A stretch of 64,000 bases of DNA, from the IMG/VR virus record IMGVR_UViG_3300025759_009745; one strand, given 5' to 3'. Source of the stretch: an uncultured virus (IMG/VR IMGVR_UViG_3300025759_009745) (Duplodnaviria > Heunggongvirae > Uroviricota > Caudoviricetes). Shown piece after piece: positions 1 through 64,000 of the stretch (position 1 is its first letter; each line of letters starts with the position of its first letter). The position numbers and the translations under genes were made by a program. A model generated the notes under the pieces. The model ran no database searches, was not told the DNA's origin, and saw nothing but the letters and a program-made list of their open reading frames with translations.

Positions 1-2
1 CG

Positions 3-542
3 GACAATGAATATGCCTCAGAAATTTTCTTTCACTTCTTTGAAAAAATGACTGAGGAAGATAGATTGTCTATGGGTAAGAGAACCAGAGAAAATTTTGA
101 AAAGCACTATCAGTGGCATTTAAGTGGTTCTGTATGGGAAAAGTTTTTTGATGAAACAGATCCAATACCTTTTGATCTCGGATGGGGTTCACCAACTAAG
201 TTGCATGAGCCTCAACCAAACTTTGACCCACCAGAAAATGTAAAGCATAAAGAATTAGCAAGGTGGTTGATAGTTAATGTATTAGGAGATCCATCTAAGC
301 TAAACACTTATTTTGAATCTAGAATGACAAGAGATTTAATATATAGACAATCTACTGCGTCTACAGGCGGTATGTATCACAATGAAAATAGTCAACTTTT
401 TGCTGGTCAAAACTTTAGGCAGCCATTTGATTTTAAGAAAGCTTACGAGCAAATGAGAAGAATGTGCGAAAAAAGGAACCACTGGGAAAAGACCAGAGAG
501 CAAAGAGTAAACCAACTAAAAGGAGAGGTTAATGGACAATGA
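3..542 (+). CDS. C-terminal part of a probable GT4-type glycosyltransferase (5'-truncated by window edge)
   Basis: Frame is open from base 3 (DNEYASEIFFHFFEKMTEED...). 'MGKRTRENFEKHYQW...WEKFF' resembles the GT-B C-terminal helix. Lies in a GT cluster. Confidence 0.55.
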   Translation, partial: DNEYASEIFFHFFEKMTEEDRLSMGKRTRENFEKHYQWHLSGSVWEKFFDETDPIPFDLGWGSPTKLHEPQPNFDPPENVKHKELARWLIVNVLGDPSKLNTYFESRMTRDLIYRQSTASTGGMYHNENSQLFAGQNFRQPFDFKKAYEQMRRMCEKRNHWEKTREQRVNQLKGEVNGQ

Positions 543-1071
543 GGCGCATGAATTTGCCTATAATGTATTGTTCTCTGGGGCGCCAAATAAAATAAATGCA
601 CCGACTAGAGACTATATATTTAATACAATACTTGACTCGTTTATGGAGAAACCAGTCAAAGTTTTTCAAGTTGGGTGTATCGAAACTTTCGATGTAAGAT
701 GGAGAGTAGGTTCTGGATGGAGTGATCTTATATTTGGAGAATATATAAAAGAACATGGAGGCAGTCTCACGTTGTGCGACATAAGTCTAGACAATGTTGC
801 TAAATCTTTTTTTGCTGCTAAATCTTTAGGGTATGAAGCAAATTTTGTTATCGGTGATGCAATCAGACATATAGGCAACGATGATTATGATATCTATTAT
901 TTAGATGGGGGTAATGACCCGAAGGAAACATTTGACCAATATATGGCGATAAAGGATAAAAAAGCAGTAATTATTGTTGACGACTTTAATATTAAAGGCA
1001 CCCTATTGAGTCATTTACCTTTTCGTAGGGAACCAGTAGCTAATCATGTTGGAGTATTAGATCAAAGATGA
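532..1071 (+). CDS. Class I SAM-dependent methyltransferase (Methyltransf_24-like)
   Basis: VFQVGC motif I-like, LTLCDIS, GDAI, YDIYYLDGG, IIVDD; RBS GGAGAGG upstream. Confidence 0.7.
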   Translation: MDNEAHEFAYNVLFSGAPNKINAPTRDYIFNTILDSFMEKPVKVFQVGCIETFDVRWRVGSGWSDLIFGEYIKEHGGSLTLCDISLDNVAKSFFAAKSLGYEANFVIGDAIRHIGNDDYDIYYLDGGNDPKETFDQYMAIKDKKAVIIVDDFNIKGTLLSHLPFRREPVANHVGVLDQR

Positions 1072-2207
1072 AAATTTTATACATAGGACATTATAAAGAA
1101 TTTGGCGGCTGGTCCCAAGCGGCAACTGATTATATTTTAGCTCTGGATAGGGCAGGAGTTGATGTTGTTTGCAGAAACGTAACTCTGACTAGAGACAGAG
1201 AAGATATTGATACAAAACTAAAAGAACTAGAAAGAAAAAGTACAAAAGGGTGTGATGTTTGCATACAACATGTACTGCCGCACCATTTAGTCAAGTATTC
1301 TGGGTTTAAGAAGAATATTGGATTTTTAGCCTCTGAGTCTACAAGTATAAAACACCTCAACTGGTTTGATTACTTGAAGCTGATGGATGAGCTATGGGTT
1401 CCTAACAATCAGCTTAAAGAGACACTCGAAAATGATGGAATTTCAATGCCGGTGCATGTTGTTCCACATACTTTTGATTTAAACAAGTATAAGACACGTT
1501 ACCCAGAAATATCAATACCAAATACGCAAGACAATTTTAAATTCTATTATATCGGAGATATGAATGATAGAAAAAACCTTGAGTGTATATTAACCTGTTT
1601 CTATTCTGAGTTTTTACCTTCGGAAAATGTTTCATTAATATTAAAGGTAAACAAGTTTGGTTGCTCTCCGAAGCAAGTAGAAGAACTAGTAAATCAAAAA
1701 GTAGAAAAGGTTAAAAATGATTTAAGAATGTACCATAATATAGACAAGTACAAGAAATCTGTTATAATTTCTTCTATGGCTACGTCAGAACAAATTTGTT
1801 CACTTCATCAATACTGCGATTCTTTTTTGGGTCCGTCTCATGGAGAAGCTTGGTCTATTCCGGCGTTTGAGGCTATGTGTTTTGGCAATAGCCCCATATG
1901 CTCTAACTTTGGTGGACCTAAAGACTTTATTGATAAAACGAACTGGAGAACTGGAAATTTAATAGATGGAACGTATATTGTCTGTAAGTGTTCTGACGCT
2001 GCGTTTCCAGACCTTTTTACCGGAAGGGAATATTGGTTTCAACCTTCTGAAATAGACCTTAGAAACCAAATGAGAACCTCTTACGAGTCTTGGAGTAAAG
2101 ATAGGATAGCATACAAAAATAAAAATCAATCAGCCGCCCTTAAAAGGGCAGAGATGTTTTCTTATAAAACCGTTGCACATTTAATGTTGGAGAAAATAAA
2201 TGAGTAG
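1068..2207 (+). CDS. Glycosyltransferase family 4 (GT-B)
   Basis: MKILYIG start, DELWVP, RKN, PSHGEAWSIPAFEAMCFG (EX7E motif), SNFGG. Confidence 0.9.
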   Translation: MKILYIGHYKEFGGWSQAATDYILALDRAGVDVVCRNVTLTRDREDIDTKLKELERKSTKGCDVCIQHVLPHHLVKYSGFKKNIGFLASESTSIKHLNWFDYLKLMDELWVPNNQLKETLENDGISMPVHVVPHTFDLNKYKTRYPEISIPNTQDNFKFYYIGDMNDRKNLECILTCFYSEFLPSENVSLILKVNKFGCSPKQVEELVNQKVEKVKNDLRMYHNIDKYKKSVIISSMATSEQICSLHQYCDSFLGPSHGEAWSIPAFEAMCFGNSPICSNFGGPKDFIDKTNWRTGNLIDGTYIVCKCSDAAFPDLFTGREYWFQPSEIDLRNQMRTSYESWSKDRIAYKNKNQSAALKRAEMFSYKTVAHLMLEKINE

Positions 2208-3189
2208 TCAAACACTTTCAATACTCTCAAAAAGAGAGAGTAAAAAGAAGTATAATATATTAACTTTTTCTACACATGAGAGATACGAATCTGACTTATG
2301 CTTAACAGGGCATAATTTTTATGCTTTTAATTACGAAGGATCTAAAGAGTGGGACCGATCTTACGCTGATGTTCCAGAAAATTATTACATACTACCAAAA
2401 GCAACAATCCCAAATGGGATACAGATTGACTTTATACTGGCGCATAGCAAGTTTGGTCAACTACAAAAAGCTTTTGAGATAGCACAAGTCTTAAAAGTTC
2501 CAATTGCTTGTATGGAACATACAGTACCCACTCCCAACATGACTAATGACCAACTAAATTATATGAGGTCAATAAAAGGTCACGTAAACATATTTAATAC
2601 AGAGTACAACAAGTCTGCATGGGGTTATGATTTTGGAGCATTTGTTGCTCCACATAATGTAGACACTGAATTGTTTTCTCCAATGAAAAATGGCGAAAAA
2701 GAAGTACAAGTACTAAGCGTTGCCAATGATTATATCAACAGAGATTATTGCCTTAATTTTTCTGGCTGGCAAAGAATAACCAAAGACTTGCCAGTAAGAG
2801 TTGTCGGAAATACTCCTGGCTTATCTAAAGCAGCAGAGTCGGTGCAAGATTTGGCAAACGAATATAAATCTTCTCTCGTTTTCTTAAATACATCAACGTA
2901 TAGTCCCGTACCAACCTCCCTGCTTGAAGCTATGGCGTGTGGCTGTGCCGTTGTTAGTATGGCAACGTGCGAAATACCAAAAATAATAGATCATACTACA
3001 AATGGGTTTATTTCTAATAACGAAGAAGAACTAAGAAAGTATATAAAAATGCTATTCGATGAGCCAGAACTGGCGATATCTATGGGAAAATTAGCTAGGC
3101 AAAAAATAATTCTAGATTTTTCAGCAGAAAAATTTATTTCAAAATGGAATAATATATTTGACAAAACATATTCTACTCAAATTCTTTAG
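2200..3189 (+). CDS. Glycosyltransferase family 4 (GT-B)
   Basis: VDTELFSP, VFLNTS..SPVPTSLLEAMACGCAVVS, IIDHTTNGF, MGKLARQ. Confidence 0.9.
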   Translation: MSSQTLSILSKRESKKKYNILTFSTHERYESDLCLTGHNFYAFNYEGSKEWDRSYADVPENYYILPKATIPNGIQIDFILAHSKFGQLQKAFEIAQVLKVPIACMEHTVPTPNMTNDQLNYMRSIKGHVNIFNTEYNKSAWGYDFGAFVAPHNVDTELFSPMKNGEKEVQVLSVANDYINRDYCLNFSGWQRITKDLPVRVVGNTPGLSKAAESVQDLANEYKSSLVFLNTSTYSPVPTSLLEAMACGCAVVSMATCEIPKIIDHTTNGFISNNEEELRKYIKMLFDEPELAISMGKLARQKIILDFSAEKFISKWNNIFDKTYSTQIL

Positions 3190-3197
3190 GAAATATT

Positions 3198-3626
3198 ATG
3201 ACTAAACTACAAATATTGACTTCGCCCTCTCATCCAGTAGTAGGGTTTGATTACATTAATTTACAACCTACTGAGCAGTTAGATTCTAAACTTTCAAGTT
3301 ACTCAGATAATCAATGTGAGCTAATTCTCGCTGCGGAACTAATAGATCAGGTAGAGAGTGAAAACATAAACGAAATCTTATCAAAAATATGTTCAAAACT
3401 TAGACTAGGAGGAAAATTAGTCGTAGGAGGCACAGACTTAAATCTTTTTTGCAAAAGTGTTAATAACGATCTAATAAACGAAAAAAGTGCATCTCATCAT
3501 GTGGGCGCCTGTAAATCTATGTTAACTATCTCTAGCGTAGAAAAATTATTGGCAGGTCTAGGATTACAATTAGAATACTCTAGAATAAATGGAACAACAT
3601 ATGAAGTCTCAGGAATTAGAAGGTGA
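3198..3626 (+). CDS. Methyltransferase-like protein, apparently degenerate
   Basis: CELILAAELID...ILSKICSKLRLGGKLVV resembles methyltransferase motifs II/III; no GxG motif I. Confidence 0.45.
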   Translation: MTKLQILTSPSHPVVGFDYINLQPTEQLDSKLSSYSDNQCELILAAELIDQVESENINEILSKICSKLRLGGKLVVGGTDLNLFCKSVNNDLINEKSASHHVGACKSMLTISSVEKLLAGLGLQLEYSRINGTTYEVSGIRR

Positions 3627-4371
3627 TTTTAAAAGTAAAACAGGTTGTAAAAAATGTGTTTTTTGTCAGACAGAAGCAACAACAGAGGGAGAATTAGAAC
3701 TTCAAACAGGATGTTTTGCCAATAGGCTTGATGTTTTCAAAAAAAGAAACGAAGCAAAACAATTCAATGGGTTTTACGAAATAGATAGGGTCTGTAACTA
3801 TTACAGAACGAAAAAAGAAAATTCCTCACCAGAGAAAGAGCTAAGACTGGTAAAGGATCAAGTCGTTCCTTCTTTTGGTATTGTTGTTTGCTTAAATGAA
3901 ACAGATCAAGACGAGTCCATAGAAAAAACTATAGATTCTATTACAAAGATAGATACCGATAAGTTTAAAGTTTCTGTGATCCTTAAATCACCATTGGTGC
4001 AAACTACTATCTCTAAGCTAGTAAACATATCTAATCAGCTAAAGATAAACAACAAGATTAAAAACCGATTAGTATTTAATATGTCTAACGCTCCAGAGTC
4101 AGTGAAGGACTACGATACATACAAATACATCTCTAATAAAAACTTTTTTATTCAAATAAATCAAGGGCAAAAAGTTCCAGACAACTTCCTAGAAGAAGTC
4201 AACGATTTAATAAATGAAAAACTAGAGAGAGTTCTCATGTATGAAAAAAGCGGAGTCATAGCCACTTCCTCTAGCCTAGTAAAAAAGAGGTACTTGGATT
4301 TTGGTGATTACGAGTTGATGATAAAAGAATTAAAAAAAGAACTAGAATTAAGTGAATTTTATAAAACATGA
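3589..4371 (+). CDS. Hypothetical protein: Cys-rich N-terminus plus GT2-like region
   Basis: CKKCVFC...C...CNYYR, then FGIVV...EKTIDSI resembling a GT2 N-terminus; no DxD. Confidence 0.4.
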   Translation: MEQHMKSQELEGDFKSKTGCKKCVFCQTEATTEGELELQTGCFANRLDVFKKRNEAKQFNGFYEIDRVCNYYRTKKENSSPEKELRLVKDQVVPSFGIVVCLNETDQDESIEKTIDSITKIDTDKFKVSVILKSPLVQTTISKLVNISNQLKINNKIKNRLVFNMSNAPESVKDYDTYKYISNKNFFIQINQGQKVPDNFLEEVNDLINEKLERVLMYEKSGVIATSSSLVKKRYLDFGDYELMIKELKKELELSEFYKT

Positions 4372-5132
4372 AAACATCGAACTACATTACTAGCCCAAAA
4401 AATAAGCTTCGTAGAGATGTAAAAAAATTCATAACTTTCATAATATTGGCAGAAAATCATGGATACAGAATGAAGTCTCATGGGCCAATACCTTTACTTA
4501 AAATGGGTAAAACTACTTTACTAGAAAAGCAAATAAACATTATCAAGTCTTGCTTTCTTAATTACGAAATTATAATTTGTACTGGGTTTAAAGCGGAAAA
4601 GTTAAATTTCTTTATAAACAAAAACATAAAAGAAAACGTAAGAATAGTAGAAAATCAGATACACAATAATACAAACTGTTGCGAGAGCGTAAGACTTTGC
4701 CTAAATAATACTAGAAATTCTAGTATATTCATACAGAGGGCGGATACATTATTTTATTCTGAGAATTATCTTTCCATCGACTACAAAGAAAATTCAATAA
4801 TGACACAAGACAGTCACGGTATAAGTAAATTTGAAACCTCATCAATAGAGAACAACAGAAATTTACAAAGTCTTTGTTTAGGGCTAAAAAACAATTTTTG
4901 GGTTGAAAATCTCTATCTTAATGATAGAATATCTATTAACAACTTTTCTAACATTATTTCCTCGGTAGATTTTAAAACTAAGTTCTTGTTTGAGGCTATA
5001 AATGATTTCTGCGAAAAGAACACAGTGAAAGTTTACAAGAACTCCCAAACAGAAATAGTAAAGTATAATAACATAAAAACATTAAAAGGAACAACGTATG
5101 AGAATACTAATTCAAAATTACAGCACCATTAA
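4368..5132 (+). CDS. NTP-transferase-like protein (LicC/sugar-phosphate nucleotidyltransferase fold), divergent
   Basis: FIILAENHGYRMKSHGPIPLLK..TLLEKQI, IIICTGFKAE, NTNCCESVRL. Confidence 0.65.
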   Translation: MKTSNYITSPKNKLRRDVKKFITFIILAENHGYRMKSHGPIPLLKMGKTTLLEKQINIIKSCFLNYEIIICTGFKAEKLNFFINKNIKENVRIVENQIHNNTNCCESVRLCLNNTRNSSIFIQRADTLFYSENYLSIDYKENSIMTQDSHGISKFETSSIENNRNLQSLCLGLKNNFWVENLYLNDRISINNFSNIISSVDFKTKFLFEAINDFCEKNTVKVYKNSQTEIVKYNNIKTLKGTTYENTNSKLQHH

Positions 5133-5946
5133 CAGCAATGAGCCAATATATCTTAACAATGGTATAAACAATTTAAACAACAAATTTGTTAGTGCCGTAT
5201 GGTCTAACAATCAACAAAGCGTATTTGACACTTTTGACAGATACCAACCTAATATTTTAGTGTGTCATGCTGGATTAATTACAAACGACCTCGTAAAGTA
5301 CTTGTCTTTAAACAAAGAAAAAGACATCAAGTTGATTGTAAATATTTCGGGCTTAAATTCTAATCTTAAAGAGATAGAAGATAAGTTTGAACAAATGAAT
5401 ATAAAGCCATTGTTTATGTACTCTAATGAGTATTCATCCTTAGAAACCAAAAAACCTGAGAAAAATAAATTTGTTAGACTTTTACCGGCTGCAAATATAG
5501 ATGAAATTGACTTAAATGGACCTAAATACAAGATAGACACTGCCATATTAGCTGTAGAAAACTCAGAAAAACTTAATAAAGTATGTGGTGAAAAAACTGT
5601 CTACCACAAAATAAAAATAGGCAATGAGCCAGATCCAAATTTTGACTTTCATGTTAATTGTAGTACTATGTTCCCGCTTTATAATAACTATAAAAGCCTA
5701 ATACTTGTCGGAAAAGTCAAAGATGTTTGCGGTCAAATATTTTTCGACAGCTTGCTAAAAAGTCAAAACATGTCTCTAAAGATCGAAGATGAAGAAAATT
5801 TTCCCAAGTTTTTAGAAGAAGTTTTTGACGAACAGGAAGTTGATGATGAAAATGTATTAAAAATACTAAGAGAGCAGATAAGATCCAATCATACTTCAAA
5901 ACAAAGGGTCGAACAATTCATAAAAGAGATAGAGGCTTGTTTATGA
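5098..5946 (+). CDS. Hypothetical protein, possible divergent GT-B/CgeB-like glycosyltransferase
   Basis: MRILI start, YQPNILV, C-terminal IRSNHTSKQRVEQF like the CgeB-type HT..xR end; context. Confidence 0.4.
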   Translation: MRILIQNYSTINSNEPIYLNNGINNLNNKFVSAVWSNNQQSVFDTFDRYQPNILVCHAGLITNDLVKYLSLNKEKDIKLIVNISGLNSNLKEIEDKFEQMNIKPLFMYSNEYSSLETKKPEKNKFVRLLPAANIDEIDLNGPKYKIDTAILAVENSEKLNKVCGEKTVYHKIKIGNEPDPNFDFHVNCSTMFPLYNNYKSLILVGKVKDVCGQIFFDSLLKSQNMSLKIEDEENFPKFLEEVFDEQEVDDENVLKILREQIRSNHTSKQRVEQFIKEIEACL

Positions 5947-6653
5947 AAATTCTAGTTCAATTTCCAACATACGGTCGCGCCGATAAGTTTCTTAATGTTT
6001 TTGAACAATACATAGAAACTAGTAGTGGAAAGCATGATATATTCTTCAATATTAATTGCGATCAATCTGACATGACTATGATAGACCCTTATGTTGGCAG
6101 CCAAATCACTAAATTAATCACGAAAAACCGCTGGGTAATGGGTGCTGTAAACTTCGATTATGATACTAATAAAATTAGTGCTATTAATAATCACATCGAA
6201 GGTAAAGATTTTGATATTGTAGTTTGTGCTAGTGATGACATGGTTCCAAAGGCTTGGGGTTGGGACAATGAAATAGCTATTGCTATGAATCAATATTTTC
6301 CAGATTTAGACGGTTGCGTACACTTTGACGACGGGAACACAAATGGCGAACTTATTACATTTTCTATTCTTGGCCGTGTGCTGTACCAAAACTTTGGATA
6401 CATATATCACCCAGATTACAAAAGTTTGTACTGTGATGACGAATTCACGCAACAAGTAAAAAACATGAAGAAAGAGCAATACATAAACAAAAAAATTATT
6501 TCTCATGAGCATTGGAGTATAGAGGGTTCAGAGAACCATAATAAAGTAGACGTAGCTGTTCAAAAAACTCTTTATTACTCTGGTAGAGATAAAATGGTTT
6601 TTGAAAAAAGAAAAGAACTAGGATTCCCAAAACATAGAATAACAAACGATTAG
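5943..6653 (+). CDS. Glycosyltransferase family 2-like
   Basis: ILVQFPTYGR, ISAIN, DIVVCASDDM, YCDDEFT, IISHEH; ATG at 5943 overlaps upstream stop (ATGA). Confidence 0.8.
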   Translation: MKILVQFPTYGRADKFLNVFEQYIETSSGKHDIFFNINCDQSDMTMIDPYVGSQITKLITKNRWVMGAVNFDYDTNKISAINNHIEGKDFDIVVCASDDMVPKAWGWDNEIAIAMNQYFPDLDGCVHFDDGNTNGELITFSILGRVLYQNFGYIYHPDYKSLYCDDEFTQQVKNMKKEQYINKKIISHEHWSIEGSENHNKVDVAVQKTLYYSGRDKMVFEKRKELGFPKHRITND

Positions 6654-6661
6654 GAGAAAAG

Positions 6662-7327
6662 ATGGAAATATTAAGTCAACTACCTAACCTAATGGGACAT
6701 ATTGCTAATCAGGGTGTTTCATTATCAATAAAAGGTTGTATTCATATAGGTGCGCACGAAGGACAAGAATACCCCCTGTACGAAGCTTTTGGAATAGAAA
6801 ACTTGCTTTTCTATGAAGCATTACCAGACAACTTTAAAAAACTAGAAGAAAAACTCAAAGAATATAGCTTTAATTCACATAAAAATATAATCGTTGATGC
6901 CAGAAATGTCGCACTTGGAAATATAAATGGAACTGTAGAGATGCACCTAGAAGATAGAGGTTTGTCTTCTTCTGTTTTAAAGCCCAAAGTTCACCTATGG
7001 CAGTACCCAGGAATCAAGTTTGAAGAAAAAGAAACAGTTAAAATAACAAGACTGGACGATGAAGAATTTGACAGAGGGAAATATAACTTTATTAATATAG
7101 ACGTACAGGGATATGAATTAGAGGTTCTGAGAGGGGCAGAAGAAACGCTAAAACATGTAGACTTAATACTTGCAGAAGTAAACAAACAAGAAATGTACGA
7201 GGGTTGCGCCATGATTGATGAAATGGATGAATTTTTAGAAGAAAGAAATTTTCATAGGATTGCGACCTATTGGCAGCAAGATTATGGATCTTGGGGTGAT
7301 GCACTCTATTTAAAGGTGAATAAATGA
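6662..7327 (+). CDS. FkbM family methyltransferase
   Basis: IHIGAHEGQE, FYEALP, SSSVL, RLDD, FINIDVQGYELEVLRGA, WGDALY. Confidence 0.92.
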   Translation: MEILSQLPNLMGHIANQGVSLSIKGCIHIGAHEGQEYPLYEAFGIENLLFYEALPDNFKKLEEKLKEYSFNSHKNIIVDARNVALGNINGTVEMHLEDRGLSSSVLKPKVHLWQYPGIKFEEKETVKITRLDDEEFDRGKYNFINIDVQGYELEVLRGAEETLKHVDLILAEVNKQEMYEGCAMIDEMDEFLEERNFHRIATYWQQDYGSWGDALYLKVNK

Positions 7328-7932
7328 GATTATATACAACTTTTACCCCCTCGCATAAAGTTTTATATGAAAACTATTTTCTAAAAACTTTGCCTAATGA
7401 GTTTGATCTACACGTAGTAGAAGATTCAGAACAGTCATGCCCAACCGGATCGTTCTACCAAGAGGGGTGGGACAAAACTTGCTACAAGAAAGTAGAACTA
7501 TTCATAAAAGCTTGTGAAGAAAGTATGGGAGAACACTTTTTTTACTGCGATGTTGATGTGCAGTTTTTTGGCGATATAACCAAGCAGCTTCTGTCAGAAC
7601 TTGAAGATTTTGATATAGCCTGTCAAGACGATATAACCACGTTCAGTTCAGGTGTTTACATTTGCAAGGCAAATGAGACTACACTTAAAATGTTCCAAAC
7701 AATGAAAGAAAAGTACAACAAAGAAGATCAAACAACCTTAAACGATCAGATACACATGTGTAAACATAAAAAACTATCACATAAATTTTTCACTTTTGGT
7801 CATATTGTACCTAGACCCTGGAATGGTGAATTTTTTAAAGTACCAAAGGGCATATTGGTGCATCACGCAAACTGGGTCGTAGGCATAGAAAACAAAATGA
7901 GAATTATGGATTATGTTAGAGCAAACATTTGA
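7324..7932 (+). CDS. Nucleotide-diphospho-sugar transferase (GT77-like)
   Basis: FFYCDVDVQF (DxD), DIACQDD, SSGVY, EDQTTLN, VHHANW..GIENK. Confidence 0.8.
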   Translation: MRLYTTFTPSHKVLYENYFLKTLPNEFDLHVVEDSEQSCPTGSFYQEGWDKTCYKKVELFIKACEESMGEHFFYCDVDVQFFGDITKQLLSELEDFDIACQDDITTFSSGVYICKANETTLKMFQTMKEKYNKEDQTTLNDQIHMCKHKKLSHKFFTFGHIVPRPWNGEFFKVPKGILVHHANWVVGIENKMRIMDYVRANI

Positions 7933-8749
7933 AAAATATAGACCTTCGCCCTGTTATCCTGTATATCCACCTTATCATACGGGATTGTACTTAGAAGATT
8001 ATTTTTACGACTGGTACTATAAAAATAATATAGAGACGCAAAGAATTTTAATTCCCGTAAGCTGGACTACTTGTTATATTGAAAATAAAGACTCTGGACT
8101 ACAAGGGGTTTTGGATAACTTAGATGAATCAAAAAAGTATTTTACTGTATGTCAATTTGACGATGGTATAAAGCATCGACTACCCAAAGATACGATTCAA
8201 TTTAATGCGGGTGGAAATAGCGGCGGAATTCCAATACCTTTGATTTGTTCTAAGGTTCCACTAAGAGACATAGAAAATTTTAAATCAGAAAAAACAAAAC
8301 TATGTTCATTTGTTGGCTCGATAACGCATAGTATTAGAACGCAAATGTGTAGAGAGTTTGCAGATAAAGATAATTGTGAATTATTTGTAAAGCAGTGGAA
8401 CCCATCGGTAAAAGAGAATGAGTACCAAACATACCTATCTTCTGCCCTAGCGAGCAAATTTTTATTATGCCCAAGGGGTTATGGCTTAAATTCGTTCAGG
8501 CTGTACGAAGCGTTCCAGCTTGGTTGTGTGCCTGTTGTTATATCTGATGAAAACTTCCTTCCTTGGTCAGATGAGCTAAATTGGAATGAGTTTTCTGTTA
8601 TCACAAATACATGTGAAAACTTATACTTTAAGCTTGAAAATATCAGCGACACAGACTATAATAAATTGTTAGAGGTTGGGCAAAGACTTTTCCAAGATTA
8701 TTTTTGCCTTGATGGATTATGCAAACAAATAAAAAAGAGAGTGAAATGA
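7913..8749 (+). CDS. Exostosin family (GT47-like) glycosyltransferase
   Basis: CSFVGSITHSIR, SKFLLCPRGYGLNSFRLYEAFQLGCVPVVISD..LPWSDELNW. Confidence 0.88.
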   Translation: MLEQTFEKYRPSPCYPVYPPYHTGLYLEDYFYDWYYKNNIETQRILIPVSWTTCYIENKDSGLQGVLDNLDESKKYFTVCQFDDGIKHRLPKDTIQFNAGGNSGGIPIPLICSKVPLRDIENFKSEKTKLCSFVGSITHSIRTQMCREFADKDNCELFVKQWNPSVKENEYQTYLSSALASKFLLCPRGYGLNSFRLYEAFQLGCVPVVISDENFLPWSDELNWNEFSVITNTCENLYFKLENISDTDYNKLLEVGQRLFQDYFCLDGLCKQIKKRVK

Positions 8750-8802
8750 TAAAAAATATTTATGGAAAACTCAATAGACCTAATAGAGTGGTATTAAAAT
8801 GA
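8746..8802 (+). CDS. 18-aa mini-ORF MIKNIYGKLNRPNRVVLK bridging two glycosyltransferase genes
   Basis: ATGA overlaps with the upstream stop (8746-8749) and the downstream start (8799-8802); not in the supplied ORF track. Confidence 0.4.
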   Translation: MIKNIYGKLNRPNRVVLK

Positions 8803-9542
8803 AATATTTATTAGTAATAGCTAACTACAAGGATTATAGGCAAGAATTTTTTGATAATCATATATCACCCAGAAATAAAGAGTATTGTAAAAAGCACAAT
8901 TTTGAATACATAGAGCTAAAAGATGACTTGAAGCCAATAAGGGGCAAGTTGGGTTGGATAAAAGCATTTAAAGTGTGTCACATGCTTAATAACGAACTCA
9001 AAGAGAATGACATACTTACCTGCTTGGATGCAGATATGGCTATACATAAGATTGATTTCGACTACACGACTAATAAATCATTCTCTTATTCAATAGACTC
9101 TGGAAATACTCATTGTATGGGGTCTTATTCTGTAAAAGTAAACGACTGGACAAAGAATCTATTTAATTTAATTACCTGTGAAGAAAGATATAAAAAATTA
9201 AATAAACCTTCTCTCCATCCAGCTTTTAATTCTTTTGATAGTTTTTGGGAAAGTCATTACGACCAAGCCTCATGGTATTCACTGGCTGGAATTGTAAGGC
9301 ACTCCTGGGTTCCATTCTTCAATTTACCAAACTCTGGTTGGCATACAGACAAAAATGAGGACACGGTTTTTTGCTTAAAAGAACTGTACGATAATGTAGA
9401 GATTCTGCCAACAAAGTGGAACGTAACAGAAATGCCAGGAGAATCTGACTGTCATTTTAATATCAACCCAGTAGAGAGAAAAGATGTTATTATAAGACAC
9501 TTTGCCGGTCAACAAAAATGGAGAGAAGAATGGTTAAACTAA
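8799..9542 (+). CDS. GT34-like (galactosyl/xylosyltransferase-like) GT-A protein
   Basis: NKEYCKKHNFEY, WIK, TCLDADMAI (DxD), YDQA, WNV, IRHFAG. Confidence 0.7.
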   Translation: MKYLLVIANYKDYRQEFFDNHISPRNKEYCKKHNFEYIELKDDLKPIRGKLGWIKAFKVCHMLNNELKENDILTCLDADMAIHKIDFDYTTNKSFSYSIDSGNTHCMGSYSVKVNDWTKNLFNLITCEERYKKLNKPSLHPAFNSFDSFWESHYDQASWYSLAGIVRHSWVPFFNLPNSGWHTDKNEDTVFCLKELYDNVEILPTKWNVTEMPGESDCHFNINPVERKDVIIRHFAGQQKWREEWLN

Positions 9543-10168
9543 AAACTTTTTGTTTACATCACACCGGAGCGCCAAAGAGAAAGGAAAAGCTACTACCAGT
9601 TTTTGATAGGCTAGAAATTGATGTCGAGTGGGTAGAGAAGTTTCACCCATCAGAAATTGATACTTCTAAACTAAATTTGCAACACGATTTAAACATGGGA
9701 GAAATATCACTATACCTAAAACACCAATATTGCTATCAACAGCAAAAAGAGCATAAATATGAAAACATTCTAGTTTTTGAGGATGACATCATTCTACCAG
9801 AATGTACGGCTGGTGTTTTTGACGCATTTATTGACAACATTATTAAAGAGCTTGACTCTATTGAGGGAGACTTAGTTTTTATTGGTGAATGCTGCAACAT
9901 TAAGCCTAAAAAAATACAGCCGGGACAATATGTTTATTATCATCCTTCGTATCGCTCAAGATGCACTCACTGCTACTTATCTAACTATAGATGTGTAGAT
10001 GTTATTACAGAAGAACTAGAAAGTATAACCAACGCGATGGATTGGAGATTTAATGAAATTATTGAGAAAAGAAAACTAAAATCATGTTATAGCCATCCAA
10101 GTTTTCTCCAATCAACAGAAAGCCAACAAGAACCATCACTGCTGAGAAACGAACTATGGAAAAAATAA
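9518..10168 (+). CDS. Glycosyltransferase family 25-like
   Basis: GEISLYLKH, ILVFEDDI, RCTHCYL, AMDW. Confidence 0.8.
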   Translation: MERRMVKLKTFCLHHTGAPKRKEKLLPVFDRLEIDVEWVEKFHPSEIDTSKLNLQHDLNMGEISLYLKHQYCYQQQKEHKYENILVFEDDIILPECTAGVFDAFIDNIIKELDSIEGDLVFIGECCNIKPKKIQPGQYVYYHPSYRSRCTHCYLSNYRCVDVITEELESITNAMDWRFNEIIEKRKLKSCYSHPSFLQSTESQQEPSLLRNELWKK

Positions 10169-11052
10169 AATTAGGTTTTACTGACATGTGGGGTTATGCT
10201 CAGTATGACTTCAATCCCTTGGATAATTATTTTACAGATCTATTTTCTCTAGACTACAGGGTACAAATAGATAACGAGAACCCAGATATACTATTATATT
10301 CTGTATTCGGCAAAAATCATAAAAAATACAGTTGTAAAAAGCTATTCATCTGCGGAGAAAACCTAAAGCACCAAAAGGGAGATATTGAGCATTATAACAA
10401 TAGCGATATTAACCTGTCTCAATACGACGAAGAAGAAAAAGATTTGTTCTTTCCTCTCTGGGTTCTTAGTGTAAACTGGTTTAACAAGCCACAACCAAGA
10501 CCGCTTCCTAGTAATCCTACTTATACGCTGTCAATAGATCAAATACAAAATAATAGAGAAAGATTTTTATCTGAAAGAAAGTTTTGCTCTTTTGTTAGCA
10601 ATAGAGAATACAAAAATAGAGTAGAAGTATTTAATGTTCTATCTAAAGTAGAAAGAATAGATAGCCTTGGGTCGTTGTTGAATAATGTGGGGGGAAGTCT
10701 AGGCGGCTCTCAGCAGGATAAAATAGAAAAAATGAAAGAGTATAAATTCAACATCGCATTCGAGAATAGTTATCATGATGGCTATATAACAGAAAAGATA
10801 TTAGAACCTTTTGGTGCGGGCTGTATACCTCTTTACTCAGGAGGAAGTAAAGTGAAAAAATACTTTAATAAGGATAGCTTTGTTTACAGAGAGGACTATA
10901 ATAGTATAGAAGAATACGTGAACAAAATTGTATCAATCCATAGCGACTCGCATCTTTATCAAAAAATGATCTTAGAAAAACCCATGTTAGATCAGTGTTT
11001 TGTAGATTTTGAACCAAAAACCATACTCAAGAGAATAATGAAAAAATTATGA
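10156..11052 (+). CDS. Alpha-1,3/1,4-fucosyltransferase (GT10)
   Basis: NPDILLYSVFG, GEN, RKFCSFVSN, YKFNIAFENSYHDGYITEKI..PFGAGCIPLY (GT10 signature). Confidence 0.92.
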   Translation: MEKIKLGFTDMWGYAQYDFNPLDNYFTDLFSLDYRVQIDNENPDILLYSVFGKNHKKYSCKKLFICGENLKHQKGDIEHYNNSDINLSQYDEEEKDLFFPLWVLSVNWFNKPQPRPLPSNPTYTLSIDQIQNNRERFLSERKFCSFVSNREYKNRVEVFNVLSKVERIDSLGSLLNNVGGSLGGSQQDKIEKMKEYKFNIAFENSYHDGYITEKILEPFGAGCIPLYSGGSKVKKYFNKDSFVYREDYNSIEEYVNKIVSIHSDSHLYQKMILEKPMLDQCFVDFEPKTILKRIMKKL

Positions 11053-11630
11053 GTTATTTTGTTTCTGAAAAATTTCCAAACGGCGTAAGTTTAATTCATA
11101 TACCCAAGACGGGAGGCTCTACGCTTGTAGAGCTTTTTAAAGATAGGCAAGGTTATTTCAATATAGGTCATCGCTCTGCCTATATGATTATGAAAGGTAT
11201 TGATAAACCGCCAAATTCTCCACAGAATTATAGTGAATTATTTAATAAATCCCACAAGATATCCGTGGTTAGAAATCCATATGAAAGAATTAGATCTTGG
11301 TTCTATTTTATGAAAAAGTATGAAGCCTTTATCCATAAGTATGTAAAAAACGGATTTCATCAATTCCTTCTTGATATAGATGCTGGCCTTAATCCAGAGG
11401 TTGCAGCTTGGACTCAAACCAAATACCTATATGTGAATGAAAAGCTAGCTGTTGACCAAATAATATCATTTGAAAAATTAAAAGAAGAATTCGAGAAAAC
11501 ATTTGAAGAAGAACTAATAGGCCATAAATGGAAAACAAATTCAGCAAATTACGAAATAGAAGAAAAAAGCAAAGAACTAATTAGAAAAATTTACAAAGAA
11601 GATTTTGTCAATTTCAAATACGAGGAATAA
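11049..11630 (+). CDS. Sulfotransferase family 2 protein
   Basis: IHIPKTGGST (5'-PSB), VRNPYERIRSW (3'-PB), IYKEDFVNFKY. Confidence 0.88.
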   Translation: MSYFVSEKFPNGVSLIHIPKTGGSTLVELFKDRQGYFNIGHRSAYMIMKGIDKPPNSPQNYSELFNKSHKISVVRNPYERIRSWFYFMKKYEAFIHKYVKNGFHQFLLDIDAGLNPEVAAWTQTKYLYVNEKLAVDQIISFEKLKEEFEKTFEEELIGHKWKTNSANYEIEEKSKELIRKIYKEDFVNFKYEE

Positions 11631-11632
11631 TA

Positions 11633-12292
11633 ATGGATGTTTACGAAAAATATAAGAATTACTACCCAGACGGCGTTGTAAGGCCACAGCCGGGAGATTT
11701 TGTTGAAAGATACTTTGGCGGTAAAGTCGGAGGTTTTTTCGTTGACGTTGGCGCATATGATGGTATAACTTGGTCGAACAGTATTAGTCTAGATGAGAAT
11801 TTTCATTGGAAGGGCATATGCATAGAACCGATCCCGTCTGTGTATGATTTACTTGTAAAAAATAGACCAAATTCCGAATGTATAAACGCTGCTGTTTCAG
11901 ACTGGAAAGAAGTTTCTGGTAAGATAAAGTTCTGGCACGTTACTGGATATGCAGAAATGCTTAGTGGTATAGAAGAAGAATATCACGAAGATCATATAGA
12001 AAGAATTAAGGGTGATATAGAGAAAATGGGAGGCTCTGTAAGCAAGATAGAAGTTGATAGCTTGAAACTTAGCGACATCATTAAAGAACCCGTTGACTAC
12101 TTATCTATTGACGTAGAAGGGGCAGAACTCACTGTTTTAAAAAGTCTAAACCTATCAAAAAACAGACCCAAGCTAATAAGTTTAGAAGATAATGGTTACA
12201 CTGATGACCCTATGGTATTTTTAGCGCAAAATAATTACAAGTTTTTAACAAGAGTATGTGGAGATATGTTTTATGAAGATAGCCTTTTATAG
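11633..12292 (+). CDS. FkbM family methyltransferase
   Basis: GFFVDVGAYDGITWSNS, WKGICIEP, VDYLSIDVEGAELTVL. Confidence 0.92.
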   Translation: MDVYEKYKNYYPDGVVRPQPGDFVERYFGGKVGGFFVDVGAYDGITWSNSISLDENFHWKGICIEPIPSVYDLLVKNRPNSECINAAVSDWKEVSGKIKFWHVTGYAEMLSGIEEEYHEDHIERIKGDIEKMGGSVSKIEVDSLKLSDIIKEPVDYLSIDVEGAELTVLKSLNLSKNRPKLISLEDNGYTDDPMVFLAQNNYKFLTRVCGDMFYEDSLL

Positions 12293-13235
12293 TACCCATT
12301 TATGCTTACATGGAACAACTGTAGCTGTTTATGATTACGCAAATTATAATGAGTCTATACTAGGTAATGAGTCTTTTGTTTTCTACTTAGAAGACGAACC
12401 AAGAAATAACGAAACAACAAAACAGAAATTTAAAAATAGATTTGGTAACAGGGTTATATCTGGTAGATCAATAGAGGATATAGATAGTAAATTAAAAGAC
12501 TTAAACATTGATGCTATTTACGTAATAAAGACTGGAAGAAAAGATGATGGTGTGATCTTTAAAAACTGCCCAATGCTTATAAACGCTGTAGGACTAGTTC
12601 CTCCGTCAGAATCACATGGAAAGGTTTTTGCATACAATTCTTATTGGGTAAGTCAGCACTGTTCTAATGGTTCTTTGCCCGCTGTTCCTCATATGATAGA
12701 CTTGCCAGAAGTAGAAGACGACCTAAGAAATGAATTAAATATACCGTCAAGCGCAATAGTTTTTGGTAGGAATGGGGGTACTTATAGTTGGAACATAAAT
12801 TTCGTAGAAAAATCAATATCAGAGGCGTTAAATCAAAGAGATGAAATTTTCTTTGTGTTCCAGAACACCCCAAGATTTTTAGAACATGAAAGAATTATAA
12901 ACATTCCCCCTACCGCCGACATGGAATACAAAGTTAAATTCATAAATACATGCGATGCCATGATACACGCCAGAAAAGAAGGAGAAAGTTTTGGTCTAAC
13001 GTGCGGAGAATTTTCAGTAAAAAATAAACCAGTTATTACGTGGGACGGTTCGGCAGAAAAGAATCACACTTTCATCTTGGGAGAAAAAGGTATATACTAT
13101 AAAGATCAGTCAGATTTGACTAAAATCTTTTTATCATTTAAACCGAATCCAAATAAAGACTGGAATGCTTACAAAGACTATAGTCCAGAAAAAATCATGA
13201 AAATATTTAACGAGGTGTATCTACAGAATGTATAA
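12273..13235 (+). CDS. Glycosyltransferase family 4-like
   Basis: MKIAFY start after RBS GGAG, GTTVAVYDYA, FINTCDAMIHARKEGESFGLTCGEF. Confidence 0.8.
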   Translation: MKIAFYSTHLCLHGTTVAVYDYANYNESILGNESFVFYLEDEPRNNETTKQKFKNRFGNRVISGRSIEDIDSKLKDLNIDAIYVIKTGRKDDGVIFKNCPMLINAVGLVPPSESHGKVFAYNSYWVSQHCSNGSLPAVPHMIDLPEVEDDLRNELNIPSSAIVFGRNGGTYSWNINFVEKSISEALNQRDEIFFVFQNTPRFLEHERIINIPPTADMEYKVKFINTCDAMIHARKEGESFGLTCGEFSVKNKPVITWDGSAEKNHTFILGEKGIYYKDQSDLTKIFLSFKPNPNKDWNAYKDYSPEKIMKIFNEVYLQNV

Positions 13236-13923
13236 TTTAATATTGACTGCGGCTGGTAAATATCAAAGGTTTCGTAGATTTAGCTACGAAATTCCAAAGT
13301 ATCTATTACCAGTTAAAAACAGAACCATGCTACATTATGTTTTAAAGGGTTTTTTTAGTAATAGGCACGCGAAGGTCACATTTGTTGGTAATAAACAAGA
13401 TATCAACTTCAACGGCGCTGTGAATGCAATACTTTCTGAACTTTGTAATAACTATCAGACATTGTGGGTAGATGACACCTCTGGTCAAGCAGAGACTTTG
13501 ATTAAGGCAACGGAAAACATGCATGGACCTTTTATTGTTCATAATGTTGATACAATTTTACTTGATAGGTATTGGCCCCCAGTCTTTCCGTATAATGATT
13601 GTGGTGTTGATGTTTTCAAATCTTCTAATAGAAATTATAGCTATGTTGATGTTGACAACAAGGGTTTTGTCTCTACAATAAAAGAAAAAACTGTTATTTC
13701 TGATAAAGCTTCCTCTGGTTGTTACCTCTTTAAAGACAGTAGTTTTAGAGATTACTTTGATGAATCGACTTTATACATTAGTCAAATAATAAACAAGATG
13801 ATTGAACACGGAAGAATTGTCGAAGCAGGCAGGGTTTATAACGAAAAAGACACAATCGTTATGGGAACGCCAGAAGAATACCTAATGAACATGGACTCAG
13901 ACAAACTAACAGAGGAAAGATGA
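13228..13923 (+). CDS. Sugar/cyclitol-phosphate nucleotidyltransferase
   Basis: ILTAAGKYQRF....PKYLLP, TSGQAET, IVHNVDT, IKEKTVISDKASSGCYLF, MGTPEEY. Confidence 0.85.
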   Translation: MYNLILTAAGKYQRFRRFSYEIPKYLLPVKNRTMLHYVLKGFFSNRHAKVTFVGNKQDINFNGAVNAILSELCNNYQTLWVDDTSGQAETLIKATENMHGPFIVHNVDTILLDRYWPPVFPYNDCGVDVFKSSNRNYSYVDVDNKGFVSTIKEKTVISDKASSGCYLFKDSSFRDYFDESTLYISQIINKMIEHGRIVEAGRVYNEKDTIVMGTPEEYLMNMDSDKLTEER

Positions 13924-14843
13924 AAGAAATTACCTTAAAGGGGGGATCTTTAGCTAGAACTTCAATAGTAGAACGTAATAATAAAAAAGTAGTTAGAAAG
14001 AGAATCTCTACACAAGAAGAAAGAGAGTATGGATACTGTAGGTGGTATTCACAGCTAAAAAAAATGCAGAGACTAGAAAATATGTTTACTTGGTACGGTA
14101 GACATAGCGCTTTGTTTCCATCAATATTAGACTATGGTTATGACGAAAGAGAAGAAATAGCCTACATGGATATTGAATACAGAGAAGATGCAATAAACTG
14201 CTATGAATATTTGATTAAACCTGACATGACAAAAAGCAAAGCACAAAATTTGCTTGAGAACATATTGGATGCTTGCGGTTGGCTACACTCACATATAGTC
14301 TCGCAAGTAAAACCAGAAAATGCCATGTCTCTGTATTTTCAAGAAGAAATAGTAGAGAAAATAAACGAAGCTAAATTGTTTGTAAATCCTGATATTCTTG
14401 ACAAATTAAGAGTGAAAGCAGATAAGGTATGGAAATCAGTCTACTACTCAGAATGCTTGACTCATGGTAACATGACTTTAGAAAATATTTTATATCTACA
14501 AGACTCTAATGAGGTAATGTTTATAGACCTTTATGAAGAAAATATTTTTGATTGCAAGCAAGCAGATTACTCACAGCTACTACAGTCTAGCAATTCTAAT
14601 TACGAATTAATGGTAGACGGCTTAAATTGCCAACCCACCCCAAAAGGTTTGATATACTTTAATGATTATTTACTATCTGCAATTGAAAGGGACTTAGATG
14701 TAGCAGACAGGGCGTTTGTAAAGTTTTTAGAGTGTTCTCAATTTTATAGAATGTTACCATTTAAGGTTAAGTCAAAAACAAATATAAAACCTTTTTTAGA
14801 TACAGCTAATAATCTCGCTAAGGAGTTTTTAGATGAATATTGA
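13920..14843 (+). CDS. Aminoglycoside/choline-kinase-fold phosphotransferase (small-molecule kinase)
   Basis: LKGGSLA Gly loop, VRKRI, MDIEY, THGNMTLENIL (Brenner-like motif, N at the usual D), MFIDLY. Confidence 0.75.
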   Translation: MKEITLKGGSLARTSIVERNNKKVVRKRISTQEEREYGYCRWYSQLKKMQRLENMFTWYGRHSALFPSILDYGYDEREEIAYMDIEYREDAINCYEYLIKPDMTKSKAQNLLENILDACGWLHSHIVSQVKPENAMSLYFQEEIVEKINEAKLFVNPDILDKLRVKADKVWKSVYYSECLTHGNMTLENILYLQDSNEVMFIDLYEENIFDCKQADYSQLLQSSNSNYELMVDGLNCQPTPKGLIYFNDYLLSAIERDLDVADRAFVKFLECSQFYRMLPFKVKSKTNIKPFLDTANNLAKEFLDEY

Positions 14844-15933
14844 CTACAATTCTAATCAATCAGTAAAAATGACAATGTGTATGTGTGAGAATATCTTTGA
14901 CACTAAAGATATTTTATCATACGGAGATTCTGACAGAAGGTTGGTTTTTGTAGATAAATTGTTTTATCAGTGTGGCGACTGGAAGAACAAGATTAACGAT
15001 TACTTCAATAATAATAATATAGAGGCTACAATAGTTCAGGTAGAATGCAAAGAAAAAACCAAGGACTTAGAAAGTCTCATGTTTATATTGGGGCACATGG
15101 AAAGATTTAATCTATTAAGAAGAAGTGAGCCTGTTATTGCTATTGGTGGTGGAGTATTAATGGATATGGTAGGATTTGCCTCTAGTATCTTTCGCCGTGG
15201 AGTGCCTTATATCAAAGTTCCTACCACTTTGCTGGGAATGATAGACGCAGGACTGGGAGCAAAAACTTCAATAAATCACTTTGACAGAAGAAACCGTTTA
15301 GGATCTTATTTTCCGGCCATATTAACCTGTATAGATCGTCAGTTTTTAAAAACTCTGCCAACGAAAGAGATAACGGTGGCTATAGGTGAATTAATAAAAA
15401 TAGCAGTAATAAAAAATGCGCATCTTTTTCACATGTTTGAAATTGATTTAGATCCTTTAATTAAGTCAAAATTTAACTGTAAATGCTCGTCGTATATTAT
15501 AAAAACGGCTATAACCTCGATGATGGAAGAACTAGAGCCAAATTTATGGGAAAAAGATCTAGAAAGAGTTGTAGATTTTGGTCACACATTCAGCCCTATC
15601 CCAGAGATGAAATCTTTGCTAGATAATAATGTTCCATCTCTGCATCACGGAGAGGCTGTAGCCTTAGATGTTCTTTTAAGTTCCAAAATCGCCGTGGGTA
15701 GAGGTCTATTAACGGTAGAAGATTACAATAAAATATTAAACGTCACTAAAAGGAGCGGTTTACAAGTGTGCCATCCATACTTTAAAGATCCTTATATACT
15801 ATGGGATTCTTTGCTGGATGCAACTAGACATAGGAATGGAAATCAAAATCTACCAGTCCCAATAAAGATTGGAGCTAGTACGTTCTTACAAGATGTAACT
15901 ATAGAAGAAATAAAAAGGGTAACAAAGTGGTAG
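14833..15933 (+). CDS. Sedoheptulose 7-phosphate cyclase, 2-epi-5-epi-valiolone synthase (EEVS) type (ValA/AcbC-like)
   Basis: DHQS fold: GGGVLMDMVGF, RRGVPYIKVPTTLLGMIDAG, GELIK, HGEAV. EEVS-type MMEELEPNLWE and RVVDFGHTFS motifs. Confidence 0.88.
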   Translation: MNIDYNSNQSVKMTMCMCENIFDTKDILSYGDSDRRLVFVDKLFYQCGDWKNKINDYFNNNNIEATIVQVECKEKTKDLESLMFILGHMERFNLLRRSEPVIAIGGGVLMDMVGFASSIFRRGVPYIKVPTTLLGMIDAGLGAKTSINHFDRRNRLGSYFPAILTCIDRQFLKTLPTKEITVAIGELIKIAVIKNAHLFHMFEIDLDPLIKSKFNCKCSSYIIKTAITSMMEELEPNLWEKDLERVVDFGHTFSPIPEMKSLLDNNVPSLHHGEAVALDVLLSSKIAVGRGLLTVEDYNKILNVTKRSGLQVCHPYFKDPYILWDSLLDATRHRNGNQNLPVPIKIGASTFLQDVTIEEIKRVTKW

Positions 15934-16559
15934 TAATAAGCGGAGCAAGTAGCGGAGTAGGATATGCGCTAGCAAAAATTATTAGCAAAGAAAAAGATGT
16001 GATTGGACTAGGACGTAGAGAAAAAATTGATCTACCAATACAATATCATTCTATTGACTACTGCGATAGCTACAGCTTTGATTTAATTAATCCAGAAGAA
16101 TTAGATGCTATCGTTCATTGTTCAGCACAATTCAAGATGGCGAAACTTGAAGATACCACCGGTGAAGAAATCAACGATATGATTAGTACAAATTTAACAA
16201 GCCTAATTAATTTTGTAAAACACTTTCAGCCAAGAATGAAAAAGAAAGGTAAAATCATACTTGTTTCATCTGTGTCTGGGCTTAGAGGGCAAAAACACCA
16301 GACTGTTTATTCAGCAACAAAACACGCAATTCAAGGATTTGCAGATTCATTAAGACAAGAAGTGTCTCAGTCTGTTACAACTATTTGCCCAGGAGGAATT
16401 AGTACACCTCTATGGAATAAGAAAAATCCTTATCCGGGTGAAGTTTCTAGATTACTTACCCCAGATGATGTTGCTAATATAATAAATGACGTTGTTAACT
16501 GTAAAATAAATGGAGTGTTTAAGAATATAACTGTTTACCCAGAAAACGAAAGCCATTAA
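15927..16559 (+). CDS. Short-chain dehydrogenase/reductase (SDR)
   Basis: ISGASSGVG, GKIILVSS, YSATK, ICPGGIST. Confidence 0.9.
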   Translation: MVVISGASSGVGYALAKIISKEKDVIGLGRREKIDLPIQYHSIDYCDSYSFDLINPEELDAIVHCSAQFKMAKLEDTTGEEINDMISTNLTSLINFVKHFQPRMKKKGKIILVSSVSGLRGQKHQTVYSATKHAIQGFADSLRQEVSQSVTTICPGGISTPLWNKKNPYPGEVSRLLTPDDVANIINDVVNCKINGVFKNITVYPENESH

Positions 16560-16561
16560 TA

Positions 16562-17284
16562 ATGAAAATCGCCGTCTCTATATATGGTCAACCAAGGAAT
16601 TTTGAAACAGGGTATGAGTATTTATCAAAAAGCTTAAAGGAGTATGACGTAGACTACTTTATCCACTCTTGGTTTGACCAATCAGAGGTGGGTAAAAACT
16701 TAATAATATACTCAGACAAGAAGGGTGTAGTCTCTGATGCCATTAAAGAGGGAACAAGGGAAAAAATACTTAAACTTTATAGGCCGAAAGATTATATCAT
16801 AGAAAAGCAAATTGAGTTCCCTGAAATCCCAGAGCTATTGAATAATCATGGAAGACCACCAGACGCAACAATTCCAACAAATATATTTCAGTCTATGCTT
16901 TATTCAAGAAAGACTAGCATTGATTTAATGTATCATTATCCAGTAAATTATGATATTTGCATAGCTACAAGAACAGACGTTGCTACAACAAAAAATTTTA
17001 TACCGGATATAATAGACGATAGTATCTATAGCGGATATTGCCGTGGTGATATTTGGCATAAGGAGGCTTTGACTTGCGGTATTATTGCTTCCACTCAGGA
17101 AAACATACATCACTACGGAAAACTTTACGACGAATACATGAACATATATGATTCTGGAGTTTCATACTGTGCCCACAGAATGGCTTTTGAGCATATGAAA
17201 AAACTAGAAAAGAGATTTAAGTTTATACTAAAAGATGATTGGTATTGGGTTAGGAAAAACGGTTTAGTGCCAGCTTTTTATTGA
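16562..17284 (+). CDS. Hypothetical protein, putative glycosyltransferase of polysaccharide loci
   Basis: MKIAVSIYGQPR, DYFIHSW, LYRPK, SMLYS, YDICIATRTD pattern; context. Confidence 0.5.
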   Translation: MKIAVSIYGQPRNFETGYEYLSKSLKEYDVDYFIHSWFDQSEVGKNLIIYSDKKGVVSDAIKEGTREKILKLYRPKDYIIEKQIEFPEIPELLNNHGRPPDATIPTNIFQSMLYSRKTSIDLMYHYPVNYDICIATRTDVATTKNFIPDIIDDSIYSGYCRGDIWHKEALTCGIIASTQENIHHYGKLYDEYMNIYDSGVSYCAHRMAFEHMKKLEKRFKFILKDDWYWVRKNGLVPAFY

Positions 17285-17291
17285 GGGGAAA

Positions 17292-18083
17292 ATGAACGAA
17301 CTAATTAAAAACGCAATAAATGATAGTAAGCCTAAAGCTTTTGGTAAGATGGGAAACGTAGAAGCTTCACATATTTTAACATACTTGAACAACACCCCGT
17401 CATTGATAGGTCAACAGTTATTTGTCAATGCTGGTATATATGCTGACTCATTAGACACTTTTGTTAGTTGGTGTCGTCATTACTTAAAGTCAGTCAAAAA
17501 CCTAGACTCTATATTACAGTGGTGCAATGAAGATAAATTAGTTCTATCTCAAATGGGGTATAAAGGTGACGTTCAAAATTCTTTTGAGGGCATAGAACCA
17601 TTCGTATTAGGTGAAGAAGGCTGGCATTATCAACTGAAAGACAAGACTGTGCTTTGTGTTTCACCTTTTCCAGATACAGTTCAAACTCAAGTAAGAAAAT
17701 TTAATAAAATATGGAACGGGGCAGAGATAGGCAATTTAATTACTGTTAAATCTCCATACTCAGAAGCTCTTACTGGAGAAAAACCAAAACCTTGGATAGA
17801 CAAACTTGACGATATGATTAGTCAAATTAATCATCTTGACTTTGACTTCGCGACAGTTGGTTGTGGAGGATTCTCCTTAATAATCTGTGACCATATAAAG
17901 AAATTAGGAAAACCGTGCGTTCACCTCGGAGGCGGTAATCAAATACTTTACGGAATTAGAGGTAAAAGATGGGACGAAGGATTTAAACACCATGAATGGT
18001 ATGGGACAAAAGAGTGGATAAGACCACTGCCCCATGAAACTCCACCTAGGAAATTTTATGTAGAAGGAGGATGTTATTGGTAA
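17292..18083 (+). CDS. Hypothetical protein of polysaccharide loci (possible GT-D-like)
   Basis: VLCVSPF, DFDFATVGCGG, CVHLGGGNQILYGIRGKRWD, VEGGCYW. Confidence 0.5.
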   Translation: MNELIKNAINDSKPKAFGKMGNVEASHILTYLNNTPSLIGQQLFVNAGIYADSLDTFVSWCRHYLKSVKNLDSILQWCNEDKLVLSQMGYKGDVQNSFEGIEPFVLGEEGWHYQLKDKTVLCVSPFPDTVQTQVRKFNKIWNGAEIGNLITVKSPYSEALTGEKPKPWIDKLDDMISQINHLDFDFATVGCGGFSLIICDHIKKLGKPCVHLGGGNQILYGIRGKRWDEGFKHHEWYGTKEWIRPLPHETPPRKFYVEGGCYW

Positions 18084-18099
18084 TTTTTTGAAAAAATAT

Positions 18100-18128
18100 T
18101 TGCCAAACTGTATTTCCTAAACTATAAT
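18100..18128 (+). promoter_or_regulatory. Sigma70-type promoter upstream of GDP-fucose synthase
   Basis: TTGCCA (18100-18105), 17-bp spacer, TATAAT (18123-18128), then RBS AAGGAGG. Confidence 0.75.
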
Positions 18129-18146
18129 AAGTAAGGAGGACTATAT

Positions 18147-19136
18147 ATGAAAATACTAATAACTGGCGGGTCTGGATTTCTTGGTAAGAATATTGTAAAA
18201 CATTTTAAACCAAAAAGAGATGAGGGTTGTATACACATTGATGATGACAGAGCGCATTATAGTGTAATGGCGTTATCTAGCAAATGTTATGATCTACGTA
18301 GCAGCTATGCCTGCAAAAAAGCAATAGAGTATTACAGGCCGGATGTAATTGTTCATGCCGCCGGTAGTGTAGGTGGAATCTTAGCAAATCAAGAAAATCC
18401 CGGCAAGTTTATGTATGAAAATCTTGCAATGGGAATGAACATGATTGAAGCAACTCGTTATTACCGTGACAAATACGCTCCACATGTAAAATTTATCATG
18501 CTAGGAACCGTCTGCGCATACCCCAAGTTTACACCCGTCCCGTTTAAGGAGTCTGAACTATGGAATGGCTACCCAGAAGAAACTAATGCTCCATACGGTA
18601 TCGCTAAAAAAACTTTGATGAAATTAGGCGAAACATATCATGAGCAATACGGGATGGATATTATTAATCTAATTCCTGTTAATATGTACGGTCCACATGA
18701 CCATTTTAATCTTACAAGTAGTCATGTCATACCCGCACTCATTTTGAAGTTCTACAACGCCATGAAGAACGGAGAAGAAAGAGTAAATATCTGGGGTACA
18801 GGTAATGCGTCAAGAGAATTTTTATATGCCGAAGATTGCGCTAGGGCAATTCATAGTGCTGCTTGGGCACAAAATGTTGGGCCAGAACCAATTAATATTG
18901 GTACGGGAAAAGAAATTACAATTAACAATCTAGTATATGAAATTGGCGACCTGATGGGCTACGAGGGCATTATAAATTGGGAGCTTGACAAACCTGACGG
19001 TCAACCCAGAAGATGCCTTGATACAACGAGAGCAAAAGAGAAACTAAATTTTACAGCTAAAACAGACCTACGAACAGGACTAAAACATACAATAGATTGG
19101 TTCTTAGACGATAATAACTGGGAGAAAGATAAATGA
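18147..19136 (+). CDS. fcl: GDP-L-fucose synthase
   Basis: ITGGSGFLG, HAAGSVGGILAN, GTVCAYPK, NAPYGIAKK, PVNMYGPHD, SHVIPALI, WGTGNASREFLY, PDGQPRRCLD. Confidence 0.95.
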   Translation: MKILITGGSGFLGKNIVKHFKPKRDEGCIHIDDDRAHYSVMALSSKCYDLRSSYACKKAIEYYRPDVIVHAAGSVGGILANQENPGKFMYENLAMGMNMIEATRYYRDKYAPHVKFIMLGTVCAYPKFTPVPFKESELWNGYPEETNAPYGIAKKTLMKLGETYHEQYGMDIINLIPVNMYGPHDHFNLTSSHVIPALILKFYNAMKNGEERVNIWGTGNASREFLYAEDCARAIHSAAWAQNVGPEPINIGTGKEITINNLVYEIGDLMGYEGIINWELDKPDGQPRRCLDTTRAKEKLNFTAKTDLRTGLKHTIDWFLDDNNWEKDK

Positions 19137-19567
19137 ATATAGCTTTTTATGTTGAAAGCATACAAGGAAAAGAAGGAAATTCAGAGATATTTGATATGCT
19201 AAATGATTCTCTAGAATCTAAAGAGATCAGTAATGGTTCAGTGTTTTACGACAACATAGAATATAATCCGGTAGAACCAAAGTTTGGAATGTTTAATGCC
19301 ACCGACCTTTGGTTTTTTACTGGGAGTCTGATAACAACCAGTTGGGAAACATATCTTTCTACCAAGAATGTAATAAACAAATTCACTCACCAATTCCTAT
19401 TTACTAAAAACAGTAAAGTTAATGTATTCTGTTTAAATGAGATAGCTGATAATGTCAGGATAATAACTACTAATAAAGAAGATTCAGACTATGTAAAGAG
19501 AGTGACGGGCAAACCAAGCGCCATGATAGATCAATTAAATATAAAATCTTTAAAGGAGGTTTTGTAA
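19133..19567 (+). CDS. Hypothetical protein (possibly a GT-B N-terminal-like fragment)
   Basis: 144-aa ORF coupled by overlaps; MNIAFYV start. Confidence 0.5.
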   Translation: MNIAFYVESIQGKEGNSEIFDMLNDSLESKEISNGSVFYDNIEYNPVEPKFGMFNATDLWFFTGSLITTSWETYLSTKNVINKFTHQFLFTKNSKVNVFCLNEIADNVRIITTNKEDSDYVKRVTGKPSAMIDQLNIKSLKEVL

Positions 19568-20355
19568 TGGTTAAGAATATTAATAAGACCATGATTAATG
19601 AGAAAGAGATAATTCAATTATACATGGAACTAAATAAAAGCACCTATGAGATAGCAGAACAGTTCAGCACATACCCAAACAAGATTAGAAGAATACTTAA
19701 AAAACATGGTGTGTCTTTGAAGACTAAAAGCGAAGCGCAAAAACTAGCTTTAAAAAATGGAAGGTGCGAACATCCCACACAGGGAAAAGAAAGATCAACA
19801 GAAGATAAGATTAAAATAAGTTCTGGACTAGAAAAGCATTGGGAGTCACTCTCTGAGAGAGAACGAGAAAGAAGATCAAACCAAGCTAAAGCAAGATGGA
19901 AGTTAATGACTGCGACACAAAAAGCAAAAATGAGCAAATTGGCAACCGATGCTATAAGAAAAGCTGGTAAAGAGGGTTCAAAACTAGAGAAGTTTGTAGC
20001 AGAAAAAATTATCAAAAGTGGTTATACAGTTGAGCAACACAAATTATTATTTCCAGCAGAAAAACTAGAAATAGACCTTTACATTCCAGAATTAAAGACT
20101 ATCATAGAAATAGACGGACCATCCCATTTCTTGCCGATCTGGGGAGAAGACAAACTACAGAAACAAATAAAAGCAGATGTTATCAAAAACGGCTTGATTT
20201 TAAGTCGTGGATACGCTATAATAAGGGTGATGACAACAAGCACTCCAAGCCTAGCAGCAAAAGAGGGATTAGTCGATGTAATAATGAATAATTTAAATAG
20301 CATAAAGAAGAAGTTTCCACCTAAAACAGAAAGGTTTATTGAGGTTCAAGTATGA
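19567..20355 (+). CDS. HTH + DUF559/Vsr-like endonuclease (homing-endonuclease-like)
   Basis: N-terminal HTH (STYEIAEQFSTYPNKIRRIL), NUMOD3-like RSTEDKIKIS, C-terminal SKLE...EIDLYI...IIEIDGPSH...D..K....GY.IIRV. Confidence 0.75.
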   Translation: MVKNINKTMINEKEIIQLYMELNKSTYEIAEQFSTYPNKIRRILKKHGVSLKTKSEAQKLALKNGRCEHPTQGKERSTEDKIKISSGLEKHWESLSERERERRSNQAKARWKLMTATQKAKMSKLATDAIRKAGKEGSKLEKFVAEKIIKSGYTVEQHKLLFPAEKLEIDLYIPELKTIIEIDGPSHFLPIWGEDKLQKQIKADVIKNGLILSRGYAIIRVMTTSTPSLAAKEGLVDVIMNNLNSIKKKFPPKTERFIEVQV

Positions 20356-21116
20356 ATAGTCAAGATTTATTTGAAGATGTAGAATTGCAAACGCCGTCTA
20401 ATACAGATACTTCAACAGTTGATGAAGTTAGTGTAAGTATTAATCCAACAGACCCCGGATGGAACGATTATGTGCTTAGTCTTTTTGATGAAAAGACAGA
20501 GATGTATGACGGTCGCCCACTTTGTCATGGTCTGAGAAGGGTGGCAGAGTTATTGCTTGGAGAAATTGTATCCAGCAGACCAACTCAGATTTTCCCTCCT
20601 AAAGAGGATAATAGTATAGGTAGGGCAACCGTTGTTTGGGAAGTAGCTTTCTCTAACGGTCAAACATTTAGTGATGTTGCAGACTGCTGGGAAGGCAACA
20701 CAGACGACACATTTTGCGTCTTTAATACGGCGACCGCTGCAACTAGAGCAGAAGGTCGCGCACTCCGCAAAGCTCTTAGATTAAGAGTGGTGTCCGCAGA
20801 GGAACTAACCAAGAAGAATACCGCAGAGATTGTAAAGAGTATTAGTCAAACTAGCGGGATGGGAAATGCTCAGTCAGAATACCAATCAACAGGTAGAATG
20901 ACAGAGAATCAAGAAAGATTTATTGACGCTAAGTCTAAGCAGTTAAATGTTAATCCAGCATTATTATTTAAGGAGGTGTTTAATTTATCTGTAAGTCGTA
21001 AAATTGACAAGAAACAAGCGAGTGACGCTATTGAAAAACTAAATGAGTATCAACAGAATAAGGGTAATATACCCAGTAGTGTACTAGGTTACGATCAGAA
21101 TTGGAGAAATGCATGA
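20352..21116 (+). CDS. Putative single-strand annealing/recombination protein (Rad52/Sak/ERF-like)
   Basis: GLRRVAE, ATVVWEV, ATAATRAEGRALRKAL...SAEE; C-terminal MTENQERFI...QASDAIEKL helical domain. Confidence 0.45.
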   Translation: MNSQDLFEDVELQTPSNTDTSTVDEVSVSINPTDPGWNDYVLSLFDEKTEMYDGRPLCHGLRRVAELLLGEIVSSRPTQIFPPKEDNSIGRATVVWEVAFSNGQTFSDVADCWEGNTDDTFCVFNTATAATRAEGRALRKALRLRVVSAEELTKKNTAEIVKSISQTSGMGNAQSEYQSTGRMTENQERFIDAKSKQLNVNPALLFKEVFNLSVSRKIDKKQASDAIEKLNEYQQNKGNIPSSVLGYDQNWRNA

Positions 21117-21448
21117 AAGTAGTTTATCAAACAAGAAACGGAAGATTGAACGTAGAACTTTCTGGCGATGACCAGAAATCAATCTTCTCAGAAATTGCCA
21201 AGTTTCAGGAGGTTTTTGAAGAAACCGTATGTGGAAAATGCGGTAGTGATAATGTTAAATTTGTAGTCAGGACAGTTGATGAGAATGACTACTATGAGCT
21301 ACGGTGTGCAGACTGTGGCGCTCGCCTTTCATTTGGTGTTAACAAGAAAGGTGGAACATTATTTCCAAAGAGGAAGGATGGAGACGGAAACTGGCTACCC
21401 GACCGTGGGTGGGTCAAGTGGAACGCAAAGACTGGACAAAATGAATAA
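21101..21448 (+). CDS. Zinc-ribbon protein
   Basis: CGKCGS...YELRCADCGARL; true start may be 21113 (MKVVY). Confidence 0.6.
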   Translation: MEKCMKVVYQTRNGRLNVELSGDDQKSIFSEIAKFQEVFEETVCGKCGSDNVKFVVRTVDENDYYELRCADCGARLSFGVNKKGGTLFPKRKDGDGNWLPDRGWVKWNAKTGQNE

Positions 21449-21472
21449 AGGGGCAGCACACCGCTACCCCTT
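21448..21472 (-). terminator. Hairpin, probable terminator for the - strand structural operon
   Basis: - strand AAGGGGUAGC-GGUGU-GCUGCCCCUU then AUUCAUUUU; fully paired only on this strand (U-G wobble). Confidence 0.55.
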
Positions 21473-21476
21473 GGTT

Positions 21477-21508
21477 AAGAGTCGTCGAAAGGCGGCTCTT
21501 TTTTATTT
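21477..21508 (+). terminator. Rho-independent terminator for the + strand operon
   Basis: AAGAGUCGUC-GAAA-GGCGGCUCUU followed by UUUUAUUU. Confidence 0.85.
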
Positions 21509-21509
21509 A

Positions 21510-22247
21510 CTACAGGTATTCTAGCGTAATATACAACCCGTACTCTGTTTTACTGCCAATGCTATCTGGCGATGCGCTCAGGGCAATAAACCAGTCATGC
21601 CTAGTTGAGCTATGATTTGTTCCATCTTCTGTTAGAAAATTCTGACCTGTCAAGTAACTTGCGGTCAAAGTGCTTTCAGTACTTGTGTTTAACCCAGACA
21701 TGCCAGGAGAAGGAGTTAAAGGCAATTCTCTGTCACTTCCATCTGTAGGTTGGAAACTGTACCAGTCTGTAACGCCAGTGCCTCTTAGAGATAGTGTACC
21801 AATATTAGTACCATCATTACCTTCCGTGGGGTGTGGGTGTCTGCATTCCCAAACCTCGGTAGTAACGCCCGTCGCAGGATTTGCAGGATCTACTCTGTCA
21901 AAAATCTTTAATTTACAGTTTTGAACCTTGACGGGATCGTCATTTGAAAATCTAACATTTAGAGGTGCGTAATAATTAGGCATTGTAATCAAATCAATAC
22001 CAGCAGCACCATTGTGAGCAACTTGAGAGGCTGTAGAATATTTAGTATTATTTACCTTTACTCCAGATGTTGTTCCGTTTGAATTAGTTACATAGGTAGT
22101 ATTTTGGTATTCACCTACCGGCACTGATAAACCAAATAAATCACCAAAAAAACCAAGACCAGAACTTGCCGTGTGGTCTATGAGCGTACCATCACCACTA
22201 ACCGCCTGATTGGGAATATTGGCGTGAAATGTTATTGAAGCTGCCAT
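21510..22247 (-). CDS. Putative virion structural protein
   Basis: 245 aa, T/G/N-rich, strong RBS (AGGAG), preceded by the GTGTATAATA motif. Confidence 0.55.
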   Translation of the reverse strand: MAASITFHANIPNQAVSGDGTLIDHTASSGLGFFGDLFGLSVPVGEYQNTTYVTNSNGTTSGVKVNNTKYSTASQVAHNGAAGIDLITMPNYYAPLNVRFSNDDPVKVQNCKLKIFDRVDPANPATGVTTEVWECRHPHPTEGNDGTNIGTLSLRGTGVTDWYSFQPTDGSDRELPLTPSPGMSGLNTSTESTLTASYLTGQNFLTEDGTNHSSTRHDWFIALSASPDSIGSKTEYGLYITLEYL

Positions 22248-22278
22248 TATTTTTATCTCCTATTAAGAAAATTCATTA

Positions 22279-22288
22279 TATTATACAC
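22279..22288 (-). promoter_or_regulatory. Putative late promoter GTGTATAATA
   Basis: Intergenic, ~32 nt upstream of ATG 22247; the same 10-mer occurs at 36155, 56821 and 59994. Confidence 0.6.
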
Positions 22289-22303
22289 GAAAAAGATTAT
22301 TTA

Positions 22304-25300
22304 TTATCTAAATGCAAAACCACCACCACCGCCATTACCAAGGGTATCCCCTTGGTTTCCATTGTCATCCCAGAACGCACCACCAATACCAGCGCCAATA
22401 TTTGCACCAATAGAGAATCCATCTCCGTCAAATCCCGCACCAAGACCGCCACCATCAGCAAAGTCTGGAGAACCTGCTGTTCCACCAGCATTACCATCAT
22501 CGTTTGTAACAAAGCTGATTCTAACCATCTGATCCACGGCGGCTGGAGGGACATTACCACCATCATCTATTCTTGTATGACTAATATCATTATGATAATG
22601 CAAAAACACATCATATTTATTATCTAGGGCGAAATTAACTATCTCTAGATTAAGATTATTAGTACCCTGCTGTTGTGGTGTCAAATTATCACTATTACAC
22701 CTGGGAATATTTGGGGTTACTTTAATTTCTCTAGAGCCAAGGGCTAATTGTGGCTTAAAATCAGTTAAAATTGCGCTTTTTATCACCTCTCCAGAAAGTA
22801 ACCAAGCGGTTAAACCAGTACCCTCTACCGGCGGATCTGCGTCAGGATAGGGAATTATCTGCTCATTTCCAGTTGGTGCTTCACCCCCATCGACCCATTC
22901 AATAACTCTGTCTGAAGGAAGAAAATCCTCAACCAGAAACGCCGACCCAGGTGTTTTAACTGTAAAGTTAGTGATTGCCCCCCCTTCTTGGTCCACCACA
23001 GCCTCCAGTAGAAACCCCCTTCTTCCACCTCTGATTGAAAATAGATCGCCGTTATTATATCCACTACCACCATTTGTTATCATGATCTTTTCTGGTATAT
23101 CTTTTACTGCAACTGCATTTTGATTCTCTGAAATCGTCGTTGCAATAAGTGCTTCTCCCGTTGGGGCTACCGCCAAAGTACTATAATTAAATGAGTAAGG
23201 AAGTAACTTACCCCTTCTTTGTGTGTTGAGCAACCATTCTGTTTTATTTACTCTAATGTCGCCTTTATCACCATCCTTGTCGGTAACGCCGTCGCCGTAC
23301 ACTTTTACGCCAGTCTCTATTGGTAAGCCAGTGTATTTATCACCAAACTCGCCAGTTTGAGTAGTTGGTACACGCAGATCCACCTCAGACCCTCTTTTAG
23401 CAACTCGATACCAGCCGTCATTGTAGCGATATGGAACGCCATCATTAAAACTACCATTTATAGGGTCGTTTTGGTAAAAATCACCACCCTCCCCTGTACC
23501 AGCAGCTATTTCCTCATTAGTATAAACAGTTCCACCACTGGCCCACTCAAATGCTACAGCTTCTCTTTCAATATGAACACCAGAATTAAAGTGATGAACA
23601 ACAAAGAACCTTGGATCGTAAACCGTGAGTTCGCGTGGGTGATGAGTATAAATTCTTGCATACATATTGCTGGTTGCTAAATCTTTGTAATCACCATTTC
23701 TTAAAGAACAACCAAATTGATTGCCCTCAATAAGAGAAAAGAACTCTAAATAGCCATCTACACCAAGAGCATTTTCTGTATTTATATTTATAATTGACCT
23801 AGTAGAAAGAGTAACAACAGCACCAATAACACTTGTTGCTCCAGCACCTCCAGTTCCGTCATTGGGATTATGCCAAAGCTCGTTCCACCACCGCAAAGGA
23901 TTACTTTCAGTATAGTCAAAATCACCGCCACCGTCTTTTGGTATTCCATTATTCTCATAGTCAACAATGTCTACATTATATTTTAAACCATTGTGATTTA
24001 TTTTTTCTGTATCTGAGACTTCACCTTGAGTGCTAATTAAGCTATTCTCACTGAGTAGGTCGCCGTCTATAACAGGCCAGTTTCTTTGAAGTGCCTCGTT
24101 AGATATAGCTTCTGCTGGTCCTCCTAAATTATCGCCTCCGACTGGATCTTTATTATTACCCTTCCCAAACCCTACTGCCTGATATAATCTATAAGCGTAC
24201 TCACCACGTTCGGCTGGTAATAGGGCATATCCTAAATCCTCATCGTCGTATTTAGGAATTGGACTCCTTTCATCATCCCAAGAGCTTCCAAATTGATCGT
24301 CTCTAATCTCAGAAAGCTCCCACTGAGAATACAACTCCTGAGTCATTGGTCTAAATTCTATTTTTAAGAAATTATTAGGCTGAATATCAAAGACATTATC
24401 ATGAGGGGTGTATTTTTCAGATTCTCCAGAGGTAGAATAATAACTAGTTTTAGTATCATCATAAACACCACCAGATTCCATCGGTGTAGTCATCTCCCTC
24501 TTAGACACCCAACTATATCTTGCCGGTCGCCCGTCTTCCCTATTTTCAAAATATTTTAAAGTGTTTTCTCTAAATTTTGTCGCGTAATCGTTTCTACCTT
24601 GTTCCAATAATTGTTGCCAATATTGTATGTTAGAAATCGGCCAGCCCCACTTACCTCGCGGACTACAGTTGGTAGCGATGTCTGCCGGGAGATTCCAAAA
24701 ATTACCTTCTTCGGCATTAAACATACCGTCTTTTCTTTCGCCATTCAGGAGACTAAAATTACCCCTAACTCTTTCTATGTCTGAAAATGGAGAAGGAGGA
24801 TTTTCTGGTGGGGTACTTTCACCTTGTTTTCCCACCGTGTGAAAAAATTTATAGAAAGTCTCAACATTTGTGCCTACTCCTGAGTCATTTGGATAAAAGT
24901 TATTAGCATATAAACTAAAATCTCTATCCTTATCTTCTACTTCAGAAAATGTTTTAGAACCATTATAGCCATCAGCAAACACGCACCCGAAAAACGGGTA
25001 AGTATTGAGTTTCCCATCATATCCATCATTGTCAAATGGTTGATTGTTTGCGGCAACACCAAACCTTGTAGCAGACAGAGAATTTGCCCAGCCTTCTTTT
25101 GTGCCACCAAAGTGACGGCCCATATAATCCCAAGAGGTTATTTGCATATAACCATTTGTGGTTTCTATGTATTGGTCAAAAGTCTTTCCTTCAACCGGAA
25201 AAGCGGAGGAATATCTATTTTTATTACCTTTGCTTGGGTCTGATACCTCTATAATGGGGGTTGCATTATCGGCGGGTTCTTCATCGTCATAATAAAAACA

Positions 25301-26782
25301 CTCATAATAAGCCTTCTCATATGTTAGTGGATCAATAGTAGCTTCTCTGTCTTTAGTCTTAAAATAGTGCATACCATTCGTGACCAAATACATAAATTCC
25401 CAATTTGGGTCTGCCGGTTCAATGGGAACTATTGACGGCTCACCCTCACCCGGAGACAGGGGCATCCAAACACCTTGAATCTTTTGTAAAATAACAGCAT
25501 CGCCAGAACCAAAAGCTCTATTAAATGGGTTGTATACCGTCAATAATGCTTTTTGATTCTTGATTGTCTCGTCAGTTTCTTTGGCTCTTTGCTCTTTTGT
25601 TAGTAAGAAATTTGGCATCCACTGTTTTGGATTTTTATTTTTCATCATGACAGGCAGGGCTATGCCAGTTTTTATGCCAAACCCCGTAGTAGGATCTAGT
25701 AAGTCATTCTCATCAGAAAGAATAAAATCATCTGGGTATTCGGCAGATTCTATATCAGTCTGTAGTATCGCGAATATTTGCTGTGTACCAGATTCCCACT
25801 TACCCTCTAATTCACTGTAAGACATTCTTATTGGGGCGGCAACAGCGTTAGAAGGTTTTGGATTATTTGTTGAATACTCAACAGTTGCTCCAGCCTCATC
25901 TTCTCTTACATAAGATTGCCCAACTGGATTCTGTCTCATCTGAGCAATAATAGGATTTTGAATAGAAATAACCCTTTCAGTATTTTTTCTATTACTATTG
26001 CCGTATAGGTGTAGTTTATAAGAAATCTCAGCCTCTTTTATACAAGAGTCAGAAATCTCATTACCATTTATACCTCTATAACTTTTAACTGGTAATTGTA
26101 AAACAAATTCTATTGTGTCTGACCAATTCAAAGCCCCGTCTTTACTGGCCCTTATGTCTGTAATAAACTCATATCTAGCTCTTTCTTTTTTATCAAATGT
26201 GCTGACATCCTTTTTTAGCTCAAGAAAATTTACCCAATTATTCATTTGAATAATATTTTCTAGTTCTTTAAATTCTATCGGGTATGGATTATCTTCCAGA
26301 GTTACCAAGTCTCCATTAAAAACTTTACCATCAAAAAAATTAATATCTAAATCGTTATAACTGTATGAGTTGTCCCCTACTTGAAGATTCCAATCTTTAA
26401 TGTTTGTTTCTGCGTAAGACCCATTTCTACCGGAGTTTCTCCAAACCGTAAAGGACAACTCTTTAGTCTGCCCTTGCCCTAAAATAGTATCAACGGGGTT
26501 TTTGTTACCAAACTTGATGATATTTTTATTGTGAACATAAAGCTTAGTATTTGGATATCTAGAATAAATGTAGTTTGGTAATAAGCCTTCTACTTCATTA
26601 AGAGTTAGTCTTTTATCTTCTACATTTGTTTCAAAAACCCAGTCATAATATTCAGAAAGAGAAAAGTTACCAATACCCATATCCGAAAAGAACGGATGAT
26701 CTACAATTATTGTATGCTGATCGTTCCATTTAGGGTCAAACGATGAACCCTTAACTTGATGATTAATGTTGTAATTTCTCAT
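22304..26782 (-). CDS. Large tail-tip/virion protein (1492 aa)
   Basis: Tail module downstream of tape measure; acidic, G/N/D-rich; ITNGGSGY motif; Gly-rich C-terminus. Confidence 0.55.
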   Translation of the reverse strand: MRNYNINHQVKGSSFDPKWNDQHTIIVDHPFFSDMGIGNFSLSEYYDWVFETNVEDKRLTLNEVEGLLPNYIYSRYPNTKLYVHNKNIIKFGNKNPVDTILGQGQTKELSFTVWRNSGRNGSYAETNIKDWNLQVGDNSYSYNDLDINFFDGKVFNGDLVTLEDNPYPIEFKELENIIQMNNWVNFLELKKDVSTFDKKERARYEFITDIRASKDGALNWSDTIEFVLQLPVKSYRGINGNEISDSCIKEAEISYKLHLYGNSNRKNTERVISIQNPIIAQMRQNPVGQSYVREDEAGATVEYSTNNPKPSNAVAAPIRMSYSELEGKWESGTQQIFAILQTDIESAEYPDDFILSDENDLLDPTTGFGIKTGIALPVMMKNKNPKQWMPNFLLTKEQRAKETDETIKNQKALLTVYNPFNRAFGSGDAVILQKIQGVWMPLSPGEGEPSIVPIEPADPNWEFMYLVTNGMHYFKTKDREATIDPLTYEKAYYECFYYDDEEPADNATPIIEVSDPSKGNKNRYSSAFPVEGKTFDQYIETTNGYMQITSWDYMGRHFGGTKEGWANSLSATRFGVAANNQPFDNDGYDGKLNTYPFFGCVFADGYNGSKTFSEVEDKDRDFSLYANNFYPNDSGVGTNVETFYKFFHTVGKQGESTPPENPPSPFSDIERVRGNFSLLNGERKDGMFNAEEGNFWNLPADIATNCSPRGKWGWPISNIQYWQQLLEQGRNDYATKFRENTLKYFENREDGRPARYSWVSKREMTTPMESGGVYDDTKTSYYSTSGESEKYTPHDNVFDIQPNNFLKIEFRPMTQELYSQWELSEIRDDQFGSSWDDERSPIPKYDDEDLGYALLPAERGEYAYRLYQAVGFGKGNNKDPVGGDNLGGPAEAISNEALQRNWPVIDGDLLSENSLISTQGEVSDTEKINHNGLKYNVDIVDYENNGIPKDGGGDFDYTESNPLRWWNELWHNPNDGTGGAGATSVIGAVVTLSTRSIININTENALGVDGYLEFFSLIEGNQFGCSLRNGDYKDLATSNMYARIYTHHPRELTVYDPRFFVVHHFNSGVHIEREAVAFEWASGGTVYTNEEIAAGTGEGGDFYQNDPINGSFNDGVPYRYNDGWYRVAKRGSEVDLRVPTTQTGEFGDKYTGLPIETGVKVYGDGVTDKDGDKGDIRVNKTEWLLNTQRRGKLLPYSFNYSTLAVAPTGEALIATTISENQNAVAVKDIPEKIMITNGGSGYNNGDLFSIRGGRRGFLLEAVVDQEGGAITNFTVKTPGSAFLVEDFLPSDRVIEWVDGGEAPTGNEQIIPYPDADPPVEGTGLTAWLLSGEVIKSAILTDFKPQLALGSREIKVTPNIPRCNSDNLTPQQQGTNNLNLEIVNFALDNKYDVFLHYHNDISHTRIDDGGNVPPAAVDQMVRISFVTNDDGNAGGTAGSPDFADGGGLGAGFDGDGFSIGANIGAGIGGAFWDDNGNQGDTLGNGGGGGFAFR

Positions 26783-29700
26783 GAAGAAGTCCTCCTAATT
26801 ATTGAGTCTGCATCAATAAATCCTTTGTGCGGAAAATACTCACTAAACGCCGAATTGTCAGCGCCTTGAAATAAACTATTATACTTGCCACCGGCGTGAG
26901 ATAGCCATCTCTTTCTCTTTTGGGCCTTGTCGTCGTCAATACCGACAGCTTCTTCTAAGTAACCCTTTGCCTGAGTAGAAGAAGTCAAATAGTATTTATC
27001 AATACTTATGTTCTGATCTTCATATGAATATAATGAGGTTTGCTTTTCAACAGAAGCGTATATCCCATCATAAACAGTTTGACCTCTTTCAAGTGAAGTG
27101 TAAAAATCAAATATTTGATTACCCTGCGCTGGGAATGCATCTACATTACCGGCGGCATTTCTAACACCTTGCCTAATAGCTCTGTTTCTATCGTCTATAA
27201 TTCTTTGTCTTTCTCTTGCCATTTGAGCTATGGCTATTTCTTTTTGTTTTTGAAGCTTACCAAATCTAGATGTATATAAGTCTAATTTTACCGTAGTTTT
27301 AACACTGTCGCCAATATCTACAGAAACAGAAGTAACAATTGGACCCTTTTCTTTTAATTCTTTGGAGATTAAAATACCACTTGGTAAATCTGGGAAAACA
27401 AATCCGCCACGTTCAGTAAATAACAATAAGCTGTTAGAAAACTCAGCTTCAAGTTTTCCTGCATCATTCATTAATTGATATCCAGCGTAATTCCAGGGTG
27501 CTAAATTTTCATTTTTAATAAACTCTGATTTACCGCCAACATCTATGTATCTTGGTTTTTTATTATCTGCGTCATCCTTAAAGTAAAATGAAGAATACCA
27601 AGGTCCGTAACATCTTTCATTAGACATTAATGGTAGTGCAACAATATCTGGATAAACAGGCGAAGGAGCGACTGTTTTTATTTGAATTTCTGGGTTGCTT
27701 AAATTAAACGCGCTTTTTGAATCTCTTTGTGCCGTCTGAGCATTGTTAAGTTCGCTAAAAGTAAATTTCTCACAATCTATTGGTATAGATTCATTTTGAA
27801 CAGCGGCTGGCTTGTCAAAGTAGAGAGATCTTAAAGCCTTTTCACTTTCTGACCAACCGCGAACCACATCTTGCGTCATTATACTTTTTATGGTCTTGGG
27901 GTTGATTTGATTGTAGTAAGCATCGACATACCGTTTAGCTTCTGTTGGCTTAATTCTGCCAGGGAGTGTTATCAACGCCCAAACATGCTCAGGATCTAAT
28001 TCTTCTTTCTCTACGACAATTTCCCAGGAATCTTTTTCTTGATTATATCTTCTAAAGAAATCTTGATTATTGACCCTTGTTCCGTCAACACCTCCAGAAG
28101 CAGCAACCCTAAATAAAGGAGTTGTGACACTCTTACCACAAACAACTTCGTTTTCACCTTCATCGTTTACAAACTGTAAAACTTCTGGTTTACTGTAAGA
28201 AGGTTGCCACACCACATTTCTTCCAAATACAAAAGTTTCAGGAGCTTGACATCCCGTTTGAGAAGGCAACAAAAGGCTATCTTGACCCATCAATATTTTA
28301 GGTGCCATGTAAAAATTTTCATCAACTTGACATCTCACAAAAGCAACGGCATTAGGTCTTTTATATTCTCCCGTAAGCAGTTCTCTACCTCTACTCTGCT
28401 CAAACGAATCGGGCTGATTTGGATTTACATTTTCAAGGTCATCCATTATGTCTGGAATTCTACCTTCAGGCGTTATAATTTCTTGATACACATTTCCAGC
28501 GCCAACCTGTGTAAAGTCTAGGAATTGACTATTATCAAATCTAACATAAGAAGAAACCCTACCATTTTCATTGATGAAGTTAGTCAAATCCCTTGGAGCA
28601 AATTGTTGTAACACGACGGGTGGGATGGCATTCTTATTTGGGTTTAAGAATGAAAACTCTTGATTGTTGATTATGTTAAATATATTACCTGCACTTAGGT
28701 TTCTAGGAAATAAACCAAAATCAAAAAATCCACCTTGCGAATCTGGTTTATAATTAAATTCCCACTTGTCAGAAACTGGATTCCAGTGATTTTTTAAAGC
28801 CCCATTGCTATATTTATAATCATCATTAACTACAGTGACATACAAATTTTCAGGATATTGATTTATTATTTCTTCATCTTCTAGATCTATCGGTGCCAAT
28901 TTAGGCCATTGTGTTTTTTCAAAAGGTTCTATGTATAAGAATCTTTGATACGGTGCTGGTAGCCGAGATGTAGATTGAAATTCGAGCGAAGATCTAGTAG
29001 CAGAATCGGTAGCCCATGAGGATAAGCCAAAAACATTCTGCCCCTCTGACGATACCGGTCTAGCTGGAAAACCAAAAGGAGCATCTTGAAATTGTAATAC
29101 ATCTTCGGTCTTGTCAACAGTCTCAACTACTCCCTGTTCTTCTTCTCGTCTTTCATAAAGTTTTTCAAACTGCCCCTGAATACTGTAGTTGTTATTGCAA
29201 TACTTCGGAATTTTTACTAAAAACTTTTTACCAAGATTTTCTTCTGCAACGCTCTTGATGAAATTATAAACTTTTCTTGCGTTTTTCTCTCCGTTTCTTG
29301 CTAATTTATTTACAGATTTTTGTATGGGCGCACTTCTTTCTAATACATTTTCTAAATACGCTAGCTTTTCTCCAATAACTGTTTTGTCTAAGCCGTCCCA
29401 GTCTGCTTTTATTTGCTTCATTGTTTCTTGCGCGCAGGTATTAGCTTCTCTTACCTCGGCCATGTCTGGTTGATTACTTGCGGGTTGTTGGGAACTTCTA
29501 TTAAAAGATTCAGACGGATCTTTGGTAAGCATAGGTCCTTCAGGACTCAGGGGAGCGTTCTGAGTCTGATTAACTTCTGGTTCTTTTTTGTCTGGGTCTA
29601 CTATAGCCTGGGGGTCTTTCGCTAAAATATCTCTAATATCATCTGCTATATTTCTAATATTATTTATGGCATTTCCAATTCTTATGATACCAACCTGTGG

Positions 29701-32088
29701 TATGCCAATCTTTGCCGCCCTTTGGTAGTATAGTGGATAACCATAAGGTGGAGAGCAGGGGCTAGCGGGTAGACCGTAACTATCTAACGCATGTGAAATG
29801 CTTGGTGTCGCCCCCAAAAATCTAATATCTTTAGGGTTATAAAAGTAATGCTCTTGGGCATCAGTCCAATAATTCTGAGAGTCAATACTAAACTCAAAAC
29901 CTTTTTCTGAATTAAATACACATCTTGGAACAGAAACGCCAAACTCTCTATTTGCTAGATCTCCAAGACCAAAACTATCAGGAACGTCTGTAAAACCTTC
30001 AATGTCTTCATCTGTTGTTGATAGTTCTTCAAAAAATGCTTTATTTTCAGTTAATTCTTCAATGTAAATATCATTATATTCTACTAAAAATTCACGCCAC
30101 CTCTCGTATGAAATGAGAGCATGACGAAGCTCCATTTCTGTTGCGACATAATAATCACCAACACCAATAGCATCTAGGTCAGAAGCATCTAGCATTATTT
30201 GTTGATAAGAACCAAACCCTCTGGGTATTGTAACTGCGTTCTTACCTAAGAACCCATAAAAGGGTAATACTTGCTGTTTAAGAGAAGTCTCTAGGCTCCA
30301 CTGCTCTTTAAATACTTCATCATGGAAATTTGGCACATTGTGAATTTTCTTTCTATATTCTAAAGTGTCTCTATCAAATTGAGACGAAAACAAATACATG
30401 TTTACTTCTTGTGCGCCAGCAACAAGCTTATCTGTCACTACATTAGAAAGCTCAAATCCTACATCTTGATTTTCTACATAAATACCTTGCTCGTCTAGCT
30501 CATCTAGGTATTCTTGAATTTTTCCATACTCAGGCTGTTTTGATCTATCTATCGCATCAATTTTAATAACGCCGTGAACAATTCTATCTGGCTCGTCATT
30601 TTCTATAAAATACTTATTCCTGCTGTATAAAAATTTGTACGCTGGGTGATTCACCACTGGCTGTAATGACACAAACAAGTCATGACTAATAATGTCACAA
30701 AGTTCTTGACATAGTGATAGTAAATCTATTTGTTCAAAATCAAGAAAATAAACATCTGGAATTTTTTCTAAAGGAAACCCCCTAAAGTCTACAATATAAT
30801 TGAATCCTCTAAAATCTATTTCGCCACCGAAACCAGCTTCCTTGTACTCTTTTGGTAATTGACCATTAAGTTCCCAAAGCGCACCTAAAGCCTGACTCAC
30901 TCTATACCAGGGGATTCCTAAGTCGCTTCGTCTTGAAAAACCTTCGCCAGTTATAGGAAAATATTGAGGCATAGGATCTGGAAGAATATCACCCTCCAAA
31001 ACCTGAGCAATAGGATCTCCCAATTTAATTCCAGGCAAAAAGTCTTTAAACTCATAAACATCAAGTAATGATTCAGATGACCGAGGATTTGTTCTAGCTT
31101 CGGTTTCTTGAAAAGTAAATTGGCTTTCTCCTATATACTTAACCTTACCAACCTCTAAGCCAGAAGCTATCACTCGCTTTGCAAAAACCCACTTGTCAGA
31201 ACATTCCAATTCTAGTTTTTCTTTTAACTGATCCGATGGATCATGCTCTAAAAATCCATAAACATTAACCATATTCTGGTTGTTGTATGTGGTGTCGGCG
31301 TAATTACCTAATATTAATTGAACATTAGATAAAATTTCTCTTGGGTCTACAACTTGAGCATCAAACAGGGGGTTTCCATTCTGACTTTTATTCTCTGTGT
31401 AAGACTGTAATATACCGCCAAACACAAGATGGTCGTAACCTCTTGTTTCACCGTTTTTTAATTCGTCAAACTGATATAACTTAGAACGATCTTCCCAAAC
31501 TCTTTGGTCATCATCTTCTGTATTTAAATTTTTCTCATCATTCTCGGTTAAAACAAAATAATCCTTACCTTCTGGTAGACTATCTTCATCTCCTTGTGGG
31601 ATCTCAGTAAATGCTCCGCTCTGTTCTACTTCTTCAAACTCTGGATATTTTGATCTTTTATAATCTTCGTCTGTGATGCCTGGGTATAACTGGTCTAAAG
31701 TATTTAACCAAGCCTGCTCTACAGATGCCCAATTTTTTCCAAATTTAAAGAAAACGGGAGAACCAACTGGTGGTGGTGCAAAATTATCTCCAACGCCGCT
31801 GTGATAAACATCGTTACCAGAACCAATCCCCGTAAAGTCAGAATTATTTAATTCATCTTCTACTAGAGAAATAGACAAAGTAGAGCTTGTGTCACCAAAC
31901 CCCGCAGTGATATTAAAATTTCTAATAGAAGCGCCTAGAAAAGTTTGCTGTATAAACCCTTCATTTGTATCAGTCCAACCAGCAGATGAAATTTTGCCCC
32001 TTCTACCTTGCGGTAGATTAAAATAATCGGGCCAATGTATTCCCAAATCCCCAGTGCTTGGTACGATTGATTTATAATCTTCGGACAT
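26779..32088 (-). CDS. Large tail-tip protein, possible hub/central component (1769 aa)
   Basis: Synteny; N-terminal FLGASIRNFNITAGFG...FGGILQSY...VVDPREIL beta-rich region; C-terminal coiled-coil-like segment. Confidence 0.55.
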   Translation of the reverse strand: MSEDYKSIVPSTGDLGIHWPDYFNLPQGRRGKISSAGWTDTNEGFIQQTFLGASIRNFNITAGFGDTSSTLSISLVEDELNNSDFTGIGSGNDVYHSGVGDNFAPPPVGSPVFFKFGKNWASVEQAWLNTLDQLYPGITDEDYKRSKYPEFEEVEQSGAFTEIPQGDEDSLPEGKDYFVLTENDEKNLNTEDDDQRVWEDRSKLYQFDELKNGETRGYDHLVFGGILQSYTENKSQNGNPLFDAQVVDPREILSNVQLILGNYADTTYNNQNMVNVYGFLEHDPSDQLKEKLELECSDKWVFAKRVIASGLEVGKVKYIGESQFTFQETEARTNPRSSESLLDVYEFKDFLPGIKLGDPIAQVLEGDILPDPMPQYFPITGEGFSRRSDLGIPWYRVSQALGALWELNGQLPKEYKEAGFGGEIDFRGFNYIVDFRGFPLEKIPDVYFLDFEQIDLLSLCQELCDIISHDLFVSLQPVVNHPAYKFLYSRNKYFIENDEPDRIVHGVIKIDAIDRSKQPEYGKIQEYLDELDEQGIYVENQDVGFELSNVVTDKLVAGAQEVNMYLFSSQFDRDTLEYRKKIHNVPNFHDEVFKEQWSLETSLKQQVLPFYGFLGKNAVTIPRGFGSYQQIMLDASDLDAIGVGDYYVATEMELRHALISYERWREFLVEYNDIYIEELTENKAFFEELSTTDEDIEGFTDVPDSFGLGDLANREFGVSVPRCVFNSEKGFEFSIDSQNYWTDAQEHYFYNPKDIRFLGATPSISHALDSYGLPASPCSPPYGYPLYYQRAAKIGIPQVGIIRIGNAINNIRNIADDIRDILAKDPQAIVDPDKKEPEVNQTQNAPLSPEGPMLTKDPSESFNRSSQQPASNQPDMAEVREANTCAQETMKQIKADWDGLDKTVIGEKLAYLENVLERSAPIQKSVNKLARNGEKNARKVYNFIKSVAEENLGKKFLVKIPKYCNNNYSIQGQFEKLYERREEEQGVVETVDKTEDVLQFQDAPFGFPARPVSSEGQNVFGLSSWATDSATRSSLEFQSTSRLPAPYQRFLYIEPFEKTQWPKLAPIDLEDEEIINQYPENLYVTVVNDDYKYSNGALKNHWNPVSDKWEFNYKPDSQGGFFDFGLFPRNLSAGNIFNIINNQEFSFLNPNKNAIPPVVLQQFAPRDLTNFINENGRVSSYVRFDNSQFLDFTQVGAGNVYQEIITPEGRIPDIMDDLENVNPNQPDSFEQSRGRELLTGEYKRPNAVAFVRCQVDENFYMAPKILMGQDSLLLPSQTGCQAPETFVFGRNVVWQPSYSKPEVLQFVNDEGENEVVCGKSVTTPLFRVAASGGVDGTRVNNQDFFRRYNQEKDSWEIVVEKEELDPEHVWALITLPGRIKPTEAKRYVDAYYNQINPKTIKSIMTQDVVRGWSESEKALRSLYFDKPAAVQNESIPIDCEKFTFSELNNAQTAQRDSKSAFNLSNPEIQIKTVAPSPVYPDIVALPLMSNERCYGPWYSSFYFKDDADNKKPRYIDVGGKSEFIKNENLAPWNYAGYQLMNDAGKLEAEFSNSLLLFTERGGFVFPDLPSGILISKELKEKGPIVTSVSVDIGDSVKTTVKLDLYTSRFGKLQKQKEIAIAQMARERQRIIDDRNRAIRQGVRNAAGNVDAFPAQGNQIFDFYTSLERGQTVYDGIYASVEKQTSLYSYEDQNISIDKYYLTSSTQAKGYLEEAVGIDDDKAQKRKRWLSHAGGKYNSLFQGADNSAFSEYFPHKGFIDADSIIRRTSS

Positions 32089-33728
32089 TAATCTTCTCCT
32101 AGCTTGTCACAGTCACATCCACAGTTGTCCGCATTAGGATAACTATTCACTGTGGGTCTTAAATCACCAAATTGAGACAAAGAGTAGCCATTAACCAAAT
32201 TATTTAAATACAACTCTTTTCTCCCTTCTCCTATTGCAAAAGCATCTTTAAAAGTAACATTATTAGATCCTAAAGCAATTCCAAGTATGGGGTTGTCTGC
32301 GCTCGTTCCCCATCCTTCTTTAAACCTATTTTTGTCCCAAGCGATATTCACACTATTCAACCTCAACTCAAAACTATGAAATTTTTCTGGACGGCCTTTA
32401 ATTGGTGGTAAAATAGGATAGTACAAAGCTTGGGATGAAGTTAAAGTTCTTGAATCCCCGCTAGGATTTGCAAAATGATTGTCTTTAAATATATTTTCAC
32501 AACCTCCGTATAATCCTCCGATAGCTTGAAAATTATCGCAAGGGTTTGAATCTTGCGAAGAATAAAAACTAGGACATGACGTAGAAAAAGAACCATTACT
32601 AGAGCCAACGAGTTTAACAAACGGTATTGTTTGTCCAGCAAATCCCCCAACCTTTACTCTACCATAGCTACGATTTGGTACTTTTGAAAAGTCTTGCTCT
32701 GCAACCTCGCCAACATTATTAAAATTATAAGCCTGTGCAAAACCGTCTGTTAGCCTTAAAGCATCAAGAAATTCTTCATAATCTAAATTAGCTTCTTCTG
32801 CCTCCCAGGGGTTCTCAGAATACAAAGTGGGGTCTATATGTAGATACACAGGAACGAGATGAAAATCCTGAGAACACCTATTACCTATAATCGCATGTTC
32901 CAAAGACATACAAGCTGGAGATGGATACATAGCAAGATACGTATCTGAGGAATTGAGATACATACCCCTTGGGTGTTGATCTACTTTGAGTTGCCACCAA
33001 GCCTGTTTTTTTGAATCTACTTGAATATATCCAAGTTCCTTGTCATTATCTTCCTGAGTCCTTGCCGATGGTGAAGATATCTTGTTTACCAATGATTCTG
33101 TGTCGCCATCGTTAGCAACTATAGAAAGCCATTCCCCCGGCTGTAATACAGAGATTGCCTCTCCGTCTTGCTGAACACACTTCTTATAAATTCGTAGATC
33201 ATACTGAACAACTTCACAAACAGTTTCTTGATAGTCTGTATCTTCGTTTATTGTATAGACTATTACTTCTTGACCATTTGAAAGAGTGGCCTGAGAAGCT
33301 TCTAGTGATATTCTACTAGGGTCAAAATCAGCACCGGCAATAGTACTAACACCCGGATAGAATGTACCTTGGCAAGCATCACACTCCGCTTTGGTTGAAG
33401 AAAAAGAGTCAATCAGTGTTGTAAAATATTGCCCAACAAAAAGATATCCTATCTGACCTTTTGGGCCAAAGCTTGTATCGTTTAAGTCTTGGTTGTATAA
33501 ATAACACAATCCTTCTGAGCTAGAAGTTCTTTCTATATTTGACGTTAAAGACTTTGGGTTGCTACCTCTAGATCTCACACCATTATTTTGGTATAAGTAT
33601 TTGTTAGATCCTATACCTCTGTTTTTTAGATGTTGAAATTTTTGAGAAGATATCATAGACTTTTTAACAGCCCTATCTGTGTTTAGTCTCTGTTCTCCAT
33701 CTGGATTCTCAAACTGCTGAAAAACCAT
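32088..33728 (-). CDS. Hypothetical tail-associated protein, Cys-rich (546 aa)
   Basis: Coupled ORF in tail module; CDAC and C-terminal CGCDC. Confidence 0.5.
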   Translation of the reverse strand: MVFQQFENPDGEQRLNTDRAVKKSMISSQKFQHLKNRGIGSNKYLYQNNGVRSRGSNPKSLTSNIERTSSSEGLCYLYNQDLNDTSFGPKGQIGYLFVGQYFTTLIDSFSSTKAECDACQGTFYPGVSTIAGADFDPSRISLEASQATLSNGQEVIVYTINEDTDYQETVCEVVQYDLRIYKKCVQQDGEAISVLQPGEWLSIVANDGDTESLVNKISSPSARTQEDNDKELGYIQVDSKKQAWWQLKVDQHPRGMYLNSSDTYLAMYPSPACMSLEHAIIGNRCSQDFHLVPVYLHIDPTLYSENPWEAEEANLDYEEFLDALRLTDGFAQAYNFNNVGEVAEQDFSKVPNRSYGRVKVGGFAGQTIPFVKLVGSSNGSFSTSCPSFYSSQDSNPCDNFQAIGGLYGGCENIFKDNHFANPSGDSRTLTSSQALYYPILPPIKGRPEKFHSFELRLNSVNIAWDKNRFKEGWGTSADNPILGIALGSNNVTFKDAFAIGEGRKELYLNNLVNGYSLSQFGDLRPTVNSYPNADNCGCDCDKLGED

Positions 33729-33730
33729 TA

Positions 33731-34177
33731 TTATTCCTCTTTAGAAATGTAGTGTATATAGCTATTAAAGCTAACAATTCTTTTGATTTCTGGATCTTTT
33801 TGAACACCCACAGCCTTAGCATTAGAAAAATTAATTTTAAGACCGCTTGGTGTGAATATTCCAGATTGAGATTCTGAATCTACTAACACCCCATAAGACG
33901 CATCGGATGGAGAGGTTAGAAATATCATACCGCTAGAAAGTTCCGGCGATGGATATATAGCGTTTATTCCAGAACCACTATTTGAATCTGGATGTTGAGA
34001 AAAATCAAAGAAATGAGATTCACCAGATGCTAATAGCATACCAGAAGCAACAGTCCTGTCGCCACTTCCGAGCGGAGATATATACAGAGGATCAAATTCA
34101 AGATGAGAAAACTCATCAGGTATAGGATAATCTGGAGGATTAGAATATATTTTTTGATTAAAATCTTTGTGAGACAT
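33731..34177 (-). CDS. Small Ser-Gly-rich putative virion protein (148 aa)
   Basis: 8 SG dipeptides in 148 aa; tail module. Confidence 0.5.
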   Translation of the reverse strand: MSHKDFNQKIYSNPPDYPIPDEFSHLEFDPLYISPLGSGDRTVASGMLLASGESHFFDFSQHPDSNSGSGINAIYPSPELSSGMIFLTSPSDASYGVLVDSESQSGIFTPSGLKINFSNAKAVGVQKDPEIKRIVSFNSYIHYISKEE

Positions 34178-34185
34178 TTTCTTTC

Positions 34186-35997
34186 CTATTTATCTAATTC
34201 ATACACCCATGACATGCTTAGATTATAAGTTCCTTGTTTTGGGTTCCAAATTTCTCTGGGTGGATTTAAGAAATATTTAAGAACCCCAGGCTCTCCCTGT
34301 GGGCTAACTTGGTTTATTAGATCTGAAATCTGATTAGACATGGGCTGAACAACACTTGGTTTTTTGAGAACCATAGGATTTCTACCAGAACTATAAGGTA
34401 ATTTTGTGTAATCCAAAGTCAAGTCTAAACTAATATCCCTTGTATATTCTGTTCTCCCCCCGATATATTGCAAAACAGGTCCAGTCGGCCTACCTATCAC
34501 CGGAATTACAGCAAAAACATCGCCTGGATATGTATCATTTATCTGTATGTCTTCGTTAAGAACACCGCTAATAAAATTAGTTGGACGATTGTTAAACTCT
34601 AGAGTATAATTAATTTCTCCGGTATACTTGTTAGTACCTAAAGCCACAGAAAGCGGCTGAGAATTTAACTGTACTGCGACAGAATTGTTAGCCCTTCTAA
34701 AGATATCGCAAGTTACTCCAAATTGACCGGTGTTTGAAATCTCATTATATTTTGTTATTGCATTTCCATAAGGAGTTCCAGAAGAAAATATGCTCTCTGG
34801 AGAAGCTGGAGATACTTTGCCTATTGGATAGCCACTAGCCGAGATGTCAGATAATCCTTTGATCGTACCTTCCACGGACACATTCACGAAGGGCGCACTG
34901 TTTGTACTGTTTATTGAGACAGAAAAATTCTCATAAGCAGTTCCAGTCGCAATAACCCAACTGTCACTCACACCATAGGAACCAACGGTTTGGTCAATAG
35001 ACTCAGACCTGACATGATTGTACCCTCTGTACTCTCTAGCCAAGTTTAAACTTCCACTTCCAATATTTCCTAATATATAATCAAGCTGATTTCTATTTGG
35101 ATAATAACCGCTCACATTTTGTGGGTCAGAGAATGGTTCTAAATGGTCATACAGTCTGTGACCAATAAACTTTTTAGCCTGCTCCCAAGCCTCATATTTT
35201 ACAACGTCTCCATCATCGCCATTGACGGGTCCGTAGTGGGTTTTTCCGGTGGCATTTAAGGTTCTAGTTATTCTATAGGAGAACGGCTGTTCTGGTGACT
35301 CTCCGAAGCTCTCATCTACCTCTACGGTCCAGTTTTCTGAAAAATCTGATATAAAAGCGCCACTTAAAGAACTTAGTATTTCTTCCTCTCTGATGCCCTG
35401 AACACCTTTAGCCCAGTCATGATTTGCTATCAAGCCGCCTTCAATATCTACATCAATATCTTTATCTAATAATGTATCTGCCTCTAGCGTGATTGTGTAT
35501 GTAGATGTGTTGACATATATCCCCTCTGCGAAAGAAACATCAACAACTCTTGGATAACAAATAATAGAAGCTTCTTCGTCGTCCCAGTCTGTAAGTTCTA
35601 GCCTTTGCCCATCTCTAGCAAATAAGGCACGAATCGCTTTCTGCTTGAAAATAATTGCCTGCAAAGCATCATCGCAGTCTATTTGCTGCTTTGGTGGTCT
35701 ATCTTGTGTAGCCCCACGAAAATGACTAACATTATTGTCAAAAGAGGAATATGGACCAACTTGATTTGGCACAGGGTTTGCACCAGCAAAGAAGTCATAT
35801 CTGGACATATCCTGCTTGGAGGCGTAAGGACTTCCTTGGTTGTGTATCAAAGTACCATTAATTGTTATTGTATAATTAACCCCAAAAGCCTCGCCCGCTC
35901 CAGTTTTTAGTATATTTGTAGTAACAGACCAAAGCGGAGTGGGCCTTAAAGTACACTCTTGGTTAGGATCGTTATTATATCTGACTCTAATTGGCAT
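34186..35997 (-). CDS. Putative tail protein (distal-tail-like, 603 aa)
   Basis: Beta-strand-rich (YTITINGT, YTITLEA, YNLSMSWVY); two genes after tape measure. Confidence 0.5.
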   Translation of the reverse strand: MPIRVRYNNDPNQECTLRPTPLWSVTTNILKTGAGEAFGVNYTITINGTLIHNQGSPYASKQDMSRYDFFAGANPVPNQVGPYSSFDNNVSHFRGATQDRPPKQQIDCDDALQAIIFKQKAIRALFARDGQRLELTDWDDEEASIICYPRVVDVSFAEGIYVNTSTYTITLEADTLLDKDIDVDIEGGLIANHDWAKGVQGIREEEILSSLSGAFISDFSENWTVEVDESFGESPEQPFSYRITRTLNATGKTHYGPVNGDDGDVVKYEAWEQAKKFIGHRLYDHLEPFSDPQNVSGYYPNRNQLDYILGNIGSGSLNLAREYRGYNHVRSESIDQTVGSYGVSDSWVIATGTAYENFSVSINSTNSAPFVNVSVEGTIKGLSDISASGYPIGKVSPASPESIFSSGTPYGNAITKYNEISNTGQFGVTCDIFRRANNSVAVQLNSQPLSVALGTNKYTGEINYTLEFNNRPTNFISGVLNEDIQINDTYPGDVFAVIPVIGRPTGPVLQYIGGRTEYTRDISLDLTLDYTKLPYSSGRNPMVLKKPSVVQPMSNQISDLINQVSPQGEPGVLKYFLNPPREIWNPKQGTYNLSMSWVYELDK

Positions 35998-38900
35998 TAT
36001 TTACCTCTTATTCTTAAATCTAGATCTTCAATCACTGGGGTCGCAGAAGGAAGAACTAATAGTAAAGAATCTGTTGCTATTGAGCTTGGAGCCTCTGCGA
36101 ACAGTGGTAATGTTCCGCTTTCCACGTTCGCACCAAAAGACAATAAATTCATATTATTATACACATTGTCACTGTTTGGTCCTAATACATAGAGCGACAT
36201 GCCAGAAGGTCTATAGTTTGGACCTAAATATGGGCTATCTGAAACCGAATATCCAGACTCAAGAGAGCCAACAATTTGAGGCCAAGCGTTGTCGATGCTG
36301 TAACCTTTTCCATTCGAGTACAATAAGAATGATTCCTCTAGCTGATCTCCCGGTCTTATTTCTCCCAATACAAATTCAACGTATGGACGATGAGCAACAA
36401 AACCTCTTGTGGCGGGGTCAAAACCAGAGACTTCCAAGAAAATATTTCCATTAATATCTGCATTTATCAAGCCGCTAACTGAGTAGGAAATGACCGGACC
36501 CGTAGTTGGCTGATAAACAACATTTCGTAACATTAAGTCTCTAGATGGTTTATTACCAAACACTTGAGCGTCGATATATCCACCCTCCAAAGGTTTAGCA
36601 TCAGCCTGTTCTCTTAACATAGCATCCCATGTATAAGCCGAACCTGCGTTCCCACTTTCTTTTGTTATATGGTTTCCGCTTGTTGGGAAATCATGATATG
36701 GCGCACCAGCAACTAAAACGTAGTCACTATCACCTCTAAAGGAACGATTAATCGAAACAGAATAACCAACAGAATCGTTCTCTGTGCCGCTAACAGAAGA
36801 TTCAAATTCATTCCTATCGCTATATCCCTGAGCAATTAACTTCTCTGCAAACTGCCACTCTTTTGTTCTGTCTCCAAAATTTATCAGATTGTTTCTAAAT
36901 GTAAAGACAGCACCATTATTAAGAACCATTCTACCACTTTGATTATCAAGCTGGTCAACTCTTAAACCAGAATTAGCCAAGTCGTAGAAATTATGTGTTG
37001 GTATATCAAAGTCTTTAGTGAAACTTTTTCTAACAAACGCTGTATTTAAATCATTTGGAACGACGACTCCGCTAAATATTTCTTCATACAAAGTGCCAAA
37101 GTCATGACCGGGAGCGCCGACTGCCATAAAATCTGAATCAACAGAAACTGAATAACCAAACATGTCAGTTCTATCTGCCCAGTCTTCAACAAAATTATCT
37201 GGAAGATTGTGAGGACCACGCTCAGAAGTCAAATAGCCAGATGTAGCACTGTCTAAACCAGCATAAATATTGTCAGGTTTAATTTTCTGTTTAAATTCCC
37301 AAGGTAAGAATTCATTAACAACATTAGTACCCCTACCTGTTCTTTGATAATAGAACGCAGCGCCAGGACCACCATTGTTACTTAATAAATATCCTGACTC
37401 TGGGAATCCAGCGTCTACTAGTGATTTTATTCCCGACCAATCAATAACGTCTTGACCAATCACGCCGTTGAATGGGCTACCAATCGCTAATTGATCGTTA
37501 TCAATACTTACAGACCAACCAAACAATTCCCCAGGGAATCCAGAATCAATAACGTCTAAAGCAAAATCAATATAATCATATCCTTTTTCTATATGATATC
37601 TTGAGAATCCTCCGTTCCATCCAGCATCTACATATCTAGGTTCTATATCACCGTTGTAATACATGCCGCTAAATCTAGGGTAAATACCATACGTCGGAAC
37701 GACGGTCGTTCCAAACTTCTCAATTTCTTGATCTATTTTCTCTTTTTCAACAGGTGTGAATCTTCTGAATACGTCTGCTGGATCGTACTGATCCTCTTGG
37801 TCTGTATAGTTATCCAAATTTCCAGCCACTCCAGCGTATCCAAATCTATCAACAAGTCCGTTCAGACCGCTAACAGCAAAGTATTTGGCAGGACTGTTTC
37901 TTTCTGGCGATCTAATTTTCTGAGTAAAGCTAAAGTTCCTACCATCACTATTAAATGTTTCTGGGTCAGCAAATTGAATTACTTCTGATGGTTTTGGAGG
38001 ATACAAGCTTCTAATAAAATCATTATTAGGACCACCCTCTTTTCTAAAGTAAGGATATTTACCCTGAATCATAGAAGAATCTGTCATAAGAACAATTCTT
38101 GATCTGTTAGCACCCTGCGTGAAATTAGTAAAGTGTTCTAATTCTTCCGCGACTACTACGGGACCATCTTCTATTACAACATTAGGATCTGATGTGTCGC
38201 ACTCATCGTTATTTGGGTTACAATACTGTCCGTGGAATGTAGATATAGGTCTAAACTCTGGATCATATTCTATAATAATTTCTGGCGTTTCCCAGCATTC
38301 GTAAATTGGAACTGGTGGGTAATAGACATTTTGACAAGTTGTTGTAGTAGCAATCTGTACAGTTTCTATAATTGGGAGCAAACAACCAGAAACTGACAAT
38401 ATTCTAGGGGTTAGGGGTGAAGACCCATTTAAATCTTCTGCTGGAATATTACCCTTAGAGGCAGACAAGAATAAAGAAATAAACTCTGAATCTAAGTCTG
38501 CTCTAATATCAAACACCGCTTGTTGAACTTGATTAGTAGTCGTCTTTCTAAATACTGGTTCATTTTCTTCCCCTGGGGGTTCACCCAACATTGGGTCAGG
38601 TCCAAAATGAGCGCCGTTAAATGATCCGTATATTTCAATGTTTTCTGCGTCCGACTCTGAAACCCAGTTAACATACACTCTATATCCAGAGCTAGGAAGC
38701 GTATCAAATACAATATCTGAGGTTCCTCTTAATTCCCAGTACTCAGATGATTCTTCGTATCTTCTATAGATTGGATCTGGGAATGTTATTATTTCTTGAG
38801 AATTATTACCGCCAGATATTGGTACGTACTTATATGTATTAGTATATTCTGGTTCACTTTCCTCAAACGTAAGCTCATCTAATGAAAACGGCACACAGAA

Positions 38901-41900
38901 ACTACCCTCTGGAGGACAAACGCCAGTAGGAATAACTGCTAATTTATCAATAGAAGTAGAAGAACCATTTAAAGAAGCTCCAGTGTAGCTATAGCCAAAC
39001 TGACAACCAGTTGTTATTGGGCTGGTATTAGAAACAATTTGAGGAACAAACTCTGGAGAGAAAGGAGCTATAGCGGCATTAGAAGTTCTAATAGCATCTG
39101 TGTTTTGAACTGCATACCCAGGATTTAAACCCGTAACTTTATATGGTCTACTGTTAAATCCTAATCTTGTTAAGATATTTTCAGCTATTCCGACTCTATC
39201 TCTCTTAGAGTCATAAGTAACAACTAATCTTTTATTACCTAGTTTTAACCAGTCTTTTATTCTGTCTATATCTTCATCTTCTGGAAGTGCATTTGGATTG
39301 GCAATCCATAGCACATTAGCAGAAATATCAATAGAGCTACTTCCAGTATATACTTCATTAGTTAATACCTCATGACCATATCTTTCAAAGAAATTATCTA
39401 GGAATGATCCTTCGTAAGCGTCAATGAATGACGATCTTCCGGTCCAACCTCCTAGTTGGATTATTTTAGCTGGCGAAAGTGCAGAGCAGGATCTTACAAC
39501 TAAATTATTATAAAAGAAAATGTTTTCATCGTTATTGTAGTTTTTCTCGTCGGAAGATGATGAGAAACCAAGCGACCACGCTGTTTCTGATTGAAGTCCC
39601 GCCATAATCACAACATCAGAAGAAGTAGCAAGCCCTTGATCGTAGAAAACCTCGCGAACAACAAACGGACTCAAGGGAGAAACTTCTGCGGTACGAATAA
39701 CGGTATCACCCTTTGAACTACCTCTAGCTTGGGCTACAGAGTCTCTACCGTCAAAATCTTCTGGATCAAAGAAATCATCATTGAGAGTGAAGTCAAAGAA
39801 TTCTCCACGTAAAGTATTATTAAATCCTGAGATAGAGAATGCGATCTCATCAATTTGATCGACTGCAAATTCATAAGTGGTGTACTCATTACCCACCTCT
39901 GTGCAAATCTGACCAGAAAGCTCTACCTCATCACCAACGTAGTCACAACCGCTATCCGCAGGAATTATTAGTGGATCTCTTTCTATATATTCTGCCGCTG
40001 TTAGTATAGGTCTAATGTCTTCATCCGACCTTCTTATTTCTGGTTTTACTATTTCTGGATAAAACTTACAACCTTGACCTGGGTTGGGATTATCAAAATG
40101 GAAAGGCCAGTTTGTATTGTATTCTATTTGGTCTGCGCAATCAGAGAACCATTCTGCCCTTATGTCGCCGGAATGTCTAATAGGAAGGTTGCATATTGGA
40201 TTTTTATTATCACAAGGTGCGTATATAAGCAGATCTTCTAATCCAAGGTCAGATAGATCAATTTTTATATCACCTACACCACGACCAAACATCTGTGTTT
40301 GTGGTATGTATGTATCGTGAGAAGTGATAGTGCTGTCTGTCCTAGAAGCTCTAGGAAGATGAGCCTGAGTAATGTTATACTTTCTGTTTTCAACATCTTG
40401 CTCGCTTGGTGGAATAGGTAATGATTCATACTCGTTTCTGGCTGGAATGATCCTCATTCTAGCACCCAACTTTTGTAGTATTTTATTTACCAGTTGGTTT
40501 GAATCATAGTAAGCTCCATTATTTTGCCAAGTCGGATCATTACCAACAAGAACTAATGTTCTGTCACCAAGAGCCAACCAAGATTTAATATTATCAATAA
40601 TCTCGTCACTGGCAGCATCAATTTGTGGAGTAATAATAAATGCCAACCCAGCGTCTTGTGGTATCTCTATGTCAGCAAAGTCGGTTCTTTCAAAGGTTCT
40701 AGGGAATTCCCCGCTTGCAAATATTTCTCCAAGTTTATCGTACTCACCAGCAAGCTCAGAATTATCCTCGTTTATAGTTTTGTCTAAGTTTCCAAACTTA
40801 AAGAATTCTACAACCTTGTCGTTATGTTCGTAGTATTTTCTTGATTCAAATACTCTAACCGCCCCAGCATTAACATAAGATGCCCAAGTTTGCTCACCTT
40901 CTCCCCAAACATTCATGTCATCAAATTCGTTAAATGAATCTGTAGGTGCGCCGAACGCTACGATGTCTCCATCGTCACTAACCGATGTGCTATATCCCAA
41001 CCTAGAAGTACCAGCAAACTCATTAGGCAAGAAGCTCCAAGTACCAATATAAGGAATGTCATTGTGGTGATATTTAAATATTTTCTTATACGGTTTTATA
41101 CTGTTGTTTATACCCCAGTACAATTCGTCCGACCTTAACAAGTATTTATTGCTTTGGCTTAATTCAAAGTAAACCGTTCTTGAGGCAATATCAAACCCAG
41201 AGTCTGCAAGTAAATTGTCATACCTTGTTCTCTCGTTTGTTAAAACTCTGAAATCAAGCCATTCAGCAAGACCGGCGTACATTCTATCATTTTCTGATTC
41301 ATCTCTCTCATATATTTGACAAGCTTCAGCAGAGTAAGGAGATCCAACAGATATAACTTCACCGTTCCTACTAATACCTACAGCGTGTCCAAATCTATCA
41401 GAAGGTAATTGATTGTCAAGAAGTAATTCTAGGGCTGGCTCATCTTCTAATTCATCTTGATTAAAAATGTCTGCATCTGGAGATAATAACTCTTGAACAA
41501 AGTTAAACTTACCAGATTCATTCTCAAAGATGTAGACACGACCACCGGACTCTGGCGGTATTTGGAATTGACCAGCGCCTTGCTGTGCATATTCTTGTCC
41601 AATTCCGCTAGTTATATATTTGAGAGCGCCTACAGCATCTAAGTTACCAGTAGTTAATGTGTCATTAAGGAGTTCTACTGAAGCGTCATCCCACTCAAAA
41701 CTGTCAGAATAAATTTGATTTACATATCCAGATTCTGGAAGTCCAGTTTCTAGATCTTCCACTCCACTAGCAAAAGCAAAATCACCGTAATAATCTATGA
41801 AGGAATTTACGTACCTTTGGTATGAGGCTCCAAACTGAGTCGAAGGAGTGTTATCACCAAACACACCAACAATAGGAGGAATACCACTATAAATCTCATT

Positions 41901-44900
41901 GTTGTAAGGGAAAATATCTCTGAACTTACTCAATATTCCACTATAGTTATAATTGTATAATTCTTCTGAATTAACATTTGGTTCTTTTAAGTCGTTTACA
42001 TATAGATGGTGGAACCAAGGCTCTCTGATTGGTGGGTCTGTAAGTTCTGTACCACTTGGGTATATTTGACAAATTAAAAGATTAATATCTATTCTTGGAT
42101 TAAATGAACCTTCTGGGAAAATCCAAGGTTGACTAAAGTACTTATATAGAATATCATATCTTCTAGACGTTGCACCTATTCTAGCGACTTCGTTACGTCT
42201 GTACTCGAATTTGTCTGTGAACACAACCATAAACACTGGTATTCCAGAAACTTCTATATCTGGGAATGTTCTCGACCATTCTACGCCAGGAGCGCCAGCG
42301 ACAACGACTTCTCTATCGCCACTTTTTGCTATATCTAATGAATGACCTAGCTGTCTACCTTCCTGACCAACAAACCACTTCTGACCAGAAATGCTAAAAG
42401 TACTTCCGTCTTCGTTTTGATAGGTGATTAAAGTTCCACGCTGCTTGCTATAGTCCCTAATAAAGCCAGAAGGAAGTGTTAGTTTGTCCTCCAAGAACCA
42501 AGGAGCTTTTTTACCAGCTACATCTTCGTCCCTTCTGTAAAGGAATACAGAACCGCCATTGTTAACAAGTGATTCATCTTCAATATCTCTTGGATCATGG
42601 AAAGGAGAACCTATAGCCATTAGGTCTTCTTTAACAGATACTGCTGTTCCGTATTTATCTTCTTCTATTCTTCCAGAAGGAGCAATCTGCTCATCTCCAC
42701 TTGGATATGGATAGTCAGCTATCAGCTTTGTTCCACTATAGTTTACCAACTCTAAGTCGCAATCCTCAGTGCAGCATCCACTATTATCTGGATACCAAGA
42801 AGTACCACAAATACCATAGTTCCAATATTCCCAATCTCTAGGTACTGAGATTGGATCTGTAGAACCAGTAACTATATTTAAAACAGCGGAGTAAGCAGAG
42901 TTAGGAACTAAGTCTGTGTACTTTCTAATACCGTAGTAATTACCGCTGTAACCAATGTCAAGATTCGTGTAAGTAGCGGTAGCTCTAAAAATACCACCTT
43001 CATTACAAGTTTCTTCTCTCCAGACCGTATCATCTGTTATAATAGCTGCATCAATTGCTTTCTGAGGGCTATTGCCATCACATGATCCATAGCCAAATAA
43101 TTCTACACCTCTAATCTCGTCATTTGCTGGTATAGTTGGGACACCTCCAGACTCATCAATCAAATCAATGTCTGTTCCGTAGTTTTCATTATTCCAAAGA
43201 ATCTTAGAACTGCCTGGACCAATACTAAACAGAGATAATAACAAATCTCCACTAGTAGAATTTTGAGAGGCCGCAGCATTATAAGGTATAACCAACGGCA
43301 TGGCTGGACGATTTAATGCTCCGTCATAATCAGTTCCCTTACCATCACTGTTTATACCAATGATTGTGGCGCCTTCTTCTGTTTTTTCAAATATAGGATC
43401 TGCTTTTATTACGAGCGGTGCGCTACGCTTTAAATAATTAGAGACAGATATAACCTGATCTTGACCTATAGGAGCTATACCAAATACAAGGTCTTCATCT
43501 TCTTCCTCTGTGTCTGTATTTAGAATACTAAGAGTTATAAAGCTTTTAACGCCGGTGTCATTTATTTCATCGCTAGAGAAAACACTTAAAGGAATTTGAT
43601 CTACATCTAGTTCCTGTTCTTCAATGTTTATCACAGTTAGAGGCATTGAGCCACTAGCTTCTCCGTGACCTAATATATTTAACGATACAGATTTTAAATT
43701 ATTATCGTCTGGGAATATTTCTTGCCAAGTTGTACCGTCACCAGACGTTGAAATAAGATTCAGAGAAGTGTTTCCAGAGCCAATAAAATCAATAGCAAGT
43801 GGGAAGCTATCATTTATTAAATAGGCACCGAATGTATACATTGGCATCAGACCTGAATCATCTACAAACAGGTCTGACATAACAAGAGGCATAGAACCAG
43901 ATGTGTCACCAAGTATACCAAAAGTAAAGAAGTTAAGAGTTTCTGACTCTGTGTTAGCACCGCTTGAGCTTAAATTCAAACTGTTATTGTTGCTAAGAGG
44001 CTTAACCCATGCGTCCTCGGCTCTGACATGAACACTATGCATATCAATCCTAGAATCAAATGCTGGTCCAGAAGGATATACTAAATCATACTGAACAAAC
44101 ATATCATCGACATCGGTTGAATAATACTTTTCAGTAAATTCATTTAACTTCTGCTCTGATGCAAAAAGCGACCACTGCTCTGACTCGTCACACAAATTAT
44201 CATAATCAAATACAGAGTCTGCCCTAAATAAACAACTAGAAGGAGCGAGGTAATGGAAATCTCTATTTACTAGTCCATAATTCTTTCTTTCTGAATCACA
44301 GTCTAAACAATTTGGCTCTTTGGTTGGTGCATAAAGACTAACAATAAGCTTTGGTCCAATCTCCCCATTATCCCAAACAATATTGTTGCTTTCAGACTTA
44401 TGCTCAATAACTGTTTCTACTACCAACGCACGCTCTTTAAAATTATATCCGCGAGGTAAATTCTTACTGATTCTAGTGAACACAGAATCAAAGTTAGATG
44501 TAGTATCACTGAGGTGGAATCTCAAGAAGTCATTTTCTATCTGTGTATGATACGCAACGCCTGAGTCAACCTCTTGTGGCATTTGAATAGTAGCGTACTG
44601 AGAATAACCAGAACCATGATGTTCAATATCAAACGCTATTAAGTCACGACCTGTTCTTCTCCCAGGTGTCGCTCCAAGTGAATCAAACTCATAATTAAAC
44701 GGACAGTATTTAAACGCACCCAAAGACCATTGAGTATTTGTATTTTCATCAACATAACTCCAGAGTTTGTATGGGTCATCCGTAACAGTGTCGGAAGTTT
44801 CCCACCAATACATCCTGCTGTTTTCTAAAAACTTTTGAGCGGTTACTTGCTTGTCTGTAAAGTCTGGATTTTGTTCTACTAGATTCCCACTACTAGAGAA

Positions 44901-47900
44901 TCCAAGCTCAGAAACAAACATGTTCATACCAACGCCAGAGCCAGTAGAATTACCAACAACTAATTTACTACTGCCTTCGGCTATATCAAAAGCGCTAGAG
45001 CTATCTCTTAAAACATTCCAGTTTGATTCAAATTCATTGTCTGTATATAACTTGAGTGCATTAGAACCGTTATCATTGTAAGTAAGTATTACACTGAGTG
45101 GGTATTGATAACCGGAATAAGGAAGTGTGTCTGAAACTTGGTGTGTATTACCGCCAGTATCTTTAGCCATACCGACAATAAACCCACCAGAATATGCAAC
45201 TAAAAATTCTAGATCATTTCCTGCATCCCACTTAGAAAGTAGAACTCCACTGTCAAACAAATTATATGTACTTCCCGATACATTGACATCTGGCGTAAAT
45301 CTCAGGTAAGTTGCAAACCCAGACTCTCTTACAAATCCTACATCGCCAAAATCAATATATGAATTATGACCAGAAATTCTTACCGCATTTTCAAATGCGT
45401 CTGAAATTCTTGCATACAAAGGATCGCCAGAGAAATTAACAGGACCATTAATTAATGAGGTCCAGTCTGTAGTAGTGTAACCGCCAGAAGCAGTAAATCC
45501 AGGCATCTGATCTTCAAATATACCGCTATTGTTAAATCTCCAACCAAGATTTGTAAAGTGATAATTTGAGTAAGTTGTATTTAATGTTCCAGTTAAATCA
45601 CCTACAACGGGGTTGATTGTAGTAGAATTATCTTTAAATAAATAATATCCAGACAAGAAAGGATAATCTAACAGTGGGTTCTCAAAGCCAAAGTCAAATT
45701 GATCTACATCGTAGGGACCATTTACTGTTCCTTCTCTGCCTTTCCAACGTCGAGAATAATTAGATTTAGTTAAAGTTGTGCAATCAGAATAACCCTGTGG
45801 GATGTCTGTTACATAAGAGAGAGGTGTTATTCCAGAACCAACATTTATTATCTTATCAGTTATAGACTGCCTACTGGTAGGATAAAAAGAATTCCACTCT
45901 CTGCCATCTTCTGATTTTTGACATTCTCCACCTTCAGTTATAAGATGTAATCCACCGTCTGGAGAATATCTAACACAAATTTCTATACCGGCTATACTAG
46001 CGCCACTTGGAAGTGGATAAATATCTAAGTATAGTTTCTCAAACAAAGAGCTAATAAAGTAATTTCTTGAAGCTCCTAGTTCTACATTGTCTGGATAAAT
46101 TTGAAGCGGAATTTCGTACCACTTAAACTCAGTAGAATTAACTATTGGGTAAGTAGCTAAGAATCTATGGTCTGCACATTCGTCTGTTTCAAAATACTGG
46201 TCTTTATCTGATATAGCCTCAGAAGAAATACCTAAGTCATCAATATCAGCAAAACCAGAAATTGCTGGACTGACCCCTGTTTGAGCATAGAAATTAATAG
46301 TGTCTAGTGTTGGATCTGATATGAATACCCCGCTTGAATTTTGTAAAAATCCACATTCAGCAGAGGTTACATTAATTATACAGTCATCGCTATACCCAAT
46401 AACATCTAACGAATAGTCCCTAGATCCGACCTCTTTCTTAGCGAGAACCCTAAGAGTTACAGTTTCTGGGGTAAAGAAATTATCAATAACATCAATATCA
46501 TTTTTATTTAATGTATTGAAAGCTCCAGAAGGACTAAACCACATGTTGCCGCTAGTTTGATTCTGGTCAAACCCAAGACCAAAAGCGCCCGGACTAACTT
46601 CTTTATAAGAATCAGATGCTGTATGAGAGAATTGAACAGTTAACTTTCCAGAATCCGCTAGTGGACCCATATGCTGCAAAGTTGCATAGCGTCTTTCATC
46701 AGCATCTCTCACGTAATCTAAAAGTCTATCAGCGCCGCTTGTGTTTAAATTTGAGTAGTATTCATCGTCGTTAGTTTTCCATATACTACTTACAGAGGGG
46801 TATATACCCGTATCAAAATCAAAAAGTTCAAAGCTAGAAGGTAAGAAACATCTTTCTATCTTATTAGATATTTGCTCATTGTAGATTTTTAAACCTAAGA
46901 ACTGCTGCTTTAATATTGAGTCACCACTGCTACAAATTTCTATAGCAGAAACTTTAATAGAATTCATCACACCCGATATATCTTCGGCAGCAATATCGGG
47001 ATTTTTCTGATAACCTAGTGTGTAGCCCTCATCAAATACAATACCAAAATCTTGAGCGATAACTTGAAATTCAACGGTATAATTTTCCAGTTGCTCAAAG
47101 TCTGGATATCTACTATCCCATTCTGGATATATATTATAGGTTTCTGTAATTGGAGAAAGAGATAATGTTGTATAATTATTTATCTCAGATCTTGATGCGT
47201 CACCTTTTAATTCTAAGGGTTCATATTCTGTTATTAATACTCCGTTTGGATCTTTAAACTTTATTCCAGATAGAGTATATTTTATATTGGTTGATTCTTG
47301 ATTTTCGTAAGGGGCAGAAACCCTCATTCTTAATCTAGATTCTTTGGGTGTCACAGAGGGTGCATTTACATATGCCTTGTAAGAAAAATTACCTTCCGCA
47401 TTTACAGAGGATGCTTGAATGTAACTTCCTACATCATCACTAAGTAAATAGCCATCTGTCAAATAATCACCAAAGAAAACGCCCTCATCTATGTAAGAAT
47501 AGAGATCTGTAGAAGTCGTGTCAGAGGTAATAAAATTAGAGACGGCGGCATCACCAGTTGGATAAAGCTTATCTACACAACCAAAATTAGTAAAGTCGCC
47601 AATGAATTTACCAAGCAGTGAATCAATCTTACCGCTAGCGACTATAGTTTCAGATATAGAGTACTCTTTTCCGACAACACTATCTATATCACCTTCACAA
47701 CTAATGTCTGAACTTACTAAAGCGTCCAGTTGTAGTTTTGAATTTATTTTGCCAATAGCTGTTATTTCAGCATTAGTCTGTATAGAATAAGTTATGAATG
47801 GGTTGTCATTCTCATACGTAAAACATATTTGAGGAAAACAATCAACTCCATCATATCCTTCGTATCCCACATTATCGTCATTGATACAAAGCAGAGACAC

Positions 47901-48302
47901 ATCAACATCGCCGTTGGTTCCGCCCGTATAAAATATAGTTAATTGATTATCATTTATGGCAGTAACTTCATACAGATATTCAAAACCGTTGTATTCTATT
48001 TTACCTATGTCACCAATATCAACGAACTGATAAGCACCTACATCTCCAGACTCATTGTTAAAGACACTAACGTCGCCCGTTAGAGTAATATTGTAGAACG
48101 GACCAGAACCCTCTGATACTATAATGTCGTATAAAGGCGTTTTAGTTTTGTGGTCTTTTGCCGCCTTGATATTAGCTTCGGCAACAAGGATCATAGAAAG
48201 GCCGTAATCAGCAGTGATATTAGCCTCTACCCTACCACTACCTATAGGATTACAGCTTATATTATCATCGCCGCATGAGCATTCTAATTTTATTTCTGCC
48301 AT
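35997..48302 (-). CDS. Giant virion protein (4101 aa) with LamG/ConA-like domain and FG-GAP beta-propeller repeats; probable adhesin or tail appendage
   Basis: Seven FG-GAP-like repeats (e.g. FGWSVSIDNDQLAIGSP, FGYSVSVDSDFMAVGAP); LamG-like YIDFGD...LLSKWD...LKLYTD. Confidence 0.7.
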   Translation of the reverse strand: MAEIKLECSCGDDNISCNPIGSGRVEANITADYGLSMILVAEANIKAAKDHKTKTPLYDIIVSEGSGPFYNITLTGDVSVFNNESGDVGAYQFVDIGDIGKIEYNGFEYLYEVTAINDNQLTIFYTGGTNGDVDVSLLCINDDNVGYEGYDGVDCFPQICFTYENDNPFITYSIQTNAEITAIGKINSKLQLDALVSSDISCEGDIDSVVGKEYSISETIVASGKIDSLLGKFIGDFTNFGCVDKLYPTGDAAVSNFITSDTTSTDLYSYIDEGVFFGDYLTDGYLLSDDVGSYIQASSVNAEGNFSYKAYVNAPSVTPKESRLRMRVSAPYENQESTNIKYTLSGIKFKDPNGVLITEYEPLELKGDASRSEINNYTTLSLSPITETYNIYPEWDSRYPDFEQLENYTVEFQVIAQDFGIVFDEGYTLGYQKNPDIAAEDISGVMNSIKVSAIEICSSGDSILKQQFLGLKIYNEQISNKIERCFLPSSFELFDFDTGIYPSVSSIWKTNDDEYYSNLNTSGADRLLDYVRDADERRYATLQHMGPLADSGKLTVQFSHTASDSYKEVSPGAFGLGFDQNQTSGNMWFSPSGAFNTLNKNDIDVIDNFFTPETVTLRVLAKKEVGSRDYSLDVIGYSDDCIINVTSAECGFLQNSSGVFISDPTLDTINFYAQTGVSPAISGFADIDDLGISSEAISDKDQYFETDECADHRFLATYPIVNSTEFKWYEIPLQIYPDNVELGASRNYFISSLFEKLYLDIYPLPSGASIAGIEICVRYSPDGGLHLITEGGECQKSEDGREWNSFYPTSRQSITDKIINVGSGITPLSYVTDIPQGYSDCTTLTKSNYSRRWKGREGTVNGPYDVDQFDFGFENPLLDYPFLSGYYLFKDNSTTINPVVGDLTGTLNTTYSNYHFTNLGWRFNNSGIFEDQMPGFTASGGYTTTDWTSLINGPVNFSGDPLYARISDAFENAVRISGHNSYIDFGDVGFVRESGFATYLRFTPDVNVSGSTYNLFDSGVLLSKWDAGNDLEFLVAYSGGFIVGMAKDTGGNTHQVSDTLPYSGYQYPLSVILTYNDNGSNALKLYTDNEFESNWNVLRDSSSAFDIAEGSSKLVVGNSTGSGVGMNMFVSELGFSSSGNLVEQNPDFTDKQVTAQKFLENSRMYWWETSDTVTDDPYKLWSYVDENTNTQWSLGAFKYCPFNYEFDSLGATPGRRTGRDLIAFDIEHHGSGYSQYATIQMPQEVDSGVAYHTQIENDFLRFHLSDTTSNFDSVFTRISKNLPRGYNFKERALVVETVIEHKSESNNIVWDNGEIGPKLIVSLYAPTKEPNCLDCDSERKNYGLVNRDFHYLAPSSCLFRADSVFDYDNLCDESEQWSLFASEQKLNEFTEKYYSTDVDDMFVQYDLVYPSGPAFDSRIDMHSVHVRAEDAWVKPLSNNNSLNLSSSGANTESETLNFFTFGILGDTSGSMPLVMSDLFVDDSGLMPMYTFGAYLINDSFPLAIDFIGSGNTSLNLISTSGDGTTWQEIFPDDNNLKSVSLNILGHGEASGSMPLTVINIEEQELDVDQIPLSVFSSDEINDTGVKSFITLSILNTDTEEEDEDLVFGIAPIGQDQVISVSNYLKRSAPLVIKADPIFEKTEEGATIIGINSDGKGTDYDGALNRPAMPLVIPYNAAASQNSTSGDLLLSLFSIGPGSSKILWNNENYGTDIDLIDESGGVPTIPANDEIRGVELFGYGSCDGNSPQKAIDAAIITDDTVWREETCNEGGIFRATATYTNLDIGYSGNYYGIRKYTDLVPNSAYSAVLNIVTGSTDPISVPRDWEYWNYGICGTSWYPDNSGCCTEDCDLELVNYSGTKLIADYPYPSGDEQIAPSGRIEEDKYGTAVSVKEDLMAIGSPFHDPRDIEDESLVNNGGSVFLYRRDEDVAGKKAPWFLEDKLTLPSGFIRDYSKQRGTLITYQNEDGSTFSISGQKWFVGQEGRQLGHSLDIAKSGDREVVVAGAPGVEWSRTFPDIEVSGIPVFMVVFTDKFEYRRNEVARIGATSRRYDILYKYFSQPWIFPEGSFNPRIDINLLICQIYPSGTELTDPPIREPWFHHLYVNDLKEPNVNSEELYNYNYSGILSKFRDIFPYNNEIYSGIPPIVGVFGDNTPSTQFGASYQRYVNSFIDYYGDFAFASGVEDLETGLPESGYVNQIYSDSFEWDDASVELLNDTLTTGNLDAVGALKYITSGIGQEYAQQGAGQFQIPPESGGRVYIFENESGKFNFVQELLSPDADIFNQDELEDEPALELLLDNQLPSDRFGHAVGISRNGEVISVGSPYSAEACQIYERDESENDRMYAGLAEWLDFRVLTNERTRYDNLLADSGFDIASRTVYFELSQSNKYLLRSDELYWGINNSIKPYKKIFKYHHNDIPYIGTWSFLPNEFAGTSRLGYSTSVSDDGDIVAFGAPTDSFNEFDDMNVWGEGEQTWASYVNAGAVRVFESRKYYEHNDKVVEFFKFGNLDKTINEDNSELAGEYDKLGEIFASGEFPRTFERTDFADIEIPQDAGLAFIITPQIDAASDEIIDNIKSWLALGDRTLVLVGNDPTWQNNGAYYDSNQLVNKILQKLGARMRIIPARNEYESLPIPPSEQDVENRKYNITQAHLPRASRTDSTITSHDTYIPQTQMFGRGVGDIKIDLSDLGLEDLLIYAPCDNKNPICNLPIRHSGDIRAEWFSDCADQIEYNTNWPFHFDNPNPGQGCKFYPEIVKPEIRRSDEDIRPILTAAEYIERDPLIIPADSGCDYVGDEVELSGQICTEVGNEYTTYEFAVDQIDEIAFSISGFNNTLRGEFFDFTLNDDFFDPEDFDGRDSVAQARGSSKGDTVIRTAEVSPLSPFVVREVFYDQGLATSSDVVIMAGLQSETAWSLGFSSSSDEKNYNNDENIFFYNNLVVRSCSALSPAKIIQLGGWTGRSSFIDAYEGSFLDNFFERYGHEVLTNEVYTGSSSIDISANVLWIANPNALPEDEDIDRIKDWLKLGNKRLVVTYDSKRDRVGIAENILTRLGFNSRPYKVTGLNPGYAVQNTDAIRTSNAAIAPFSPEFVPQIVSNTSPITTGCQFGYSYTGASLNGSSTSIDKLAVIPTGVCPPEGSFCVPFSLDELTFEESEPEYTNTYKYVPISGGNNSQEIITFPDPIYRRYEESSEYWELRGTSDIVFDTLPSSGYRVYVNWVSESDAENIEIYGSFNGAHFGPDPMLGEPPGEENEPVFRKTTTNQVQQAVFDIRADLDSEFISLFLSASKGNIPAEDLNGSSPLTPRILSVSGCLLPIIETVQIATTTTCQNVYYPPVPIYECWETPEIIIEYDPEFRPISTFHGQYCNPNNDECDTSDPNVVIEDGPVVVAEELEHFTNFTQGANRSRIVLMTDSSMIQGKYPYFRKEGGPNNDFIRSLYPPKPSEVIQFADPETFNSDGRNFSFTQKIRSPERNSPAKYFAVSGLNGLVDRFGYAGVAGNLDNYTDQEDQYDPADVFRRFTPVEKEKIDQEIEKFGTTVVPTYGIYPRFSGMYYNGDIEPRYVDAGWNGGFSRYHIEKGYDYIDFALDVIDSGFPGELFGWSVSIDNDQLAIGSPFNGVIGQDVIDWSGIKSLVDAGFPESGYLLSNNGGPGAAFYYQRTGRGTNVVNEFLPWEFKQKIKPDNIYAGLDSATSGYLTSERGPHNLPDNFVEDWADRTDMFGYSVSVDSDFMAVGAPGHDFGTLYEEIFSGVVVPNDLNTAFVRKSFTKDFDIPTHNFYDLANSGLRVDQLDNQSGRMVLNNGAVFTFRNNLINFGDRTKEWQFAEKLIAQGYSDRNEFESSVSGTENDSVGYSVSINRSFRGDSDYVLVAGAPYHDFPTSGNHITKESGNAGSAYTWDAMLREQADAKPLEGGYIDAQVFGNKPSRDLMLRNVVYQPTTGPVISYSVSGLINADINGNIFLEVSGFDPATRGFVAHRPYVEFVLGEIRPGDQLEESFLLYSNGKGYSIDNAWPQIVGSLESGYSVSDSPYLGPNYRPSGMSLYVLGPNSDNVYNNMNLLSFGANVESGTLPLFAEAPSSIATDSLLLVLPSATPVIEDLDLRIRGK
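36155..36164 (-). promoter_or_regulatory. Putative internal late promoter GTGTATAATA
   Basis: In the 3' end of the 4101-aa gene, ~160 nt upstream of the next start. Confidence 0.4.
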
Positions 48303-48305
48303 TTT

Positions 48306-51300
48306 TTATCCTAAAACACTGTTAGTTGTTCTCATTTTTCCGTCTAAACCGATGCTGGCCCTATCAATTTGTCCGTTAACGGAACTCATGGCTATATCTT
48401 TTGAATTTTTCATTAGCGAATTTGAGAGTGTGCTGCCAGCTTCTACTCTCATACTTCCTGTTTGATTTACATTTACCATCATCTCTGTGTTTGTAGCGCT
48501 CTGGAAACTTTCAACATGTTGACCGAATGTACTAAATCCAGACTCTAGTTTTTGGGCTAGGGTCGCTAACTGACTTTCTAACGATTTAAGGTATGAATTA
48601 TCTTGCGCACCACCGGAGACTTCACCGCCATTCTGTAAATACTGGGTATTCCCAACTTGCCCGCCTCTTGACATTGTTGCAGTAGGAGTAACGGGTGCAG
48701 CCGGTCTACTGTTCATTTCTTGTAATACGGCGAGGTTGTTGCCTGCGCGAACAGCTTGACGATTGACGACGAACTCACCCGGAGTTAACATTGCTGGCAC
48801 TGTGTCTGTACCGCGAGGTTGGAATATACTTTTGGGGATTAGTTGACCGCGAGAGGCATAAACAGGACCACCTTTAGAGAAAAAAATGCCAATACCACTC
48901 CCAGCCCCTGATCTTTTTCTTTGTTCTGTGTCTTCTACTGGTCCGTACTCGCGAGGAATGTCTCCGCGATCTTCCATATTCCTAATAGACTGTTCTTGTT
49001 CATTAAAATAACCACCTTTTGTAGTGCCGCTTTTGAGAGCTAGTTGCGGTTCGCGAACTTGATCTGGCTTATTTACTAGTTGTTGAGTATAGATTCTATC
49101 TTCAACCAGTGCGTCGTTATAACCACTAAAATCCCGAACTCCAACCCGCTGGTCAAGTCCCACAGTGGGATTCACAAGCCTTCTCTCACGCTCGTTATTA
49201 ACATTATCTTGAACCAATGTCATATATTCTGACTTATTATTAGCTCTACCGTATCTGCTATTAAACTTTTCTTGGTCCTTAGCAATTTTTCTCTCAAGTC
49301 TTTCAACTTGTTTTGTGTTACCTGCGGCTATTGCAACCTGTAATCTTTGCTCATCTTTAGCCCTTGATATTTTGAGTTTTCTTTCTGCGCTATCATATCT
49401 CCTTGCCGACTCATCATAAAAAGAATCTTTAGTTTCATTTATTTTAGCTTGCTGTCTTTGTAAATATCTTGATCTATTTTCTCTGAATGGAATTTCTCTG
49501 AGTTTTAAATATTCCTCATATGAAGATATACTTTTAAATCCACCCTTACTTTTTCTTTGATTAAATTCTTCTTCATCAAATGTTCCTTTTTTGTAAGCAT
49601 TTCCAAGCTCTAAATTATTTTTAATTGCTAATTTTTCTTCTTTCGACCTGTTGTCTTCAACTTTTGCGCCATACGGAATAAGCGCAGAATCTGGAGAGTC
49701 ACTAAAGATAGATATACTATCTAATGTTATTTTATATGGCTTTTTATCTCTTGGATCTCTATAAGCCGCAATATTGGGACGCTTGATTTCAAATATCTCT
49801 TTCCCGTTATCATCTTGACCAAGGCCGAATTTTCGTCTTTTTGCCTGATCTTTTTCGTATGCTTTTTTCTGTTCGTTGTATGTCTGTACGTCTAATTTGT
49901 ATCTATCTAATTTTTTTTGATCAGCCTCTCTGATATCTGCTTGTTCTCGTCTGATAGCTGCTTGTTCTCGATAATACTCTAAATTATCACTCACTCTCTC
50001 TGCGGCATAATTCACGACACCACGAATTCTATTATAGATATTATAGAGTTCTACAATTTTCTTTCTTGCCGCCTCTCTTTCTGCTGCTTTTCGTTTTTTG
50101 TCTGCGGCTATTTTTTCTTGTTGTGCTATTTCTTTCTGTATTTCTTCTTCTGCTTGTTTCTGGTTAGCTTTTTGCTGGGCGGTTGGGGTCCTGTCGCTTG
50201 AAGGTTGGTAAAGCCCAAGGCTATAATATGCGCCAGCGACACCTAACACATCGGCGGGCTTGAGTCCCGCCAGAGAGACTACATCTGGGATAAACCCACC
50301 CATGTTAGCATAAACAGTTTTACCACTATTCATAGATTGAAGCAGAGAAAGATTATTACCACTCTGAACTGCTTTACTATTTACTACATACTCACCCGGA
50401 GTCAACATAGCAGGAACGGTATCAGTGCCTTTTGGTATAAATGCCCCTTCATTTGCATATACAACACCGCCCTTTGCTAGTTGAGCGGGCGGCGTATTAC
50501 CCGTAGTAGTAGTTTGTTGCCGAGTAGGATCTTGAATTATCCCCTCTACCTTCTTAATATCCCCTTTTACAACCCCAATGTCGGCTTCACGGAAGTCACT
50601 GAGCGATTCTCCTATTAAACTTAAAGCTTCTGCTGCTTCAATTCCAGCATCTTTTAATCTTCTAAGCTCAGGAGTCGTCTCACTAAGTATACCAATATTC
50701 CTTTGGCTCTGAAAACCAAAGGGCAAAGCAGATCTAGCGGCTCGTCTTCTATCTCTATCCGACAAAGTGTCGTCGCTCTGTAATTTAGCAAAAGCTTTGC
50801 CTATAACATCTTGGGTGAATTGTCTAATACTTCTTTCATCACCACGACTAAGCGCCCTTGAAGCAGAAGCAACTTGCTGTTCCTCAAAGAAACCAATAGC
50901 GTCACCCTCAATTAATTTTTGCAATGCAGACTTTTCTAATTCATTTTTCTTCTTTGCTATATCTATTTCTTGTTGAGCAAGTTTTATTCTGCCTCTAAGG
51001 TTATCTAACAAAGACTCCTGTGCTGATTCTATATTCTTAGCTTGAGCCTGACTCTCAAGACCGCCCTGACCTTCTCTAGAAGAATTTACAGCCTTTTCGT
51101 ATGCGTTTTTAAGCTCCTGATTTACTCTAATTAAATCTTTTGGAGAAGATCCTATCGCGCCGCCAAACCCAGCATTCCCAAGATCTAACTCTAATTTCTT
51201 ATCTAATATAGATAATTTATCACCAGAGGTTACTGTTGCTCCACCAAAACTTTCTATAGCCTTTGCCGCTTCAAGCTGTATGTCTAAAGACTGTTTCTGA

Positions 51301-54300
51301 GCAGAAACCAACTTATTTTCTAGGTCAATTCTTTTCTTGATTAATGGGTTTAATTGTTCTTGAAGTTTACCTATTTCAGTAAAGTTTGCAAGTTGTTTTT
51401 TAGCTGACTCTCCCAGTGGTCCAAGTATTTTTTCTAATAATCCCTCTAAATTACCACTTGTAATAAGTGATCTTACTTCGTCATCAATTTCTAAACCACG
51501 GATATTATCTTCAAGTCTTCTTCTTAAATCACTGCCCTCTGGCACTGACTGTAAAAGTTGATTACTTAGTGCGTCTCGAATTTGTTGGGGGTTAGTATTT
51601 AAATTAGCAGTCAACTCATCTTTTATTCCTGATAATAGTTCAGGACCGGCTCTTTGTAAATCATTTAAAGCCTTTATAGTCTCACTAAGTTGGTTGACCT
51701 GTTTTGGATCACCCCCAAATTTTATAAACTGAGCTTCAAGGTCGGATAAGGATTTGTCTATTGAAGATTGGTCAATACCTGCGCCTGCTGAAGTTATTGC
51801 AGCTTCCAGTGTACTAGCAGACAAAGCGAGACTGTTAAATCCTGGCTCAAACGTAGCTAAAGAATTTTTTACAGCAAGGCTTGTAGCCCCAATAGAAGAT
51901 GAAACATCGCGTAATCCAAAGTTTAAAGATTTTATAAAGTCGGCGTTTCTCTGTGCCGCATTAGCCATGTTGTTTAGTTTTGTTCTGGCGTTTTCTATAT
52001 CCTTTTCGTCTAAAGACTCTCTAGCCCCTTCTGGTATTAATTGGTTTATAAGATCATCTACATCAACGGGTTCACCTCTTGCTATACGTTCGTTTATAGC
52101 CTTTCTAATTATATCAGAAGATACACCTTTCTTAAATGCGTCTGTAACTATCTTTGTTCTTTGTTCTTCTATCTTTTTATTACTTTCTTTTAACTGACTA
52201 GTTTTTTCTACGTCTTCACCAAAGAAGCCCAAAACTCCCCTACCTTCTTGTGCCTTTATCTCCGCCTTATTGAGTGTTTCTTTAGACTGTAATAGTGCTA
52301 ATTCTTCTTTCAGTCCCCCAGATAGTGCGGAAATTGCTTCTTCTAGCGTAGCGCCCCCTTCTGCAAATGCCTCAAGTGTTTGAGCAGACTTTTTAGTTGC
52401 TTTTTGTAGTTCTTTTTCTATTTTTACTCTATTTGCCGCTTCTCTGGATTGAATGCTAATAAGCTCTCTAGTGTTTCCAGTGAATGGTGCAATTACATTG
52501 TCCCTAAGATCATCACCGAATGAATCAAGAGCGCCCGTTTCTTTAGCAATCAATCCGCCAACACCACCAATAACGGCTCCAATGGCGGTTCCAATTCCGG
52601 GTGCTATAAGACTACCTATAGCGGCGCCAGCACCAGCGAATCCCGCTGCTACTGTTCCAGCATCTTTTGCTGTTTGTTGAGAAGCGGCAGCCTTTGCGGC
52701 ATCATCGGGACTACCAGCCTGTATAGCGTCTTCTACAGCTTTCGCTCTACCAGCAAGAGCATCAAAAGAATTTGATACTAATTTAGTAGCGGCGGCGACA
52801 GCTACAAATGGGCCAAGCGCTCTAGATGCAACTGTTGTAACTTTAGAAAGAGCCTTGCCAAACCTCACAGCACCCCTAGCAGAAACTCCCGGTATTGCTC
52901 CTGCAACCTTTCGTCCAAATTTCTGAGTCCCAACTTGACCGCGACGGCCCAAGCCAGTAAGAAGCGAACCTTGGTCCCCTGATGCTAAAAGCTTTATATT
53001 AAATGCCTCTAACGCTGCTATTGAAGCACTAACCGTTGTAATGGAATCAAGTATAGAATTTTGAAATCTACCCATTGCGCTTGAAGCGTCTTCTGATCTG
53101 GGTATAAAAGAAGTAGCCACACTTAGTGCGGCAAAAACATCGGCCTTTGACCTTTCTTCTGTTGCTTGTCTTCCGTTCTCATTAGCATCTGCCGCATCGT
53201 TTGCGGCAGCATCTAATCTCTCAAGACCGCCAGTGGGGATAGGAAAACTTCTAGGTGAATCTCCCCCAAAATTATTTATATCGCTCAAGTCTACACCGCT
53301 AGGACCAGTACCTGCGTTGTATCTCGCAACTTGAACGGCACCGCCAGCGGCAAACCCCTGAACCCCTTTCTTGTTCATTCTATCAAGATTTCCGTAGCCA
53401 ATTCTTTGCGAAGCTTCTTTACTAAAAACAAACTCACCAGGGGTCAACAGTGCTGGAACTGTATCGGACGGGGCAGGACCACCAGCATTTCTCCTGGCTG
53501 GAAAACCTCGCCCAACAGCTTTGTCGGCCTGTCTTTGTTTTTCATCTTTAACTTCTCTAGCAGTCCTGTCTTTATCTTTGCCAGCTTTGCCGGGATAGTC
53601 CGCATTTAAGATACCATCTCTAATAAGTTCTATTTTTATTTGATCTAGAATTTTACCTTTTAAATTAGCATCTGAAGCCGCCGCAGCACTTGTTTTAAGA
53701 TCAATAAACTTATCAGGAAGACCTTTGAAATTATCCTTTAAAACAGAAGGCAAGCCCTGTTCTGCGTCAAATGGTCTATTGGGATTATTATCTGGTTTAT
53801 CATAATTACCCTGTCTCTTAATACTATCTACAGTAGTTTCAAAAAGCCTACCAAATACTTGAGTATTAATGCCTTTTACAAAGTTAGTGGCTTGACTTTG
53901 ATCAATTTTCGCATTAGGTGTTCCAAGATCATTAGCAAGAATACTAGCAGAAGTATTAACACCACTAATCAACCCATCTTCCAATGCAACCTTAAACTTA
54001 TCAGAAGTCTCTTTATTTAATCCTGATTTAGTTACATCAAAACTTGTAGACTTATAAAATTTAGAAACAGGGTCTTTGCCCTTGGCTAATTTACTAAACT
54101 CAGAAAATTTCTTCTTTACATCTTCTACACCTATTGAAACACTCTTGCTTGAAGCTGGCTCTGGATCAAGTATAGCTGCACCAGCAGCTTTTTGGTCAAC
54201 GATACCGCCTGCGGCGAATTTTTGAATTAGACCACCGAAGAAATTTTTAGATCTGTCGAATTTAAGCCTGTTGTCAAATTTACCTATACCGTTTTTATAA

Positions 54301-56399
54301 TCTACAGCCTTTTTGATTATTTGCCCTGGGTTTACAAATGTATTTTTGGCATCTAAAAGTTCTGCTATCGGATCTGCATCTGCAAACTTTGAAATTTGTT
54401 TTGATTTTTTTTCTCCTATAAAGTCAAACGGATTTTTATCTCCCGAAGCTTTACCCGCTACGGCAGAAGCAAAAGATTCAAACAAGAAACCAGATATACT
54501 ATCTACAGCCTTTTTGTCATCAGCAACTTTGCTCTTAGTCTTTAAATCAAAAGCCTTGCTTGCGGCGGAATCAAGTACAGGCTGAACTTTATTCAAAGAC
54601 TTAGAAACAGTTTCTTCAAATCCAACGTCTTTTGGGGCTAATACATTTTTATCAACATTTGCCCTAACAACAACCTTAGTATTTGGTTTTTCACCTTTTC
54701 TTAGTCGAATTCCTAACTTACTTAAAGTTGTTTCATATTTTCCATCGGTAGAGACGCCGGGAGTACCGCCTGGAGCAATTTGACCAATAATAGGATTAGA
54801 TGGAGAGTCTCCCTTTATTTTAACAGTTTCGCCCTGCTGAATATCTTTTTTTTGAGCGCCTTTCTTCTTAGTTCCTTTTCGATATCTTGCTACACCGCCC
54901 CTGTTCATCCTAGCGAGATTTTCAGCACCAATACTCTCAACACTACTCTTTCGTATAACAAACTCACCGGGGGTGAGCATAGCAGGCACGGTATCTCTAT
55001 TGCCAGTGCCGGGAACCATACCCCCTGTAGCAAAAGCCTGTATCGGACCACCCTGGTTTCTTCGTTGACCAGTAAATCCAGCCGTAAAGTTTCTACCAAA
55101 TCCAGCAAGACCTCTAACCGCACTAAAAGCGCCAATAGCGCCAATTAAGGGTAATATTGGCTTGATTGCATCAGCAAGATCTATAAAGCTATCAGCTAGT
55201 TTTAATACAGTTCTGATAGAAGTTTGAAAAGTTCCTGTGTCTGCTATAGATCTAATTAGTGCTAAAAACTTCTCTCTTGTTTTTTCAAGCTGATTTGACA
55301 ATGACTGTTGAGCAGTAATAGCGTCTCTATCTAAAGAGGTTCCGCCTTCTATCGCAGCTTGCCTAGCGCGCTCTGCTGTTTCAAATTGCTGAATAAGAGG
55401 AATAACCTTACCGATTTGCCTAAAACCACCAAGTTCTTCGGCAATTCGGACAAATTGAATATCACCTTCTTCTAGTCCAGCCAAAGCCTGACTTAATTGT
55501 TTAACAGCCTCAAAGGGGCCAATAAATTTCCCGTTTAAATCAGTAAGCTCAACACCAAACTGCTTCAAAAACTCAATTGTTTTGGGGCGTTGAATACGAG
55601 TAAAGATAGTACGCAAGCCTGTCGCTATACTTTCTGCACTCTCTCGCGTGGTTGCACGAACACTTGTGAACAAAGCTAGCAATTCATTAAGATCACCACC
55701 GGCAGATTTAAAGACACCACCAGTACGACGAACAGCAGAAATTAAGTCTCCAGACTCGACGGCGAATTGACCGGCAACAGCATTGATAGCACCAAGCTGT
55801 TCAGACAAAGCGCCAACACCTCTTTCAAACTGACTCAGAATAGCGACTGCGCCTTCCGCAGTTTTTTCTATGTCTTCAAACGTAGGAGCAAGAGTAGTTT
55901 TAGCAAGAGCATCTAAGGCCACATCTAACCTACCAGCTTCAATACCCGCCTGTGCAAGAATTCTAGTAGCAGATAATAGATTTTTAGAGGATGTACCAAG
56001 AGATGTTGAGAGGCTAGTTATAGTGTTTTCAAGACCTTGTAACTCTGAAAGAGTTTTACCACTAACTTGAGAAATTTTAATCAACTCTTTCTCAAATTCA
56101 ATAGCTTCTTCGGTAGCTTTACCCAAAGTGTTTGTAAATAAACTTACAGTCCTAGTAGCAATAGCGAAAGCGGTAAATCTTCTTACAGAAATACCTAAGT
56201 TTTTAACTAAGCTAGAAGTTAAATTGTTTGTTTCATCTAATCTTCTATTGATTTCTCCTATCTGCCTAGCTGATCGCCTACCATTGACAATTGATACATC
56301 AATATCAATACCATTCAATTGCCTTCGTAAGTCATTTATGGTACGCCCAAGATTAGGTGCTTGAAGATCTAACTCAGCAGTTAATTCAAATCTCGCCAT
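48306..56399 (-). CDS. Phage tail tape measure protein (TP901-family N-terminal core, modular C-terminal part)
   Basis: EFEKELIKISQVSG, LAQAG, INAVAGQFAVESGDL, ESAESIATGLRTIFTRI; Gly/Ala-rich hydrophobic helices; four DTVPA(M/L)LTPGE(F/Y)V motifs. Confidence 0.92.
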   Translation of the reverse strand: MARFELTAELDLQAPNLGRTINDLRRQLNGIDIDVSIVNGRRSARQIGEINRRLDETNNLTSSLVKNLGISVRRFTAFAIATRTVSLFTNTLGKATEEAIEFEKELIKISQVSGKTLSELQGLENTITSLSTSLGTSSKNLLSATRILAQAGIEAGRLDVALDALAKTTLAPTFEDIEKTAEGAVAILSQFERGVGALSEQLGAINAVAGQFAVESGDLISAVRRTGGVFKSAGGDLNELLALFTSVRATTRESAESIATGLRTIFTRIQRPKTIEFLKQFGVELTDLNGKFIGPFEAVKQLSQALAGLEEGDIQFVRIAEELGGFRQIGKVIPLIQQFETAERARQAAIEGGTSLDRDAITAQQSLSNQLEKTREKFLALIRSIADTGTFQTSIRTVLKLADSFIDLADAIKPILPLIGAIGAFSAVRGLAGFGRNFTAGFTGQRRNQGGPIQAFATGGMVPGTGNRDTVPAMLTPGEFVIRKSSVESIGAENLARMNRGGVARYRKGTKKKGAQKKDIQQGETVKIKGDSPSNPIIGQIAPGGTPGVSTDGKYETTLSKLGIRLRKGEKPNTKVVVRANVDKNVLAPKDVGFEETVSKSLNKVQPVLDSAASKAFDLKTKSKVADDKKAVDSISGFLFESFASAVAGKASGDKNPFDFIGEKKSKQISKFADADPIAELLDAKNTFVNPGQIIKKAVDYKNGIGKFDNRLKFDRSKNFFGGLIQKFAAGGIVDQKAAGAAILDPEPASSKSVSIGVEDVKKKFSEFSKLAKGKDPVSKFYKSTSFDVTKSGLNKETSDKFKVALEDGLISGVNTSASILANDLGTPNAKIDQSQATNFVKGINTQVFGRLFETTVDSIKRQGNYDKPDNNPNRPFDAEQGLPSVLKDNFKGLPDKFIDLKTSAAAASDANLKGKILDQIKIELIRDGILNADYPGKAGKDKDRTAREVKDEKQRQADKAVGRGFPARRNAGGPAPSDTVPALLTPGEFVFSKEASQRIGYGNLDRMNKKGVQGFAAGGAVQVARYNAGTGPSGVDLSDINNFGGDSPRSFPIPTGGLERLDAAANDAADANENGRQATEERSKADVFAALSVATSFIPRSEDASSAMGRFQNSILDSITTVSASIAALEAFNIKLLASGDQGSLLTGLGRRGQVGTQKFGRKVAGAIPGVSARGAVRFGKALSKVTTVASRALGPFVAVAAATKLVSNSFDALAGRAKAVEDAIQAGSPDDAAKAAASQQTAKDAGTVAAGFAGAGAAIGSLIAPGIGTAIGAVIGGVGGLIAKETGALDSFGDDLRDNVIAPFTGNTRELISIQSREAANRVKIEKELQKATKKSAQTLEAFAEGGATLEEAISALSGGLKEELALLQSKETLNKAEIKAQEGRGVLGFFGEDVEKTSQLKESNKKIEEQRTKIVTDAFKKGVSSDIIRKAINERIARGEPVDVDDLINQLIPEGARESLDEKDIENARTKLNNMANAAQRNADFIKSLNFGLRDVSSSIGATSLAVKNSLATFEPGFNSLALSASTLEAAITSAGAGIDQSSIDKSLSDLEAQFIKFGGDPKQVNQLSETIKALNDLQRAGPELLSGIKDELTANLNTNPQQIRDALSNQLLQSVPEGSDLRRRLEDNIRGLEIDDEVRSLITSGNLEGLLEKILGPLGESAKKQLANFTEIGKLQEQLNPLIKKRIDLENKLVSAQKQSLDIQLEAAKAIESFGGATVTSGDKLSILDKKLELDLGNAGFGGAIGSSPKDLIRVNQELKNAYEKAVNSSREGQGGLESQAQAKNIESAQESLLDNLRGRIKLAQQEIDIAKKKNELEKSALQKLIEGDAIGFFEEQQVASASRALSRGDERSIRQFTQDVIGKAFAKLQSDDTLSDRDRRRAARSALPFGFQSQRNIGILSETTPELRRLKDAGIEAAEALSLIGESLSDFREADIGVVKGDIKKVEGIIQDPTRQQTTTTGNTPPAQLAKGGVVYANEGAFIPKGTDTVPAMLTPGEYVVNSKAVQSGNNLSLLQSMNSGKTVYANMGGFIPDVVSLAGLKPADVLGVAGAYYSLGLYQPSSDRTPTAQQKANQKQAEEEIQKEIAQQEKIAADKKRKAAEREAARKKIVELYNIYNRIRGVVNYAAERVSDNLEYYREQAAIRREQADIREADQKKLDRYKLDVQTYNEQKKAYEKDQAKRRKFGLGQDDNGKEIFEIKRPNIAAYRDPRDKKPYKITLDSISIFSDSPDSALIPYGAKVEDNRSKEEKLAIKNNLELGNAYKKGTFDEEEFNQRKSKGGFKSISSYEEYLKLREIPFRENRSRYLQRQQAKINETKDSFYDESARRYDSAERKLKISRAKDEQRLQVAIAAGNTKQVERLERKIAKDQEKFNSRYGRANNKSEYMTLVQDNVNNERERRLVNPTVGLDQRVGVRDFSGYNDALVEDRIYTQQLVNKPDQVREPQLALKSGTTKGGYFNEQEQSIRNMEDRGDIPREYGPVEDTEQRKRSGAGSGIGIFFSKGGPVYASRGQLIPKSIFQPRGTDTVPAMLTPGEFVVNRQAVRAGNNLAVLQEMNSRPAAPVTPTATMSRGGQVGNTQYLQNGGEVSGGAQDNSYLKSLESQLATLAQKLESGFSTFGQHVESFQSATNTEMMVNVNQTGSMRVEAGSTLSNSLMKNSKDIAMSSVNGQIDRASIGLDGKMRTTNSVLG

Positions 56400-56416
56400 T
56401 TTATCTCTCTGTTAAG

Positions 56417-57295
56417 TTAAGCCACACTATCCGTTTTGCTATCTGTAGACTTTGTTGTTCTTTTAGTTACTTTTTTGGTGGTTTTTTTCTTAACGGGTTT
56501 TGCTTTTTCTTCTACATATTCTATAACAAGTTTATAGTTACCATCTTCGTCTAGAGGATTACCATCAATATCAATTCTGTTCCCCTGCTCGTCAATATAA
56601 TGACCTTTTTCGTTAATAAGTCTTCCTTCTAGGTCAACTAGTTTGTCATCTTTATTGACTAAACTCCCCTTATCATTTACTAAATTGAATTTTTTAAGCC
56701 ATCTATTTTCAGGTAATGATTCTTGACTTTTAGGATCATATCCATACATTATATTTGCCAACTCAGAAGCTGCTGAGTAAGCAATTTCATCAGCGGCTTT
56801 TTGATTATATTCTTCTATTGTATTATACACCTTTTGTCCGTTTTCATAAAAGGTACAGCTAGCTACCAAATAATCAAACCTAGCATTATCAGCAAGAGCT
56901 TCTGCGGTGTTTTGCTCTATACTGCTTCTTTCTAAATATATTTGCCTGAGTTCATTCCTTAAAACCCTCATTTTAATTGCAATATTTTTACCTTCTTCTA
57001 TTAAGAATTTCTTTTTTTCTCTTTTTGAGTCTCCAATGTAGAGTCTTTTTTCTAAAATTCCTAATTCTTCAATTATGTCAGTTTCCCTTTCTACCGATTC
57101 AATCGTCCAGACTCCTTTCTCGACCATGAATTTAGCTAATTGTTCTTTTGTTTTAATGCCTTGGTCAATGCATTCTGTCCAGACCTTGGCTCTATACATG
57201 TCTGCTTTTCCGACAACTTCAGACGGCGGCTTGGTAATGTAAATTTTAACTACTTTTCCATCTTCCGTCTTAACTTCTATGTTTCTTTTAGTCAT
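56417..57295 (-). CDS. Putative tail assembly chaperone
   Basis: Immediately upstream of tape measure; charged/helical; short D.EG/D.DG repeats and Lys-rich tail. Confidence 0.5.
   Translation of the reverse strand: MTKRNIEVKTEDGKVVKIYITKPPSEVVGKADMYRAKVWTECIDQGIKTKEQLAKFMVEKGVWTIESVERETDIIEELGILEKRLYIGDSKREKKKFLIEEGKNIAIKMRVLRNELRQIYLERSSIEQNTAEALADNARFDYLVASCTFYENGQKVYNTIEEYNQKAADEIAYSAASELANIMYGYDPKSQESLPENRWLKKFNLVNDKGSLVNKDDKLVDLEGRLINEKGHYIDEQGNRIDIDGNPLDEDGNYKLVIEYVEEKAKPVKKKTTKKVTKRTTKSTDSKTDSVA
56821..56830 (-). promoter_or_regulatory. Putative internal late promoter GTGTATAATA
   Basis: Inside the 292-aa gene, ~420 nt upstream of the tape measure start. Confidence 0.4.
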
Positions 57296-57654
57296 TCTTT
57301 TTCCTCTTTCTTAACCGGGATACTAACATTATATCTTAACCATTTTATTTCATACTGAGATATCTCAGCGTCAATGTTCTTAGCCTGTGCATTTCCTTTA
57401 TCTAATATTTCCTGTCTAGCTTTTTGGTAAATATCATACATCACTTTTTGTTCAGGTGTTATACTTTCTGGGTCATCACTATCCCATAAAAAACCAAAAT
57501 GTTTTTCGATTGTGCTTAAAGACCCTATCATAGTAGTGATAACTTTTTTCTTTAGGATCTTAGAAAGTCTTTCTTTCGAGTCGAAGCGATATTTATCTTC
57601 TTTTACTTTCTTGTACTCAGCGTGCTGTCTTATTAAAGAATTATAATTTTCCAT
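57292..57654 (-). CDS. Hypothetical protein (tail chaperone region)
   Basis: 120 aa helical ORF, RBS AGGAG, ATGA overlap with the next gene. Confidence 0.55.
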   Translation of the reverse strand: MENYNSLIRQHAEYKKVKEDKYRFDSKERLSKILKKKVITTMIGSLSTIEKHFGFLWDSDDPESITPEQKVMYDIYQKARQEILDKGNAQAKNIDAEISQYEIKWLRYNVSIPVKKEEKE

Positions 57655-57655
57655 T

Positions 57656-58693
57656 TTATCTCCTAAGTCTAGTTCTTATTCCTTCTGTGGCCTGTGTTTT
57701 TAGTTTCAACTGCTCATCTTCAAAATCAATTTGATTTAGCTGACCGGCTTTTTTGAGTTTGTTAAACCTTTGACGTTTAACGAATTGTGCCCCCTGATTG
57801 TTTATAGAATCAATTTTCATTGCTTCTTCTCGATCAGAGGCCATTAAAAATACTTCTTGTTTGCTAGATATCTCTGAATTTAAATTTTGTTCCATATCAG
57901 ATTCCTTTTTTTCTTGTTCTCTTTTTTTCCTTTGTAGTATAAACCACCCGTCTAAAACGTCGTCATCATTTATCACGCTATCGTCTGGACACTCAGAAGA
58001 ATCGTGAATATTGTCATACATTTTTGACCACATGAAAATATTTTTTTGGTCAACTGAAAGCTCTCTACCTTTGTTTGGAAATAGTTTATTAATATCTTTA
58101 TCACAGTAGTTCCAAAAATTAACCCAAGGGTCAGTTCTTGAAAGTTCTCTTATGTTTTTTTCACTTAAAAAACTACTGAAATATCTTTCTGCTATGTGGT
58201 CAACAGATAATTCTTTGAAGTCATATTTTTGATTATCAACGTAAGTGCATCTTCTAATCATTTCATAAGTTTTAAATGTCGTCGCAATCCCTTCAGCAGT
58301 AGTAGAGAAATAAGTATTTTTTTCTTCCAGAAGCTTAGATAGCGCCTGTTCTGATGTTCTTAAAAGCCTCCTACCGCCTTCTCTGATATCTTCTTTATTT
58401 CTCATTTCAAACATTTTTAGTTTTATTTTTTCAACATTTTCCTCTATCTCTTTAATCTTTTTATCTTTCTCTTTGCCCCAAACCCCCTGTTCTGTCATCC
58501 ATTTTAAATTTTCTTCCATTGTCATGCAGCCATTATCTATGGACTCTTTGTAAGCTTCCATATAGGCAATGTTTATTTCTAATTCATCATCAACAGTGGG
58601 TGTTAATACACTTAGCTTTATGTTATTTTCTTTTACAATAGTCTTCCCAGATCTTATCCTAGATATAAAATACTCCCGTTCATGCTGTTTCAT
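57656..58693 (-). CDS. Putative tail assembly chaperone-like protein
   Basis: 345 aa, charged helical, directly downstream of tail tube gene. Confidence 0.45.
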   Translation of the reverse strand: MKQHEREYFISRIRSGKTIVKENNIKLSVLTPTVDDELEINIAYMEAYKESIDNGCMTMEENLKWMTEQGVWGKEKDKKIKEIEENVEKIKLKMFEMRNKEDIREGGRRLLRTSEQALSKLLEEKNTYFSTTAEGIATTFKTYEMIRRCTYVDNQKYDFKELSVDHIAERYFSSFLSEKNIRELSRTDPWVNFWNYCDKDINKLFPNKGRELSVDQKNIFMWSKMYDNIHDSSECPDDSVINDDDVLDGWFILQRKKREQEKKESDMEQNLNSEISSKQEVFLMASDREEAMKIDSINNQGAQFVKRQRFNKLKKAGQLNQIDFEDEQLKLKTQATEGIRTRLRR

Positions 58694-58714
58694 TTAAAAC
58701 CTCATGACGGGAGT
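58672..58714 (-). promoter_or_regulatory. RNA hairpin covering the RBS and start codon of the 345-aa gene
   Basis: - strand ACUCCCGUCAUG-AG-GUUUU-AAAU-GAAAC-AG-CAUG-A-ACGGGAGU encloses GAGG and the AUG at 58693. Confidence 0.6.
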
Positions 58715-58792
58715 GTATATATGCATTTTATCCTTCCTAATATCCACAAAACTCGCTATCCTAAAAAGCTATCGCCGTTGTGGTATAATATT

Positions 58793-59956
58793 CTAATTAA
58801 GTACCTGCTTTGCCCAAAGTGTACTAGCAGTTCCGCCTTGACCCATAACACCACTGTTGTTATGACCAAGTTGTTTAACTTCCAAATCGTTAAAGTTAGA
58901 GTAACTGTAGGAGTTAGAGACATTACCACCGGTAGCATCACCCCCGCCATAACTAATACTTGATAATCTATTTTTTGTTCCTAGGTCGAAGGACATACCC
59001 CCGCGCAAAGCGAAGTATATAGTTTCTTCTCCGGTGTTGTTACCGGATGCATTCGTGTTGAACAAGTCTGGATCACCACTTTCTAAGCCTTGAACAAAAT
59101 CACCAGAAGTAGAAATAGCTTCAATCTCACAGGTAACTTCGACTGGGAATGCAGCAGGACGGAAGTAAGGTGTTTTCCTACCAAGCTCAAATATATCTTC
59201 ACGACTAAAGTCAGTGCTAATATTGACACTTTGAAGGTGAACAAGAAGACCGCTTGCCTGCTGATTATCTTCTGCATTTATGTCTCCATAAGCATTTCCA
59301 GGGTTCGATCCAACAACCCCATAAATACCTTGCGGTAGAATGCTATAATCCATTCTAACATCTTCTCGTCTTTGAACACCACCACTACCTGGGGCGAGGG
59401 CAAATGGAGAATCAGTTCCATCAAAAGCATCAACGTCTGCGTCCGCCATGCTAACGGCATTACCAGTCAACCACTGCTTATTGTTACCGACTAATGTTAA
59501 GCTCTCTGTGCAATTGCCATCAACTGGAAAAGTATAAGATACATTTGAAATGTACATGCCTGAGCAGTAAACTTCAACTTCTGACTTTCCGGTTGAAGCA
59601 GAAGCTATATTATCAGAAGCTTCGTCAAAAATGCCCAGTCTTAAATCGCACTGTTCCTTGGATCTTGCAACTAGACCGCTGTTTGGAGTTCCAGTCACGC
59701 CGGTGCTTGCCATTAAGTACATAAGCGGATAGCCATCTAGAACCTTTTCTAGAGTCACCTCTACGTCTGGAGTACCTTCAATGTTCTCATAAATTTCAAT
59801 TTGTCCCAGTTCAAAGATTTGTTCTAGGTTAAAGTTTGTAGTTACACCTACACTCTGAACACCATGAACCATGTCTGCAGCAGCTATATTTGTCTTTCCG
59901 ACAGGAGCTATCGAAACCCCCTGACACGAATATATAATTCTATTATTGGATGACAT
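58793..59956 (-). CDS. Major tail (tube) protein
   Basis: GVQSVGVTTNFNLEQIFELGQ..IYENIEG.PDVEVTLEK and a second LQSVNISTDFSREDIFELG repeat; position between neck genes and chaperones/TMP; strong RBS. Confidence 0.7.
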   Translation of the reverse strand: MSSNNRIIYSCQGVSIAPVGKTNIAAADMVHGVQSVGVTTNFNLEQIFELGQIEIYENIEGTPDVEVTLEKVLDGYPLMYLMASTGVTGTPNSGLVARSKEQCDLRLGIFDEASDNIASASTGKSEVEVYCSGMYISNVSYTFPVDGNCTESLTLVGNNKQWLTGNAVSMADADVDAFDGTDSPFALAPGSGGVQRREDVRMDYSILPQGIYGVVGSNPGNAYGDINAEDNQQASGLLVHLQSVNISTDFSREDIFELGRKTPYFRPAAFPVEVTCEIEAISTSGDFVQGLESGDPDLFNTNASGNNTGEETIYFALRGGMSFDLGTKNRLSSISYGGGDATGGNVSNSYSYSNFNDLEVKQLGHNNSGVMGQGGTASTLWAKQVLN

Positions 59957-59993
59957 TGTTGTTTTCTCCTTAACTATTGTAGAATTGCTGTAT

Positions 59994-60003
59994 TATTATA
60001 CAC
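59994..60003 (-). promoter_or_regulatory. Putative late promoter GTGTATAATA
   Basis: Intergenic, ~38 nt upstream of the tail tube ATG; T-tract upstream as at 22279. Confidence 0.6.
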
Positions 60004-60012
60004 AAAAAATGA

Positions 60013-60990
60013 TTAAATATCTTCTTTGACACCTTCTGTGGAAAATCTGACTAGACCGCCAAATAGGTCAGAGTCAATAAATTCCATTTCCTGTATGGTG
60101 CAACTAGTCATCCTCATTTTTCCAGCCTGATAATTTTCTAAAATTTCTGGATATCTCATAGCACCAGAATTGGGAACGCCCCTATAATCTAGAGGGTATT
60201 CATTATTTTCATACATTTGATTGGAATTAAAAAGGTATATATGTTTGTCACTTTGTAAAGAAACTATGTCCAATAGCTTATTTCTCGTTATCTCATCTTC
60301 AGCCAAACAATGAAAAATAATATCTGTATACACCCATTGACCACCTCCTAATTGATATCCTTTAAATTTTCTGAATGGTACAATCTCTACGGCTATTGCT
60401 GGTAGTTGAAGTCTACCTTCCGGGGGGATATTCCACCTACCCTTATCTGGCTCCAAAAAACTAGAATCTGGCTCTAGCGTATCTTTTTGAATATTTTTTA
60501 ACCAAGGCAAGTTATTGGCATAAACTACATTTATCCATTTATAGCTGTATTCAGCCTGAACCAAAGATCCAGAAGGTATAGGGTTGTCAAAGATAACTCT
60601 ACCATTAAAATGATCTATGTAGTGAGCGTATGTACCAGTTGAACTATTAGGATGAAAAACACCATCTACATAGACACCAGAAACACCTGGGTTATCATTG
60701 TCAGTCCCAACTAATGGTGCTGGGGTATAATCTACACCGCTTTGCCAAACCCAATTCTTCCTAAAACCCTCCCAGACTTTTCCCGCCTCATAAGTCCCGC
60801 TTTCAGAAACTTTAAGTCTACTGTAGTCATAGCCATCTGGAGAAAGCTCACCAGAGGTAATATTAAAGTAATTTCCTATATCTAATAATGCCCAATCAAA
60901 ATATTCTACAACTGCATCCTGTATGTCATTAGACAGGGTGTAGGAGTTTATATCTGAAATACCTTTTAGTGGCTGATAATAATTAGGCAT
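60013..60990 (-). CDS. Putative tail terminator/completion protein
   Basis: QLPAIAVE...YQLGG...DIIFHCLAEDEITRNKLLDI; directly upstream of tail tube. Confidence 0.5.
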   Translation of the reverse strand: MPNYYQPLKGISDINSYTLSNDIQDAVVEYFDWALLDIGNYFNITSGELSPDGYDYSRLKVSESGTYEAGKVWEGFRKNWVWQSGVDYTPAPLVGTDNDNPGVSGVYVDGVFHPNSSTGTYAHYIDHFNGRVIFDNPIPSGSLVQAEYSYKWINVVYANNLPWLKNIQKDTLEPDSSFLEPDKGRWNIPPEGRLQLPAIAVEIVPFRKFKGYQLGGGQWVYTDIIFHCLAEDEITRNKLLDIVSLQSDKHIYLFNSNQMYENNEYPLDYRGVPNSGAMRYPEILENYQAGKMRMTSCTIQEMEFIDSDLFGGLVRFSTEGVKEDI

Positions 60991-61615
60991 TTATTATCCT
61001 TTGAACTATTGATTTTATTTCTTCTTCTTTTCCTGAAAACGCCCTAGTTATAAAGTTATCGTCTGCCGTACCTGAAAACTGAGGATCTATTCTAAATCCA
61101 ACACTGGAAGATTGCATATACCCAGCGCCAGATCTACCGACAGAACCTGCTTTATATTCATAACCAACAACAATTATTTTATCCCCCTGGGTCAATAACC
61201 AATCTAACCAATTTAGAGATACTCCCTTTTCTGTATTTATTACAGAATATGTAGAGTTTAGTAAGTTTGCAAAAGAACTTGGTTGGCAATTTATTTGTAT
61301 TCCACCTTTTAAGTTCTTATTTATCTGCGTAACCTTAACCTCTGTAGAATCTACGATAGATCTCACTATACTATCAACAGCACCGCCAGCCTGCGAAGGT
61401 TCAAAACCAAGAGTGGCATTAAGTGAGCCAGGAACGCCCTCTTGCAGTAAACTTCTTATCTCTGGCTGAAGGTAAATCCATTGAGAAACTTTTCTCTTTA
61501 TTTCTCTCTCAATACTTGACCTTTTCTTTCTAAACACCGTTTTTAATGCGTCAGCAATGGAAATGTTTATTTTTTTTTGTATGTCTTGTTTTGAATTTTT
61601 TATTCTAATAGGCAT
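60983..61615 (-). CDS. Putative neck/tail completion protein
   Basis: Start at 61615 (MPIRIK; RBS GGGAG, TAATG overlap); WLDWLL...GRSG...DNFITRA; synteny. Confidence 0.45.
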   Translation of the reverse strand: MPIRIKNSKQDIQKKINISIADALKTVFRKKRSSIEREIKRKVSQWIYLQPEIRSLLQEGVPGSLNATLGFEPSQAGGAVDSIVRSIVDSTEVKVTQINKNLKGGIQINCQPSSFANLLNSTYSVINTEKGVSLNWLDWLLTQGDKIIVVGYEYKAGSVGRSGAGYMQSSSVGFRIDPQFSGTADDNFITRAFSGKEEEIKSIVQRIINA

Positions 61616-62094
61616 TAGGTTCTCTCCCAAAAACAAACCCAGTATCGCTCTTTGTGAAAACCTATTGGAAAAGGTTCTCCAAACTTTTTAAATTTCATCT
61701 CAATGTCATCATCTATTTCGGTATGAGCAATAAGCTGTTTAGCTCTCATTACTTTTCCTAAATCAGAACCAAAAAAAACCGTTTGTATGGAATTATCTGG
61801 AACCACTAAAACTCCACCGACTTTAAGCCAAGCCTTTCTGTCCCAATAAACTTTCATCTTTATTGTTTCGGTCTTTTCTACTTCTTTATATGTCTTGTTG
61901 TCTCTATTGTATTGATCTTTTTTTCTTCTGTGTGGATTAATGGATCTATTTTCTGGACGGTTGTCATCAGGGTTATCTAATTCTTCTACTTTTTCTACGT
62001 ATATCAACTGACAGTCAACCCCTAGATCATTGATTGTGGCATCAATAATCTCATTATACTTATCAAATATTTTCTGTGGAATACTAAAAGCCAT
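61615..62094 (-). CDS. Putative head-closure (head-tail joining) protein
   Basis: 159 aa; LGVDCQLIY...PFPIGF...YWVCFWER; synteny. Confidence 0.5.
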   Translation of the reverse strand: MAFSIPQKIFDKYNEIIDATINDLGVDCQLIYVEKVEELDNPDDNRPENRSINPHRRKKDQYNRDNKTYKEVEKTETIKMKVYWDRKAWLKVGGVLVVPDNSIQTVFFGSDLGKVMRAKQLIAHTEIDDDIEMKFKKFGEPFPIGFHKERYWVCFWERT

Positions 62095-62102
62095 GTTAAA
62101 CC

Positions 62103-62312
62103 TTATATGTCTGAATCACCTGTGTAGTATCTCACATCATCAAATCTATCGTCAAGTTTAATATGAAGTTCACCAGAAGGTACAAAAGAATTTAGATCTG
62201 GATCTCTCTTTGATGTTGCTCCAGTTTCTTTAGGGTAAACAGTTATAGATCCATTTTTTATTTGATTGCCATTAATAACTGGCCTTAATACATCTGACAT
62301 TTTTATCTCCAA
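62103..62312 (-). CDS. Hypothetical protein (69 aa)
   Basis: Fills the gap in the structural operon; real start may be the internal ATG (MSDVLRP) after GGAG. Confidence 0.5.
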   Translation of the reverse strand: MEIKMSDVLRPVINGNQIKNGSITVYPKETGATSKRDPDLNSFVPSGELHIKLDDRFDDVRYYTGDSDI

Positions 62313-62318
62313 AAAATA

Positions 62319-63707
62319 TTATATTAGTTGTCCACTAACCCAGTTTGTTCCATTCGCAATCATAATCCATTGACTCGTTAGATTACCACTAGCAAATGCG
62401 ATAACTCCGGTATTTGATGCTGGAATTTGATCTTTAACATCTATTACAGTGTTAAATACGGGAATCGTTAAAAAACCACTCTCACTAACTATTGTGTTAG
62501 ATAATCCACTATCGCTTACTACCTGAGCATAGTTTTGAGAAGCGGACTCCTTGTTTGTTTGTAATTGATTGAAGTTTCCTGTACCAGCCGTATTTAAGGA
62601 ATCTTCAACAAAAGACAATCCACTTCCAGTGTTTTCAAAAGTACCCCTAGTCCAGCCACTAACAGCAAGGTCGGAATCTATTATTGTAGAATCTGCCCAG
62701 CCACTAACCAATACTCCAGTGTCTGTTATTGTAGAGTCTGACCAGCCACTAACCAATACTCCAGTGTCTGTTATTGTAGAATCTGACCAGCCACTAACCA
62801 ATACTCCAGTGTCTGTTATTGTAGAATCTGCCCAGCCACTAACCAATACTCCAGTATCTGTTATTGTAGAGTCTGACCAGCCACTAACCAATACTCCAGT
62901 ATCTGTTATTGTAGAATCTGCCCAGCCGCTCACACCGAGAATAAAACCAGAAACTTCTGGAACGTCGTCAAATCTTAATTGTCTGAATGTAGGATAATCT
63001 TCTGATAAAGGATCACCACCAGAAGGGCCACAAAGGATATAAGTTCTTGGTTGTTTGTTAAATGTCAATGCTTGATTTACAAGACCACTATAACTGAAAA
63101 CAATGTCCGTACCAGTGTCATTATTTAATTCATTCTTCATGAATGGCTCTTTTTGAAAGCCTTCTCCAGAACCATCTATACCACTAAAGTATATTCCATA
63201 ATTTTCTAGAATTAAGCCATCGCTTGTTATCAAACCATTTACATCTAAAGTTGATGATGGGTCAGAAGTGTTAACACCCATCCTATTCTGAGAAGAATTT
63301 ATTACAAAAGAATTATCTGTAAACAATATCTGATTGCTATCAAAAACTGCTATACCACTTTTTACCGGCGTATTAAAGGCAGAGAAAACCGCCTTTTCTC
63401 CTGGGTAAGTAACGTATACTTCTTTTAAACCTGCTGGAAAATCAACAAGATTATTAGAATTGCTACTGTTGTATACTGTAGTTCTAGATATGAAATCTTT
63501 TGGTATAGCGTCTCTTATAAAAGCTCCTAAACCAACCTCATAGTTGTCTCCATCAGAGATGGCATAAAATAAAACATCTCCAGATGTATAGAATTTAGAA
63601 AATTCACTAAATCCATCTGGGATTTCTTCTAAGCAGCAGGGACCGGTTCCGGTTGTTCTGCTTAATTGTTTTATTCTATCTGTTAGTGCGGGATTACTAT
63701 TCGGCAT
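62319..63707 (-). CDS. Fibre-like virion protein with 15-aa tandem repeat
   Basis: N-terminal DRIKQ.S.TTGTG...YEVGLG...DFPAGLKEVYVTYP; RMGVNTSDPSSTLDVNG fibre-type motif; (DSTITDTGVLVSGW[S/A])n. Confidence 0.6.
   Translation of the reverse strand: MPNSNPALTDRIKQLSRTTGTGPCCLEEIPDGFSEFSKFYTSGDVLFYAISDGDNYEVGLGAFIRDAIPKDFISRTTVYNSSNSNNLVDFPAGLKEVYVTYPGEKAVFSAFNTPVKSGIAVFDSNQILFTDNSFVINSSQNRMGVNTSDPSSTLDVNGLITSDGLILENYGIYFSGIDGSGEGFQKEPFMKNELNNDTGTDIVFSYSGLVNQALTFNKQPRTYILCGPSGGDPLSEDYPTFRQLRFDDVPEVSGFILGVSGWADSTITDTGVLVSGWSDSTITDTGVLVSGWADSTITDTGVLVSGWSDSTITDTGVLVSGWSDSTITDTGVLVSGWADSTIIDSDLAVSGWTRGTFENTGSGLSFVEDSLNTAGTGNFNQLQTNKESASQNYAQVVSDSGLSNTIVSESGFLTIPVFNTVIDVKDQIPASNTGVIAFASGNLTSQWIMIANGTNWVSGQLI
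62652..62932. repeat. 45-bp in-frame tandem repeat, about 6 copies
   Basis: Unit CCAGCCACTAACCAATACTCCAGT(G/A)TCTGTTATTGTAGA(A/G)TCTG(A/C), units starting at 62652, 62697, 62742, 62787, 62832, 62877; terminal units degenerate. Confidence 0.95.
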
Positions 63708-63713
63708 ATTGGC

Positions 63714-63998
63714 TTACGCATTGTTGGTGACTGTTGGAACAACCCCAGACTTAGAGCCTGGATTATAGCCATAAACTACCAAATCATTATTTTGAGCATC
63801 AATATACTGATTGCCATCATTTTGAACAACAAAAGTAAGCTTTCTAGGATTATCTACATCGTCTGGACCATCGTTTCCAGTTCTTAAAACAATACCAACG
63901 GTGTTAAGATCCATATCCTCTTGACTTCCAGAGGTTGACGTTGCATTACTCAAGCCTAAAGCTACATACTTGTTATCTTCAAATACACCGCTATTAAA
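63714..63998 (-). CDS. C-terminal part of a putative virion protein (5'-truncated by window edge)
   Basis: Frame open to the window end (FNSGVFEDNKYVALGLSNATST...VPTVTNNA*). Confidence 0.55.
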   Translation of the reverse strand, partial: FNSGVFEDNKYVALGLSNATSTSGSQEDMDLNTVGIVLRTGNDGPDDVDNPRKLTFVVQNDGNQYIDAQNNDLVVYGYNPGSKSGVVPTVTNNA

Positions 63999-64000
63999 TG

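Follow-up and report, generated by a model that had tools for sequence, protein, structure and literature searches.

The 64,000-nucleotide stretch of DNA analysed here (the window), which comes from an uncultured freshwater tailed phage, carries four overlapping genes, for a nucleotidyltransferase, a kinase-like protein, a sugar phosphate cyclase and an SDR, that we read, with a probability of about 0.55, as one cassette whose predicted activities would supply an activated carbocyclic donor to the glycan island of the phage. What the analysis shows in favour of this reading is the folds and families of the products, where the cyclase is placed, how closely the genes are coupled and how well the set is conserved. 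In the proposed route, the cyclase would convert a sugar phosphate, most probably the sedoheptulose 7-phosphate of the host, to a C7 keto-cyclitol (2-epi-5-epi-valiolone or its 5-epimer), the SDR would reduce the ketone to a saturated cyclitol, the APH-fold protein would give the cyclitol phosphate, the nucleotidyltransferase would turn the latter into an NDP-cyclitol, and an island transferase, with the adjacent GT-A-fold protein as the first candidate, would attach it to a virion glycan or to one at the surface of the infected cell. We infer the substrate and the nucleotide, the order of reduction and phosphorylation, the phosphorylation site, and both the transfer step and its acceptor. The literature searched contained no description of a viral pathway of this kind, in agreement with the original prediction, which knew of no described phage carbasugar pathway.

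Cassette layout and setting

The ORF map of the window places the cassette at 13228-16559, with all four genes on the plus strand and with overlaps of 4, 11 and 7 nt in the order nucleotidyltransferase, kinase-like protein, cyclase and SDR (Table 1); both this layout and the four family or fold assignments made originally hold. The surrounding island encodes, by Pfam, two GT4-type proteins, a MobA-like nucleotidyltransferase, two FkbM proteins, Nucleotid_trans, GT47, GT25, GT10, Sulfotransfer_2, a weak GT-D-like match and a GDP-fucose-synthase-like epimerase, while the 28 plus-strand ORFs scanned gave no family match to Wzx, Wzy, an initiating phosphoglycosyltransferase, LicD or TagF. The Pfam scan also matched no dehydratase family in the cassette or the island, as the original prediction had stated. 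The contigs of the runs X10 and X11, neither of which was flagged as a possible source, cover the cassette and its two flanking genes at 99+% identity and bridge three of the five gene junctions there (nucleotidyltransferase/kinase-like, kinase-like/cyclase and SDR/GT-A), and none of their joints skips the cassette.

Table 1. Positions of the cassette genes, their flanks and the glycan island in the window
Feature	Position	Strand	Remarks
GT-B/GT4-like flank	12273..13235 (long ORF from 12258)	+	outside the conserved cassette; 8-nt overlap with the nucleotidyltransferase gene
Nucleotidyltransferase (cassette gene 1)	13228..13923	+	231 aa; PF00483
APH/choline-kinase-fold protein, HGN instead of HGD (cassette gene 2)	13920..14843	+	307 aa; AlphaFold model and relatives
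Sedoheptulose-7-phosphate-cyclase-type sugar phosphate cyclase, EEVS/EVS side (cassette gene 3)	14833..15933	+	366 aa; PF01761 and PF24621
SDR (cassette gene 4)	15927..16559	+	210 aa; PF00106
GT-A-fold glycosyltransferase-like protein, candidate user of the cassette product	16562..17284	+	starts 2 nt past the SDR stop
One-strand glycan island holding the cassette	1..19136 (~20 kb)	+	Pfam families of its ORFs

Identity and placement of the cyclase

The cyclase matches PF01761 at 1.7e-32 and PF24621 at 2.3e-17, and the residues GGGV, K144, H251 and H272 are invariant, with E186 nearly so, in 19 sequences; the metal ligands among them are assigned by presumed homology, and on this evidence the protein has the two-domain architecture of DHQS, including its sites for NAD+ and metal. 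Its best solved match is ValA (4p53, 254 bits over 336 residues, 26-361 of 366), a score that DDGS likewise reaches against ValA, followed by 5tpr, which we take to be DDGS in spite of its PDB title of 3-dehydroquinate synthase (187 bits), DHQS structures (at most 128 bits) and DOIS (73 bits). Both motifs named in the original prediction, MMEELEPNLWE and RVVDFGH, are present in the translation and align with MLEELQPNLWE and RLVDFGH of ValA, the corresponding sites of DDGS being MLELEVPNLHE and RVIAYGH. By score and by the ValA-type residues in PNLWE and VDFGH, the cyclase is nearer to ValA than to either of DDGS and DOIS.

The original prediction had identified the cyclase as EEVS rather than AroB or DDGS, and had called for a phylogeny. 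Identity with the shikimate-pathway AroB is ruled out by scores well below the cut-offs of the AroB models (TIGR01357, 166 against 305 bits; NF004852, 167 against 333 bits) and by a careful 57-row tree, in which the AroB paralogs of five genomes separate at 100/100. DDGS is rejected on the lower score, the other motif residues and the position of the verified DDGS ortholog clade (L245, 633 bits to 5tpr) outside an 85/90 group that unites the ValA ortholog (L046, 743 bits to 4p53), the clade of Ca. Paraburkholderia kirkii and all cassette cyclases. The ValA side is therefore upheld; however, in this tree, whose references are the ValA and DDGS orthologs and the AroB paralogs, the cassette cyclases form a clade of their own (100/99) apart from that of ValA. 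The enzyme may accordingly be either an EEVS or an EVS, and the stereochemistry of the product and the label 'valiol-type' are to that extent provisional.

The separate clade also bears on the possibility that the cyclase takes another sugar phosphate or forms another ring, of the EVS type or a C6 cyclitol, so that the pathway would be a carbocycle but not a valiolone one. The links of the cassette clade to the other EEVS-side clades have a bootstrap of only 43-58%, and a neighbouring clade holds Lentzea and Cystobacter/Archangium, presumably related to the sources from which EVS is known. The related cyclase EboD was, according to PMC12904256, mispredicted and later found to use mannose 6-phosphate. 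Given this case, the separate clade and the distance from ValA, the substrate and product of the cassette cyclase are insecure. Against another ring stand the ValA alignment, the ValA residues in both motifs that differ in DDGS, and the mere 73 bits to the hexose-phosphate cyclase DOIS, and we regard this alternative as improbable.

The SDR and the kinase-like protein

The SDR matches PF00106 at 4.2e-29, with SGASSGVG and YSATK in its translation. In 78 of 81 viral loci and 13 of the 20 genome cassette loci, it is the gene that follows the cyclase directly. Where it is missing, an aldo/keto reductase usually takes its place (five SDR-less loci), and since the SDR is thus swapped for a non-orthologous reductase, keto-reduction is probably a required step.

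The kinase-like ORF has no Pfam match of its own, while 19 relatives match Choline_kinase (8/19), APH (7/19) and Fructosamine kinase (5/19). Its AlphaFold model (pLDDT 91) points to a bilobal protein-kinase-like fold: the top Foldseek match is the fructosamine-3-kinase 3jr1 (2e-8, TM 0.60), followed by NahK, APH(3')-IIIa, PsiK, MTR kinase and LicA (4r7b, 4r77), all of them at probability 1.00 and TM 0.43-0.62. The protein-atlas neighbours are APH clusters, and the best PDB sequence matches are to the JAK2 pseudokinase domain. The residues K7-G-G-S10, K27, N189 and D203 are invariant in the 19 sequences; taking the spacing of APH(3')-IIIa as a guide, we assume them to be the Gly-rich loop, the Lys, the catalytic-loop Asn and the Mg-binding Asp, so that the ATP/Mg site appears to be kept. 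However, the catalytic Asp of HxDxxxxN is replaced: the window has H182-G-N184-M-T-L-E-N189, with Asn184 at this site, and Asn is found there in 18 of the 19 sequences (Asp only in L018) and in 74 of 78 viral copies. Accordingly, of the kinase originally predicted the APH/choline-kinase fold stands, but with Asn in nearly all members the word 'kinase' names a predicted fold rather than an activity.

Conservation of the four-gene set

The set was surveyed in the best 80 bacterial and archaeal cyclase loci and in 80 IMG/VR loci. All four genes occur in 63 of the 80 IMG/VR loci, 61 in the order nucleotidyltransferase-kinase-cyclase-SDR and two in the order kinase-cyclase-SDR-nucleotidyltransferase, and most of the loci without the full set end at contig ends; gene clustering over 81 viral loci recovered the cyclase in 81, the SDR in 78, the kinase in 77 and the nucleotidyltransferase in 71. 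Within the best 80 genome loci, a kinase homolog lies directly upstream of the cyclase in 20, the nucleotidyltransferase within 4 kb in 19, and the SDR directly downstream in 13, the source taxa being Fibrobacterota, Myxococcota, Polynucleobacter, Desulfobulbaceae, Balneolaceae, Ca. Actinomarina, Prochlorococcus and two archaea. The four-gene synteny, set beforehand as a check, proved to be highly conserved, among phages as well as in the glycan loci of bacteria. At 60 non-cassette cyclase loci, actinomycete ones included, no homologs of the cassette kinase or nucleotidyltransferase were present within 10 kb. In a 111-row tree all 25 cassette cyclases fall in one 46-row clade, so that this type of cyclase is tied to its partner genes. 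The remaining rows of the clade are the 20 closest metagenome proteins, compared as sequences alone, and L021, the sole locus there seen without the cassette.

Two of the five annotated bacterial loci are rich in glycosyltransferases, L012 with ManC, GT2, Wzz, GT9, Gmd and DegT and L028 with four GT2, GT1 and GT8, and two more have single glycosyltransferase genes; in the protein atlas, fused APH and NTP_transferase clusters occur in O-antigen-type proteins. This setting, that of the window itself and the GT-A gene adjoining in 55 of 81 viral loci count against a cassette that makes a soluble small molecule, such as a glycosidase inhibitor, a signal or a compatible solute comparable to streptol, kirkamide or the validamycin-type cyclitols. 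Nucleotide activation likewise implies transfer to an acceptor, and the tailoring genes of the actinomycete clusters were not seen beside the cassette. Such a product would be consistent with the characterised EEVS-type cyclase products treated in PMC12904256 and PMC9200736, which are all small molecules, and with an inositol-monophosphatase-family gene near the cassette in one bacterial locus (L009), but we consider it unlikely.

Flanking glycosyltransferases

Alignments with the relatives of the upstream flank, of which there are 1751 at E<=0.001 and many carry fused GT25, GT17, FkbM or GT10 domains, begin at residue 6-8 of the long ORF and make the ATG at 12273 the likely start. Its original assignment to GT4 is weakly supported, by an E-x7-E pair (E238, E246) invariant in 30 sequences, Glycos_transf_1 matches below threshold that lie within the region of homology for 3 of 15 relatives, and a profile match to the PBCV-1 GT4 enzyme B736L at E 0.0019. 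When 24 other cassette loci were compared, only L028 had a homolog of this flank near the cassette, at 26% identity.

The downstream ORF at 16562 has no Pfam match, and its model (pLDDT 94) gives GT-A matches (Foldseek E 6e-7, VIA Z 12.8 to 12.0), with the fold of the CTP:inositol-1-phosphate cytidylyltransferase 4jd0 as a distant one (Z 9.9), in keeping with the putative transferase of the original prediction. Beyond the four genes, the GT-A family is the only widely co-conserved one, and in phages only: 55 of the 81 viral loci with the cassette contain a member, usually as the gene just before the nucleotidyltransferase. The copy in the window belongs to another subclade, together with L087, whose island lacks the cassette. 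In bacteria there is no transferase that co-varies with the four genes, one weak GT-A family match having been obtained in 24 loci, and the Pfam matches of the 38 window ORFs scanned include no ValL/AcbS-type pseudo-glycosyltransferase, epimerase or dehydratase beside the cyclase.

The nucleotidyltransferase and the mode of transfer

The nucleotidyltransferase matches PF00483 at 26.8 bits (cut-off 21.2), and G10, R14, F15, P23, K24, D108 and E153-K154 are invariant in 16 sequences; by the family and by the GxGxR...PK and EK motifs it is predicted to be a sugar-1-phosphate nucleotidyltransferase. Its closest solved relative is the NDP-sugar pyrophosphorylase 4evw (1.9e-43), then RmlA (~1e-9). 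No named equivalog of known substrate and nucleotide was reached in NCBIfam, the scores being far under the cut-offs, e.g. 42 against 292 bits.

Because a dehydratase is absent, the donor would be saturated, without the allylic activation of GDP-valienol. A saturated cyclitol has neither a ring oxygen nor a double bond to stabilise C-O cleavage, and on this chemical argument of our own it would more plausibly be transferred as cyclitol-phosphate. The same four steps would then follow a CDP-alcohol logic, as in LicA/LicC for choline, TarI for ribitol and CTP:inositol-1-phosphate cytidylyltransferase, with a cyclitol linked by a phosphodiester and not pseudo-glycosidically. The pairing of an APH/choline-kinase-fold protein with a small nucleotidyltransferase is that of LicA and LicC, the structural matches include LicA, and the nucleotidyltransferase profile touches ribitol-5-P and MEP cytidylyltransferases (3f1c, 4jis and 6xhp; 1e-7 to 1e-3). 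However, its 16 members resemble sugar-1-phosphate enzymes oftener (Arch_glmU 15/16 and rmlA_long 8/16, all below curated cut-offs, against IspD 2/16 and ribitol-5-P cytidylyltransferase 3/16), the 28 island ORFs contain no match to a CDP-alcohol phosphatidyltransferase, as to LicD and TagF, and the gene with which the cassette is most frequently linked in phages encodes a protein of GT-A glycosyltransferase fold. The phosphodiester alternative is a rather doubtful one, if the strongest of those weighed here. No dedicated transferase was found, and the activated donor that we propose may pass on either the cyclitol or a cyclitol-phosphate.

Comparison with known pathways

In acarbose and validamycin biosynthesis, a reductase, a kinase and a nucleotidyltransferase lead to an NDP-cyclitol, and for acarbose PMC9200736 gives the cyclitol 1-kinase AcbU and the cyclitol-1-phosphate nucleotidyltransferase AcbR as established. 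The phage set resembles this GDP-valienol branch (AcbC/ValA, AcbM/ValC, AcbU, AcbL/AcbN, AcbR/ValB and AcbS/ValL) in having a cyclase of the same superfamily branch, with ValA as the best solved match, and, as predicted from the genes, the three activities towards an NDP-cyclitol. It differs in having four genes, without epimerase, dehydratase and phosphatase; in the clade of its cyclase; in a kinase of the APH/choline-kinase fold and a nucleotidyltransferase of the 4evw/RmlA kind, AcbR/ValB being of the glucose-1-phosphate adenylyltransferase kind (PMC9200736); and in its setting, since it lies in glycan islands of phages and of bacteria that are Gram-negative or planktonic rather than in an antibiotic cluster.

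In LicA/LicC, that is, choline kinase and CTP:phosphocholine cytidylyltransferase, and in salvage pairs of the AmgK/MurU type, a kinase of the APH/choline-kinase fold and a small GT-A-like nucleotidyltransferase together activate an alcohol or sugar that goes into a surface glycan. The cassette has a comparable pair, and the structural matches of its kinase-like protein include LicA as well as NahK, an anomeric kinase; unlike the known pairs, the cassette would make its own substrate by the cyclase and the reductase and has Asn at the catalytic Asp site. The CDP-inositol pathway is a precedent for a small nucleotidyltransferase activating a cyclitol phosphate, likened to the cassette enzyme by role and not by sequence, but it starts from C6 inositol made by MIPS and leads to solutes or lipids.

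Possible biological meaning

A broader proposal, which we offer tentatively and hold to be doubtful, is that a saturated C7 carbasugar is built into surface glycans by aquatic phages and, in planktonic bacteria and archaea, by loci of the O-antigen or capsule type. The route would be a minimal one of four enzymes, with a kinase-fold enzyme without the canonical Asp and with GT-A users acting by non-allylic pseudo-glycosyl transfer or cyclitol-phosphate donation. We know of no polysaccharide with this class of residue. The target glycan and the glycosidase-resistant coat of the original prediction are purely conjectural. If the proposal is true, the phage would remodel a virion or host-surface glycan into a form refractory to the glycosidases and receptor-binding proteins of competitors.

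Placement of the cyclase

The cassette cyclase carries both DHQS domains (Pfam) and scores only 166 bits against the AroB models, the cut-offs of which are 305 and 333. Against the solved structures it reaches 254 bits with ValA (4p53), 187 bits with 5tpr, which we take to be the DDGS of Anabaena (dehydroquinate synthase in the PDB title), at most 128 bits with the DHQSs and 73 bits with DOIS. The two cyclase motifs named in the original prediction do align with those of ValA, unlike those of 5tpr.

For the phylogeny, the locus L046 of Streptomyces hygroscopicus, with 743 bits to 4p53, was taken as the ValA ortholog and the locus L245, with 633 bits to 5tpr, as the DDGS ortholog; the kirkamide cyclase was represented by the loci of Candidatus Paraburkholderia kirkii, and AroB-level paralogs were taken from five genomes. 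The careful tree was built from 57 of 116 rows, picked to cover all clades, and a tree of 111 rows was a quick search; the weak partial matches L005 and L006 and the ORFs below 250 aa were excluded from the trees. In the 57-row tree AroB separates at 100/100. The DDGS clade (100/100) branches outside a larger group (85/90), to which all cassette cyclases belong together with the ValA ortholog and the kirkii clade. With four cyclases from cassette-free loci, the cassette cyclases make up a separate clade of 26 rows (100/99), the links of which to the other ValA-side clades have a bootstrap of only 43-58%. Since DDGS also scores 254 bits against ValA, the same as the window cyclase, the cassette cyclases are a third lineage, placed on the ValA side. 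Thus, the predicted position near ValA and apart from AroB and DDGS was recovered, but not as a ValA ortholog. The 16 closest metagenome relatives (P0001-P0016) are 59-68% identical, and a tblastn search of the GenBank phages gave no EEVS-type gene; the 15 records matched do not exceed 31% identity, an AroB-level likeness, and some of them are bacterial contamination.

Distribution of the cassette

The cassette is common, occurring in many IMG/VR stretches and in several phyla of bacteria and archaea, and the conservation of the four-gene synteny, named as a check in the original prediction, was found in cellular genomes and viruses alike. The profile scan with one genome per species matched at least 600 stretches, of which at least 579 encode a relative; among the best 80 loci, which were kept, a kinase homolog lies directly upstream of the cyclase in 20, the NTase within 4 kb in 19, and the SDR directly downstream in 13. 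Two gene orders exist, kinase-cyclase-SDR-NTase and NTase-kinase-cyclase-SDR. The cassette-bearing bacteria are Fibrobacterota, Myxococcota, Polynucleobacter, Desulfobulbaceae, Balneolaceae, Ca. Actinomarina, Prochlorococcus, a gammaproteobacterium and Holophagaceae, and two archaea carry it as well. The remaining 60 loci, mostly of actinomycetes but also of the leaf-symbiont group of Burkholderia and of various others, lack both the cassette type of kinase and that of NTase. Seven cassette loci are without the SDR, five of them having an aldo/keto reductase instead, one ending at the contig end and one having neither; the replacement was established by clustering and checked by Pfam in L074 and L009. 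Five bacterial cassette loci were annotated, of which L012 and L028 are clear glycan loci, L019 and L009 contain single glycosyltransferase genes, and L074, from a Prochlorococcus single-cell genome, encodes a sulfotransferase as well as a TPR protein, its Sulfotransfer_2 gene (L074:1338-2159) lying close to the cassette as in the window.

In IMG/VR, 111 stretches were matched and 109 encode a relative. Of the 80 loci kept, 61 have the order of the window (NTase-kinase-cyclase-SDR), two have kinase-cyclase-SDR-NTase, and 17 are short of one or two cassette genes, mostly at contig ends. Clustering over 81 loci recovered the cyclase in 81, the SDR in 78, the kinase in 77 and the NTase in 71. Some IMG/VR cassettes (16 loci, one cluster) hold a RuBisCO-like protein between NTase and kinase, for example L003:2122-3360 and L203:3916-5055; the window has no such gene. 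In 38 viral loci a 727-aa fusion of CTP_transf_like and Zeta_toxin/AAA_33 P-loop kinase domains (L228:8481-10664) lies downstream of the cassette; it may be a second activation enzyme.

Kinase-like protein, nucleotidyltransferase and SDR

The kinase-like protein has no Pfam match itself, and its 19 aligned relatives match Choline_kinase (8/19), APH (7/19) and Fructosamine kinase (5/19). Its model (pLDDT 91) resembles fructosamine-3-kinase, NahK, APH enzymes, MTR kinase, PsiK and LicA, and its Atlas neighbours are APH clusters, many of them phage-derived. The APH/choline-kinase fold of the original prediction is therefore upheld by the model and the family matches, but the replacement of the catalytic Asp of HxDxxxxN by Asn had been overlooked. 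The ATP/Mg features KGGS, K27, N189 and D203 are invariant, and the Asn is found in 18 of the 19 aligned sequences. Of 78 viral copies 74 carry it as well, and of the remainder three ORFs are truncated and one lacks the motif. The best PDB sequence matches of the profile are to the JAK2 pseudokinase domain, likewise HGN. With Asn for the catalytic Asp, the protein must either catalyse its reaction in an atypical way or have another activity.

The NTase passes the PF00483 threshold weakly, with the G-x-G-x-R, P-K, D and E-K positions all retained; among solved structures its profile matches the uncharacterised NDP-sugar pyrophosphorylase 4evw (1.9e-43) and RmlA (about 1e-9). In the SDR both the Gly-rich and the YxxxK motif are present, and it matches PF00106 at 4.2e-29.

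Gene layout and the glycan island

The predicted layout of four overlapping genes in 13228-16559 is borne out by the ORF coordinates and overlaps, all on the plus strand (Table). The surrounding one-strand block comprises 28 ORFs from position 1 to about 21.1 kb.

Table. Features of the cassette, the glycan island and the adjoining block
Feature	Position	Strand	Remark
NTase ORF	13228-13923	+	cassette gene 1; 4-nt overlap with next
Kinase-like ORF	13920-14843	+	cassette gene 2; 11-nt overlap with next
Cyclase ORF	14833-15933	+	cassette gene 3; 7-nt overlap with next
SDR ORF	15927-16559	+	cassette gene 4
GT4-like flank	12258 or 12273 to 13235	+	8-nt overlap with cassette NTase gene
GT-A-fold flank	16562-17284	+	starts 2 nt past SDR stop
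Two GT4-type transferases	in one-strand block	+	Pfam
MobA-like nucleotidyltransferase	4368-5132	+	Pfam; second NTase in the island of the cassette
Two FkbM methyltransferases	in one-strand block	+	Pfam
Nucleotid_trans, GT47, GT25, GT10 glycosyltransferase families	in one-strand block	+	Pfam
Sulfotransfer_2 sulfotransferase	11049-11630	+	Pfam; close to cassette
GT-D-like protein	in one-strand block	+	weak match
GDP-fucose-synthase-like epimerase and GT10 fucosyltransferase-like gene	18147-19136	+	epimerase: NF047922 263 bits, cut-off 500
HNH/homing-endonuclease-like ORF	19567-20355	+	phrog_559, 7e-13; at glycan-island edge
Convergent pair of strong terminator-like hairpins	21448-21500		between + island and - structural block
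Giant ORFs of 1492, 1769, 4101 and 2697 aa	22304-56399	-	PHROG matches for 2697-aa ORF only

With its second, MobA-like nucleotidyltransferase the island probably has at least two unusual donors to activate, and sulfation may affect its glycan or the cyclitol. The window shows no GDP-mannose dehydratase, and the families of flippase, polymerase, initiating phosphoglycosyltransferase, LicD and TagF gave no match in the one-strand block. Promoter-like sites (66 against 52.5 +/- 8.4 by chance) and terminator-like sites (13 against 8.1 +/- 3.2) are not clearly in excess, and none convincingly splits the cassette.

The 2697-aa minus-strand ORF is a tape measure protein (PHROG 28, 6.5e-27), and the same block holds a protein with a tail-fibre-like N-terminus. 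Thirteen of the 16 large ORFs of the window have no match in PHROGs, a 387-aa ORF has no protein match, and no DNA match was found for the structural half; hence, the window belongs to a tailed phage without a cultured relative. This phage is not T4-like. The stretch with the cassette is present in freshwater metagenomes, and none of the sequencing runs listed for it is of RNA. Contigs from two runs that carry no flag as a possible source span three of its five gene junctions, no contig joint skips the cassette, and the runs X20 and X21, of small share, yield short pieces only.

Flanking glycosyltransferase genes

The upstream gene (12273) belongs to a large family of 1751 relatives, often fused to GT25, GT17, FkbM or GT10 domains, with an invariant E-x7-E pair; its profile is also weakly linked to a GT4 enzyme of a chlorovirus, so that GT4-like is a reasonable label. 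It was dropped as a dedicated transferase because a homolog lies near the cassette in just 1/24 other loci.

The downstream gene (16562) has no Pfam match, and its model (pLDDT 94) has a GT-A fold with such a flat ranking of structural matches that no CAZy family can be named; the family profile gave nothing against PDB sequences (E > 0.6), the matches coming from the fold search alone. Its relatives occur in 55 of 81 viral cassette loci by HMM and in 58 by clustering, usually directly upstream of the NTase; the bacterial cassette loci have no further co-conserved gene beyond the cassette. In a 195-row tree of the GT-A family, 45 cassette-adjacent members fall into one clade with a single outsider (99*), and 16562 lies in another clade together with L087, a related phage island with four flanking genes 68%, 50%, 60% and 61% identical. 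As a user of the cassette product 16562 is a candidate, by adjacency and family-level association only. The cassette slot of L087 (4364-8004) is filled otherwise, by genes for a GT32-like protein and a MobA-like NTase and by three ORFs that match nothing in Pfam, so that the cassette behaves as a swappable donor-supply module. L087 also encodes a Shikimate_dh_N-domain protein (1125-1775).

Proposed pathway

The folds, the placement of the cyclase, the coupling of the genes and the co-inheritance of the cassette are demonstrated by these comparisons. In the pathway proposed, the cyclase would act on sedoheptulose 7-phosphate and the SDR would reduce the keto-cyclitol, a step supported by the non-orthologous replacement of the SDR by an aldo/keto reductase. 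The reduced cyclitol would then be phosphorylated and nucleotidylated, for which AcbU and AcbR of acarbose biosynthesis are a precedent (PMC9200736), and the activated cyclitol would be passed to a glycan. Because no match to a dehydratase family was obtained, a saturated donor is to be expected, which lends real weight to the alternative that it is used by the logic of CDP-alcohols and transferred as cyclitol-phosphate. However, the NTase members match sugar-1-phosphate models oftener than alcohol-phosphate cytidylyltransferases, all below the cut-offs, and the partner gene is of GT-A fold, both of which speak against this alternative.

Significance

C7 cyclitols are familiar as small-molecule inhibitors, sunscreens and signals, but no polysaccharide is, to our knowledge, known to contain them, none is known from a virus, and no description of a viral or polysaccharide C7-cyclitol pathway was found in the literature searched, including a 2026 cyclitol review. 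If carbasugars truly reach glycans by way of the cassette, microbial glycobiology would gain a new building block, chemoenzymatic work a short, portable NDP-carbasugar route, and phages a new means of altering surfaces.
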